A stretch of DNA of 64,000 nt from Bispira polyomma (Eukaryota): contig OZ287754.1 of NCBI GenBank assembly GCA_965649765.1, positions 35,340,001-35,404,000 of the forward strand, written 5' to 3'. Below are positions 1 through 64,000 of this stretch, in pieces. Position numbers and translations under genes: made by a program. Positions within the stretch are counted from its first letter, which is position 1, and each line of letters opens with the position of its first letter. The notes under the pieces are model-generated. The model saw nothing but the letters and a program-made list of their open reading frames with translations. It had not been told where the DNA came from and did not search any database.

Positions 1-669
1 TTTGTGTTAAAGTTACGTCATTTTGACAAAGGTGCAGTCGATTGTGATGTTTTGTGACGATTTTGTGATGATGTTGTTACTTGTACACACGTAGCGAGAG
101 AAAAAAAACAAAGACTTTACAGGTAGGATATCCCTACCTACCAGTACCTAGATTTACTGTATGCTATTTACGGCTGTGTTCTGGTGCGTTTTGCTACTTA
201 GTGAAACATTCCACGACGAAAATAGACGAGTGGAGACGATCTCATTACTTACTGCTACATTATGCTACTTATACAGACGAGTGAAGAAACGGAGAGCTCT
301 GTTACGATTATTTCAAACAGTTTGAAATAATAGTGGCAGCAGACCAAACGGAGACGTTTCTAGAAGGATATCATCCGTTAACCAACATCCCAGGACGAAC
401 GCACCAGAGATCCTCACTTTTGCATTACCTTCTACTATGTTTGTACTAAGTTTCAAAACAATTCATAACGTCACACACACGTAGCTCCAGTACATGTAGG
501 TGTGACTGGGCTATTACACTGTGGTTGAGTTAGAGTATAGTCACCAAAACTTTGCTGACTAAAATTGTGAGACTCAGTAGGATTTAGTACTGGGATACTG
601 GTAGAACAACCTGGGTTAATCTAGTTCATCTGTTGTCCTGGTTGATAATTCTGGGCAAACTGTGAGGTA

Positions 670-1382
670 TTATACACTGGTTGGAAGAATTGTCTTGAAG
701 TTCAGTTGCAATAATCTTTCATTGTGGATCATTGAAGTTCTCAGATACACTTTTTGAAATTCCTGAGACTGCTTGAGGTTAGCTTTACAACGTAACACAT
801 CAATTTTGTCCTGTTTGTTGCAAAGTTTAATTTTATAGACACCTTTTCTACTATCATGTTGTGGTGTACGCATCACTCGGACAATGCTCTTGTTTCCACA
901 TCCTTTTGCATTAAGAAGTCTCTTTGCCAACAAGTTATCTTCCTTACTGGAATATCTTGGCATATTTATTGCCACAAGTGTAATCTCTGGATTAAATGGG
1001 TAATCTACAATGCCACTGAGTTGACCAAGTTTTTCACCAATCTGATCTTGAGACATTTGAATATACTGTATCTCTTTTTCATGATTATTAACCTGTGATG
1101 CACTTTCTGGATTCTTTTTATAATCATATCCTGTTTGCTATTCACCTAATGTAATTCCATTGTTATATTAGTAAGTTTAGTGCATATCACTTCAAATAAC
1201 TGTCTATCACTCCTGCCTTCAGTCTGTCTCATCCCAAAAGTTTCTTTACTGAATGCAATGCCTGTATCAGAGAGGGTGTCAGAGTCATTTCCAGTGTCAC
1301 CCATGTTTATTTTCTTGGAATCTAAAGGGCTTGGAGTTTCTCCAATTATGGCCTTTCTTTTTCCAGTGTCCTCAGTTGTCAT
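670..1382 (-). pseudogene. Decayed non-LTR retrotransposon ORF1 (CR1/L2-type)
   Basis: ORFs 1146-1382 and 670-1056. N-terminal KRK..ETPSP..KK segment, then RRM-like ...VYKIKLCNKQDKIDVLRCKANLK...KVYLRTSM..NERL, as recalled for CR1/L2-group ORF1p. Frame is broken. Confidence 0.55.
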
Positions 1383-1570
1383 AATAATGTCTTATTAAAC
1401 AACACAAGATTTGACCCCAAAGCACTTAAAAGCCAAGGTGCTTTCCTTGATACAGGGTTGCCAAATAAATAAAACCTCCCCTTTCACTTGCTTTTTTTTC
1501 TTCTGTCAAACTTGAACAGTTCTACACGCAAGCCAATTAATACATACAGATTCAATTGATAAAATGCCAC

Positions 1571-1820
1571 GGGGGCCACGGTGGCCTAGTAGTTAGCAAG
1601 CATTGAGCTTCACAATCACTGGTCTCTCACCTCTGGGGGGCATGAGTCCCGTCGATGCCTATGTGGGAAAGGTGGTAGTTCCTTACTGTGGGCCGCTGGT
1701 TTCAGTGCAGAACCTTGACCGACTGTATGCAGTGTTTCCTCCAGCGTTTCCAACTACCCGTCCCAATATAACCTACTAAAAGGTACTAGAGTGGACGTTA
1801 AATATCCAAATTTAAATTCA
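1571..1820 (+). mobile_element. tRNA-derived SINE with 17-bp TSD
   Basis: Starts GGGGGCCACGGTGGCCTAGTAG (A-box-like), degenerate B box, central TATGTGGGAAAG...GGTTTC...GTTTCCTCCA block, AT-rich tail. Flanked by AATTGATAAAATGCCAC (1554-1570) and AATTGACAAAATGCCAC (1821-1837). Confidence 0.8.
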
Positions 1821-2167
1821 AATTGACAAAATGCCACCTATTTTTAGGACCTATACTTAGTGTGTCCTAGGCACTGATTATTCAATATACATATTGAATA
1901 GATGTCACCTTGAAATTTTAGCACAAACTTGTCCACTAATCCTGTGCTGTCATATATTAATAGTATAAAATTCCACTTTTATCCACAGTTTCTAGATTAA
2001 ATATGTTCATAATAATAATCCACACGGTAGAATGTTCTTTCTGATATAAATGATATATTTGTTTCTTTTTCAAAAACTACTTTAAAACTCAATTATATAC
2101 AGAGCCTGTTTTTTTCTGTCTGCACACACCAAAAGCACACATACGTAATCATGTCCTGTAAACGATT

Positions 2168-2449
2168 AAGTGTATACATAATTTTGTTTATGTTCAGATG
2201 TAACATCTTCATGACTTGTAAACCATTGTAGTGTATGTGTAATTGTACTTTTATGTTTAGAGGTATGTAATGTATTCATGGCTTGTAAACCATTGTAGTG
2301 TATATGTAATTGTGTTTTATGTTCAGATGTATGTAATGTATTCATGGCTTGTAAACCATTGCAGTGTATATATAATGTATTTTTGTGTTCAGATGTAATA
2401 TATTCATGTCTTGTAAACCCCCCAAAAATCAATAAAAAAAAAAAAAAAA
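2168..2449 (+). repeat. About 4 tandem units of ~57-61 bp ending in AATAAA/poly(A); probable retroposed 3' end
   Basis: Repeated TTCATG(G/A)CTTGTAAACCATTG..GTGTAT..TAAT..TTTATGTTCAGATGTA, followed by an A-run up to 2449. Confidence 0.7.
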
Positions 2450-4420
2450 TCTCAACTACATAGACAATTTTGGGATGCCTACAGTGACTGATAAGTCGTA
2501 TAAAAAAGACACAGAGAAATGCACGGTTTCTATCCTGGTTGAAAAACTAAAACAGATATCAAAAATGGTGAAAGAATGGAAAGATAAAAAACAGTGCACA
2601 TAACGTCAATTTCAGTCGGTATTGGGTATGCTTTTATATATCTACAAATGTTCCAAACCTGCCAGATTCTCCCTTAAAAGAATGTTGGAAGTGCTCAGAA
2701 CCTCTCACAATAGCACAAAAATCAAATCAACTGATGATATTCATAGAGACCTGGCCTAGTTTGATAAATTTTGGCAGTATATAATGGACTTTCATGTATA
2801 ATCACAAACCAGTTCACTGCATACTGGAGTTAGATGCTTGTCTAACAGGATTAGGAGGCAGGTGGGACAATTTGGTGTACCAGTTAGACATCCCTAGAGG
2901 ACAGAAGGGATTGGGTATAGCATATCTTGAAATGGTGAACATTTTACTGGCTGCAAGGTTATTCCAGGGGCATTAGAAAGAAAAATGGGTTTTGGTAAAA
3001 TGCGACAACGACGCTGTGGTTAAGGTACTAAATGTGGAAAAACAAGCGATCCATTTCTGGCAGCATGCGCCAGAAATATCTGACATCTGGCAGCAGCAGC
3101 AGATATTGAGAATTTCAGTATGTCCATGTGATGGGTTAAAATAATAGGGTAGCAGATTTACTATCCCGATGGGAAGGTAGTCATGCCAATCAATTGAATT
3201 GTGTCAGTTAATAGTAAATCCAGTGTGGTGCTCAGTCTCTAGTGTTATGTTAGAGCTAGACAATAAAATGTAAGTAATATACAGTGCTACCAGGATGTTA
3301 TGTTTTGTTCGTCAGGTGACAAGTCAAGCAGAGACTGCACATTCAAGCCTGTGGGAGGATTCAGATCGCCTTCAGACCCAAAACACAGCAAAGTTATACA
3401 GCAATGTGCAGAACGTTTGTGGCATTTTGCTTGTATGTAAAGGTAGAGTTAAAAGACACTGTTAAACTTAAAGTCGACAAAAAAGTTAAAGCCACCTTAG
3501 GCCAAGTGTTAAGGTCATCTTACAGTTCACAGTAAAGTATAACTGAATAAATGTAAAAGTCAACATATACGTAAACATTAAGGCCACCTTAGGCCACTGT
3601 TTAAGACAACCTTAAATTGATGTAATATAGTTACTCAAGTTAAGGTCCACTTAAAGTGTACTGTATTAACCTGTGATTAAGGTCAACTTAAAAACGTAAC
3701 AAATATTGTACAGATACTAACAGACCTGTTGTCAAGGTCAACTTGATGTTAAATGTGAAATATACTTGTGCATAACTGTATGGAAATGTACATACATTAT
3801 AGTTTCAGACTTATTATATAATAAACTCAGTATGCACAAGGAGGTCTTTCCATGTCTTGGGTTGGGTTTATAGGGGACTGAGGCGCTCAGGCACTTCATT
3901 CGCATTCAACAAGGATTTGTAATTGCAAAGCATCCAGGCACATGGTGGCTGGAAAAGCCAAGCCATATGGTACTACTTAGAATCCACCCCAGAAGTATCA
4001 GATTCAGTGACAAATACATTTAAAATATACATTACTACAACATTATTGGGTTTGGGAACTATTTTGTAAATAATTAACAACAATAATTTTATAGAGAATA
4101 GCTGAATGTTTAAACTTGTTTTTGTAGTATTAATAAAATGCCCAAAAGTGTAAATTCATTATTGTCTTAATTTATAAAGTACAACTAAGTCGAAGTATGA
4201 CTTTAAGCGTCAAATCATAACATAGTATAACATATTACTGAAATGCGGAATTGGTCAAGAGCTGGAATATAGCGTGAGCTTAGGAATTTTGACTTTGTAG
4301 ACTGAGATGCTGTGTGGACATATTTAGAATCCACCTCGAATGCTGCAACTATCATACCAGATACGCTTGCAGCAATCACTTCCCAATCTTTTTAGTTTTG
4401 GCCTTGGCATTTAAAAAATA
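2450..4420 (+). mobile_element. Decayed Ngaro/DIRS-group YR retrotransposon (RT end, RNase H, YR pieces)
   Basis: LNYIDNF at ~2451; RNase H ELDACLTGLGG...IAYLEMVNILLAARLF...KCDNDAVV (2794-3270); YR start AFRPKTQQSY (~3370); YR C-terminus LRRSGTSFAFN...HGGWKSQAIWYYLESTP (~3870-3990). Many stops and frameshifts. Confidence 0.85.
3457..3760. repeat. Array of degenerate TTAAGG(T/C)CACCTTAA palindromes; probable non-autonomous DNA transposon inserted in YR
   Basis: Multiple AAGGCCACCTT/AAGGTCAACTT motifs. Begins CACTGTTAAA and interrupts the YR reading frame. Similar arrays at 24433-24800 and 41510-41900. Confidence 0.55.
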
Positions 4421-4639
4421 TGTACATATATATACACAAATTCTAACAAATTTTGTTAATATAATTCTTTAAAAAGACATTGGCATCTAAGAGACCAAAC
4501 AATAAATATTGTTGGTCTAATAAATGGTCTAATAAGGTTTAGCTTTTAAGCCAAAGCTACTCAATTTATCACTCCCAAAATAAAGAAGATATCAATGCAT
4601 AGTGATATGTGAAGTATTCTATAATAAGGTATAAAGACA

Positions 4640-6700
4640 TAATTCAGCAAGTCAGACACAAAATAAGTGATGTCTAGATGATCAGTTATTGTATGTCAAA
4701 ATTTGTCAACATAGAAAAAACAAAAACACACACAGAAATAAAAGGCACATAAGATAAGATATGTCATGACATGAAAGAAACAGTAACATCAGATACAGAT
4801 GTTATACACATCAGACGAAATAACAAATAACAACAGATGTTATAGCATACACAACAAGGAACACAAGCAGGAATACAAAACAATACACACAAACAAATGT
4901 ACAGACATTTGTGAAAACAATCAAAACACATTAACAAGAAATAACAGAAGTAACACAACATCACTTATGACAGATAACAGTCAAAACATGTGTCTTCTGG
5001 TATTTCTACTCTACTAAAATTTATTGTAAACGAGACTGGGAAAGTAGACTCACAGGACTATAATAACGATATGACAAAGGACACACAACTAACAAGTAAA
5101 AATAGGGAACATATTTTTATTCCTTTTGACAACATATGTTACCCATTTAGAGGAACAGACAAGTAGTGACAATTGGCAATTATGAGACATTACAAGAAGT
5201 TAGTGATATAATTAAGAACACAGGTGTAGATTATTATCAGGCAGCTACAATACCAATTAACTCAGGAATGAAGGTTAATAATTGAAAAAAAACTACAATG
5301 ACCGGCTAGTATTGCAGTATCTAGAGTTCCATAATAGGGCCATACACGTGTGGTCTCTGTGGCCTAGTGTGTCAGACTTTGGATCTCAGGTATCTTGAGA
5401 GCCAGGGTACAATCCTTGCCTGCAGGCCTCGAGATGGTACCATTGGACAAGGTGCTTTACACAAAAATTGTCCCTCTCTACCCAGGTATATAATTGAGTA
5501 CCTGACTGCTAATGGGTGTTAGTCTTTGTGTGCCGCATGTGCCAGCACCGCTAGTATGCTCCCTGAGGGAGCTGAGACTGAACAATTGTTGACAAGTGAA
5601 AGAACCCAGGCTGGGGTAATAATTTGTAGTGTCAGTGATTATCTTTAGATAGATATTGGCACATTAAATACTACAATTATTATTAATTACTGAGGATATT
5701 CACCAGGAGTGTCATTGTTGGCCACTGTTGACGAGATCAAAAGATAACAACCAAATATGTTTAATTATAAATTTATCACACTCAAGAGGTTTTTTTTTCA
5801 TCAATGATTGTACTAATAAAGACATTTATGACAATATACGGTTCAATTTGAAACTACCTACCATTGACTAAATAGTGAGACATATATAAGATTCGGAAAG
5901 AATGATATGTTTGGGAAGGTGGACGTGGCTCATACCTTAAGAAACCTGAGTGTGGACCCTTATGACAATCTAAAACTGGGATATCAATGGAAAAATAAAC
6001 ATTATGTTGATCTGAGTTGGAAGTACGGTCTGACACACGGAATGGCCATGTTTATGCGAGTTTCAGACACAGTAACGCATATTATAAAATAACATGGATA
6101 TCAAGTATTTAATTATATTGAAGACTTTGTGATCTGCGAAAGTGAAGATAAGGCTACCCTAGCTAACGATTTCTTACTAAATGAACTTGGTTTACCCATT
6201 AATATGAAGAAACTGTTATCTTCGAATAAAGGGTAACACGCATGGGAATAACTTTAAGTACTTTAACTATAGATGAAGAAAAAATAATGTCAATATACGA
6301 CATTTGCATACACTCAAGTAACCTTGGGGAAGTCAGAAAGAGTAAATATCAATTGCTGCTGGGGAGGCTTTTTATATACACTGCTGTATCAAGCCTTCAA
6401 GTATATTTATGAGTCATATGCTAAAACTACTATAAGGTCACACAAGTCAAAAGGTAATATATTTAACACATTAATTCAAAACATATTTGAATTGGTTTAT
6501 TAAATTTGTATTACAATTCAACTGTACCACTACTTGAATGTAAACAAAACAAACATGAGGTCTTGCTGCAGGTCAACGCATATCCTTTGAAGGAGATATT
6601 TGTGACAAAGATATGTTCGCAGGTCCACCTCCGTTATTTATTAAGCACCTAACACATATCTTAACCTCAGAGATCACACCTAACATTTCTAAGGGACTAG
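4640..6700 (+). mobile_element. Decayed DIRS/Ngaro-group pol (second family, AC-rich N-terminal extension)
   Basis: DIIKNTGVDYYQAATIPINSGM (~5205); RT GKVDVAHTLRNLSVDPYD...YVDLSWKYGLTHGMAMFMRVSD...FNYIEDF (5907-6130). Related to 61640-62870. Interrupted by a SINE. Confidence 0.75.
5345..5690 (+). mobile_element. CORE-type SINE with L2-like tail
   Basis: A-box TGGCCTAGTG; CORE-like TTGGACAAGGTGCTTTACAC...CTCTCTACCCAGGTATATAATTGAGTACC; tail ending in (ATT)n. Sits inside a DIRS RT. Confidence 0.7.
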
Positions 6701-9469
6701 TGATTACATACAATTTGTAGAAATCTTGACCTTCGTATGGACCAGTACATTACTCACTAATATTCACAGATAAAGTAATTATGACAGGTTCAAGTGAGAC
6801 ATTCGAATTTCTGTACTTGTATTAGTATCTTTAAGAATTGTTCCCGACATTTTATTTTAACCCAACTCAAAATTAAGTGTAATGTCATGCTAAAACAATT
6901 AGTCACATTCTCAGCTAGTATTTACGTCATTTAAAACTAGTCGTGCAAGTTATTATGTAATTTAGTAATTAGCATAGTCTGTTATTCTGAAAATTGATGA
7001 CGTCACCGTAAACTTTATTTTCTCATATTCAACATTGTGTTATTGGCTTATCTTAGTTTTGAAGACTGGATTAAAGGTCATGAATTAATGACAAGTACAG
7101 CGGTATTTTGCATACAGTGCTCATTATTTAGACCTCACAGCACACTTGTTGTAGGAAGTAAATGACATGTTAGCAAACAAAGGGAAAATATGGCTAACCT
7201 TAATGAAGTAAGTCAGAACTTACTCTCAGACAATAGAATAAAACAACATTTACACATAAAAACTATATATACACAAATTGGGGTCACATGTGAATTCAAT
7301 TGGTAAAATTTCTGTGCAAATTAACAAATAAGCATGTACACATTTAAAAACCGATAAAAAATAATACAATACATTACATTGTCGGGAGAATAAGTGACAA
7401 CACAGAAGCAATTGAAGACTTTGAAGAACAAGCTAATTATTTGTAGGAGTGACCATCCGTTGCTAGGACAATGGAAGGTTCATTAACCACCAAATTAGAT
7501 CTCATGACCAAGGGCTCTGCTATTGGAATGTCTGTTGAGTAGGTGTCTTTTTCAAAGTGTCATGACTCTGTAATTAGATCCTTCCGGTTGACACACGAAG
7601 CCTTAGTTGGCAATTAGTTTACTCCACAGACAACAACACAGATAACCTTTCAGAAAATGCAGCTCAAGTTAAGTCCATGTCCATAACAAGCAGTTTGGGA
7701 AGAGACTTGCTATGATGTTTTTTATAATACTATGAAAAGACAGAAATGTGCTGTCATATGCTGTCATTAAATTACATTCTATTACAGAATGTGTTATGTA
7801 CACTGTATTAAGATTTTCTCATAGTTAAGACGTTCCTGCTTCATTTCAATGTCTGTACTACTTCGAAATTTGTAAATAGCTTCAATTTATTAAAGATCCT
7901 TTACAAAAAAGTGATGCATTGTCCTCATGGGCTGTAATCATAAACAAAGTTGCTATTTCATGCAAAATTCATTTAAAAGCCAAAGCCGAACACAGAATGC
8001 ATTTTGAAGTTTCTTATACTTTTTCCCAGGGGCGTTTGTCAAATTATTCAATAAAGCTCAAAGTGATGCCGATAATTGAGAAAGTCTCTGATTATGGCAG
8101 AGACCAGGCATTGCTTAAGCTACAAAAAGCTGGATTTGTATTTTTGAAATGGAAATCTCTACGTCTACTTTAAAAACTATCCTGTTTACTGTACATGCAT
8201 ATTTATGATATAATTAATTTTGAATGATTGCTGTCATATACATATGATACACTAGGGGTATACTTTCTCAAACTGATATGACCTCAAGTGGTATATATCT
8301 CCATTGGGTCTCTCAAACCACTTATATTCTCACAAAGTAGTTAAATTTGAATTTAGTTAGCATTACTATAAAAAAATTAGGTCATTTCACGATGGCTAGA
8401 TTCAATAGTGGAGGAAATTAATGCTAAAGCATGGTAAACTACCGACCTATGACAAAATAAGGAAAGGAATGAGATTCAAATTCACATTGCTGAAAGGCTA
8501 GTAATTGTGAAGCAGGTGCCAGTGTTGAGTGGGAAATAGGTTCTCGCAAAGAAAAACTATATTTTAATATGTTAAGTCACATAAAGCCCAACTAACTTAA
8601 AATTCCCCTTTAAGCAGCTGCTAACAACCCGAGCTTTTAACCGGTACTTCAACCTGAATTTGTCAATTATTTATTCAAATGCTGGGGATCGTGTGATTAT
8701 TACTCACAATGACCTTTAAGTTCTGTAAGGTAAAAGATCAAAGTTCAGAGTGAAGGTTAAATGAAAGGTCGAGAAAAAAACTTTAAGATAATTTTTTTCT
8801 TAAAAGTTAGTACGACCCGAATTTGAGCACTAATCAGCGTCTGTTTACATGAAAAAGAAATGTAGTGATAATGAAAGAACATCTAAAATTGCCTTCAAAC
8901 CCCACAAGGAACACAATACTCAAGAAACACGCCAGAGGGCCTGATGTAAGGGATGGGTTTATAGCGTCTATAATAGATTCTGGCTACAAGGGTTCCCTGA
9001 TAATGAGGAGTTTTATGGCAGCCAAACTAATAGCTTGGATGATGGGGCTTTAAATGTGCTTTAAGCAGCAGTCTTGTGATTGCCGGGAAGCCCAGGTCTT
9101 ATTCTTGTTATATCCTATTAGGCCTAAAAGTGTACTCTTTATTATCAGGTTTCTCCATATCAATTTTTATAGGTTTGACTTAAGTCTGTAATAAACGTTT
9201 ACCATTTTTAATATATTGGTCAGATAATAGTTACTCTTTAGCATATTTATGGTAGTTACTAATAGCTAGAATAAGAATAGATGGAACTACATCAAACTGA
9301 TATATCATTGTCTTTAGACAATTAAATCCAATGAGTGTGGTTAACCCTTACAAGTACTCTAGTACTTGCCCAGATCTGTCGTATCTAAGTTAGGCACATA
9401 AATGACAGCTTCAGATTGATTTTTGGAGTAATAAACGAAACGCAAATATAAGCCAAAAATTGCGTTCAG

Positions 9470-12400
9470 GACACTGCGGCCATATTTTCATTATGTTTAA
9501 TTTGTATCTCTTCCGTTTCTTACGCATACTAAAATGCATAGCACGTGAGATTTGCTTCCTGCTTTCACCACGCATGTGACATTAATCATGTTTCTTTATA
9601 TGTTTGGTTAAGCTCTATATGTTTACCTCCCGCTTTGACCTACATTTTGATCACGTTAACCACATTCCAATTACGTTGCATTCATTTAATGGTGTGTGCC
9701 ACGTTCTAGGTATGCTTTCATTTCGCTTCAGACATCTGTTACGTCTTCATTTTGTCCTTTACATCACATATGCACTGATGACGTTTCATACATTTGCTGC
9801 TTGCAAGAAATGTTTCTTCAGCCATTTTTATGGGTTTCTGTACTCGGAGGTGTTACATAACTCCTTATAATTGTACTTCTAAATCTACTGTGATCATCAA
9901 CAATGGCTTTCCACTACATTATAAAGTAACTAGACGAAATGCAAAACACTATAATGCTTCAACTTTAAGCAATGACAAATATATTCAATATAGGCTTAGC
10001 AGTACCTGGAACAAGAAGGACAGCCTCAGAATGCCAGGAGAAGAAGACATAGGGCACATATGGCTACAAAGGAAATCACTTTTGGGATTTTATGAGCACC
10101 TTTTCATGGAGCTGGGGGTCGATGACCCAGCCAGTTATAGAAACTTTACTAGAATATATCTGCGCCTCGGGTAAAGGTTGCGAAAGAAGGTGGTAAATTT
10201 TAGGGCGAGACTTGAACCCGGTTTAATGGTGGCCATTATGCTGAGATACCTGCTAACTGGTTTAGACTACCAATCTCTGGCCTATAGGTTTCGTGTAGTA
10301 CATAACACAGTGCCTGTTGTTGTCCGGGAAGCTTGCCCTGCCATAGAGGCGGAATATTTGGATGAAGTTTTATTTGCTCTGGACACATTCCTGAGATAGA
10401 CAGACATTGCAGAAGTATTCTGGAAAAGATGGAACTTTTCTCATTGTATCGGAGCCCAAGATGGTAACCACATTGCCATAGTTAAACCCCTTACAGTGGA
10501 TCTAGGCTGGCTGTGGTGAATGTGGACTACAAGTTTATCTATTTTGATATTGGTGCCAATGGTTGCTTCTCTGATGCTGGGATAGGGAATGCCTCTGACT
10601 TGAAGCAATTCTTACAGGTTAACCTACTCGAGCTTTAAGAACGAAATCCTTTGCCGGGTGATAATAAACCGATGCCCTTTTTTCTGATCAGGGACGATGT
10701 GTTCGCCTTAGCCAAGTAAATGATGAAGCCATATGGTCATAAAGCACTTAGTCACAAACAGATGATTTTCAACTACCGCCTGTCCCTCGTCAGGAGAGTT
10801 GGAGAGAATGGTTTTGGGCTCCTTGTGAACAGGTTTAGGTGCCTTAATGGGAATTTATACAATTGACCAGAAGTAGCTTCTCTGATCACCACCGTTCTGC
10901 ATATTACATAACATTTGTAAAGTGAGGTATACCAGTGGGCATAATCCTTAATTGTTCAGCCGAGAAGATGCACAGCACAATGTAATACCAGGGCAGTGGC
11001 GAAATTGGGCAGCCTTGCAGGACATGGATGAGATACTACAGGGGAACATGTCAAACAAACAGGCCTAGGCTCAACGTGCCCTGCTGAAGTACATCACTAA
11101 GTACATCACAAGTATAAAAATATATATAATTAAATAATTGAAACCTCTGAGTTGGATTTAGAAGTATTACAACCACCCTCAATTGAAAATGAACTCTCTG
11201 TTTCCTCTACTAAGTACTTCGAATAGATGCAATGGGTATCACTAAAGATTATGGAAATCAAACCCATCCGTTAGGTGCCATCAATAGTGGGAGGTATTGG
11301 AAAGATAACTACTTGTCCCATAAGTCACAATTATCATTTGTTTCGATCAAGACGGTGAAGAGATGGAAGATATTGACAGTGACGCAGACTTTAAATCCCA
11401 TAGTTGGATAATGGATCAAAGACATGCTGTCACAGCTAGCCTCATGTTTCCACCATTTAGGAGAATGCGACTGATAATGTATAACTCTATTTACTGTTGC
11501 ATTTATTTATTATGTATTTGTTATTTATTTTCATTTATTTATAACGTTATTAATTGTTGTATTTATAGCTGCATTTGTAGATGACAGTGACTATGAAAGG
11601 TCAAGAGAAGATGACCACAGTGACCATAAGCAAGATATAGCACCATGTCATACAGCAATTTCACTCTACCATTTGCCTCGCGTGAAACCTGTCATTTAAA
11701 ACCTGCCATTTGAAACCTGTCATTCAAGCCTTAATAATTGGAGTAGGGAAGATCATGTTAAAATGGAATAGATGTAAGTTTATGTATAAGTTTATTAGTT
11801 TTTTCATTTATAGGTTTATTAATTTTCAGAAATGTTGGATAATGAAAAGAAGAAAAGTCTCCAAACTAGCATCCTGATTCAGACTCCGAGGTCTTCCAGC
11901 TTGCTTGCTGTTTCCATCAAAGGGTAATGCACTCCGCTGGGGCAGTGACCACTTTCCTCGAACAGAAAGAGGAAGAGTGGAAGAATTCAAGATGAAAGTG
12001 GACTAGGGTCCAAAGAAGACCATTGGCAGTTTGTAGAAGGAAGATCTTTTGCAATGTGTAAGTGTAATAGATGCAAGTATATTTATTTAAAGAATTATAA
12101 TGTAATATTACTTAATATTGCTAGCATACGCTCCACAAGCAATCTCCCAAGAGATGTTGGAGGCATTCTTGAGGGTGTCTGCTAGTTGGGAGAGCATGGC
12201 TCGTGAAATGGCAGGGTTTTTAACTTCGAGAATGTTTTGGATCTGGCCAGCAGCACACTGTGTGACTGACAATTCATCAAAAGAAACTCGCTTTTTGTTA
12301 ACACCAGATAGACAAAATCAAGTTAAAATAATGCCATATTTTTCTGTTTTTTGTATGTTATGTATTACTCAATGAATTTTTTGACAAATCCATATTGTTA

Positions 12401-13650
12401 CGTGCGAAAGTATGTAACAAAATTTCATATTTTTGTGGAACATTTTGAAACACACTTTCAAAAGAAATGGACTGTACATATGTATAAATTCAACAAAATA
12501 TGGATTTTGGCCTAAAAATAAACATATTAACTCACAACATTATAATTGAAAAAATAATGTATATAGGTACTTAAACTATTCATACATGTTTTGGATGTCA
12601 TTAATTTTATTTTCAATTATTTATTTTATTAAACACTTATATTTTAGCATTTTAGTCAAAATATGTGAAACAATTTTTAACAATGAAACAAAACTAAACA
12701 CAATACTTGCACAGGATAAAAAATTAAGCCAAAAAATGGTACACATGAAACAAATAAGCTGCCATTAACAATGTACTTTAAACAAAAAAATGTTCAGTTT
12801 GTCCCTACAACAAAACAACCCCCCCAAACGAGAGATGAGGTGATTGCCCACCGCATGTTATTTTAGCTAGTGAGCTTTTTCTCTAAATAGATAAACATAC
12901 AAAAATTGTTAGCCAAACAAACGTCTACTCCCACAAACAGCAGATCAACCATAAATAGAACTAAGCGTATGAAAAAAGGGTGGGTTGCAGCTTTGACAGA
13001 TTTTTTTGAAAGAGACATTTTGTTGCAGGCGTCATGGTATAATCTTGAGTTATTTTTTTTTATATACATTTAACCTGATACAATACCATTTCAGCTACAC
13101 GAAACAGCATAATTCTGTAAAATACAATAATACAATTTGACAATATAGGTAAACACACAAAAAAGAACCAATTACTACATTACTAGTACATTAATACTGG
13201 GTGACTAATAGTACCAAAGTAAAACATAAACTTTAGTCGACATAGGGGTTTTAGCTGGTTTTTTAGGAAAAATTTTGCTTTACAAAAAGTGAAATTAGGG
13301 AAACGTAACAAAAAACAAAAAGAGACGTTTCATACAGGTTTTTAACATGTTTTGGTAGCCATTTAAACCACGTTTCTGATGTTAGCCATGTGTTTATATG
13401 CGTTCCACACAATTCCCCTATGCATTTCATTACATTTTGATCTCATCATCTTATCTCATTTTAAAGTATGTGTCATACGTGTCCTATGTTCCCCCAACAC
13501 AGCAACCGCTTTAGTAGAAATTATCAACAATGACTTTCAACATAGCAGATTTTCAAGCTGTTCGAAATGTTAGATTTTCTATTTGTTTTTCTTATGTTTT
13601 ACTTATGCAAGCATACATTTATATACGTTGAATATGTGTGACCATAGCAA
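9470..13650 (+). mobile_element. PIF/Harbinger DNA transposon, decayed (ends approximate)
   Basis: Contains a Harbinger transposase pseudogene. Both ~9490-9870 and ~13330-13640 are rich in similar CGTTTC/TACG/CATT short motifs (subterminal-like). TIRs were not pinned down. Confidence 0.55.
9990..11090 (+). pseudogene. Harbinger (HARBI1-like, DDE_Tnp_4) transposase pseudogene
   Basis: ELGVDDPASYRNFTR; LEPGLMVAIMLRYLLTGLDYQSLAYRFRVVHNTV; WNFSHCIGAQDGNHIAI; YKFIYFDIGANGCFSDAGI; IFNYRLSLVRRVGENGFGLLVNRFRCL. Multiple stops and frameshifts. Confidence 0.9.
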
Positions 13651-14149
13651 GAAATGGTAGCTTTAGTATCAGTAATATTAACATACAAAGTATCTGTTAA
13701 CTGCAATTATTATAATTGATAAATTAGTATGGCGCCAGAATGTGCCCAGCACGACCACTACAGCGGTCTGCTGCGTCAGTTCTTAAACCACACCTTAAAT
13801 TTATATGTATAACGCTTTGTTGTGTCCTCTTCTGTTCATCCCCCCCATTACCTCCTAACCAATTACAAATTAACAATTCATGCATTAGGGTTTGTGGCCC
13901 CACTTTTAGGTGCCATATTGAAACTTGCAACCTACAAATAAACAGGTTAAAAGTTGGAAAGACTTTTTGAAGAGTTTTTACGTGTAATTTTAGTTTTTAG
14001 GTTTAATTTGTTTTTATATATTATACACACAGTATTTAACAACATGGGAAGAACTAAGTAAACTCCCAGTTGTGCTACTCAAATTAAAAGGAATACAATT
14101 AAGAAGACACAGAATCAAGGTCTAGTATCACCTGATCCCGCAGTTTGTA

Positions 14150-14343
14150 ACTTACAAGTTCCATTAACAGTAACAGTAAAGCTTTAGCTACTTCAGACAG
14201 AATGACAGTTGTCAATATTTTAAAATCAAAATTAAAAACATATTTGTTTGAAGAGTACTTTGCTGAACAATTTTATTCAGTTCATTGTGAAGTGCCTTGA
14301 ATAGCATTGGCTGATAAGGCGCTATACGAAAACCTTATGTTAT
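14150..14343 (+). mobile_element. L2 LINE 3' end (5'-truncated)
   Basis: FKSKLKTYLF-like ORF2 end followed by TGTGAAGTGCCTTGA...GATAAGGCGCTATAC, the L2 3' stem-loop signature. Confidence 0.7.
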
Positions 14344-16574
14344 GACAGAGGTAATGCTTATATTACTAGAATCGGCAAACGTACAAATTACCAGACGACT
14401 CAACCAAGTCGAAGCCAGGGGCCTCTTAATGCTACTCCATTACACATACCATGCGAGCCACTCCAGAACATTCCAACTTTTGACGGTAGAAATGTCCAGA
14501 TGGCTAGTGAAGCTACTCGAGTGTCGCCACTACTACCCAAAGCAATCTCTCTCACGATGTACTAAAACCATGGCTAATGTCAACACATCAGTCAACCAAT
14601 AGCTGGCCGTGTACAAAGCAAGACTCCTGATGGTTATACTGCGGAACCCCAGCATCGCTGGCCAAACGAGGGTTAGGCAGAGGAGAACCACTAGGAAACG
14701 TCTACAATTTAATGAACTCCCCCTCCCACAATGGGCAGCAGGCCAGCTCTTCAATATATCACAATTATCTGACATTTCTCTTATGAAACAGATGCTACTT
14801 TAAGTTACTTACTCACTTCTGGATGCAATATCCTTCCCCTAGCCTGCAGTTCGGGTAGCGAGGGCACACAACATGCAAGAGAAAACATGTCTGGACTGGT
14901 CAAACTCAACGCAATGGGCTATAAATAGGCTCAACATGTCGCAAATCACCCTTGCTAATTTCCATGTCACACAGGGAAAATAAAAACCGTATGTTACATG
15001 CAAGCAAATATTTTAATACCGGATCATGCAGCCATGATTGTCTACAGACACATCTATTCACCTTGTTATAAGCAAATAAATAAAGAAAACCATAACTTGG
15101 AATTTAAATGCCTGAAGGCAAATAGATCTAATATAGCAGTAAGGCAGTTAGTCCTAGAGCACTGTCATTCATTGAGAATGACTAGAGTAGTAGAAATTAT
15201 GTGGATACGGGTAAAAATTCCGTAATTGGCAAAGACAGTAGAGGTAGAGATGGTACAACCAACCTATATGATAGTTTATAACTCGGCATGACTAAAATAA
15301 AAATATGACATATTTTAGAAATCATGGTTGTGATTATACTCAACACATCCATAATATAAGTGATCACATAATGAAAGACTGCAATTTATATAGTGTATGC
15401 GAAGAACAGCATAATGTCACTGTTGGTAATAATGTAAGACAGGAAAATTTCTGGAAAATTTTCTACGTCTGTGACATTGTGGACAGGCTGGCCGGCTTAG
15501 ACATGGAACCTTATTCTTCTTCTGAAAATGAACATTTTAAGGACTTTATGATCACATTAAAACAATAGGCTTTCCAAACTTTCTGGGTGCGATTTTGAAT
15601 TCATTGGTCCTGACAGGGAGTTGGTCCACATTGAATCTATACAACAACAACAAATGTGCAAAGTTTCTAAAATCAAAAGGTCTACAGGAACTCCACACTA
15701 CAAGCAGGTTTGGGAAAGCATTACACTCCAACACTCAGACAAACTGATTGTCCAATAGTTTAAGTTTGAATTCCTCTTTCACTCGACATTCTCCACTTCT
15801 TACTTAACACGGACACTATAAATCACTCATCAGCTTTACAACATGAAGAGGCGGTCATAGCTTATTTTACCAAAGAAAAACAAAAAGGGGAAATGTTAGG
15901 CCAGAGACCAGTGTTGTAGACCAACATTTGTATTGTTCTCCTCTCCTTAACATACAAAAGGATATTGGCAAAAGACAAGTTATTTTAAACCTATCATACC
16001 CCCTCCCGGGTTTTAGTTAATGACCAAGTAGATAATCGCTTTGATGGCACTACTTTTTGATTAAACTTCTTCAATATTGACCACGTCACTCATGCCATTA
16101 ATGATATACATAAACCAACCATGTTTAAGGTCGGTGTGGCCTGCGCGTGTAGGAACTTGGGTGGCGACCCCGTGGAATCAATAAAATTCAGAATTAAATG
16201 GAATGAATATTATCAAATATAATAGCTGTCCATATAAATAGTCTGGGATATCAGCTTTATTGTTACATCGACGACTACATTTGCATCACTACAGAAGATA
16301 AGGCTAAGAAAGATTTTGCAATTCTATGTAAACTGTTAGATGGTTTAGCCTTCCCATGAGCCCAGACAAAGTTTGCACCCCTCCAGCTGTATTACACATT
16401 TAGGCATTGATACAGACGTTACAACAAATACCATTAGTATAACTAAAGAAAAAATTGAACAAGTACTCACAGACTGTAAGAAGGCACATCATAAATCTTG
16501 GCTGTCTCGTTCGAGATTTCAATTCCTACTGGGCAGGCTTCTTTACATACATAAATGTGTTAAACCTGCCAGGT

Positions 16575-17587
16575 ATCTGATCTGTATAATACTGGAAAAC
16601 CTCCTAATGGAGTAACACTTCCAGGAAGGGAGCGTGTGGTGGTATATATTTGGTGTACATTGACTTTTAGTCGAGCCTTGAACTGATCAAAAGAGGCACT
16701 ATTGAATATTTCACTGTTGAGGTTATTCCACACTGGTATTGTTTGTGGCAAGAATGAAATTTGTTGGCGTCCAGTTTGATCCAATAGTTCTATACTGCAG
16801 ATTGTGTTTCTTTCTGATGAAAGTGTATGGCCCCTCCAGGCATTCTTTTCTGCGTACTGCTACTGTTCCATTTACAATTTTGTAAAAAAAAAGAGACTGG
16901 CTTCGGTTCTTTTCTGCTCTAATGTTGCCCAGCCGAGTTGTTGTAACATCTGTGTTACACTGTGGCTCAAATCATAGTCCTGGCAGACAAAATGTGTACG
17001 CCTGCGTTGCACTGATTTAACTGACTTTATGTCTTTTTCTAAGTAGGAATTCCACACACATGATGCATATTCCAACTTTGAGCGAACCAAAGCTATGTAT
17101 GCCAACTCCTTTAGCTCTTTGGGACAGTTTAAAAGGTTGCCGCGACAGAAAATAAGCGTAGACTTAGCTTTACTGCATATGGCCAATATGTGTGCAGACC
17201 ATTTGGCATCATCACTGAGTAGTACTCCTAAATACGGATTTGTGTGATGTTCCTCTAAGATATGATTTCATAGAGTATAGGCAGTAATTATTGGAGATCG
17301 GCTCCTTGTAAGCCTCATCACATAATACTTAGCAGGGTTGAAGTACACCATCCAATTTTCAGCCCATTTTTCTAATGATAACAGATCTTCATGGAGCAAA
17401 AGTGCATCATTCCGTATTGGTGTGTATAGGAGTTTATTGTCTGCGAAGAGTCGGACCTGAGACTTAACACAATATGGAAGGTCATTGATATAGCAGAGAA
17501 AGAGAAGAGGCCCCAATACTAACCCTTGAGGGACACCTGTACTGACTGAAGCTTCAGTGGAAAACTCACCGTTTATAACAACTCTTT
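16575..17587 (-). mobile_element. 5'-truncated LINE (RTEX/CR1-like RT C-terminus)
   Basis: GVPQGLVLGPLLFLCYINDLP..VRLFADN; KLEYASCVWNSY..VQRR..FVCQDY..SVTQMLQQLGW; SFLPQTIPVWNNL. The Ngaro frame KCVKPAR|FMNSLLAVF resumes across it. Confidence 0.85.
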
Positions 17588-17701
17588 GTTTCATGAACAG
17601 TTTATTGGCTGTATTTAGGGCTTCTCCTGGAGCCAAAAACGTTATGGTTACAGATAATATCAAACATGACCTGTATTGGTTCATCAATTTCTTACACAAA
17701 T

Positions 17702-18345
17702 AATAATATACCAGATTTATATACCAGATTATATAGCGCCCTATCCATTCATAGAAATGCTCTAAAGCACTTTACAATATAACATTGAGTAAAAATAATT
17801 ATATAATGTTTGATAAAACAGTACTTTATTAAAATTTAACGACCCTGCTTACAGCTAGGGGTTTTACTAAGAAAAAAAAGTTAAAATTTGTTCTTTTAAA
17901 GTTATTTTGACTTTTTAATATATTTTATAAGCTGTTTTAAAAAAGAGCAAGTCCTTTTAGTGCCTTATATGTGTAGAGTAAGATCTTGTACTGTGGCCTG
18001 TACTTTACTGGAAGCCATTGCAAGTTGTAGAGAATTGTAAGTGTGATGTGATACCGTTTATGTGTAAGTGTTACAAGGCGAGCAGCACAATTCTGTATTA
18101 GTTGAAGACCAGTGAGTGACTTGGGAATACCATGGATTAATGCATTCCCATAGTCCAGATAAGAGATCACCAATGCTTGCACCAGTGTTTTACAGGCATC
18201 TTCTGTAATATATTTCCGGATTTGGCCGATATTTTACAACTGGTAGTAGCATGACTTTGATATAGCATTCACCTGTTTTTCCATTGTTAGGCCCCGGTCA
18301 AAAAATACTAAAAAATAAGGTTTTTCACTGATGTAGCAGTATGTG
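17702..18345 (-). mobile_element. 5'-truncated L2 LINE
   Basis: QALVISYLDYGNALIHGIP..LQLIQNCAARLV..LQWLPVKYR..YKILLYTYKAL. Minus-strand tail TGTAAAGTGCTTTAGAGC...GGCGCTATATAA..TATTATTA. Possible ACAAATA TSD. Confidence 0.85.
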
Positions 18346-18949
18346 TACAAATACAATGGTATAAAATATATCAACCCGGATTTATTCAAGCAAATGAAAA
18401 ACTACACTTTGATGCCTGCTTATAACAGGCATGGGGGAAATCTGGGGCTCTGAAATTTATCACTCACCCATTATCACTCACCCATGATTTATGGTCAACC
18501 ATTAGCCATTACTCAATTGAAAATGCTAAACATAGTCAATACCCTCAGAGTCTTGGGCAACAGAGATGGGCCCATCAGCGGATTGCATTTAATTGTGACA
18601 ATATGGCAGTGGTCTTGGTCATTAGGACCGGGAAACTCAGGGACGTCTTCATTGCTGCTTGTATTAGGAATATCTGGCTTATTAACTCCATACACAACAT
18701 TACATTACGCATATAGTCCCGTGAATTTGTGTAAAAAAATAGGCCAATCTGGAAACAATTACAACATAATTTTTGGGGATTGCATAAGATAGAGAAATAT
18801 TTAACTGATCACATACTAAAATATAGGAAAATATAATGGATAAAAATCTATATATTTTTACATGTCTACGTGGAATTTATGTTTTTTTTTGTGGTCAATA
18901 CCCAATGTGTTGGATGGTGACTCAAGTGATAATCTTACAAAAGAAGAAG

Positions 18950-19150
18950 ATTTGAGATTCTGATAATTAGATCCTTCCTGAAGAAGTATCTGGTCGGATC
19001 AAACTGGGCCCTGGAGTGTGGGGCAAAGTTAGACATCTTGAAAAAGCCATAAAAGGCAACTAAGAATGGGTCCCTATATAAAATGGGATCATGGAGAAAG
19101 GAACACGCTGAAAAAATTTTGTGGAACTGAAAATATTCTTTTGGGGCAGG
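18950..19150 (-). pseudogene. Tyrosine recombinase fragment, inverted relative to the adjacent Ngaro copy
   Basis: LHDPILYRDPFLVAFYGFFKMSNFAPHSRAQFDPTRYFFRKDL matches the YR at ~48300-48430 (LNDPILYRAIFLVSFFGFLRMSNIAP). Confidence 0.8.
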
Positions 19151-19720
19151 GCCTGAAGGAAAAATGATAATCAAACCCCTCAGGTACAATGAAATCCCCT
19201 AAAACTTGGCGAGCATAAAGTGTTACACATTTGTTCAAGTAAAGAAGCTTACCAAGTAAAGATTAAAATTTTCTCAGAGATATACAGCTGGGCATTTGGC
19301 AATAACACTGAGAAAAATGCTATTCTGGTTCAAATATTCCAGAAATGCCAAAAATTGTGTTTAGATTTATGGTATGTTTGCATTATTACATGTGACCTTT
19401 GGGTGGATAAATTCCTTATTGAAATATATATATATATATATATACATTTGGAGATCACCTTTATTTGAACATTTACCAGAGTTATAAAATATATGCATGT
19501 AAGGCGAAGGAATGTGATGGCTTCGAGCCTGGATGTTGGCTAGGGTTACCTGTGATGCACTGTGTCCACTGTAGACTTTTTGATTTTTCAACCAAAAGAA
19601 TAATAGGCCAAGGATCCAAATTGTGTTACATAATTGGAGATACATTTGTAATCTTGATCACCTCATCTTTGGAAAACGAGTAAAACTATGCATTTTAATA
19701 GGTTTATGGGGAACTGTATG

Positions 19721-19871
19721 AGGCAGCGCCCCAGCGCCGACGATTTCAATTTTGGGGTACCAGTCTATTTGTAATGCTTGAGTGACTGCGGCCCACTATA
19801 AAAGGCCAGCTATTTAAATGCTCCCGCCTCTTTAACAATAGACGTTCACAGAACAACAACTTTTTGAAACA
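19721..19871 (+). repeat. Split direct repeat A1 (contains TATAAAA)
   Basis: Close match to 23521-23679 (AGGCAGCGCCCCA...TTTTTGAAACA). Confidence 0.9.
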
Positions 19872-22800
19872 AGAAGCCAGAAATTTCTGGAAATTTTATG
19901 TTGAATTTACAATTGTTCCTCGTTTTATCATTTTAAGCTTTTACTATTTTACATATTGTGTGTGTTACTATGCCTCCAGTATTTAATTGTTCGAAATGCC
20001 CTGGAAAACATGCCAGACCTGTTGGTGCTGCCTGTACTCTAGCGGCTGCTGGTGAGGGATCTTCTACCAACGCTGAACACATTGATCAATCCAATGTTGA
20101 TTTCTCCACTACAGATATTGGGGTAAATAATCAAATGTTGTTGCAACTTCAATCAATGAGTGCCATGATGGAAAGGATGGATCAGCGTGTTCAACTGACT
20201 GAAGCAGCATTGGCGGGAGATCATACCAAAAATCAGGCCAGTAATTCTACTCATATTAGTAGAAGTAGTAGTAGTTCTGTGAACAGTAATTCTGAAGCTT
20301 CGGCTCCTGAAAATGTAATACCTACTGTAGATTTTCTATGCACAAATGCTGAAATACAGTCAGGTCGATTTGCGTTTGGCTGAACTTAAGAGAATTAACG
20401 AGAGTCCCAGCCAAAGTAAATTGAAATCTAGGCGGGGGTGTTGATATTATTGTCAAACGGGTGGTCAAATGGCCACAAAATCATGTCTTAACCGGTAACT
20501 TTCGCACAAGAACCACCTATGACGACTTCTCTATCGCTCAATGGGTTTGTGGTTTTACGAGAATTGTACAAGACGAAAAGTGTAGTGAAATTAAAGAGAT
20601 TATGTTGGACTATGTCAAATTTAATGGAGGATTCAGAAGATTTCTCCTGGGAGGCAGCTAAAGCTTGCCACGCGGTGGTTTTGACTCAAATGGAGATGGA
20701 CTAGTTAAAGTGGTTGAAAGTAGACAAGCTCGATAGATTGAGAAGGGTACATGCGCAAAGACACGTTACTAGCAGTAATGCGGGCCAAAGTATCAGTAGT
20801 CGTGGTCCCAATAAATCTAGTCAAAATTCTAAACAAACCACAGCAAATTGCAAGTTCTTCCAGGAGGGAACCTGTAAATACCCCAATAGCCATAAGACTG
20901 GTAGTACTTATTTCAAGCACGTTTGTGAGACATGTGGGGGTACACATAAAAGTAGCACATGCAGTAGAAAGAGTTAAAAAAACTAGGTGGCCACTGCGTA
21001 ACTGCAGTGGACAAGTCTGTTTTTAGTCGGGTGTTTTATAACTCTAGCTTCTAGGAGTTACAGTTATTTAATAAGCAAAATCGGGATAGAATGTTCGTAT
21101 ATAGTAGAGGTAGACGAATGTGAATAATAAACAACAAAATAATGTATGTACTAATGTACCAGAAAGTCGAAAAAAGATTCAAGAATGTAAATTTTTAATA
21201 ACAAGAGGGATGCATCTACAACCCAGAACCGGCACAATTACAAGGGTTCACAACTAGCCATGTCCTCCCAACTAAATGCAGATAAGTGGACGAGTTACCT
21301 TGAACATTATTGGGATTGGCAACTTCACCTTATAGTTAAGTATGGGTTCCCCTTAGACGTAACACGGGAAAATATTAGCCAGTCTGAGAAGTTCGGCGGA
21401 CAAGTTCTCGGAACATGTAGATACATATTTGCAAGATGAGTGTCAATTCGGGGCCATATTAGGCCCCTATACTGAACCCCCTATCAAAGACTTACATTGT
21501 TCACCCATGATGACCCGCGATAAATCTAGCTCAACTAACAGAAGAGTCATAGTGGATTTGATTTGGCCACATGGTCACTCAGTAAATGCAGGGGCTTCTG
21601 CCACTTCTTATTTGGAAACATAATTCCTTCTTTCTTACCCGTCGATAGATAATATAACAAATGAAGCTTTCAGAGTTGGAAAAGGTTGTAAAATATTTAA
21701 AGTAGACATCAGTAGGGCCTTTCGTCACATCCCTATTGACCTGGGTGACATAGATTTGCTAGGCTTAAATTGGAAAAATTATTATGTTGATAAGTGTCTT
21801 CCGTTCGGCTACCAGAACAGAAGCACTATATTCCAACAATTATCGGACACAGTCAGATTTATCATGATGTCAGAGGGTTACAACATACACAACTATATAG
21901 AAAATTTTTTGGCCGTGAATTTACCCAGTAAAATTGGGTGCATTTATGAACGTCTTCAGATTCTACTATCTGAACTCGGTTTGACCATCAGTAGTAAGAA
22001 ACTTGTGGCCCCCAGCACACAGGTTGTCTGCTTGGGAATCATGGTAAATACAGAAAAATTTACAAATTGCATTCCCGATGATAATCTAACGGAAATTAGA
22101 GAAAAGTGTGCTAGCTGGAAAACTAAGACCCAATGCACAAAAAGGGAATTGGAATCATTACTGGGTTCATTACTGTATGTCGCAAAATGCATAAAATATG
22201 CCCCAGTATTCTTGAATAGAATGTTGCAATTACTGCATTTGTGGAAACCAAGTTTATCAGCTAAAAGTACCTAACCACATGACAAGCAACAATATAGCAT
22301 CATTGGAGATGATAAATATTCTTGTGGCCCTCAAACTTTGGTCTAGGGACTGGATTGGAAAAAAGGTGTTATTTAAGTGTGACAACCAAGCAGTTGTCAG
22401 CGTTCTAGAAACCGGACGTACCCAAGATCCTGTATTGGCTGCATACCCACGAAACATTTACATGCGGGCTAGTCGCTTTGATATCGAAATTAGAGTAATT
22501 TATATAATGGGAATTAAAAACAAAATTGCAGACCTACTCTCCCAGTGGGATAAAACAAGTAATAATAAGCAGTTACTCGAGCAGTGTGCTGGTCCTCTCA
22601 TCTGGTTACAAACAGATGAGAAATTGCTGGAAATAGACATGACTATTTAAATCTGTAATATGTGTTGTCTCTGTTTCAGGCATGCACCCTGTTGACTCAC
22701 TGCTTACAAGTAGAGCTTGTCAGAGGCTACACTCTGCCTTTTGTTGCTTCCACAGCAAGAGCATACGACAACATGTTCAAGATATTCATTGCCTTTGTGG

Positions 22801-23520
22801 CCTTTATGGGTTGGCCCCCCCACTCAGGTGAATGTATTCAGGCTTTTGTCTTTTCTAGAGTTCTTAAATCATAATTCTGCGTCGTCGGCTCAAATAATAA
22901 ATTACTTGTCTGCTGTGAAGGCTAAATGTATTATGTACCATGTAAATGTGGACTGATTTGCAGATCCTAGGGTGTCATATTTTAACCGAGCCCTTGCAGT
23001 TAATAGACCCCTGCAGGTAAAATTGAAAAGTATCTTTCCATTGCTAAAACCGTTAATTGCTAAGTGTGACTATACATAATTGGGACAAATTTTCAAGGCA
23101 ATTTTTATAAGATTGTCAAATTTATGACCCCACTCTGTTGCAGCTTATTCTCCCTTAAAACACCTAGCTGTAATGTTACTCATCAAATGGTCTAAAACAA
23201 TGCAAACAAATAATGCTATCAGGTTGTTAACACTTCCAGATATACCTAATTCCAGCCTGTGTCCGGTAGCAGCTTTGAGGAATGTTCTTGCCTTAACTCC
23301 CTCGGGTAGCAACGCCCCCTTGTTTCAGTTTAAGGTTGGAAGCTCTTGGGATCCCATGACTGACACTCGTGTCCAACGTTATCTGAAAAATGTACTCCAA
23401 TTGTTGGGTGGCCACCAGGCGAATCTGACCTTCCACTCCTTTCGACGTTCAGATGCCACATTTGCGTTTAATAACAACGTCAACCAGCAGGACATTCCAC
23501 GTCACAGCACCTACTCTCCC

Positions 23521-23679
23521 AGGCAGCGCCCCAACGCCCCAACGCCGACAATTTCACTTCTGGGGTACCAGTCTGATTGTAATGCTTGAGTGACTGCAGC
23601 CGACTATAAAAGGCCAGCCATATAAATGCTCCTGCCTCTTTAACAATAAACGTTCACAGAACAACAACTTTTTGAAACA
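23521..23679 (+). repeat. Split direct repeat A2
   Basis: Direct copy of 19721-19871 with a small internal duplication; followed by CCCACCCTTCCCTTCCC. Confidence 0.9.
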
Positions 23680-24432
23680 CCCACCCTTCCCTTCCCTATT
23701 TAATCATTATTTTATAGTTTCAGGTGGTATCATGGAGGAATATTATCAGAATGTTGGTACTTCCATCTTTGTAATGACCTTGGGACTTGTTCCCTTGGTT
23801 TCCACGTTGCTCTGACGTCCTCATCCCAAGCGCCTTGCCGGTGTGCATGTTGAGGTTGTGTTGTTTACCATCAGGCCAGTGGAACGACCTTTAGACCTTT
23901 TGACCGACTGGGCTTGGTCGTCGTTAGGGTTGTATGTGTGGTCGTCTGTGCTAAGTTCGTGTGGAAGGAAGTGCTCAACTAGTGTTAAATAAATCATATA
24001 TGTTACAAGTAAATGCCAGTCTCTTTGCTGGCTTTCTCACGTGAGTGGTTGTATTTTTTAGTTAAAGGACCACATTGTTCGGTCAAGTAGGACTGGAGCA
24101 GTGAGCGAGAGTGAGAAAGTTTCAGCATAGTGGAACTTTGAGAATGGCCGTTATAACCCATTCGCCAGCCCAAGGGTTTTCAAGAACTATGATGCAGTGA
24201 GTGAGGGCGTCACTGCGTAAATCATGTTTACCTTGCCAGTAAACGCGCTGTCTCCTGGAAGTTGTTTTACCAGTAGTTGTTATGACCTTATACTATTACA
24301 TTGATTTTTTATTTTTAACTAACTTTATTTTATTTTACATTATTAGTGGTCTGGCTTTTCTGGTCAGCTGAAAAAGAAATAACATGTATATAATTAATGT
24401 ATAATAAACGATAAATCTGGGTAGTGAAAAAC

Positions 24433-24800
24433 ACTGCCTGGCTGGGGCATAAGGTCAACCTAACCTCTAGTACATAATGTACCCATAAGGTCAACCCAAC
24501 CTCAGGTACATAACATACTCATTTACAGTACTTATTCATTATTACATATTTGGGCTCTGCTTAAACTCAACTTAGGGCCAACATATGGTCCCCTTATCTC
24601 GCATACCTCAAAATTTAATACTGTTCTGAAACTTAAGTTAGGGTCAACTTAGGCTGTCCCTAACTTAATCTATGGTCACCTTAGTTTGTCCCTTCTTGCA
24701 AATTAATCTTAATATGAGGTAACCTTATGCTAAACTTAAATTAATTTGAGGTGACCTTATGGCATCCTTAAACTTACTTAAGTTTACCTTATGCCCACAA
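24433..24800. mobile_element. MITE-like element built of TAAGGTCACCTTA-type palindromes
   Basis: GGGCATAAGGTCAAC near the left end and its near reverse complement GTTTACCTTATGCCC (24782-24796) at the right end; many internal motif copies. Confidence 0.6.
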
Positions 24801-25954
24801 CTAAAAGCTGAAACTGTATTTTTATAAAGTAGTCATTGACATGCTAGTCACTAATAAACTTTGCCGCAAGTCTTTTTCATTGTGTTACAATTTAAGGCAG
24901 TGTACTTGCCAGATAATCGAACCTAGTTTCTGACCTCATCTGTCCTAACTCTGAGGATATTTTCATCAATCCATCCAGCTACATTATTCCGTGTTACTTT
25001 CCCGGTACATATGAGCAACAATATGTATCAATAATAAGGCAATAAAATTCCACATATACTCCTTTTGAAGTGAGTCTCTTTAGTGTCAGCTAGAACGTGT
25101 TTCCCCTCATTAGATGTTACGAAATTGGCCATATCTGTTTCACTTTTTAGTTACTTAAGCACGCTTAATGTACTGAATTAAAAGACTTTTTCCTTGAAGG
25201 TTCACGAACAGTTTCCTGAGAATTCGTTTATGGAAATTTTACCGACCTTTTTTTTCTCTACCTGTCAACAAATCTTTCAACCAAATAAGATTAAAAAAAT
25301 AAGACCAAAAATGCTAAGCAGATATTTAACTTTCTTATATTCTGGCCTTTGTCGCTGGCATAATGGATTTGCATAACGGCAATAAACACATAACAAACCA
25401 TGAAATAAACCTAACAAAGATTGTCATTTCATGCTTTCAATGCTTCATTTATCCTCTCCTGCTTTTTAAAAGGAAATCAAATAAAAACAATAGAAGGATT
25501 AATGGAAGAAGGGGAAGTCAGCCTAAGTGGCTGCACAATACAGCATTTATTTATCTTATTTTTTCAAAGAACTCTAAATTCTTTGGTCTGTCTGCTGAAA
25601 CAAGCACACTCCTGGAAATGAGATGTTTTACAGCAGCAAATATAATATTTTATGTGAAGAATATAAATAAAGGCTTGACCTATCTTGTGATGACGTGAGA
25701 TCATACTTTAACAGTTGTAATCAGTAGCATGTGGGTGTACTTACTGCAGTAGGTATATTTAGCTCAAAATGTGCAGTAAAAATCAACACTTACTGGAAAG
25801 TGTAGCACCAGGAAGACCTGTCATTACTGAAGATCTATTGGTGGGAAAGACATGCTTAAACAAGAAATATGAAAGTTAAAATTTGAAAACAAACATGGAT
25901 AAATCTGAACTTAATACAAAATAAAACTATATTAGGTCTGACATGGGTGCAAGG

Positions 25955-26085
25955 TCCTTGGTGGTGTGTGGTAACATGCTTGCCTCCCCTTCTGCAGTAG
26001 TAGGTTTGAATCTCGCCCTCGGATTGTATGTGGGAAAGTTGGCAGTAGAGCAGGTAAACTGCCCCATTCTGATTTCCTTCCATCG
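25955..26085 (+). mobile_element. Decayed tRNA-derived SINE fragment
   Basis: TGGTGTGTGGTAA (A-box-like), GGTTTGAATC (B-box-like), then GTATGTGGGAAAG shared with the SINE at 1571. Confidence 0.55.
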
Positions 26086-26805
26086 AACTGTCTATCATGA
26101 TATGACACAAAACTAAACATGGGTACATAAGGCTTGACACAGCAACATCAAAACATATTGTCCTATACTCAGCAATCAAACACCTAACGATATCATCCTT
26201 GTTTAAATAATGAAGAAATACATTCATTTTACAATATAGTAAATCCTTTGTAATAGATTTAATTATGTAATATGCTAAAGGTGTCATTTATATATAAATT
26301 AAGTTTTGTGGATCATTTTACAATAGTTTATTATCAAATTAAATCACATGCGTTATTATTTCCAGTGAAGCTTAAAAGCAGATTTGCATAGGTGTGTACG
26401 TACACTTAAGAAAAGGTTTTACAGTCAATTAAATGAGGGGCTCCCACTATAGAAAGTTAGAAAAACAATGCTGGTGTGTCTATGGCGATTAGTCTGTCGC
26501 AGAGAGATCCCTAGATAGAAAACTCTAGTTACAATGATTTCCATCTGAAAATCTGGGTAAGCGTCAATATTCACGGCCATTGCAGAAATTTAGAAAAAAC
26601 TTAAATTTCCGTAATACACATCGCTCAGCAGGGGGTATCGTACTCATACCCACTCATACACAATAAATGCAGAATACTCTCACAGCACACATGTAACCTA
26701 ACTTACACACGTGGGAGATACCTAGAAGGTAAAAACATATCGCGGCATGAATTCCTTTGATAAAATCCAGGTGTGAACCTGGGATCTGTTATCTGTTACA
26801 CACAA

Positions 26806-27512
26806 CATACCCACCTTACATTTGATTACTGTTACATATGATGGTGATACCCACCTCACATCTGATTACTGTTACATATGATGGTGATACCCACTTGACA
26901 TCTGATTACTGTTACATATGACGGTGATACCCACCTTACATCTGATTACTGTTACATATGACGGTAATACCCACCTTACATCTGATTACTGTTACATATG
27001 ACAGTGATACCCATCTTACATCTGATTACTGTTACATATGACGGTGATACCCACCTTACATCTGATTACTGTTTCACATGACAGTGATACCCACCTTACA
27101 TCGGTTATCTGTTATACACATCAGTGATAACCACTTGACATCTGATACTGTTACACATGACAGTGATACCCACCTGTCGTCTAATTACTGTTACACATGA
27201 CAGTGATACCCACCTGTCGTCTGATTACTGTTACACATGACAGTGATACCCACCTTACATCTAATTACTATTACACACGACAGTGATACCTACCTTACAT
27301 TTAATAACTGTTACACATGACCGTGATACCCACTTGACATCTGATTACTGTTCCATATGACAGTAAAACCCACCTTACATCTATTTACTGTTACACATGA
27401 CAGTGATACCCATCTGTCATTTGATTACTATTACGCATGACAGTGATACCTACCTTACATCTGATTACTGTTACACATATCAGTGATACCCACCTTGCAA
27501 CTTATTACTGTT
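26806..27512 (+). repeat. 40-bp minisatellite, about 17 copies
   Basis: Unit GATACCCACCTTACATCTGATTACTGTTACACATGACAGT, read directly. Confidence 0.95.
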
Positions 27513-29244
27513 ATATTCAAAACTCAACCAACCCTTTTCTTTTTAAGGCCACATCATAGATGCAACGCTGTAGAAGATATTGCGCTGTCTCTTTAGGTGA
27601 TGTTAATGGACTTACATGTAGCCAGAGCGACCCACAACATGTACGCATACAGGATTACATCAGATGCTGGAGTTATTGAGTACTATGAAGATGACAGGCA
27701 GTGGTCGGCTGGGCAGCATATCCTGAGGATTCTACGAGACAATAATGTGGTGAATAGACTTGTTTTGCTATCAAGGTGGTACGGTGGACAGAATCTGGAA
27801 CCCAAGCGATTCCAATGTATCGAAGATGCAGCTAGAGATATGTGCAAGTACTTTTCTAATAAAAACTAACCTATCAAATACTTAGAAAGTAGAAAGTAGA
27901 ATGTTTTTAGACACTATTTGGCACTATCTGAAAAATATAATGCTGTGTTAATATACTAAAAAAATAAATTGTACATTTTTGTCTGTACCTTTCTGAATTT
28001 TTCAGGAAGTGTTAGAAAATGAAATACTTAACATGGAAAATCTGAAAGACCACAGTAAATGTTTGACTAGATGAATGGTAAAAACTCTAATATAATGTGT
28101 GGATAAATGGTCAAAATATTAAAATAATGTTAGGTGTATTTCAAACAATGATTATTAGCCGAAATTCCTTATTTTTACTCCAGGAAATGTTTCCGCCATA
28201 ATACAAATATTTAGATTCTTTCTTTTACTGAAAATTCAAAACCAGGTCCTTCATCCCAACATTCATAATGTTTAAGCCTCTTGTAATATGTTTGGTATGA
28301 AAACAAGGTATCCGTGCCTTAGATGTATATTTCAATTGTATATGGAGTTGATTTATAAATTATTAACTATGTACAGGTACTGAGAATATTGCATTTAAAT
28401 AAATGTATTTTTTGGAAAAGTAGAGAATATCAGTCTATTTTAATATTATTAACCTTTGTTTCTGTGTCATGGCCTTCCTCTACTCAGTGCTTGATTTTGT
28501 CAAAGTTGGTCCGAGTTTTATAACATGGAAAAAACTTTTAACTCTAGCAATAATTCATCAGTATTCTGAAGGACCATGAGTGGCTCTACAATAAACGTGA
28601 TGCACTGTATAAAGACACTCAGAAGAAGAACATGCTGTTGGAGTTGTACTGTACTGCACGGGCAGGGGATTGGATTACAGTGAAGTGATAAAGTAGTTCT
28701 AATCTCAGAGAACTATCTTGACTATCAACCTGAGTGTGAGCAAGTCTGGGCAAGCTGCCGCAGAGTTGACTGAGCGACAGCAGTGGGTGAAGACCAACTT
28801 CAACTTCCTGAAGCTGCATATCAGACGCCAGCTCAACAAGTCTATCGGCTTCAAGCCTATCGCATCAGCTTCCAGGGGGCTGCCCCTCGTGAATCTCCTG
28901 GTGTGTTGTCCCACTCCAATACAAATCTGGCCTCACCAAAGTCTTCAACAGCCTTTGGATCCTCTACCCCTATCCAGGCATTGAGTTGGTTGACAATGGA
29001 CTGCTAGAACATTCCTTCCTGCAGTTCAAGAGGGAGTCCTTCAACCTAGTTACCACACTCCAGGAAATGGCAGGAGGAGGTATATTGCTGACATAATGTT
29101 ACCAATTGACAACACCACCACAACACCACCACTTTATCAACAACCACCACTACCAATCGGTCCTTTTCAGGGCTACCCAAATCATCCAAGAACATGATTG
29201 AAGCTGTTTGTTCAAAAAATGATATAAAAACCCTCATGACAAGA
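27513..29244 (+). repeat. Local duplication, derived copy (of 31125-33221, lacking ~365 bp internally)
   Basis: Near-identical to 31125-33221 from ATATTCAAAACTCAACC to AAAACCCTC.TGACAAGA; lacks ~32179-32543. Confidence 0.92.
27538..27869 (+). pseudogene. IMPACT/YigZ (UPF0029) domain fragment, probably the C-terminus of an L1/Tx1 ORF1
   Basis: F(Q)GH...VARATHNMYAYRI....EYYEDDRQWSAGQHILRILRDNNVVNRLVLLSRWYGGQNLEPKRFQCI matches the ATHNxYAYR / DDGE..AG / SRWYGG..LG..RF motifs. Confidence 0.8.
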
Positions 29245-29413
29245 TTACGCATGACAGTGATACCTACCTTACATCAGATTACTGTTACACATATCAGTGA
29301 TACCCACCTTGCAACTTATTAATATTACACACATCAGTGATATCCACTTGACATCTGATTACTGTTACACATAACAGTGATACTCACCTTACATCTAATA
29401 CTGTTACACATGA
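29245..29413 (+). repeat. Continuation of the 40-bp minisatellite (about 4 copies)
   Basis: Same unit as 26806-27512. Confidence 0.9.
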
Positions 29414-31124
29414 CAAACTTTTAACTCTACCAATATCTGTTACAAATTATGATATATGACCTTGCTTTGAGTGGCATGAAACTCTATATGCCTCTTCATG
29501 ACCAGTTTTTTTTATCATGACGGTTATGCACAAAAACTACTTTTTATGATTTTGGATAATGTTTGTTATGTATTAGTTTTTTTTGTTAGATGTGATTGTG
29601 GTGTACATGGTATGAATTTTTATGTTCAGATGTGGTGTATTTATGTCTTTAAAACAAATTTGAAACCCCCCACTCACCCCCTCAAAAAAACCTTCTAGAT
29701 AATAATTTGAAATGATCCCGGATATTAAATGCACCACCATCATATTATTGTTAGACTATCTTTGTGTATAAACACCCATAATGTTGTATTTATTGTCAAA
29801 GCAAAGTAATTGTCTTTAACATATTGCTAAGAACATTATTTTACAAGAAAATGTGATTATTTCGTTCTAAGAACATAGCAATATACTAATGGTATGACTT
29901 TGTTAACCTAGTATTCACATAAATGTCACCTGAGAAGATCTTAACCCAAATGTGAGTGGGACTAAGAATATCAGGAAATATTGTTATGAAGATAGATACA
30001 AATCCTGTCTTTTAATTTCGCTGATGAGAGTGTTAGCAGATTGTTGTATCTCAATTTCAGTAATAGCCAATTTCTTTTTGTCTGAATATGTTTACTATAC
30101 TCAATGCTATTCAGTGATCTGCTGAGCTGTTTTGGAACAGCATAGGCATCTGTGTGCAATGGGGAATGAAGCTGAAGAATAACAGTTTTATTAAGGGTTA
30201 ACTCCATCGCCCTTAGTTTTATTCCAGGTGCCACACCCTACAAATGACGGATTACCATTAGAAGCCCAATCTGCAACATTACCGGTGTACTGAAAAATAC
30301 TGACTCCCCTAAATTTGCAACTAGGGGGCAGTATTTTGCAAGGGGGGTTGCTTTTTGAGAAAATCAGTGGTATAGGGTGCGTAGGGTGTGTAGGGTGGGC
30401 ATGGGGAGAAGGAATTATCAAAATTATTATGAATTAAACCATTCTTTCTCAAATATTTCCATAAATTAATACAAAATGTGAATAACTAATTGTAGCTATA
30501 TCGTTTTTTTACTAGAATCAAGAATATTATCATGTATAGCCTTTTGTTCATTTCATGAAAGTATGTGTATGTATATCATCAACAATAAATAAATACAATC
30601 TTTTATGTGTAAGGACTTTACCAAATATATTTAGAGATATTAAAGTATTAGGTATTTCATTAGTTAACCCTATATATAAATTTGATTGTAACTAAGAAAG
30701 TTACTTGAATTTAATATGCGATACATACTACACCCAACATAGGTATATGTTGTTGCTTCTTTCCTATTAATTTCCAGCTCCTTAAAGAACTAATTCAGTA
30801 TGTCCTTTGTGTAATGAAGAAGAAGTGTGGCGTCCAATGCCATCAGAATAAGTGACAAAATCAATGACATTAAAGATATAAAATATATAAATTTGCTTTG
30901 TAATGATAACATACTGTAACTAATTAACTGTTACTTATTGACATATATATTATAATGTAAATGTTCATTTATTATATCCGCTGAATGTATGTTGTTGACA
31001 TATTGCATACTCATAATATATGTTTAGAATTCCACAAAACATTTTACATTTCACGACTAATGATTACTATTTACTGATGAGTAGATCATATTAATCAGAA
31101 GTTAAAGACTGAAATCACACAATA

Positions 31125-33221
31125 ATATTCAAAACTCAACCAACCCTTTTCTTTTTAAGGCCACATCATAGATGCAACGCTGTAGAAGATATTGCGCAGT
31201 TTCTTTAGGTGATGATAATGGACTTACATGTAGCCAGAGCGACCCACAACATGTACGCATACAGGATTACATCAGATGCTGGAGTTATTGAGCACTATGA
31301 AGATGACAGGCAGTGGTCGGCTGGGCAGCATATCCTGAGGATTCTACGAGACAATAATGTGGTGAATAGACTTGTTTTGCTATCAAGGTGGTACGGTGGT
31401 GAATCTGGAACCCAAGCGATTCCAATGTATCGAAGATGCAGCTAGAGATATGTGCAAGTACTTTTCTGATAAAAATTAACTTATCAAATACTTTAAAATA
31501 GGTAGAAAGTAGAATGTTTTTAGACACTATCTGACACTATCTGAAAAATATAATGCTGTGTTAATGTACTAAAAAAATAAATTGTACATTTTTGTCTGTA
31601 CCTATATGAATTTTTCAGTAAGTGTTAAAAAGTGAAATACTTAACATTGAAAATCTAAAAGACCACAGTAAATGTTTGACTAGATGAATGGTAAAAACTC
31701 TAATATAAAGTGTGGATAAATGGTCAAAATATTAAATATAATGTTAGGTGTATTTCAGACAATGATTATTAGCCAAAATTCCTTATTTTTACTCCAGGAA
31801 ATGTTTCCGCCATAATGCAAATATTTAGATTCTTTCTTTTACTGAAAATTCAAAACCAGCTCCTTCATCCAAACATTGATAATGTTTAAGCCTCTTGTAA
31901 TATGTTTGGTATGAAAACAAGGTATCCGTGCCTTAGATATATATTTCAATTGTATATGGAGTTGATTTATAAATTATTAACTATGTACAGGTACTGAGAA
32001 TATTGCATTTAAATAAATGTATTTTTTGGAAAAGCAGAGAATATCAGTCTATTTTAATATTATTAACCTTTGTTTCTGTGTCATGGCCTTCCTCTACTCA
32101 GTGCTTGATTTTGTCAAAGTTGGTCCGAGTTTTATAACATGGAAAAAACTTTTAACTCTACCAATAAGTCATCAGTATTGCAATCTGGCGTTTTGAATCT
32201 TTTACTGTAGAAAGAGGATGTAGACAAGGAGACCCTATTGCACCATACTTGTTTCTATTATGTGGCCAAGTATTTTTTCTCATGACAAATTACAATAATT
32301 GTATTAAAGGGATTATATTAATGAACATATTTTTTAAATAGGCCAATTTGCCGATGACATTACATTAATTCTTGATGGAAGTAAGGAATCCCTGCTGACA
32401 GCTCTGAATACCCTAGAAATTTATGGTAATATAACACGGATAACGCCGGACAGTGAGATGAGTGGGACAGTCGCAAACAGAAGAAGGGGAAGATGGGGAC
32501 TGTGTTGTTAAACGATGAGCAGGAGGAGGCTGTGGAGGACTTTCTGAAGGACCATGAGTGGCTCTACAATAAACGTGATGCACTGTATAAAGACACTCAG
32601 AAGAAGAACATGCTGTCGGAGTTGTACTGTACCGCACGGGCAGGGGATTGGATTACAGTGAAGTGATAAAGTAGTTCTAATTTCAGAGAATTATCTTGAC
32701 TATCAAACTGAGTGTGAGCAAGTCTGGGCAAGCTGCTGCAGAGTTGACTGAGCGACAGCAGTGGGTGAAGACCAACTTCAACTTCTGAAGCTGCATATCA
32801 GACGCCAGCTCAACAAGTCTGTCAGCTTCAAGCCTATCGCATCAGCTTCCAAGGGGCTGCCCCTCGTGAATCTCCTGGTGTGTTGTCCCACTCCAATACA
32901 AATCTGGCCTCACCAAAGTCTTCAACAGCCTTTGGATCCTCTACCCCTATCCAGGCATTGAGTTGGTTGACAATGGACTGCTAGAACATTCCTTCCTGTA
33001 GTTCAAGAGGGAGTCCTTCAACCTAGTTACCACACTCCAGGAAATGGCAGGAGGAGGTATATTGCTGACATAATGTTACCAATTGACAACACCACCACAA
33101 CACCACCACTTCATCAACAACCACAACCACCAATCGGTCCTTTTCAGGGCTACCCAAATCATCCAAGAACATGATTGAAGCTGTTTGTTCAAAAAATGAT
33201 ATAAAAACCCTCCTGACAAGA
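31125..33221 (+). repeat. Local duplication, longer (donor-like) copy: IMPACT fragment + L1/Tx1 ORF2 remains + MADF gene
   Basis: See 27513-29244; second IMPACT copy at ~31150-31480. Confidence 0.9.
32060..32440 (+). pseudogene. L1/Tx1-clade reverse transcriptase fragment
   Basis: FTVERGCRQGDPIAPYLFLLCGQV...IKGI...GQFADDITLILDGSKESLLTALNTLEIYG. Confidence 0.85.
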
Positions 33222-33478
33222 AGCAAACTGGCCCCAAAAGTAACTTATCTCACTTACACACAAAACAAAATATACTTGTCCCCACACACAAGAACGATAA
33301 TAATTTCTAAAATATCAAACATATGAAAGTCCTTCCAAATAAAATCCCCTTTATAATATAAAGCCCTTCCAAATGTAATCTTCTTTATAATATGAAGCTC
33401 TTCCAAATGTAATCCCATTTAAATTTAAAAACCCATTCAATTAGAAGCGGTTTACAAAGTTAAAGAACTGAGAAATTT
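32440..33478 (+). mobile_element. MADF (Myb/SANT-like) encoding element, decayed
   Basis: LNDEQEEAVEDFLKDHEWLYNKRDALYKDTQKKNML...SKSGQAAAELTERQQWVKTNFNF.KLHIRRQ; 3' ~29-bp repeats (CTTCCAAAT..AATC). Homologous to 28568-29244 and to 41903-43050 (-). Confidence 0.7.
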
Positions 33479-33871
33479 ATTTTTATGCTGTCCAAATAAA
33501 AGGGGAAGTAATTTATTAGACTTCCATACAAGGGCTTTGATCATAATATTTTTTTACTTTGTTTCAAAATAAAAGTGGAGAATTCTACTTGAAAGGGGTT
33601 TAAGAATATATTTTACAAGGTCTTGCAAGGGTTTAGACAGTTTGGACGATTTCCTCCTGATAGATCTTGATAGTAGGACAGCCCCATAATGAAATCTGTT
33701 TCCGGACAATAAAAGATCACCTGGTTTCAATACAGATGATGAAACCATTGTTCACTTATTTTCAACATATAATATTACAACAGATTTTTGGTTTCATCTC
33801 GTTTGATGAGTCAACTTTCTCCGGTTTTTTTTGTCAATTCTAAAAATACTATTTTAGGCTATCTCAGAGAG

Positions 33872-34625
33872 GATTCCCTATGATTTTGCCACACATGATT
33901 TTGCCACACAATGATTTCGCCACACTTTTTACAGGGGTTATGATTTTGCCCTATCACCCCTTGATTTTGCCACACTTTTTTATATATATTTTAAAAGTGT
34001 TTTTAAATTAAACATTTTCAAAAGAATATATTTTGGTACAGTAAAAAGTTAAAGTTTTTACATTTCCTTTGGTGAATATATCATAAGTAATCCCATTAGC
34101 TAACCAAAGTGGAGAAGCCATTGATCTTATGGAGAAGCCATGTGTGTATTATTTATTTTTCCGTTAATGTAGATCTAATCGCCTTTTGTTGATTCCCTTT
34201 TATTATGTATGAGACAAAGTAGAAAAGAAACATCCAGTAACTGTTTATTACATTTTACCAATACCACAGAGGAAAAGAGAGAGTGATTAATGCTTATTCT
34301 TATTGCTTATTCCTTTTCTAAATGTTTTATAAGTCTAATAAACTGTCAAAAAAAGTGTGGCAAAATATTTTAGTTTATTAAAGTTTATTATCTGTACAAA
34401 GGGACTTTTTCTTTTTTTTATTACCTGTAATATAATTTTATTTTTCAAAAAGTAATTTTAGTATAATAACCCCCCCCAAAAAAAAGTGTGGCAAAATCAA
34501 TGGATAATAGGGTCAAAAAAGTGTGGCAAAATCAAGGGGTAATAGGGCAAAATCATACCCCCTGTAAAAAGTGTGGCGAAATAATTGTCTGGCAAAATCA
34601 TTGTGTGGCAAAATCAACAGACACC
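33872..34625. mobile_element. Foldback-type non-autonomous DNA transposon (MULE-like MITE)
   Basis: ~110-bp inverted arms made of TGATTTTGCCACAC repeats; 9-bp flanking duplication CTCAGAGAG (33863-33871) / CTCAGAGGG (34626-34634). Confidence 0.85.
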
Positions 34626-37425
34626 CTCAGAGGGAGGGAAAGGCTTTCTTACAACAAAAATTTTATACTGCTTATTGCCAAACGCTTTATCTTTTACATG
34701 CTCTAAAGAATCCTAAATATTATAGCATTCCAAAAATATTTCAATAAGGTTTTTAATGAGAAATTTTTTTGAAAGTTTTTGGGCAAGATCCAACTGTGAT
34801 AATGAAAAGTTTTAAAAAAAGTAATCCAGCTTCAAAGTAAAATTAAGTACAATGACTTTTTACATATTGCTTTCTTTTTAAGTTTTCATTTTCTGTACAA
34901 GAAACATTGTTTATCGTAAAAAAACTTTGTTTCTATTGTAACAGAATTGTTATTTTCATATATTAAAGCTTTGATTTGATGTACTTTGTACTGTTGGAAT
35001 CAACAACAAAATAAGTCCACCAACCCAAACCCACTCCCTCTAATTGCAATCTAGTGTACCAGACTCAGAGGGCAAATCAGTGATAAGAAGACTAGAGTGG
35101 GTCTGGGTAGTAAGTATTTGGCAGGGGAGTATTTATTTGGCTGCCATATTTTGACTCCTATAATCCCCTATTTGAAAGGTAAGGGGTATGTAGTAGCACA
35201 CCCAAATCAGTGTTGAAGGAAAAACAAAACATACAAATAGCCACATTTGGCCTTAAAAACTTTTGTAAAGGTGACTTTGAAAAGTGGGGACATGCAAAAT
35301 AGTTGAAAACAACACATGGTATTGAAAAGGTGACTTTCCCTGAGTGATTCAACCACACCACAGAAAGTCTAGCTGAGGCCTCCCTTTGGGTGTCTATATA
35401 AAACCCCAAACCAGCATGGTCAAGCTAGTTGTGAAAAAGAGTTACTACAGGCGGGCTATAAAATTTCCCCACCCTTCCACATACCCAAGTTTAAGGTTAA
35501 GGGTTGCCTAATGGTTCCCCTAGGCCCTTCTTTTAGTAAATCATTTTAAACATATACTTGCTTTTACTACCCTTTCTGTTAAATAACAGCCAACACTCAA
35601 AGGAACGTAATGCTTGCTCAAGTAAAGTATATATATAATGTTATAGATAGGCGTGTAATTGCTCTAAGCTAATCAGTAGTTAAACATATGCTGTATACAG
35701 AGCTCACGCTTATTGCTGTTATGTAAATAATGTTACGTAGAATAGAAGTAGTTGTCAAGCGTAAATGTATTAGTAGAACAATTTAACAATGTTAGAAATT
35801 AACAATACTAAAAAATGTTAATGTGTATAAAAAGAAGTGGTTAAAAATAAACTCCAAATGTGTTTTATAAAAAACTATACTTTTGATTATGACTTCCTCA
35901 CTGTCACCTCCTTTCTGATCATTTTTCTCTCTATACTGGTTGGGGGAGTACAAATTTTGTTTGCCAAATAATGATGGCCCTAAAAAGAAAAAAATGGAGT
36001 CAGTATTTTGATGGGAGTCAGTAGTTTGCGTTATACCGGGAAGCTTTTCAGTAAGACCCCCATTCACAACATAATAGCAAAAAGGCCAAAATCCAAAGAC
36101 ACCTTTTTTGTCCCTGAAGGAATATTGTCCTTAGGGAGCATAGAATAGAGATCCCAAGAACAATAGCTGTTATCACAGCCAACTGGAATAAATCACCAGA
36201 AACATTATTGGCTTGCTGAATGTGCAGAAAAAATCCCCCCTGCTCCATCAATGACTCTACTACCCCCCCCCCCCCCCCCCACCTACCAGCTTCTCCTAAC
36301 TCCACTCTCCCTCTCAACCCTTAATGCCACATCCCCCTTAAATAGAGCTGAAGCTTTAATAAGGCCAGCATAAGTGTAGCAGAGAGCCACTGTAAGAGCA
36401 AGTTTTTTTTATATTGTAGTGACATGCGACATGAAGCTGTTTGTCAGTATATATAAGGGGAGAGTCTCAAGAGAGACTTCACAAAATGAAAACATAAGTA
36501 CATTACATTACACACCAACTGACGAATGTCTACTAAAAGAGGAATTCTGGCAGAATTCATGTAGGGATATGATAATATACACAAGGTGACGATTGGCGGG
36601 ACAAAATAACTTACATTGAGTGACGGATTTGATATAAAAAAATCAAGAATGCAGGGAGAAATTCAAGCTAGCTGTTTAAAAGGGCTCTTGTATCATTTAT
36701 TATCAACAGGGGGACCCTGACTCTTAGGCAATATTTGTTCACAAATGTTGAAGTGATAATTGAGAGTGAAAAGCTTATAGTTTGTGGTAAGTATTTGTGG
36801 AAAGATTAAAGTACACATGGAACAATTTGAGACTCCTTTCACTTGGCTGATGCCGTCACCAATACCACGACATACAACTACCAGGATCTAAACTATTGCA
36901 ACTAAAAATAATTACCGATGTCAAAGGATGGTTTCTATCAGTGTCTTGGACAACAAACATCCACTGACACCATATTTTAGAAAATACATTTGATCAAGGA
37001 AATTACATCTCCTTGCCACTTTTGCAATAAAACAATTCACACAGTAGGAGGCATATCCGAATGGTCTCTTTCAGAGTCAGAGCAAAGATTTAATTAATGG
37101 CATGACATTACTTCTGAAAAGTGCTACATGTGGCAGAATAAAAAAATGTAGAAAGTGTGTTTGAGAAATCGGCAACTACCAGAAAGTTAGTGCTACTTGT
37201 GGAATATAGCTGATGTAATTGCAAAACTGATATGTAAAATTTGACGTGGAATATATGAAGTATAGTAATGGTTCGTAAATTCATAAGTAATAATTATTTA
37301 TTATTTTATGTTTTCTTTATATCTTGATTTTCACTTTATTGTTAATGTATGGATATGATAATGGACTATTGACCAAAATAGAGCCAATTTGTCTATGGTA
37401 ATCAACTCCAGTCACATATGTGTGG

Positions 37426-37508
37426 GTAAGCTTATTGCATTGCATTAGATTATCTCTATTGGATTAGATTATCTTCATTTCATTAGATTGTGTAACGTTT
37501 TTTTTCAG
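37426..37508 (+). other. Candidate short 5' intron of the GPCR gene
   Basis: Strong acceptor at 37507-37508. The nearest donor-like G|GTAAGC is at 37426, but the true donor could be farther upstream. Confidence 0.35.
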
Positions 37509-37523
37509 ATAACGAGAGAAAAT

Positions 37524-38765
37524 ATGGCCCTGTCGCTAGAATATCAATGCCTTTTAATAAAGGAGCACTTTGACATGGTTCAAGCTGCATCTGAAGTGGA
37601 TTCAATTGAATATAATCAATCAAGCGGTCCTGAACTTTGGGGAAACCTGACCGATAAAAATAACACCTCTGGAAGCAACTTCACAGAAAGAGATCACTTG
37701 GAGCTCGAAGGAAATCCTGTTTTGGAAGAAGTCAAATACTATTTGCTTGGGGTGGTTCAACCGTTTCTCTGTTGTTTTGGAATCGTTGGGAATATGTTAA
37801 ACATTTTGGTGTTATCCAGGAAGAAGTTCAAAACGTCCCTTGACTGTAGTATGGAAATAGCTGCCATGTGTGGACTCGTAGCCCTAGCCCTTTCGGATAC
37901 ACTCTATTGTATTAGTATGCTCCCAAAGGCATTCCTTAATAAGTCTGTCGTGATTTTTAGCAGTATGAACTTCTATATGGTTTACCAGATGCATGGAACA
38001 GCAATACAAAATATCTTCACGTATATTAGCACATGGCTAACAGTACTCATGGCTACAACAAGGTATATTGCAATTTGTAGGCCTCTGCATGCCAGGTACC
38101 TTGTTGAAACAAGAGCTACCGTTCTAGCAATAATCTCACTAATATTCCTATGCTTTCTGCTTGGTCTACCAGCATTTTGGAAGTATTCGTACATAGCATG
38201 CGCTAAAGAGAGCTTGTATATAATAGATCAAGGATTCTTTGTGAAGAAAAAGATGTTTAAAAATATCTTTACATGTTTATGGTGTGTGATTGGATTCTTC
38301 ATTCCTATGACCATACTGGTGTACTGTAACATCAATTTGATCGGGGCATTAAGGGAATCAATGCGCATGCGCAAGCACTACAGTGTAAGCAACAAGGCGG
38401 CTTCTCCTGGGAGCCATATCACTCCAACATTAGTTGCAGTTATATGTCAGTTTCTTTTGCTCATGACCCCCTCTGAGGTGATGAATTTCTACTACTTTGC
38501 AGTAGGCCGTGATACCGCTGAAGCCTTCACATTTGCTATTGTTGTCACCAATATTCTACAGACATTAAACTTTAGTCTTAATTTTATATTGTATTGCATC
38601 GTCAATAGCCGCTTTCGAAGCACACTTATACACCTTGTGTACTGCAGGAAAACATCGAGGGAATCTCACTACCACATGCGGATGTCTGCTTCTGGTAGGT
38701 CGTCTGGTGTAAGCCACACAAGACAATCTCTATTAACTACCAGTAACAAAGATACTGCAGTGTAG
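37524..38765 (+). CDS. Rhodopsin-class (class A) GPCR, FMRFamide/peptide-receptor-like, 413 aa, single coding exon
   Basis: Intact ORF with seven hydrophobic segments: TM1 FGIVGNMLNILVL, TM2 LALSD, TM3 STWLTVLMATTRYIAICRPL, TM5 FFIPMTILVYCN, TM7 NFSLNFILYC..N.RFR. N-terminal sequons NQS/NLT/NNT/NFT. ATG 37524 follows the acceptor TTTTTTTCAG (AG 37507-37508). Confidence 0.93.
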   Translation: MALSLEYQCLLIKEHFDMVQAASEVDSIEYNQSSGPELWGNLTDKNNTSGSNFTERDHLELEGNPVLEEVKYYLLGVVQPFLCCFGIVGNMLNILVLSRKKFKTSLDCSMEIAAMCGLVALALSDTLYCISMLPKAFLNKSVVIFSSMNFYMVYQMHGTAIQNIFTYISTWLTVLMATTRYIAICRPLHARYLVETRATVLAIISLIFLCFLLGLPAFWKYSYIACAKESLYIIDQGFFVKKKMFKNIFTCLWCVIGFFIPMTILVYCNINLIGALRESMRMRKHYSVSNKAASPGSHITPTLVAVICQFLLLMTPSEVMNFYYFAVGRDTAEAFTFAIVVTNILQTLNFSLNFILYCIVNSRFRSTLIHLVYCRKTSRESHYHMRMSASGRSSGVSHTRQSLLTTSNKDTAV

Positions 38766-41509
38766 TGGAGCAGGGATCCATTATGTAGTTGTTAATTTTT
38801 AATGTACTAATGACCCATGTGTATGCTGCAATATACTTTGTATATTATAGCTACAACGCAACCAGATATCTTGCTGGAAAAAGGCTAGGAAGAAGTATGA
38901 ATGAAATGAGAAAAGAATAATATAAATGTATTTGGAGAATGTCACATTGTATTATTAAATGTATATTGTAAATATAATGTAGATGTTTGTTCTTTTGAAT
39001 GTATATAAATTTAGAGTGTGTTGAGAACAAAAATTATTGGCTAATTAAGTTGACTTCATTTATAATTAAGTTTATAAGTCATTTTTATGTGTCATTTTAT
39101 TGTCAACTCTCAACCTTTTTAAGGTTAAATAATTAATATCAAACTATTTTTAATGATTTCTATATGTTATACTCAAATCAAAATATTTTATACATTTGTA
39201 CAATGCTGTACAATATAGTTTTGTCTTTCCTGGTTAAAAACGGTTTGCTATCCATGCATGCAAAAGTTGTGCCAGACAAAACTGACCAAAATACCTAATT
39301 TTAATACCAAAGCCAAACAAAATGTGAAAAACGTATAATTTTACTAATATGAGTTAATGCAAGGTAAAGATTTTTTACCACTAGGCACGAAGTTATTCAG
39401 TTCATCTGCAGCAACAACTTGACTGTATTTATTCCATAAATTAGATGAATGTACATTTATAGTCAGGAGGTAGATCCTAATGTTAAAGCCAAGAAAAGCT
39501 CACTGGTAATTGAATCTACACAAGCCTATTCTCCACCCCTTATCCTTTCGATAGTTAAAACATTTTCTCCCAAACTTTTTCTCTTTGTTTGCAACTATTT
39601 CAGTCGGTTATTCCTCTTTTCATTTGACAGCCAGTATTTTAAGGCTGACATTTTGACTGAAAAATGTCTGTGTGGGTGGCTTTGTCGAAGGCAAAAACCT
39701 TCTAAAAGATTGTAATCTGAATAACCCCTTTTCATGTTTTTTTTTGCAAGATACTTGGGATACTTTTAATTTAGTTCTTTATTATGATTTATTTTATCTA
39801 TAGCTTCTGAATTTATTTGGAAGTCTTCATTTGAATTTTAGATAAGGTGTCAAGACTGACATTGCTCGTCATTGCATAAATGTTACAGCACATTCACTTT
39901 GTTGTCAATTTGTATTTAAATTTTCTACTAAGGTACTTAATGGTTACAAGTACATATTTCAATAATATGATGTACTAGTCATATGGGCCATGATGCTTTA
40001 GTACTACGTACTGCATATAAAATAAATGGTTTGCACTTGTTAATATAAATATTGTATTTAATAATGTGTTGTACTAAATTTTATTTCTCAAATAAAAATT
40101 TAATTGTTCTTTGTAATTGTTGAGTCAAATAAAGGTCACTAAATAGTGCTAAAAATTTGTAGTTTGTAATCAAATATCAAAAATGAAATTTAGAGCTGCC
40201 TAAAGCTCTAAAGTTTCGTGGTCAATTTTTGCAGGTTATCAGAGAAAGATGTCCAGTAATATACTTGTAAATATGTCATATATATCAAAACTGATGGCCA
40301 AAGTCTGCAATTTATTACTACCTTGAAAATATTACTGCATACAGCATCAAGACAGGAAAGTAATACAGAATTGTTGGTTAAAGCTTTAGCATAGCAAATC
40401 ACTAACCTTCAACAAATCTACCGCCAATTTCCTCACATATACACTGGGATAGGAATTGGCGCAAAGGTAGGAGGCGAAAGAGTTACCTTTATACTACCAA
40501 GACCTCACAAAACATGACCATAGAGAAACCTTGGTGTTATTTGACATGGAAAGTGTCTAGGAGCTTATCTAAACATGTAGGAATTACCAAGATATTGTTA
40601 GCTTAATGTCTTTATAAACTTGCGGATATCTTGGAAAACAGTAAGCGAAATAGCAACATTCAAACATTATGTTTGAATACTTATAACTCATAACTGACAA
40701 GCTATACATACAAAATAATTTATCTGCGTAAGTTCAATTTATACTCAAATTATTTATTTGGACAGGTGATTAATTTTCCGATGACACCTTTTATAAGAAA
40801 ACTCCCTATGAAGGTTAATAGTAACTTGAAGTGTTCAAGGAAACTACAGTTAAAGTTCCTTTTATCCCACCATAATCGCTTGTCCTGGGCAAAATGTCAG
40901 CCTCAAGACTAAAACCAGACAATTCAATCTGCAGCTCAATCACCATTCCTTACATTCGAGGGCCATGTACCCGCAGGAGACAGCTTAGCAACACGTCAAT
41001 ATGTAAACACAATCTAAAATTCGACTGTTGCCCTTTTGGTAGAGTGCTGCACTAAATAGGCCAGTAGAGTTAGGGTGCAATTGATGTTTTCTCATAGAAA
41101 TACAAAGATAGAAGTAATGTGTTAAAGTAGAAGTTAATCAGTCGCTTAAACATTTCAAGGACTAGTGCATGTCAAAGCCAGGTAGAACACGTGATTATAA
41201 CAAGTTTGGAGATATTTACATGATATATATATCATCAATTATACATAAAAATTTAAAAGTATATGAATTTTTATATCTGCCAAAGCCAAAAGAAAACTAA
41301 AAAGAGATAACGATAGCAGTGAAAGCAATGAAAAAAACTGTCCATTTGTTGGAATACCTAATTTTATTAAGAGAGATCTTAAAGCTTCTCTGAGTTTAGA
41401 ATCAGTCTACAGGCCACCCCAGATATGGAAAGCAAATGAAATATGACAAAGGAAAGGCATACGACACTTTGGGCACTTTATTCTATCACTAACATCCAAC
41501 ATTTAATCA

Positions 41510-41900
41510 CTAAAAGGTTAGTCAGGTTAAAACACTCACTACTATTTACTCTTTAAGGTGATCGAGAGGTTAAGGCCACCTTAACATAATTAAGTTAACT
41601 ATAAGTATAAATAACACAGTAACTTTGAGGTCACCTTACCAAACTAAAAAGAATTACCATTTTAAATAACAAGGGTGACTTAAGGTCACCATAATGTGAA
41701 TGACTTTAAGGTTAACATTAACTATGATAACCCAGGTTTTTAAAGTTAGCTTTAATTAAGAAAAGTAGAATGTCTTAAGGTTATCTACCCATTATACCAT
41801 ACTACTAATGAAGATAAGAGACTTAAGGTCATCTTACATTTAGTTTAAGTTACTTACATTGTTACTAGTAACTAAGCAGTTTTAGTCAAGGCAACCTTAA
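41510..41900. repeat. TTAAGGTCACCTTAA-type palindrome array
   Basis: About 10 degenerate copies (e.g. TTAAGGCCACCTTAA, TTAAGGTCACC, TTAAGGTCATCTTA). Confidence 0.65.
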
Positions 41901-41902
41901 GC

Positions 41903-43050
41903 AATTTCCCAGTTATTCAACTTTGCAAACCACTTCAGGTAGAACTATTTTAAGGAGACATTGTCTTAAAAGACTTCTACTTGAATGGGTTTTCAAATTT
42001 AAAGGAGATTATATTTGGAAGGGCTTCATATTATCAAGGAGATTATATTCGGAAGGGCTTCATATTATCAAGGGGATTATATTTGGAAGGGCTTTTGTAT
42101 GTTTGATATTTTAGAAATTATTATCATTCATGTGTGTCGGGGCAAGTATATTTTGTTTTGTGTGTAAGTTGGATAAGTTATTTGTAGGGCCAGTAGTTGA
42201 GGTCTTGTAGTGAGGTTTTTTTCATTTAACAAACAGCTCAAATAATGGTTTTGAAACATTTGAGTGGCCCTAACAAGGGCCAATTGGTGGTCACATGACC
42301 GACAGAGGAAGAGAGTAGTGGCTAGTCATCGGAGGTGGTGGTTGTTACAGAAGTGGCTGTGGTGTCTGTTGGTGACCATATGTCAGCAATATCCCCGAAG
42401 CCGGCAGAAGTCCTAATGTTCTGGTAGCTGGTGTTAGGTGCGTTCAACTCTAAGCATCTGGCAAATGAGGAAGCTCCCGAGGTATTCAGTAGGTCACTGT
42501 CCACTGACTATGGGTTCATTGACATTGGGTTATACTACAGTGCACTAGTCCCACTAGTCGCGCTGCCTCCAGATTTCACTTGCTGGCTCTGAAGACCACT
42601 GGTGTTGGTCAAGGATGGTAATGTAGGTAATGTTTGTGTTGTAATCAAATTTGGGCAGGGTTGTTGCTGTGAAGGAGGCTGTGGTCTTGGTTGTTGCTGT
42701 TGTGGCGGTGGCTGTTAATAAATGTAGTGTCCCTCCTGTGGTTGTTGGGGAATGTAATTTAGAGGTGCCACCTGGTAGTGGTGGAAAGGCTGTTGCTGTG
42801 GCTGAAAGACTCTTGAACAGCAGGAAGGCACATTCTGGCAGTTTCTCTGTCTCAATGCTCAACCAGTTCATCGTGCTCCCTCATTTTCTGAGTGTTTTTA
42901 TACAGTGGATCACGCTTATTGTAGAGCAACTCATGCTCCTTCAAGTAGTCAACCAGAGCCTCCTCCTGCTCATCAGTTAACAACACATTTTTTGTTCTGC
43001 CCGACCTATCATGCCCGAGTTATCTTTACAGTCAGGGGTTCTTTGCGACT
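41903..43050 (-). mobile_element. MADF-encoding element, inverted homolog of 32440-33478
   Basis: Minus strand LTDEQEEALVDYLKEHELLYNKRDPLYKNTQK, Thr-rich tail, and the same 3' ~29-bp repeats (41990-42090). Confidence 0.7.
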
Positions 43051-44015
43051 TATCTCCGGAGTTATCTTTAGAATCAGGAGCTTGGTAATGACCTATCCTT
43101 ATGACATTTCTGAGTTATCTTTACCATCAGGGAATTTCTAAAAACCTATCCTTAACATTTGACAGGATAACTCGTGAGAAGTGGATGATAACTTGTAATG
43201 CTCCCGACCAATCAGGACGGATAGGACGATTAATCCATTTGAAAATGGAAAACTTTACTCGCGATTTAGATGCTGATTGGAAAGATTAATTATAAGGTAA
43301 CAATAACTCATTAGCAGCTTACGTTTGACATTGATTGGGCCCACCTATTGACCTATTGGCCTTAAGTCATTTAATTGCAGAAGTTTTCTAACATGTTAGT
43401 TAATTGGCACGAGTGACCACGAGTGTCCCGATTGACCCCAATAAGTCTGGACAACTCCTTGAGTGTCCCGATTAGCTTCTGATTGTATAATCGGGATGGT
43501 TGGGAGCTACTATCAGGATAGTGGAACAGCCCCATAAATGAAAACCTGCTGGCAATTAAACTGTTAGAGGTAGTCTGTAAGTGGTCGCAAATGGTTTTAC
43601 AAATGATGTATGAGAGATTCTTCTTGTCGGAAGCACCTGCATCTGAGTGGGAACAACTACTCAAACAAAGTACCATTCCCTATTACCAACTAGTTGATAG
43701 TCAGGGAAATTGGAAGGGTTTGCACATCATGACCCAACAGGGGTCTGATAGTTCAGTTCCTAAAACCCCCCTTCTTATTTAACACTACCTTAATTAGTTT
43801 AGGTATCTTCTCCTCTCTTCTCTCTATCCCTTTGTGGCACCCAATTAGGGGCCCTCTCTGCTTTGACTTATTTATCCCCCTTTCCACCATATTGAATTAA
43901 GTGATTCAACAGTAAACATCAAGAAATTTTAAATTTGGAAATACTTGGAAATAAACTCTTATTTTACTTTTAAGTGCTTTTATATATTTTATAACCTGTT
44001 TATATTGTTGGAATT

Positions 44016-45159
44016 ATGGGGAGGACAAGGAAAACCCCTTTGAGTGTGCCACTTAAGGATAAAAAACGTGCTCCTAGTAAGAAGGTGACAACAAAGACAG
44101 GTACTTCTGCTCGTGTTTCGGATCCGTTAACCATGAATTTAGAGGGTCTACTAACAGATACAACGACCCCCCCAACCTAATCCGGCTGGCAGTAATCAAG
44201 CCAATCTTGGGGATGTGATGGCTGTGCTTCAGAGGTTAGAAACGGCTAATTCAGATATTACCAGATGTCTCGACAGGGTCGAGTCGCGTGCATGTAGTTC
44301 TACCTCTCTCGGTTCACCTTCCGCCTCCAGAAACGGGACGATTTAGGATCAACCTCAGCCGGGCGAGTTCGTCCTCCCGCTGCATCCGAGAGACCACACT
44401 CGAGACCCTGCTTATCACCAGCCCAGGGCATCTCACCATGACTACCAGAGAGATGGCATTATACCTAAAGTAGATGTTTTAAGATCACTCCCAGAGGTAA
44501 CTGCAGCGGTGAATTACCGCCTTGCTACCTATGACGCCCAGCTACGCACAGAACTTACCCAAGGTAAGCCACTACTGCCACATAAGTCGGGACGTTATAA
44601 TACCACCGACATCGCTAATGCGGACCCACAATTCAGGTGGCCAAATGAGGGTTGCAGTGGGGTAGCTAGTAAAAAGAGACCGGCGTTTGACGACCTGACA
44701 CTTCCCCAATGGGCAGCCGGCCAATTATTTAATGTTTCACAAGTCCAGGACCAAACTTTACTGAGGCAAATGCTTGACCAGGTGATTAACTCATTAAAGG
44801 ACGCTTCTTCTCTCCCATGGCCAGCAGTTAGGGCAGCATGGGCTGCCAACATGCAGGAGGTGGAGGAGGGGCGCCTCCATTGGAGGGATGCCACTCAATG
44901 GGCACTAACGTGAATGAGTGTTTCCCAGCTGACGGTTCTGAACAGCCAGCATACAAACACAGGAACGGCTACTCAGAAGGGCAAATTATTGTGTAAATTT
45001 TACAACCTCGGCAAGTGTCATCAGGAAGGGGATCACGGGCAGTACCGACATATTTGTTCCTACTGCCACAGAGTCCTTAACACGGATGCTTCCCACCCGA
45101 CGGCAAAATGTGAGAAAAACAACTCCAAAACAAATCAAAACCAGGGAAACAAAGCCTAG
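44016..45159 (+). pseudogene. gag-like ORF1
   Basis: MGRTRKTP...; KSGRYN..RWPNEG..FDDLTLPQWAAGQL; C-terminal CKFYNLGKC..H..HICSYC..HP..C. Frameshifts and a TGA at 44911. Confidence 0.8.
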
Positions 45160-45356
45160 GGGTACAGTCAACAACTAACTGAACAAACGATTAGAAAGTG
45201 CGGGTATTCTGACAGTAGTATAGATGATGTAATTTGTTGTTATGGTAGTGATGAGCTTAAACATCAGAAAGTAAACAGAACTGTAACTGGTAATGACTAT
45301 ATAAGTTATGTGGTAATAATAACAGTAATATAGTAAAATTTCAGACAGAGTGTGTT

Positions 45357-47913
45357 TTGAAGCCCAACTTAAATGAGGGCATTATTGACTATAATGAAGA
45401 AGTACATAGTGACAGTATTTATCAGAATTTCAGTAACCAGATGTCACAATCTTCTGTAAAAGACATTAATCCTGAAATAATTACTAATGTTTATGATGTA
45501 GATTGTAATGACATAACTAACAGAGACTTTAATGGGGTTACCAAGGGTAACTACGAACTATGTAATGTCAGTGATGTGGACCATGATCAGGGTCATAGTG
45601 GCATAAGTTCTTTGGCTACTGTGTCTACTTGTAACTGGGTGGATCAAGGCATCCACAACTTAAATAACATTGTCTATCTAAATGTGCATGATTATCCCAT
45701 GGCTTCAGGGTTCTGTTACCAAAATTTCGGTTCTGATGGTTCTTACCAATTCAGTGCCTGCGGGCAAGTCCCTAATTCTTACTTGGAGATTATAACAACC
45801 ATAGAGATAATGGTCTATATTGATCCTACCTACTGGGTTTGTAACCAGTACACTCCAAAACAAAGGCAGTATGCCAATAATGTACATTACCATTATAACA
45901 GAGACCTGGAATGCCATGGCACTTATGGCTGTGATTATACACAGTATATTGGTAAACTTATTGATCACATAATTGATAGAGATGATTCCACTGGGGACAA
46001 TAATAATTCACCCATGCTGGAACCTGCCAGTGAACCTGACAATGCTAGAATCACGTCCATCCGTTCATCTGACAAACAAGCTGGCTGGTCGGGCGAACAG
46101 GACAGCTAACATTTTACCAATTTGATTACACAGAGTAAAAGGCATACCTCCTTTATTGATAACAAGACCACTGATATTCACGATAATACCAAAGCACTTG
46201 GCTTCATTAAGTTATCACATGTGGACTTTGAATTCACTGGTCCAGATAAGGAACCTATGACTATCACTACTGTTGACAATATGCTAGAAATAGCCGAAAT
46301 TATTAGAGACACAGGCGTTCCCAATTACAGGGCTGCCAGAATTCCTTTAAGTTATGGCCTCAATATTGAAGCCTGGGAAAACATACTTACAGGTCACCAT
46401 GACAAAATCCTGTTACAGTATCTTAAATTCGGATTTCCTCTGTCTCTGGAAAATCCTCAGCTACTGCATAACAACAATCTGAACAATCATCACTCTGCAA
46501 CACAATACCCTCAAGAGGTGTTTAAGTATCTTGAAAAGGAAAAGTCTAAGGGCACCATTTTGGGCCCAGTTGCTCAAATAAGAGATACCCATTACCATGC
46601 TTCTCCCTTGTTGACTAGGCCAAAAGACATTGATAAGCGTAGGATTATTCTCAATTTATCTTGTCCTCATGACCTTTCAGTTAACAGTCAGGTCTCCAGA
46701 GATACCTTTGACAGTGTTAAGTTTGCACTTAGGTTCCCCACCATTGATCACATCACTGAGGCTACTAGAAATACCAATGACCCAGTAATGTTTAAAACGG
46801 ATGTCTCCAGGGCCTTCAGGAACCTTAGGGTTGACCCGGTTGATGCTGTGAAGCTAGGTATAAATTGGGACTGTAAATCATATGTTGACGCTGCCGTGGC
46901 ATTTGGCTGGGCCCACGGCAGCGCATCTTTTCAGCGTTGTTCTGACATTATAGCTGAGGGATCAAGGTTTTACACTGTTCTGTTACATTGATGATTATGC
47001 ATGTATTTGCAATAGAGAGAAAGCTAGTAAGGGTTATGACCTGCTTCATGACATACTTCTGAAGCTTGGCCTTCCCATCAACCAAAAAAAATCAGTCTCC
47101 CCCAGTACTTTCACAACCTTCTTAGGTATAGACATAGACATTCAGGAGGGCATTAACAGCATTAACCAAGACAAAATTGATTCTATTTACAAGGAGCTTC
47201 AGCTCATTAGTCAGAAATCCTGGTTATCACGAACAAAATATCAATCTATGCTAGGGAAGCTCCTATATGTGCATAAGTGTGTTTGCCCTGCCAGAACTTT
47301 TATAAACAGACTATTAGCTGTATTTAGGGATAACCCTCAAGCCAAACGATTCAAGGTTACACACAATATAAGACAAGATATTGCTTGGTTCTTATCTTTT
47401 CTTCCCCTGTATAACAGCATTACATACATTTCACCCAAGGACATTCAACATATGCAAGAATTCCACTTAGATGCTTGTCTGACAGGTTTCGGCAGCATTT
47501 GGAATAAGGAAGTATATGCTAGCCCTATATACAACATTTACAACAGAACCTTGGACATCACACAGTTAGAAATGTTAAACATTATTATAGCATTAAGGTT
47601 ATGGGGTAAAAACTGGGCCCACCAGAGAGTCACAGTATGGTGTGACAACCTGGCAGTGGTGTTAGTTGTTGACACTGGTAAAACTAGGGATTCTTTTCTT
47701 GCCACATGTATCAGAAACATATAGCTTTTAGTTTCCACCTTCTACATAACATTAAACATAAAACATATTAGGGGTCAGAAAAACATTAAGGCGGATGCTT
47801 TATCCTGCATTCACTCTGCCAATCCTCCAAATATAGGAATAATGAGAGAGCTAGACAACTATCACTGGAGACACATACCTATAGAATTCTTTAACTTAAA
47901 TTATATCATATAA
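45357..47913 (+). pseudogene. pol: long N-terminal extension + RT + RNase H
   Basis: PNYRAARIP..FGFPL; ASPLLTRPK..RRIILNLS; FKTDVSRAFRNL; FGWAHGS; CYIDDY; FHLDACLTG..ITQLEMLN..WCDNLAVV..HIRG..N..ADALS. Several stops and frameshifts. Confidence 0.9.
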
Positions 47914-47919
47914 TTACAG

Positions 47920-48884
47920 GTGCAGCTCCATCAACTTTACCTCTGGCTCTGGCAGCAGTCCAGCGACAAGATTCTGCCCTGAGGCCATCTACAACCAGTG
48001 CATACATCTCACAGTTCAAGACTTATTTAGGGTTTTTATATTATTCAGGCCTGCAGCAGGTTTCAGTACATTCTATCCTCTCATTTCTGGAATATTTAAC
48101 CCAGAACAACATTTCCCCTAGGGTAATGAACAATTATGTCACTGCCCTCAAGTTTATGTTCTCTAAATACAATCTAAACACGCACGTGTTAACCCACAAC
48201 TCTGTGTCAATGTTCCTCAGGAGCTTGACTCAAACTTTAAGCCTCAGAAAAAGGGGATTTTGACCTCCTCATGCTTCAAAACATTTCAAGAACATGTTCA
48301 ATTCTCAATGACCCTATTCTGTACAGGGCCATATTTCTAGTCTCATTCTTCGGCTTCTTAAGGATGTCAAACATCGCCCCCATTCCAGGAGTAGATTTGA
48401 TCCCTCGAGACACTTTCTAAGGCAAGACTTAGTGTTTGGCCCACCAGGGGCACATCTAATCCTTAAGTGGGCTAAAAACATGCAGAATAAGACAGATACT
48501 CATGTAGTTCAATTACCTATTCTCCAGAACAAGTCACTTTGCTCTGTTTCTGCTCTCACGAAACTTCAGTCTAGGGACCTGTCTCCCACTGCTCCCTTAT
48601 TTGTAGCCTCTTCCCCTCCATACCATGTAATTATTGACTCTCATATCAGATCAGCACTCAAGATTGTGTTACAACATCTTGGGGTTGACCATACCTACCA
48701 CAGCTTCCATACCTTCCGTAGGTCAGGGGCCTCACTGGCATTTAATAATAATGTGTCATTGCAGCACATAATGTCCCACGGCTTATGGCGCAGCTCTGCA
48801 ATCTGGGCCTATCTTCAACACTCTTCCTCACAAGCTGCAGTCATCCCTACCACTTTGGCCTCCATCATTCCCTCTACCCTCTAG
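47920..48884 (+). pseudogene. Tyrosine recombinase (no in-frame ATG before its N-terminal domain)
   Basis: ALRPSTTSAY; GFLRMSNI (catalytic R); FHTFRRSGAS (HxxR); HGLWRSSAIWAYL (W, Y). Small frameshifts. Confidence 0.9.
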
Positions 48885-49095
48885 TTTGGGTTTGGGTATA
48901 TTTTAAAATTTTACAAGTTAAATTTTAAACTACTTTTTACCTACCTGTATATAGTACTAACCTGTATAGAATAAACTTCTCCAAACAAAACAGTATTCAC
49001 ATTTGACCTACCACTTATCTCAAGGTCAACTCATTCATACTCACTTGGGAACTGTGAGCCAGGTGAAGGCATACTTTCTGGAAACAGACGTCAAT

Positions 49096-49440
49096 ATGTC
49101 ATATGTATTTCACAAGTCTGAAGATGACAGGGCCACAACGAGTCAAACCACCACTCCAACCACCACCACTCCAGCCACCACTGACTTGCCAAACACTACT
49201 GGTCGTTCAGCTGCTGACCCATCTACTGCAGCAGTCGAAAGGGGCAAGGAATATGTGGACAATTGGAATCCACCTCTGTGGACAAATGTTTCTGAGCAGT
49301 TGACAGAGAAACAAGAGCAGCAGCGGGTGGCTTGGTTTAAGGCTAATTTCATATTATTCGGCCAGTCCATCAGGAGGGACTTCAAGAACAGGTCCAAATG
49401 GGACAGACTGCTGAGTGAGAAGGGTGAGGTAATGGGGATG
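49096..49440 (+). pseudogene. MADF-like ORF/exon with Thr-rich N-terminus
   Basis: LTEKQEQQRVAWFKANFILFGQSIRRDFKNRSKWDRLLSEKG resembles the MADF pattern of the other copies; donor-like GAG|GTAATG at ~49430. Confidence 0.55.
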
Positions 49441-51317
49441 GTGATAAGTGTCACTCACAATTAATAAGTAAGTAAAGAAGTTGGTAAATAATTTAAAATG
49501 TTAATAAATCACTAAATAATTTAATAGTGGGTAAATAAGTTATTAAATATTTAAAATGTAACAGAATACTGTAAAGAATAAATGGGTATTACATAACAGT
49601 TGTAACTATTTTAAAGATGTAAAATAAATATCACGTGGTATTATAAATGATGTTACAATATAATAAATATTTTTTTCGTGTTGCCTACTTTCAGATTCCC
49701 AGATCTGTATGATGACGACACACAAATATACTTTGTTTTCATATTTTTATTTTTTTTTCTTCAATGTGCACAATATTATATACAATTAATTCATTTTCAA
49801 GTATACATACAATTTATGATTTTACCAAATTCCATGTATTACATTTACATAATCTATTTTAGTGAATCCATTCCGGTGTCTCTCTGGAACAATTACGGAT
49901 TTATAAACAATTACATCATTATTCTTTTAAAAAGCTTCTCTAACATATAAATTAAAAAAAAAAAAAAAACACTTTTAGATATATTTTCAGATACCCTTGG
50001 GTTTATGAGTAAATGTTCGGTTCTGCTGACTTATTCTGAAAGAAAAAAACATTCCCATTTTTTTCATACTTGCTCAAATAGAATATATAAGTCACTGCAA
50101 AACATGCATGACTATTCAGGCGCAAAAATATATGACCTTACAGTATTTTGGAAAGCTATGGCAACTTGGTCTGAGGCATTATGATCTTTTGTGATATATT
50201 TCCGTACATATTCTGATGTCCGTGTGCCATGGCTTTAAATTTCTTGTAGTGGAACATGACTATATTATGAAATGTAATGGGGGAATACGTCAAGCTTAAT
50301 CTTGATAGAATTTGCCTTAAGGTATGCCTTATTTTTGAATCGGTAAGAGGAACCCATCCATTTGGGGTTTGGAATTGAAAAAGAGGGGAATTATCTAGTC
50401 CCGGTAAGATAGCTAGAATGTTTTTTATAGCTACTAATGAACATAATAGTGATTTAAGAATATGTGGTACTTTTTGGATCCTGATTAAATTTCTGTTTTG
50501 TAGGGTTTTTGACTATTTAATTATTATTTGCAAACCATCTGAGGGTTAGTGGAACCAGGTTTGAAATTCTTCAGAGAGAAAAGAAGGCCAACAGGTAGGT
50601 CACTTTGAATACCTGGCCTATGTACATTGTATCACAGGTTTGCACTATCTGAGTAAAGAGTGAAATGTCAATGACTTTATTGATCCTGGCTCTAAATGGT
50701 CTCTGTAAGGTCAGAGCTTTTTTAAAGTACTTGATACGCGGATTTGTGAATGCATTTACATTAATTCCATGTAAACTAAGCTTTGCTTTAAAAGCAGCCA
50801 AGTAATGGCAATTGAGGGCTGTGATACTTTCCTAGCTACCAGTACCTGGTGAAAAGAGAGTAACAGTATAGGTGAAATTTGTGTGATGTTGATGCTTACA
50901 AATGTGGTATAAGCTACAAAGACCCTAAACATGCTTTGATAAACCTGCTGAGTGGCTGGCCTAAAAACCAGGTGGGCTGTGTGAAGCTTGGCCTGCTAAT
51001 TGCAACACCAGGGTGGATACATCTGAAATACATTAGATACTCTAATCAATAAATAGCATCTCATCCGACACCTCTACCCATTGTTGTTCAGGAATTAATT
51101 GCTGCAACTTTACTTCTGGTTTGGAAACTCTGTGCCACCCGGGTAGCAAATCCATTTAGTTTCCCCAATATATGAACAGGTCTTATATTTATGTCTGCCT
51201 TTGCTACTTCCACGAATATGTCACATGCAATGGCTGCCAGCGTTAGATCTCTAGTTTTGCCTGAGTTTAGGATTGTTACAAGGACCTGGTTGTCACCAGT
51301 TTTTTACCTTGGCATAT

Positions 51318-51729
51318 CAGTCCTATGGGAAAGAAGCCAATAAGTGAAAAGCAGTATATAAAACATATTTGGAGTTTATTTTAAAACATTCCTTCTTTAC
51401 CCTTTTTGTTACAACATTAACAACATGTTAGCATTACTATACATCACTGTCTGTTAACACAACTACTTTTACACATTACTTTTGTTAGGATTATTAACAG
51501 CTTTTATTGTGACATTAATATTAATCTACATGTTAAAACTCTACTACTGACACCTATAATACAATATAGCTGGGAAGCGTTTAGCTCATGGAGCATTCTG
51601 GCTTACATCTTTTATAATTACTAATCAGGCATGCCATTTACCTACGGTGTTAAGCTATCATTAACCATAGTTGAGGAATGTCTGGTATACTAAAACTTAA
51701 GTATCGAAATTTTAAACAATTGTAAAGGG
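51318..51729 (-). repeat. Split direct repeat B2
   Basis: Direct copy of 52151-52563. Confidence 0.95.
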
Positions 51730-51771
51730 ATAAATTAAAAGAACTTTAATCATGGGTAAGTGGAGGGTGGG

Positions 51772-52150
51772 TTTTCCAATATGGCGCTCAGCCCTCTAAA
51801 CTTCCAACTGACTTTGAACCCCAAGTCTGGAGGTATTTGTGCACATAGATTTCAGCAAGCCCCCATGTGCTTTAACAACTCACAGCCTCAGTATCAGAAG
51901 GCCTAGTTGTATGCAACAAATGGGTAGACAGCCACCATATGATTTAATATCTCAAGCTTGCAGACACCTTGTGGTCTAGTTATGTGCAGTACATACAGGA
52001 CAACCTAGGGGTGACCTTCCACTTTAACTATTGAAACCTAAAACTAATATTGATACCAAAGTAGCAAGGCCACTTGTGTTTAATTTTATGTTTTTTAAGC
52101 TTTTCCTAAAACTGACACAGTTTGCTACTTAAATTCCGCAACACCTATTA
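51772..52150 (-). repeat. Split direct repeat A2
   Basis: Direct copy of 58239-58618. Confidence 0.95.
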
Positions 52151-52563
52151 CAGTCCTATGGGAAAGAAGCCAATAAGTGAAAAGCAGTATATAAAACATA
52201 TTTGGAGTTTATTTTAAAACATTCATTCGTTACCCATTTTGTTACAACATTAACAACATGTTAGCATTACTATACATCACTGTCTGTTAGCACAACTACT
52301 TTGACACATTACTTTTGTTAGGATTATTAACTGCTTTTATTATGACATTAATATTAATCTACATGTTAAAACTCTACTACTGACACCTATAATACAATAT
52401 AGCTGGGAAGCGTTTAGCTCATGGAGCATTCTGGCTTACATCTTTTATAATTACTAATCAGGCATGCCATTTACCTACGGTGTTAAGCTATCATTAACCA
52501 TAGTTGAGGAATGTCTGGGGATACTAAAACTTAAGTATCGAAATTTTAAACAATTGTAAAGGG
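52151..52563 (-). repeat. Split direct repeat B1
   Basis: Direct copy of 51318-51729; abuts A2 at the junction GGACTG|TAATAGG (minus strand). Confidence 0.95.
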
Positions 52564-52590
52564 CCAAACCCCAAATAAGTTGTAGAAATT

Positions 52591-53561
52591 TTAAGACAGT
52601 AATTTTTGAAAGGTAGTGGGTACTACACTAGAAGCTTTTGGAGTTGAATTTAGGTATGTCCACACCGCATCACTCTTCCAATTTCCATGGGTTTTAATAT
52701 TTTGCAAATTGACATTGCTGTCAAAAGCAAGAGAAGCACCGCTTCTACGAAATGCATGAAATCCAAAAGCTTTGGGAGAAAGTCCAATCCTAGTAATAGC
52801 CAGTTTAAGAAAAGATCTAGCTTTAAAGGCTGTAAGAGGTACTATACCAGCTTTAGTTTAATTAAAAATAGAGGAGACTCTTCCTGAGCAGGAAATTTTT
52901 TTACACATTTGTCGAATTGCTTTTACCAGGCAGATCAATTTGTCGGATAATAAAGGCAATTGTACTATATGGTATTGATCTGATATGTGCATATTTTTTG
53001 CACACGTCATTACAATATGTATACCTGGATTACCCCATATGAGATCAGCCCTAGTGGGAAATTATGTCCTATCAAATTCCTTTACTGAATTTGGTACTAA
53101 GGAAGCAAGCCTAAAAAAGCCAAAATAAGCACTTAGGAAGATAGCTACATACGTTTCTGCATTTAATAAACCTTGTATTGCTTTAATCATTTTTTTCAGT
53201 TGGTTTACGATTAGGACACTCTTTACCTTAAGTCTGATCGAGGCATTGATCTTAATTGATTTTATTAGCATTTGCACTTTTCTAGAAATAAGACCATTTT
53301 TAGGCCAATCAAAAAGCCCAAAAAATTGGGAGAGAGTTGACATGTGGTTGCTGATAGACACAGCTCTGAGTCCTTGTTGAATGAGGTACTCTACGAAGCA
53401 GACGAGAGTCCGTGGGCAGTGGGGAACTGTCAGCTGTAAGAAGGTCATGAAGGCCAGAAATAAGTTAAACGTCGCATCATAGGATTTCCTGGTGCGAGGT
53501 CTCAAGGCCGTAGGTATGCGCTCCATAGCTTGGTGTTCCAATTTCTCAGCCATTGATTTGC
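52591..53561 (-). pseudogene. Tyrosine recombinase (premature stop at ~53062)
   Basis: ALRPRTRKSY; YFGFFRLASLVP; GFHAFRRSGASLAF; HGNWKSDAVWTYL. Confidence 0.9.
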
Positions 53562-53765
53562 CTAGAAACATATTACAAGCAACGCAGTACTATGCTCTAG
53601 CATGTCATATGACATGTATTTTGGGCTTTAATGAGACTATAAATCTTCCACATTCTTATTCTGGTCTATGTTAGAGGAATCTTTGTAATCTATAAATGCA
53701 TATACATATACTTATGCTGTGATCTTTGAGAAATTGTTACATAATTATATTTCATTATAATGACA

Positions 53766-55110
53766 CTATATATAAAAATTTGGCATTAACATGTCACCAT
53801 GTGTAGGTAACCAAGTACATTGATTCTTTAGGTAATTAACTGTTGAAATATTGGCATCTTGATAAACATGCCACTTAGACAAAATGTCTGCATAGACATT
53901 ATTGACTCCTGGTATATGTAGCACCTGCAACTCAATATTGTGCGCAGCTACATAATACCAAGTTGTACGAAGGCAGGCCATAAGCCATGGATCTTTAGCC
54001 TTTTTTGAGGTAAATACCTGGACCACAGCAAAGTTGTCACACCACAGTGTAACTTTAGTATTCTGCCATTCATGAGCCCATAGCTTGAGAGCCAATAAAA
54101 TATTGGCTGCCTCAAAGTGGACATTAGATCTATAGTTTTTAACTGACATGAGGATATCTGCACTATACACTTGTCCATTAAAATAACCACCCACTTTCTC
54201 CAATAAAGCATCTACATATACTACATGATTAATGGTATTTTTAGTATGTATTCCACTACCCCATTAAAAATCTCCAGAAATTGGTTAAACCATTGGATAT
54301 CTTTAAAAAACATTTCCGGTAGTTTAATACTTCCTCTCATAGGAGCAGTACGTAAAACCTGTAAAATACGATTAATGAAGATACGTGCTGGTCGCACACA
54401 TCGATGTATATAAAGGAGCTTTCCAGTCAGCCTCTGCAATTGGTTTCTAGTAGCAGTGGTTTTACTAAGCCAATTTCTACATAACTCTTTTACTTCTTTA
54501 ATTTTCTGACTAGGAATAGTTAACGTACCTGTACTGGCATTGATATTTATACCCAAACAATTAATTTCAAGAGCTGGAGATTCCAGCTTTTTACTATTAA
54601 CAGGAAGGCTTAATTCTGTGAGTAGATTTTTTGCTGATAAGAATTGTGAGTTAGCTACGTGGGGAGGAGCGACCCCAATAAAATCATCTAAATAATTCAT
54701 CATCCAGACGTTACGTTGACGCAACATTGACGTTACAGCGTCAGTACATAACTGGCAAGCGGTTGCGCCCGTACGAAAACCGAAGGGTAACCCTATATCG
54801 ATATAAGTATTATTTTGCCATTGCAGGCCCAATACAGGATAGTCGTATGGATCAATTCTTAAAACTCTAAAAGCTCTCTGAAGATCAATTTTATATAATA
54901 ACACTGTAGGACCATACATTCGAATTTTTTCAACCACTTGGTCAATAGTAGGATATTTTAAAGTGAAAGGTATATTATCATATACATCTATGGGGACACA
55001 ACTATTTACACCCTGGCCTAAAGGCCATGACAGGTCCACTATTACCCTGGTACCTCCATCTGGCTTAGGCCTAGCCATCAGTGGAGAAAAGTGTATATTT
55101 TCGAAAGGTT
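53766..55110 (-). pseudogene. RT + RNase H
   Basis: SPLMARPKPDGGTRVIVDLSWP; YKIDLQRAFR; LPFGFRTG; NYLDDF; RNase H HFEAANIL..WCDNFAVV..HIPGVNNVYADILS. Frameshift at ~54220. Confidence 0.92.
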
Positions 55111-57107
55111 TGGAAGAGGAGCATGAGGGAGAAACCCAAAATCACGAGGTTCAGTCACCATCTCCCTTTTTGTTTTAATAAACCAGCTGGTAGCTTTTAC
55201 TTTAAACAAATCATAACTATTTTCTTTAGTGGCATTGTTAAAAGTGTAATTTTGTACGACTAATTTAATCATATTTGATTTTTCATCAAAATGTTTGTAA
55301 CTTGTATCTTCTATATAAGAACCAACTGTGTTAGAATGGTGGTTACTACCAACCTTCATTGCCATGCTGTCATGCATATATGAAGTATGTCCGAATTCAT
55401 ATATAATACTACTATCTTCTGTATAAGTAGCATGCATGTGAATCATGGACTGTAATTGAAAATATGCCAAACATTCGAAAGTTTCATAAAAGCTGGGATA
55501 TTGACAATTAAAATCATCAGCAGTGTTCAAACTGGGACTAAAATGAGCGCAGAGTACATCATTTGTAATATCAAATAAAATCAAATCATAAGTAATGAGT
55601 TCATTCTGCCTTAACCCGTTAATAGTAAAGACTTTATTAATATAGTCATCAGAATTGTAATGTCCCGTATTAGACCTTCTGGTCTCATTAATATCACCAT
55701 GTTGTTCATAAAAGTTGTTATAACTATTACTAAGAACTAACTCTGTATAAAAAGAACCATTCAGTTCTGTGTAATTGCAAAGTAAAGTAGTTGAAAGTTC
55801 ACTAGGGCTGAGGCCATTATAGTACTCCATTAAGGAAGTATTATTAACTTCTTGTACTGAATCCATACTATCACCGTGTATCTTGTTTATATGTTCACGT
55901 TATGATTAGCCAACGTGTGTACATTATGGACTTTTCTATTAAGGTGACTGCCATTCTGAATGTGAACATCATGATCACACGTGTTTTTACACATAGCATC
56001 CTGCCATATTTTAAATGCACTGTTGTTGTAGTATGTCAGTACACTATGGTGTTCCATTTTTGTTTCACATCTACCACTGTTTATATTCTTCTCTGAACAC
56101 CTGCTGTCAAAACAAGTTTTACCACCACCCCATAAGTCCTTTACCCCTTGTGTTATTTCAAGAGACGATTCAAGTGTTGAACAAGGGTCAAGGTACTTAT
56201 TATTGTTGCAGTATCTAGAACTTACCTGGCAGCAATTTAGTGCAACATGTTCTAATGTACACGTAATTAGATAACTGGACCTATGGACCAACGAGGACAG
56301 GGTGTTCAGGTCATTAGAATCTACAGTTATATTGGCCATACTAGTGTTATTGTTATTTACAGTGACAGATACGTTACTAGCTTTAACAAAAGTATAACTA
56401 TTTCTGTCACTTGTACTAACTATGTGACTAGTCACACCATAAACACTATTGCTAGAATTATTCTCTTGTGACATTAATAAATTAACATCGCTCCCATGAA
56501 CTCTGTTATAAGAGCTCGACACATTTGTATTCATTACTAAGTTGTCACTAAGTCTATCAACATTTATTTTAGTACTATTATTAGATTCTATTTTTTCAGC
56601 TAGTACTTTGCACCGGGAAGACATTTTTCCTGTATCATGACTTTTGTACATAAACACAGTAGCCAATAGGTTTAATTGGTTTCCCATATTCGGGTCTTTG
56701 TTATAACTGATACCATGATCACGTTTTTTAACACGAGCACCTTGTTTTGGGCTAAACTCGCTGGTCAATGGGTTCAAGGTGGTTTCATAATTTCCAACAC
56801 CTTCATTCAATCTATTTTTAGGCATATTATTACATGATTTGGTATAAACATACATACTAGTAGAACGAGTATCATGTTGTAACCATTTACTATCAGTATT
56901 ACAAATTTCCTGTCTAAAAATTTTTGCACGTTGATTTAATTTAGTTTTATTACAAGTACCTTCCATATTATGATTTATCTTTACAATAACTGTGTCGTTG
57001 TAATTTAGGCCAAGGTTATTATAATATTTCCCGCCGTTGTTAACTTTAGACACATTACAACTAATAGGGTTAAACTCGCTGCTCAGTTTTCTGTCCCTTA
57101 CTATCAT
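55110..57107 (-). pseudogene. Long Asn/Ser/Thr-rich N-terminal extension of pol (ORFs of 406 and 262 aa)
   Basis: Two long ORFs between gag and RT separated by a frameshift; no catalytic domain recognised; PAM2-like motifs (see findings). Confidence 0.65.
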
Positions 57108-58119
57108 TTTTCATTCGCACACATTTGCAAGCGGGGTGATCATGCTTTTTGCCACGTGTCTCTTTGTAGCAGTAAGTGCAGTAGTGCTCATATTTGAAAC
57201 CTCTGGATACATGGTCCTTGTCTAGCTTACAGGTACCCTTATTAAACAAGGAGCAGACACTACTTTCTGTATTCCTGTTTTCACTACTACCTGTACCACC
57301 GTTATAGTGGACCCTTTGGGCATTTCTAGCTCTGATTTTTTCTATCAGTTCGATTTTGTCCCATGTGACCTGCCCTTTTTCGATTTCTTGAAGTACTGCA
57401 GCATGCGCTTTCTTAGCTGCTTCTAATCCCAACTCGACAGCGTCTTGCATTAAGCTAACATGGTAATTAAGCATAACCTGCCTTTTCTCAAGATCACATT
57501 CCTCTAACGCGCAACAAAGCAACCCCTGTGCCCATTGTATGGGAGACATTTCGTCGTATGTCGATTGTTTGTTGGTATGAGCGACGGTGCAATAATATTG
57601 GGGCCAGGTGACCTGGACTTTTACTTTATGTACACCCACTCTATACCGGCCAGATTTTAAAGTGGAAGTATTTTTACCTTTATAGTCAAGACATGAAGCT
57701 CCTTCATAATCACGCAATCTCTTCTGAACTTCGGCTTGTATACGGGAGTCACTTTTGAGGACTTCCAAAAAGGGTAGCTTTGGAACTGCACTCTCTGGAA
57801 CAGCCGTTTTCTGACCCATAGCCTTTGGTGAACCTTGGGCTGACGGAAGCACAGAAATTTCATTTAAACTCACTCTGTCCTCTTGTTTTTTCAACCGTTC
57901 GTCCTGATTATTTAATTGCACACCCATACCCTTCACAACCATTAATAGTTCAGTTAATTTGTCCGACATGGACTTGCTGTGCGTATTTGTTATCTCGGCT
58001 TCTTCACTCTCAACATTATTAGTAACAATATCAGTATCTGGTACATTATTTTCACTTCTTTTAACAGTACTTTTATTTGTACTTTTACTGTTCTTGCTAA
58101 CTCCCGGCTTAAGCCCCAT
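57070..58119 (-). CDS. gag-like ORF1 (open)
   Basis: Uninterrupted ORF of ~349 aa from ATG 58119; coiled-coil-like segment, LKSGRYR, TYDEMSPIQWAQG, C-terminal CSLFNKGTC..H..HYCTYC..HP..C. Confidence 0.8.
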   Translation of the reverse strand: MGLKPGVSKNSKSTNKSTVKRSENNVPDTDIVTNNVESEEAEITNTHSKSMSDKLTELLMVVKGMGVQLNNQDERLKKQEDRVSLNEISVLPSAQGSPKAMGQKTAVPESAVPKLPFLEVLKSDSRIQAEVQKRLRDYEGASCLDYKGKNTSTLKSGRYRVGVHKVKVQVTWPQYYCTVAHTNKQSTYDEMSPIQWAQGLLCCALEECDLEKRQVMLNYHVSLMQDAVELGLEAAKKAHAAVLQEIEKGQVTWDKIELIEKIRARNAQRVHYNGGTGSSENRNTESSVCSLFNKGTCKLDKDHVSRGFKYEHYCTYCYKETRGKKHDHPACKCVRMKNDSKGQKTEQRV

Positions 58120-58238
58120 TTTGTAAAACACTTGACTCTGGAAGGACTTTTGCCGGCTTGACTGTTAGGAATTTAAAAGGTAATTCTAAGTCTGACTAAA
58201 ATTGAATTTTCTATGTAGTCAAGCAGACAGGAGTCCAA

Positions 58239-58618
58239 TTTTCCAATATGGCGCTCAGCCCTCTAAACTTCCAACTGACTTTGAACCCCAAGTCTGGAGG
58301 TATTTATGCACATAGATTTCAGCAAGCCCCCATGTGCTTTAACAACTCACAGCCTCAGCATCAGAAGGCCTAGTTGTATGCAACAAATGGGTAGACAGCC
58401 ACCATGTGATTTAATATCTCAAGCTTTGCAGACACCTTGTGGTCTAGTTATGTGCAGTACATACAAGCCAATCTAGGGGTGACCTTCCACTTTAACCATT
58501 GAAACCTAAAACTAATATTGATACCAAAGTAGCAAGACCACTTGTGTTTAATTTTATGTTTTTTAAGCTTTCCCTAAGACTGACACGGTTTGCTACTTAA
58601 ATTCTGCAACACCTATTA
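58239..58618 (-). repeat. Split direct repeat A1 (5' terminus TAATAGGTGT)
   Basis: Direct copy of 51772-52150. Confidence 0.95.
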
Positions 58619-61600
58619 ATCTTTCCATAATCGAAGAGCTACTAGGATATTCAACATTTCTAGGTGAGCAATATTCATTTCCAGGTGGTGAAGGGAAAGC
58701 ACATTTGTGTAGATCACATTGGGCCTGTCAAGCAGGCATCTAATTCGATGTGATCCATCCATGGACTATGACCAAAGAATACTTTTCAATTAAATCATTC
58801 TGTGAACTTTGTGAACCAATTCAGATCTTGAAAGAAATGCAGTTCTAGGTCAATACGTTTTGCATCCGGAGCGTTACGTAGAACGTTAAGCATTCTGTTC
58901 AGAAAGACACTTGCTATTTGAACGCATTTTGATATGTACAACAATGAGCCTAACAGTGATTGTAGGTCTTGTTTAGAGCATTGCCATATCCCGACCGACT
59001 AGTACAAAGTTTAATTGTTTGAGCCAGTTTCTCTGGAGGTACCTCTATTGAAGTTTTCTGTATCAATGAGTACTCCTAAACAAGTTACTCTGGTACTAGA
59101 AGCAACTAACTTTTTGGCACTAATGGCAAATCCCAATTCTAGTACTAACTTATATAAAAATTCATATGTGTCATGAACGTCCGGTGTTTTTTTCATATCC
59201 AAATGATGTTGTCAATATAATTTACAACTTTACAGCATCTAACCTGCATGACATAACGTACGGCGTCACTTAGGCGTTGAAATATGGCACTTCCGTTACT
59301 ATAGCCAAATGGGAGACACGTGTCAACATAATACTTGTCTAATTGGAGGTCTAATAAATCATAATCTGCAGGTATTTTTGTTTTTGATGTCATCAATTGT
59401 TAGCAACATTGGCAAAAACTCAGTACCTAAATATTTGTTCTGATGTATCGCTGCATTCACTGCTGCTCATGCGGAAAGCTTAAATCAATGATGATGCTCA
59501 TGCGGAAAGCTTAAATCAATGATGATGGGACCCCCGGCTTTTCTCTAGTCATGAATGCGGAAAGCCCTTCTATGGGAAGTTCATCAAATGGGCCAAGAAT
59601 AGCCTGTCATCATCTGTGAACTCACATGCCGGGTTTTGCTCTTTATGGTTTAATTCGCATTTATCTATCAAAGTCATAGTAGAAAGCCATAGTGTATCAA
59701 GTATGGCAACTGGGCGTCCCAGTAAATATGTAGTAGTTCTTGCCAGCGTTCATATTTGAGTTGTGATTGAACTACAAATGGTTTATTCATGAAATTATAT
59801 TTGTTACTGTTTTTGATTTCATTCTGTAACTAGAACGTTGATAAGTTGTGGTCATTTGCTTGATCAGTTATGTGGTTTTTCAACTCCCCCAGGGGAATAC
59901 ATCCGAATTTACCATGGGTTTGGCTATTCCATTTTGTGGTTCATTATTTTTAGAAAGGGCAACTACTTCTGTGTGTGGAGCTTTTGTAAACACCTTTTTT
60001 CAGTTTACAAACCCGCCTTTTGCTAGTGGTGACACATTCGTCACTCTCAGGGGGGCTTATTCATTGAGTGTTAGGAGGGGGGTCAAAGCGGTTTCTGATA
60101 ATGACTTCATTGTTCTGTCTAATTGGTGGTTCGCACCTAGCTTTTATATACATTGGTCGCCCCTAATGGGCTTTCATCACATTCAACTAATTGTGTAGTA
60201 ATATGTACAACATAAACATTCTTGGGGTGACAACTGGGAACTCTGCGTTTGACTTTTGCTACATTTTTCTCCCCTTCTGTGTGCTAGCCTGTATTAGGCT
60301 AGCCACTTGAGCTTTTCGTTTTACAACTTGTGCATATGATTTCTTAACAAACCTGGCCCAGTCTGATCTCCAGTTGTCACTTCTGTCAATAGGAGCAATA
60401 TGGGAATTAAATTAAAAGTTGCCCTGCTCTCAGGGTCCCTTTTCCTATCAGTGTTATTCAGTGTTAATCCTTTTGGTTGCACTGCCGTTTTGCAGTGCTT
60501 TATTCGTTTTTGCACTGTTCGCCTTTCTCCTTCTACAATCTTTTTCAGGATGGGGGAAGTTTTTACCCAGAGCAGAGCAAGTTGCACAAACGTGTATACA
60601 ATTTACCAGTGGTTTCATGGTCCTCTTTTTGAGGACAAGTTCCCTTTTGGAAGTATCTGCAAGGCATGCCTTTGTTATTACTAATTTTGACCCTGTGAAT
60701 TTTGAAAATCTGATCTTCTTTGAGATGATCTCGTCGAATCCTGTCTATTTTTTGAATCTCTAACCAGGTTACTTTACCCTCCTCCATTTTACATAGGAGA
60801 ACAGCATGGCTGCCTTTTGCAGCAGTCCAATTGAAATCAGGGAAGTCTTCTCTTACTTCCCTTATAATTGCACTAAAGCCAGATACCCACTGGGCCATGG
60901 CAAGTTTATCATAAGATATACGATTTTTACTTGACCCCAAAGAATGAAATTTTGGGGCAATGGTACTTGCTGTCTAAGCCAAACTATTCCTGTTCCCCCC
61001 TTTGAAACTTGAAATTACCTGTCTCATTAGCCTGGTCTCCACTGCTCTCTGGAGCTGGTCTGACTCCTTCAGCGTCAGGAGTAAGGGAATCACTAGATCA
61101 TCTGTGTTAGTAGGCCATCTGGTCCGCTGTCTGCCAATATCCCTGGACTGTGTGAGGTTACGAGGTGTCATTCTACAAATAATATATGAGAACCATGCTT
61201 GGATATATGCGGATATATGGCAATATTATTTAAATTTAATTAGTAAAATCACTAGAATTATATATAAAATGAAATACGGCCCTCAAATGTTTGGTCACAC
61301 AACAAAGCCAGAGCGCATATATCAAAGCATTTGATTATTAGGAAGACTCCAGCCGGATCGTTGATGCCTTGTGATGATCATCCAGTCGATTCTGTGCCAT
61401 CTTTAGTTACAATACATGACATAAATGATGTAAAATAAAACACAATTATATAAATATTAAAAATGGCGTACTGTCTTGTTGACTTTAGTTTAATAAGTGA
61501 ACCCCTGTTTGGCGGGAGTCTTTTCTTAATTGGGTTCATTAGCACCAATAGAATTTCGAGGTCATTGAGACAAAAACAGTTTTACAAAATGCCGTGTTAG

Positions 61601-61639
61601 CTCTGAAATACTAGCCCCTTCGGGTTACCTTACACAGTC

Positions 61640-62870
61640 ACAACACAACACACACACATACCAAAACACACAGTACATTTTACTACACAAAGTTATTAAA
61701 ATATTGTGTCACATAGACAATAGTAAACAAATTAAAACACAGGAACAAGAACATATAGAAACTGACCAAAATTACACACATACATACACACATAGGGACA
61801 TACATACGGACATACATACACATATGGAAATAAAGTAGGTCAAAAATTGTAACTACAGAGACAGAAGACAGACATACACAAGACGTATTATAACTACACA
61901 GACATCCAGCACTGAAGAAGTAAACAGTGAACAAAATCCCACCTTTGACATACAACCACATAAGGAAATTTACAACAGACAGTAGGGTTTTACAGCCAGT
62001 GTTTTTTCAAACTTTCATCATATAGGCCCTGACAGACAATAAGTGGACATTGACACTTATGATAAATGAATCAAAATAGTAAATATAATCAAAGACACAT
62101 GAAAGCCAAATTACAAGTGTGCCAGGATACCCATAGAACCAGGAATGAACATTATTAACAGGCAGAAACATTTAATTTAATACCTTGACTGATTGAACAC
62201 TTGCAATTTGGGTTTCCCATTTCGCTCTGTGACAGGGACAGACTTAATGTTAAACAAATAAACTATCATTCTGCAAAAATATTTTCTTGAGACATTGACA
62301 AATATTTTATCACTGAACGAAGCACACTTGTTAGCCCTATACATTCTCCACAACATCCAGACTTCCACTGCTCGCCATTATTGACCAGGCCAAAATGACT
62401 AACAATTGACCCAATAATGACTCAAATACAACACATAGGCGACAAGGCTATGCTTGAGAAGGTGGACATTGCACACGCATTCCGAAATATTCTCGTCGAT
62501 TCATATGACTGTTTTAAACTCGGATATGACTGGAAAGGAAAATATTTTATTGATAAAAGCCTTAAATTCCGATTAACGCACGGCACTGCCGTCTTTATGA
62601 AACTAAGATAATCTCGGCTTATAATTTCTTAGAGAAATTATTAAACAACTTAGGTCTACCCATCAACCAGGGTAAACTAATGTCGCCTAGTAAACAGTAA
62701 CATGTATGGGCATTGTTATAGACATTGACCAAGAAACTTTAAGTTTTATAGAAACCTAAACTACTAGCAATTTATAAAACGTGTTTAAGCTTTGAAAATT
62801 TACAAAAAGTAAAATTAATATTCAATAGCAGTCATTACTTGGTAAATTACTTTACACTATGTACATTGCA
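61640..62870 (+). mobile_element. Decayed DIRS/Ngaro-group pol (same family type as 4640-6700)
   Basis: AC-rich extension, then PNYKCARIPIEPGMN..W, LGFPF, EKVDIAHAFRNILVDSYD..YFIDKSLKFRLTHGTAVFM, SLLGKLL. Confidence 0.8.
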
Positions 62871-63194
62871 CCTGCTAGTCCTGCATAACCTTAAATTTGT
62901 GAGAGTTCCAGACTAAAATCAAAAGGTAAAAATGTTGTCAAACCCCTTGTCAGTAAGCAGAATGCTTGGGGAGTGATCCTAATCGGTCGAGGCTAACAAC
63001 AATGTATATAATTTGAATTTTTGTTAGAATATATAATTGAAATGTATATATTGTAAGTAAGTACAATGTTACAAATATTTAACTTTTAGTTAAGGTCATA
63101 TTAAAACTTTATTGTTAAAATGACAATTGAGTTTAAGTTTAACTTAAACTCAGTTTAAGCAATTTGAGTTCAAGTTAAAGTAATATTGCCCCTA

Positions 63195-63303
63195 TAAATA
63201 ATAATAATAATTGAACCATTTATATAGCGCCAAATTGATGAAAACATCCTCTAAGGCGCTGAAAGAACATCCTCTAAGGAAAACATCCTCTAAGGCGCTA
63301 TAG
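63195..63303 (-). mobile_element. L2-type LINE/SINE 3' tail with small internal triplication
   Basis: Minus strand AGCGCCTTAGAGGATGTTTTC...GGCGCTATATAAAT...(ATT)n; AACATCCTCTAAGG occurs three times. Confidence 0.6.
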
Positions 63304-64000
63304 AACAGGTGTTTGTCAGGGAAGGACTGTTTATTATGAATTTTGTCACAGACAGTGTGGCATGCATTTACAATTTTCTCACCCACTCTAATCCCTAGAA
63401 TTAGGACAATGCCTAATGAATGTTCATGTCACTGCTTAAGCTTGAAATAGACAGTAGTATGAATAGCTCGATAAGTAAATAACATGTCTTGAATCGCATA
63501 TAATTGAACCCTAAGGTTAAAATTTAAGTATATTCCGATGCATTGTAGAGTGTTGAATGATAATGACACTTGACCCCTGTACCAGTGCTTTTATCTTGTA
63601 GTCTTTTAACAGAGTCCTTGTACCCCTCACTAATTTATCCTTGGCTTTGGGTGTGATGGGGACTGTTGGGTAGAACAGCCTTTCACTAAAGCTATTACAT
63701 TATTACACCATTTAAATCTAAATAAGTGCGTATTTGTAAAAGTAAAATTTACCATGCATAGTTTTACTAGATTAAATATGGCACTTGTGTTTTGCCATCT
63801 ATCAAGAATACGAAAGATCATAGCTGACCAAAACTTCATCTGCAATTTTGCCACAAATGTTTCATTTAGTGACCTTCAGTGGAGCATACAAATGATTTAG
63901 CCCTGTGGCAGCAAAGTGACAGGCCTCTGTTTAGGATAATGTGTGAATTGAGCATTACGACAGAATGGGTAGATATTTAATCAGAACCAGGAATAGGGGA

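Follow-up and report, generated by a model that had tools for sequence, protein, structure and literature searches.

The gag end of a decayed Ngaro-like tyrosine-recombinase (YR) retrotransposon, located between 19.7 and 24 kb of the window (the whole stretch of 64,000 nt that was analyzed), carries a compact and conserved cassette of 34 nt (20977–21010, plus strand), made up of the slippery heptamer A AAA AAC, a 7-nt spacer, and a hairpin. Judging from sequence comparisons, one clade of Ngaro-like elements very probably produces Gag-Pol by −1 frameshifting at this cassette. The conclusion is carried by the heptamer, its reading frame and its spacing to the hairpin, by the hairpin itself in two copies of the window, by a K-N end of Gag across the clade, and by the Pol of one relative, which spans the hairpin in frame −1. 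Ribosomes on the unspliced RNA would reach A AAA AAC at the gag end and pause at the 7-bp hairpin 7 nt downstream; a predicted minority would move back by one base and continue into Gag-Pol, and the remaining ribosomes would terminate zero to a few codons further on, releasing Gag.

The cassette in two copies of the window

The sequence-only reading had proposed a −1 signal composed of a heptamer, a 7-nt spacer, and a perfect stem, and all three parts were found exactly where it had placed them. The heptamer (20977–20983) codes for K-N in the gag frame, and the A-run at this site comprises seven A (20976–20982). It is followed by the spacer TAGGTGG (20984–20990), which starts with the gag stop TAG (20984–20986), and by the perfect 7-bp hairpin CCACTGC-GTAACT-GCAGTGG (20991–21010), a putative frameshift stimulator with a predicted folding energy of −11.3 kcal/mol. 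In the −1 frame the hairpin is translated as H-C-V-T-A-V, and this frame is open for 23 codons from the heptamer (20983–21054, LGGHCVTAVD...), its closing stop not being common to most other contigs of the sequencing runs considered below. The consensus of −1 programmed ribosomal frameshifting (PRF) signals is X_XXY_YYZ, a spacer of 5–9 nt, and a stem-loop (PMC3542737); the 20-kb site has such a heptamer in the zero frame, a spacer of this length, and a predicted stem-loop, and few heptamers are as prone to shifting as A_AAA_AAC (PMC5009743).

Perfect 7-bp stems with at least 5 G/C start at 4 of the 64,000 window positions, and two of these four are the junctions of the 20-kb and 60-kb copies. 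The chance of such a stem in any given 5-nt window is 3.1e-4, and approximately 0.25 pairings of heptamer and stem are expected by chance over all 812 heptamers scanned; the significance of the cassette therefore comes from its location at the gag end. The 77-nt region 3' of the heptamer does not fold better than shuffled sequence (z −1.15). A stem of 7 bp is short for a frameshift stimulator. A pseudoknot was considered as well, since the hairpin loop (20998–21003) is exactly complementary to 21056–21061, 45 nt downstream (1.7% of 70-nt segments contain such a complement, or 12% with G-U pairs allowed), and was rejected, as the 60-kb copy has no loop complement at all. The segment 21056–21061 also forms part of a second hairpin at 21039–21059.

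The 19.7–24 kb element itself is a dead copy (all features on the plus strand). Its gag (19970–20974), which has a Cys/His motif near the end and is 35% identical to the relative P0014 over 344 columns, is broken by stops and frameshifts. Ribosome access to the heptamer is blocked by gag-frame stops at 20702 and 20975, the relatives being open to K-N; the second of these stops, TAA (20975–20977), shares the first base of the heptamer and disables the site here, its place being taken by a sense codon in relatives. The remnants of pol (21230–22650) include the pre-RT domain, RT, and RNase H, contain several frame breaks, and leave no space for a methyltransferase. Homology to pol is first seen at 21230, where it lies in the gag frame instead of the −1 frame. 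A pyrimidine tract with an AG acceptor ending at 22679 and a broken tyrosine recombinase coding sequence follow (22655–23519), and split direct repeats A1 (19724–19871) and A2 (23532–23679; 91% identity) flank the element.

Three sequencing runs (at most two samples from one study), which possibly derive from the source organism of the window, contain the 20-kb element, and 242–253 contigs per run were aligned on 20400–21700. The summed depth at the junction is approximately 11–15 times that of the window-identical contigs, a ratio that is not a copy number. At the stops 20702 and 21052, most of the depth differs from the window in all three runs. Each run also contains one contig with extra sequence at 21116, and the remainder of this added length matches the frame offset of the 20-kb pol. 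One-base deletions in the A-run occur in single contigs, and no common difference in 20968–21051, the overlapping stop at 20975–20976 included, was found among the 40 listed of 358 difference rows.

A second cassette of the same clade (60479–60513, minus strand) was identified in the 60-kb copy, as GCAAAAAC (60513–60506), a 7-nt spacer, and the hairpin GCACTGC-6nt-GCAGTGC (60498–60479). It bears out the expectation of a minus-strand copy that is one A short and has the same geometry and a compensatory C-G/G-C pair. The A-run here is five long, one shorter than the heptamer requires, and the frame of the hairpin (RIKHCKTAVQ) is open for 61 codons; two indels are required for this copy to fit the −1 model. 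The two cassettes share 12 of 14 bases in the stem arms, 3 of 6 in the loop, and 1 of 7 in the spacer. Of the earlier description of the hairpin as covarying, the compensatory pair is real, but a single pair in two sequences is weak at the DNA level. A perfect 8-bp hairpin was also noted at 60283–60303, approximately 175 nt downstream of this cassette, and a motif NWR.D...SYA.V is conserved near the Pol N-terminus in the clade with K-N ends (~60330–60380, minus strand; P0186, P0102).

The varying length of the A-run, seven in the 20-kb copy, five in the 60-kb copy, and one base shorter in single contigs, together with the tails of relatives P0077 and P0099, which look frameshifted at the run, might also point to slippage of the polymerase, adding a base in some transcripts, rather than of the ribosome. 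We consider this highly improbable: dead copies are expected to vary in genomic run length, and the C that closes the run completes an exact X XXY YYZ register, with the hairpin following at ribosomal spacing.

Gag ends and junction peptides of relatives

A search with the C-terminal part of the 20-kb Gag retrieved six proteins, the closest database Gags, all six of which end in [A/P/T/S]-K-N-stop. A profile search produced 2,853 matches, the best 150 of which were used, giving 155 non-redundant proteins with the matches of the C-terminal search included; 81 representatives have a readable C-terminal tail, and 76 have a tail of 3–30 residues and are testable. Among these relatives from the best 150 of 2,853 matches, 35 of 76 end in K-N plus 0–1 residue (mean of 6.1 and maximum of 17 in 10,000 shuffles), whereas the other 41, some of them members of other clades or broken copies, lack such an end. 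The residue before K is S, A, P, or T in 32 of the 35 K-N ends (background 0.24, p 7e-17). The reading of the TAA before the heptamer as a mutated TCA is thus supported as to the replacement of a sense codon, while TCA specifically cannot be fixed, as A, P, and T occur besides S. The codons of S, A, P, and T are of one type, and their free third base could, by inference, supply the first A of the heptamer in the database relatives. K-N is followed directly by the stop in 17 of the 35 relatives, by E in 7, V in 5, D in 4, N in 1, and K in 1; since the residue after N varies, K-N does not mark an invariant C-terminus.

A quick tree (IQ-TREE, 93 rows) was built from an alignment cut before the Gag tails; in it, the 20-kb and 60-kb copies both fall inside a clade of 39 rows (SH-aLRT 99), the 20-kb copy clustering with P0014 and P0023. 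Among the 37 database rows of this clade, 26 end in K-N plus 0–1 residue; in the sister clade, to which the nested copy of the window belongs, K-N is wholly absent. No gag-pol fusions longer than 658 aa were found, which is weak evidence, and a gag alignment search of viral, prokaryote, and metagenome contigs for the DNA of relatives found none. At least 119 metagenome matches to the DNA pattern of heptamer and hairpin were discarded as background, since none of 119 matches any gag or window ORF, and the ESM Atlas returned unnamed clusters only, with a recognition value under the usual threshold.

The hairpin was traced at the protein level with a template built from both window hairpins and compared with junction peptides in 11 cases, the peptides and frames being picked by eye. 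The clearest case is P0186, from the cluster of a Gag ending in SKNE. Its N-terminus, MRHCRFAVP, resembles LGGHCVTAVD and RIKHCKTAVQ, which the two window copies encode at −1; read in that frame, P0186 agrees with all 14 template positions (0 of 20,000 random peptides did so). It is open for 366 aa into the pre-RT domain, in a frame deduced from the peptides, and in both window copies the downstream −1 frame is broken, after 23 and 61 codons. P0084 likewise agrees with all 14, in frame 0 (none of 20,000 random peptides did so), and further fits were obtained for P0172 (7/7, P 0.001), P0035 (9/11, P 0.019), and P0077 (10/14, P 0.037). In total, 5 of the 11 cases reached P < 0.05; the 6 cases with no fit comprise five from outside the core clade and P0325 from inside it. 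Both the site (35/76 K-N ends) and the structure (5/11 hairpin fits) are conserved among relatives, as seen at the protein level.

The same peptides raise the question of whether Pol is translated by termination-reinitiation or from an internal AUG close to where gag stops, with the A-rich end and the hairpin serving this or another RNA function, e.g., packaging. In the P0025/P0186 cluster a −1-frame Met would overlap the gag stop (Gag N-E-stop and Pol M-R-H-C, as reconstructed from the proteins), and the role of the hairpin in frameshifting is a predicted one. The AUG is not conserved, however: the 20-kb copy has its first in-frame ATG at codon 37, the 60-kb copy at codon 58. In addition, the distance from K-N to the hairpin is constant while the location of the stop shifts, and we regard reinitiation as very unlikely.

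Still less credit is given to the explanation that no programmed slip occurs, K-N being kept for a function of Gag and the hairpin arms as the Pol code H-C-x-x-A-V, which seems to us extremely unlikely. The arms do fall inside the coding region of pol, encoding HC..AV in three families, and at the DNA level there is just one compensatory pair. Such coding constraint would leave pol without an expression route, and it explains neither why K is preferentially preceded by S, A, P, or T nor why the residues past N vary, nor the perfect complementarity of the arms; moreover, the sister clade is entirely without K-N. The proposal that a −1 cassette at the gag/pol junction leads to Gag-Pol is accordingly well supported by K-N ends, tree, and hairpin for the clade of the 19.7–24 kb and 60-kb copies.

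Gag/pol junctions of the nested and 43.8-kb copies

The nested element (51318–58618, minus strand), complete with split direct repeats A1 ... B1 A2 B2, is an insertion into the 60-kb copy, whose RNase H region it interrupts. Its gag is an open frame (57070–58164, minus strand) that ends in ...KTEQRV-stop, and its first pol frame (55887–57110, minus strand) is +1 to gag. Past the gag stop, 395 codons are open in the +1 frame, compared with 22 at −1 and 2 in the zero frame. The gag end GTT TAA C (57069–57075, minus strand) is a candidate +1 shifty-stop site, since closteroviruses are proposed to shift by +1 at the motif GUU_stop_C (PMC3542737). As in that system, the motif stands exactly at the gag stop of the nested copy and the polymerase frame is +1; the systems differ in that one is a plant RNA virus and the other a retrotransposon, whose relatives end in V, I, L, and sometimes A.

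Gag relatives of the nested copy end in TEQRV, DQRV, EQRI, KQKV, QNV, and QSL. The copy belongs to a clade of 17 rows (SH-aLRT 98), 14 of which end in V, I, or L; the other three are one truncated representative, one row ending in A, and one ending in S. In the corresponding clusters, a redundant set, 67 of 78 members end in V, I, or L and 8 of 78 in A. For the frameshifted relative P0208, the V codon is restricted to GTT or GTC, and in P0208 as well as in another frameshifted relative, P0210, the −1 frame shuts approximately 10 codons past the stop. On this evidence a +1 shift at GTT-stop is somewhat more likely than not in the nested copy, a judgment tempered by the single DNA copy, the A-ending members (8/78), and the non-C base that is inferred to follow the stop in the P0208 cluster.

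The sequence-only reading had instead interpreted this junction as a −1 heptamer site that lost one A. The string CAGAAAACTGA is indeed present at 57093–57083, and the loss of one base there would likewise put pol in the +1 frame. Gag, however, reads on to T-E-Q-R-V-stop as do its relatives P0003 and P0221 (P0008 also ends in V), and since this natural TEQRV-type end is common to relatives, nothing was lost at 57083–57093. The V, I, or L ends of the clade rows and of the redundant cluster members, and the closed −1 frame of P0208 and P0210, argue against the −1 reading as well; the base preceding the A-run does not give XXX, and no hairpin is found downstream (z 0.13). A −1 site minus one A in this copy is accordingly a highly doubtful interpretation. 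The Pol N-terminus of the nested copy (55887–57110, minus strand) and of P0186 was further observed to contain the segments LNPLTSEFSP, LNQRAKIF, and KLNPQVFES, which by eye resemble PAM2 motifs (poly(A)-binding protein interaction) and for which no Pfam match was obtained.

The gag of the 43.8-kb copy (plus strand) ends in G GGA AAC (45144–45150) followed by AAA GCC TAG (45144–45159 in total). The extension of the −1 model to this copy is unsupported. The motif G GGA AAC does stand in the gag frame, and ORFs 45297–46109 and 46110–46991 are at −1. In place of the single intervening stop that had been noted, however, the −1 frame contains 11 between 45147 and 45296, and no hairpin is found (z +1.5). 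The zero frame is open for 57 codons beyond TAG (45157–45330). Readthrough plus a single later indel explains the junction as simply as a −1 shift plus two; UAG readthrough may operate in this copy. In the quick tree, the 43.8-kb copy lies on a long branch with a 15-kb fragment, which is without the heptamer, and an alignment of the two junctions, at 15 kb and 45 kb, yielded nothing reliable.

Element class and relation to known recoding systems

The window is AT-rich eukaryotic DNA, probably of an animal in view of a GPCR frame described below, and self-comparison located pieces of decayed YR retrotransposons (gag, RT, RNase H, YR) at ~19.7–24, 43.8–49, 51.3–58.6 (minus strand, nested), and 50–61 kb (minus strand), in addition to fragments. 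At least eight YR-element pieces are found within 64 kb, with one Ngaro-like element inside the RNase H region of another. Among these repeats, a 438-codon frame (37449–38765, plus strand) with 7tm_1 and Srw matches represents a host gene of the rhodopsin family of GPCRs, and the window further contains a 40-nt tandem array (26687–27625) and a near-identical duplication (27513–33084, period ~3.6–4 kb).

The order gag, RT/RNase H, tyrosine recombinase was found in these elements. The RVT_1 match of the 20-kb copy (E 9e-7, 29.2 bits) is just under the cut-off of 29.6, and that of the nested copy is above it; weak RVT_3 and integrase SAM-like matches were also obtained, as well as an HSFRRS-type YR motif recognized by eye. 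Repeats of the arrangement A1 ... B1 A2 B2 are complete in the nested copy, and only A1 and A2 were found in the 19.7–24 kb copy. In two copies, Pol extends only ~35–40 residues beyond its final RNase H motif, leaving no room for a methyltransferase, and the absence of this domain after RNase H distinguishes Ngaro from PAT-like and DIRS-like elements (PMC9210276, PMC7192593). By the published definitions of gene order, repeats, and methyltransferase absence, the YR elements of the window are best classified as Ngaro-like.

Expression of the recombinase probably takes a separate route, through a spliced Gag-YR RNA. AG acceptors directly before YR end at 22679, 47919, and 53562 (minus strand), AG|GTAA donors are located in gag at a G-K dipeptide (44564; 57677, minus strand), and the phases of donor and acceptor, read by eye, join gag to YR in frame. 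In 44 of 93 relatives, the motif KS[GQK]R has a G-K dipeptide no more than 14 residues before it.

Frameshifting by −1 is a known mechanism, with pol in the −1 frame in 28 of the 51 animal LTR retroelements of a cited survey (PMC3542737, PMC5009743). The cassette resembles the gag-pol −1 PRF signals of retroviruses and LTR elements in its gag-frame heptamer, 7-nt spacer, stem-loop, and, as read from the relative P0186, pol at −1 (PMC3542737, PMC5009743). It differs in belonging to a YR retrotransposon with split direct repeats, in the 7-bp stem, and in the gag frame that usually stops right after the heptamer, inside the spacer. With Ngaro (order DIRS), the window elements share gene order, the A1 ... 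B1 A2 B2 arrangement, and the lack of a methyltransferase (PMC3783388, PMC9210276, PMC8547959, PMC7192593), and a gag/pol recoding signal is not described in the available text of these four papers. A frameshift was proposed by Poulter and Butler (2015, quoted in PMC13003380) at the junction of RT/RH to YR; in the elements studied here, by contrast, a splice acceptor that matches the phase of a donor inside gag stands before YR. No other recoding proposals for these elements were found in the literature available to us, including the accessible parts of PMC6681497, PMC3266345, PMC8556966, and bioRxiv 10.1101/2022.06.16.496473, and the accessible text of PMC5009743 mentions neither "Ngaro" nor "tyrosine recombinase"; Goodwin and Poulter (2004) or Poulter and Butler (2015) may mention a gag/pol site. 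The use of the mechanism at the gag/pol junction of Ngaro-like elements thus apparently is undescribed.

More surprising than the −1 signal is a different lead, namely that the sister clade appears to have a +1 shifty stop instead. We give an even chance to a switch of the gag/pol recoding mode within one animal Ngaro-like lineage, with −1 frameshifting in one clade (A AAA AAC and the 7-bp hairpin) and +1 frameshifting at NUU-stop in its sister clade both being real. That all three modes are real, i.e., these two and UAG readthrough in a third clade represented by the 43.8-kb copy, is a speculative and rather improbable extension. Expression of three genes is little documented in tyrosine-recombinase retrotransposons, and the 34-nt cassette makes the synthesis of Gag-Pol directly testable in a reporter. 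Recoding would also account for the fact that such elements seem "broken" in ORF-based annotation.

Follow-up and report, generated by a model that had tools for sequence, protein, structure and literature searches.

Spliced subgenomic RNAs express the 3′ gene or set protein ratios in several retroelements, as in retroviral env, foamy-virus pol, and Ty1/copia gag, with the unspliced RNA serving as the genome. In these systems, the donor lies upstream of gag or at its start, or the RNA is truncated to gag alone, and we know of no case among them in which a Gag coiled coil is fused to a full integration enzyme. The nearest analogue of the arrangement considered here is the SD′/P50 system of MLV, described in the main text of PMC10496198, in which a donor inside gag (SD′) and a late acceptor give P50, an in-frame fusion of the N-terminal part of Gag to the final 116 residues of the integrase. 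P50 is packaged, and the SD′ RNA is retro-copied (PMC10496198).

In elements of the order DIRS, the integration enzyme is encoded by a 3′ ORF of its own. The main texts of four papers (PMC8547959, PMC9210276, PMC3783388, PMC4157794) do not state how this ORF is translated or how its product reaches the cDNA. The Ngaro superfamily is described in the same texts with the order gag, RT-RNase H, and tyrosine recombinase (YR), the repeat arrangement A1-[ORFs]-B1A2B2, and no methyltransferase, an organization shared by the elements studied here. YR is presented there as a free-standing third ORF, and a word search of these main texts returned no mention of splicing or of an intron in Ngaro elements; here, YR is likely made as a spliced fusion to the N-terminal part of Gag (Gag(N)-YR). 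In fungal Ngaro elements, the YR frame is variable relative to RT-RNase H (main text of PMC3783388), as it is here. A broader literature search, whose scope did not include the founding Ngaro reviews, so that a prior mention is possible, found no description of spliced YR expression in Ngaro or DIRS elements. By word search, none is given in the main texts of PMC9341512, PMC7192593, PMC6681497, PMC5633606, and 10.64898/2026.02.25.703748, and the search terms are absent from the main text of PMC3266345.

Results

Organization of the elements in the window

The window, a 64-kb stretch of DNA analysed as a whole, contains five gag/RT-RNase H/YR Ngaro-type elements or remnants, identified by translation, Pfam, and tblastn. 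All five are decayed, and the sequence test therefore had to come from relatives. In element 3 (plus strand), the 5′ part of gag, the coding part of the predicted first exon, spans 44016–44563 (ATG at 44016; located by tblastn with the gag of a relative and in a six-frame view) and carries a stop and a frameshift near 44180–44350. The splice donor, AAG|GTAAGC (44561–44569), follows base 1 of a Gly codon, and the same site is found in all family members read. The predicted intron of 3356 nt (44564–47919) contains the 3′ part of gag, with the helical core and zinc fingers (stop at 45157–45159), and pol, with RT and RNase H (stop at 47911–47913). The splice acceptor, ...TAATTACAG|G (47900–47920), ends 6 nt past the pol stop and opens into YR (47920–48884), which comprises a SAM-like core-binding domain and a catalytic domain (Pfam PF02899/PF13495; tblastn) and has a single frameshift near 48260. 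The YR frame is closed upstream by a TAA at 47892, as initially annotated, and its first ATG lies 69 codons past the junction at 47919.

Element 4 (51318–58618, minus strand) retains complete split direct repeats: A1 (58239–58618) is 97% identical to 51772–52150, and B1 (52563–52151), A2 (52150–51772), and B2 (51729–51318) follow YR within 51318–52563, with identities of 96.6% and 97.8% for the two pairs. Its gag (57070–58119) is interrupted after 147 codons, the length given in the initial annotation, by the donor AAG|GTAAAA (57672–57680; first intron base 57677, phase 1). The pol gene (53766–57110), with a long variable N-terminal part, RT, and RNase H, starts in the +1 frame, reading over the stop of gag, and is now broken into four frames. 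The acceptor TGTTTCTAG|G (53561–53580; last intron base 53562, phase 1) leads into a YR with one internal stop (52591–53561).

Element 5 (50133–61334, minus strand) is decayed, with gag near 61334–60508, a donor at 61018, an acceptor at 51023, and YR at 51022–50133. It is split in its RNase H region by the 7.3-kb element 4 (51318–58618). The donor at 61018 and the acceptor at 51023 thus belong to one element, whose intron measures 2695 nt once the insertion is taken out. Element 2 (19724–23679, plus strand) is also decayed and has a pol about 0.9 kb shorter than in its relatives; its parts are a repeat (19724–19871/23532–23679), gag (19970–20983), a donor at 20416, an acceptor at 22679, and YR from 22680. 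Element 1 (2454–4045, plus strand) is a remnant with RT/RNase H at 2454–3110, an acceptor at 3315, and YR remains to 4045.

Direct reading reproduced all four donors and five acceptors of the initial annotation at their coordinates, together with its intron lengths of 3356, 2264, and 4116 nt. Phase 1 at both ends can be read for 44564/47919, 57677/53562, and 20416/22679. For 51023 the phase is only inferred, as it is for 3315; these two acceptors are separated from the RPxT motif by 60 and 58 nt, compared with 59 or 62 nt elsewhere, which implies an indel in between. The initial annotation had also taken the Ser at 20416 (AA|GT) as a sign that GTAA is kept where residues change. The two closest relatives (L101 and L102) read CAA GGT AAA, so the Ser most likely reflects decay and is no evidence for such constraint.

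The domain order of gag, RT-RNase H, and YR last on one strand (Pfam RVT_1, RNase H-like, Phage_int_SAM, Phage_integrase) is accompanied by the R-K-HxxR-H/W-Y residues in the YR alignment. Element 4 has the repeat arrangement A1-[ORFs]-B1-A2-B2, in which the internal repeats lie beyond YR. Self-comparison of relatives recovered both repeat pairs at 97–100% identity in 6 of 21 and one pair in 3 more, the rest being cut by the 10-kb stretch or decayed. No methylase family was matched at E ≤ 0.01 in six of six pol proteins, and in the three pols of this genome in which it scored, the RNase H-like match lies within about 35 aa of the pol end. These structural features, namely the repeats, the domain order, and the lack of a methylase, place the elements in the Ngaro type of the order DIRS, an assignment made from structure and not from an RT or YR tree. 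A DIRS1-like element, with inverted terminal repeats, an internal complementary region, and a methyltransferase, was rejected, as the terminal repeats are direct and no methyltransferase match was found. Formally, the elements might also be a PAT derivative without a methyltransferase, of which one case is reported in the main text of PMC4157794. Xenopus Ngaro carries an SGNH domain; none was found here in a scan of the pol and YR frames.

A conserved donor motif in gag

The source assembly (1.035 Gb) holds thousands of YR candidates, of which 150 were scored per query. Around the matches, 120 stretches of 10 kb were fetched, picked by eye and mostly for long open YR frames; the choice was blind to splice sites, and the sample is non-random. 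Single-linkage clustering at 80% YR nucleotide identity yielded 30 families with a median between-family identity of 46%; these families are related and hence not fully independent, and the control columns have the same tree. In the 64-kb window, AGGTA and TTNYAG occur 1.1 and 3.5 times per kb per strand, respectively. Single sites therefore mean little, and the signal lies in fixation across families at one homologous place.

The gag frames were anchored on a KS[GQ] motif, present in 99 of 120 loci after one spurious match was dropped and lacking in 20. Six copies with a frameshift or deletion between the helix and the motif were excluded before counting; the GTAA site is still present in five of them and lost in one. 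In the remainder, every readable copy (93 of 93, from 22 of 22 families) has GGT as its aligned mid-gag Gly codon, against a background GGT share of 0.35. Two other conserved Gly columns read GGT in 7/17 and 7/21 (Fisher p = 3e-5 and 1.5e-6 relative to the donor column), and each of 11 other conserved fourfold columns admits all four bases in third position. The expectation that GGT would be fixed at the donor codon is thus borne out, with other Gly columns free to vary. The constraint extends to both flanks. Upstream, the adjoining codon has A as its third base in 21 of 22 families (expected, 9.8), whether it encodes Q, K, S, P, R, or T; downstream, the first base is A in all 22, whether the residue is K, M, N, or T. 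AG|GTA is the spliceosomal 5′ consensus, and, on this comparison, it is held in mid-gag at synonymous positions.

The site is also the top donor-like column of gag (9 + 4 of 13, in two adjacent columns). Scans of RT-RNase H and YR found no donor-like column above 42%, and nine 5′ leaders share no donor-like site, two of them having none at all. Positions +5 and +6 of the donor are weak in some families (GTAAAA, GTACGG, GTACTG). Its distance to the protein landmark shifts by whole codons (−8, −17, −20, −23), and phase 1 is kept.

The acceptor and the start of YR

The YR frame was found in 117 of 120 loci, three of which were dropped (gap or mis-anchoring), leaving 114 copies. A phase-1 AG lies 59 or 62 nt before the arginine of the RPxT motif in 109 of these and, doubtfully, in one more; the AG has been lost in one of the remaining copies and moved by an indel in three. 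At the family level, all 30 families have a TTNYAG-type acceptor in the corresponding phase ahead of YR (110/114 copies, including the doubtful one), with T at −6 in 30, T at −5 in 29, and Y at −3 in 29. Equal control windows elsewhere average 4.8 of 30 families, with a best of 17, compared with 29 at the acceptor. AG is depleted at −20 to −4 ahead of the site (2 seen, 13.4 expected). The features of spliceosomal GT-AG introns are accordingly present at both ends: AG|GTRAG on the 5′ side and a T-rich tract, YAG|G, and an AG-free zone on the 3′ side. The donor/acceptor pattern is, genome-wide, far beyond chance.

Several large families have a YR-frame stop 3–10 codons upstream of the acceptor. 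For 14 of 30 families, the first in-frame ATG comes 31–82 codons past the junction, and in two more it is at codon 19. The SAM-like core-binding domain occupies YR codons 17–83, so a YR started at codons 31–82 would lose part or nearly all of it. In the other 14 families, an ATG lies upstream of the acceptor (nine) or within 8 codons after it (five), and three families of the element-2 clade have one directly after it. The pattern that the initial annotation had named as speaking against a splice, intact copies consistently carrying a YR-proximal ATG, is hence not what the families display.

The pol stop lies 6–301 nt upstream of YR, in varying frames (14 elements, some of whose stops are possibly premature). 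With gap and frame both variable, no single frameshift or reinitiation rule fits, and the phase of donor and acceptor stays constant throughout.

The gag-pol junction differs by clade: pol takes the +1 frame at a GTT-stop, keeps the frame of gag after TAG-G, or joins gag near A AAA AAC. These junctions point to recoding, not splicing, for pol, and the pol starts of 15 elements have no common acceptor nearby. The best other acceptor-like columns (10/14 in RT-RNase H and 17/25 in YR) are in other phases and are probably forced by conserved residues. A Pfam scan found no protease domain in pol.

The N-terminal part of Gag

One gag was modelled with AlphaFold2 (33 rows; mean pLDDT 74, pTM 0.41); the model comprises a long helix (residues 27–65), a helix pair (85–111), a linker (110–125, pLDDT <50), and a helical core, followed at the C-terminal end by zinc-finger-like motifs whose Cys and His residues are invariant in the alignment. 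The donor Gly is residue 115 of the modelled protein and sits in the linker, after helix 92–111. The N-terminal part is poorly conserved in sequence and 114–197 aa long. Pfam names no gag family, and nothing in fold searches with the Gag model reached E ≤ 0.001; the only matches were generic coiled coils at Z ≤ 5.

Three copies of the N-terminal part were modelled as a three-chain coiled coil with a score of 0.67 (best control, 0.00), contact agreement of at least 45%, and partner pLDDT of 56–57. Among microbial proteins, 21 of 30 solved homodimers and none of 23 monomers reach the score mark, as do 7 of 16 in animals, a calibration made with two copies only and applied here to three. R-h-x-x-h-E is a trimer motif of coiled coils; it is exact in four rows of the element-3 clade and looser in ten of the other twelve. 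The coiled-coil result may reflect likeness to solved coiled coils, and it bears on self-association of the N-terminal part, not on co-assembly with full Gag.

Relatives and proteins outside this genome

A first metagenome scan with a single protein query gave no matches. Fourteen metagenome loci with 31–46% YR identity were then available, and all 11 with a readable YR start have TTNYAG|G in phase 1, 50–62 nt before the motif. The proposed conservation of YAG|G in phase 1 holds, then, across the 30 families and in these elements from other assemblies. The metagenome YRs sit in separate deep branches of a quick tree containing only these rows and those of this genome. At the homologous linker, four of six metagenome gags read G|GTAA in phase 1 (three with T, not A, at −2); the other two have no homologous donor and, in a post hoc reading, carry CAG|GTGAG in phase 1 at the KSG glycine.

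A translated acceptor is seen in 18 of 20 close database YR homologues with enough N-terminal sequence (16/17 without three mis-anchored ones). Among anchored distant representatives, I/F/V/L-S/V/T/P/A-G/D/E is found in 20 of 32, compared with 41 of 529 control windows (7.8%). The lengths of the database homologues group around two values, about 284 aa (truncated at the first ATG) and about 329 aa, and many are called with a start three codons before the acceptor; look-alikes fall in eukaryote clusters of the Atlas, with few taxon records. No Gag-YR fusion protein was found among 120 listed of 216 YR matches (longest, 344 aa), among 19 gag matches in the database, or among the top 150 of 16,281 representatives, which reach 380 aa at most and do not match the gag profile, and the gag N-terminal part used as a database query returned no matches. 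The database proteins look like ORF calls on genomic DNA, so this blank on fusions says little.

Four acceptor-spanning DNA searches and one donor-spanning DNA search revealed no spliced retro-copy among the candidates scored (40/144, 40/103, 31/31, 40/253, and 40/75 candidates scored), nor did inspection of six long-frame or truncated candidates. Two partial matches proved to be RT deletions away from the splice sites. Three read sets of unspecified kind give even, DNA-like cover over 43900–48900 and are uninformative on splicing; the junction 44563^47920 is absent among the 15 of 56 joints listed. Most of these negative results have low power to detect a splice.

Discussion

Sequence comparison supports the reading of the initial annotation: a conserved mid-gag donor is probably spliced to the acceptor ahead of YR, making a Gag(N)-YR fusion. 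Directly observed are the two motifs and their phase, the fixation of both across families, and, for about half of the families, a YR that has no usable start. Unspliced RNA would serve as the template for reverse transcription and would be translated into Gag and, with recoding at the gag stop, Gag-Pol. Splicing would remove 3.0–4.5 kb, comprising the rest of gag with its core and zinc fingers and all of pol, and the resulting subgenomic RNA would encode a protein in which 114–197 aa from Gag precede about 325 aa from YR; summed codon counts for copies with full-length gag starts come to 439–523 aa. Through the retained coiled coil, such a fusion could co-assemble with Gag and so deliver the recombinase to the particle or RNP in which the circular cDNA is made, leaving RNA binding, with the core and zinc fingers lost from the fusion, to full Gag. 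We lean slightly toward this predicted loading role for the coiled coil.

The initial annotation likened this arrangement to env splicing, and the subgenomic-splicing logic is indeed shared with env, foamy-virus pol, and Ty1/copia; MLV SD′/P50 fits better, with its donor inside gag and its in-frame fusion. According to the main text of PMC10496198, P50 is accessory and holds a fragment of a DDE integrase, the integrase proper coming from Gag-Pol, whereas in the present elements the spliced RNA would supply the complete recombinase. The SD′ RNA is retro-copied (PMC10496198), whereas our searches found no spliced retro-copy of these elements among the candidates scored. The MLV and Ngaro lineages are unrelated, and the likeness is therefore one of convergence.

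Among other accounts of the data, it is unlikely that the splice occurs and YR is nevertheless made mostly from its own ATG, or that the fusion is cut, the Gag part just supplying a start codon without targeting. The 14 families with a near ATG, including the three element-2-clade families, are the main support for own-start translation, which is possible there, and the weak conservation and variable length of the N-terminal part agree with it. Against it are the 14 families that have no such ATG and the position of the donor, which in all clades is kept mid-gag behind the coiled coil and helix and not near the gag start; a protease domain, too, was looked for in pol and not found.

That the sites are real and yet not partners, the acceptor using another donor (in the 5′ leader or a trans-spliced leader) and the gag site being a U1-binding or other RNA signal, is improbable. 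Fixed nucleotides within a coding region can mark any overlapping RNA signal, and no donor-acceptor junction was seen, both of which such an account accommodates. It is countered by the nine leaders without a common donor, by the absence of another conserved donor column in gag, RT-RNase H, or YR, and by phase 1 being kept at both sites despite whole-codon shifts (the four donor shifts above; −50 to −62 at the acceptor); nor would a leader that lacks an ATG provide a start for the 14 families that have none. Highly improbable, finally, is expression of YR with no splicing at all, by frameshift, readthrough, or reinitiation from pol, the motifs being by-products of protein conservation and T-rich spacers. 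The YR frame of the element-3 clade does overlap the pol end by a few codons, one family has pol and YR in one frame across a single stop, and the same elements apparently use recoding at the gag stop. The pol-YR frame and gap differ among families, however, and the overlap is absent in some. Protein constraint does not explain the third bases (GGT in 22/22, xxA in 21/22), and T at −6 and −5 is kept even where the YR frame is closed 3 codons upstream.

Spliced Gag(N)-YR, as predicted here, would be a new expression mode within the known Ngaro family, and the feature behind it is itself real and strongly conserved. We consider it an even chance that, across a wide and old Ngaro radiation, the spliced Gag(N)-YR is normally the only form of YR, with a trimer-type coiled coil that loads it into the Gag particle in place of the Gag-Pol integrase route of LTR-type elements. 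A conserved splice would explain how YR, the last gene of the element, is translated. If it holds, the YR proteins of Ngaro-type elements are annotated without their real N terminus, which would matter for expressing these proteins or using them as site-specific recombinases, and stoichiometry would prove to be under splice control, by convergence, in a retroelement that is not of the LTR class.

Gag–pol junction, Gag N terminus, and pol N-terminal extension

Gag stops were compared in stretches fetched around YR matches (L005–L098, L115, and L117) and in the window at 57070 (minus strand) and 45157. From the sequence, gag–pol recoding apparently follows three modes, split by clade. In clades resembling element 4 (51318–58618, minus strand), gag ends in GTT-stop and pol lies in the +1 frame. 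In the clade of element 3 (gag from 44016, plus strand), the gag TAG is followed by G, and pol continues in the same frame. The gag stop in the clade of element 2 (19724–23679, plus strand) is preceded by A AAA AAC, and recoding here is likely −1. Four metagenome elements, Ngaro-type loci from other assemblies, have TGA followed by in-frame pol.

A pol N-terminal extension of 300–700 aa with a high content of N, S, C, and H residues was seen in the window (45160–46200 and 55080–57110) and in L029, L061, L079, and L128. Although it cannot be aligned across clades and has no Pfam match, it stays open in copies without breaks.

Some gags, but not others, carry C-x2-C-x3-H-x2-P-x-G-x2-C, observed at the gag start in L076, L079, L098, L115, L125, L128, and L132. 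The motif is likely a zinc knuckle and would be retained in the predicted spliced Gag(N)-YR fusion.

Genomic context of the elements

A single long plus-strand ORF of the rhodopsin-type GPCR class (37449–38765; 7tm_1, 7TM_GPCR_Srw) is probably a host gene. The window also holds a tandem array of 40-nt units (26687–27625) and a duplication of about 1.7 kb (27513–29244 and 31125–33221; copies 96–98% identical).

Ngaro-type elements are densely clustered in the window, with further decayed gag, RT, and YR fragments at 5150–6520, 12120–12310, 14340–19350, and 61980–62690. Among fetched loci, L139 and L140 (G000:C3) have an identical internal RT-RH deletion, suggesting that they either belong to a subfamily of non-autonomous elements or arose by segmental duplication. 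Element 4 interrupts element 5 (50133–61334, minus strand) within its RNase H region, and tandem or adjoining Ngaro copies occur in several fetched loci (L017, L044, L098, L118, L129, and L132); together, these arrangements hint that Ngaro elements insert into or beside their kin.
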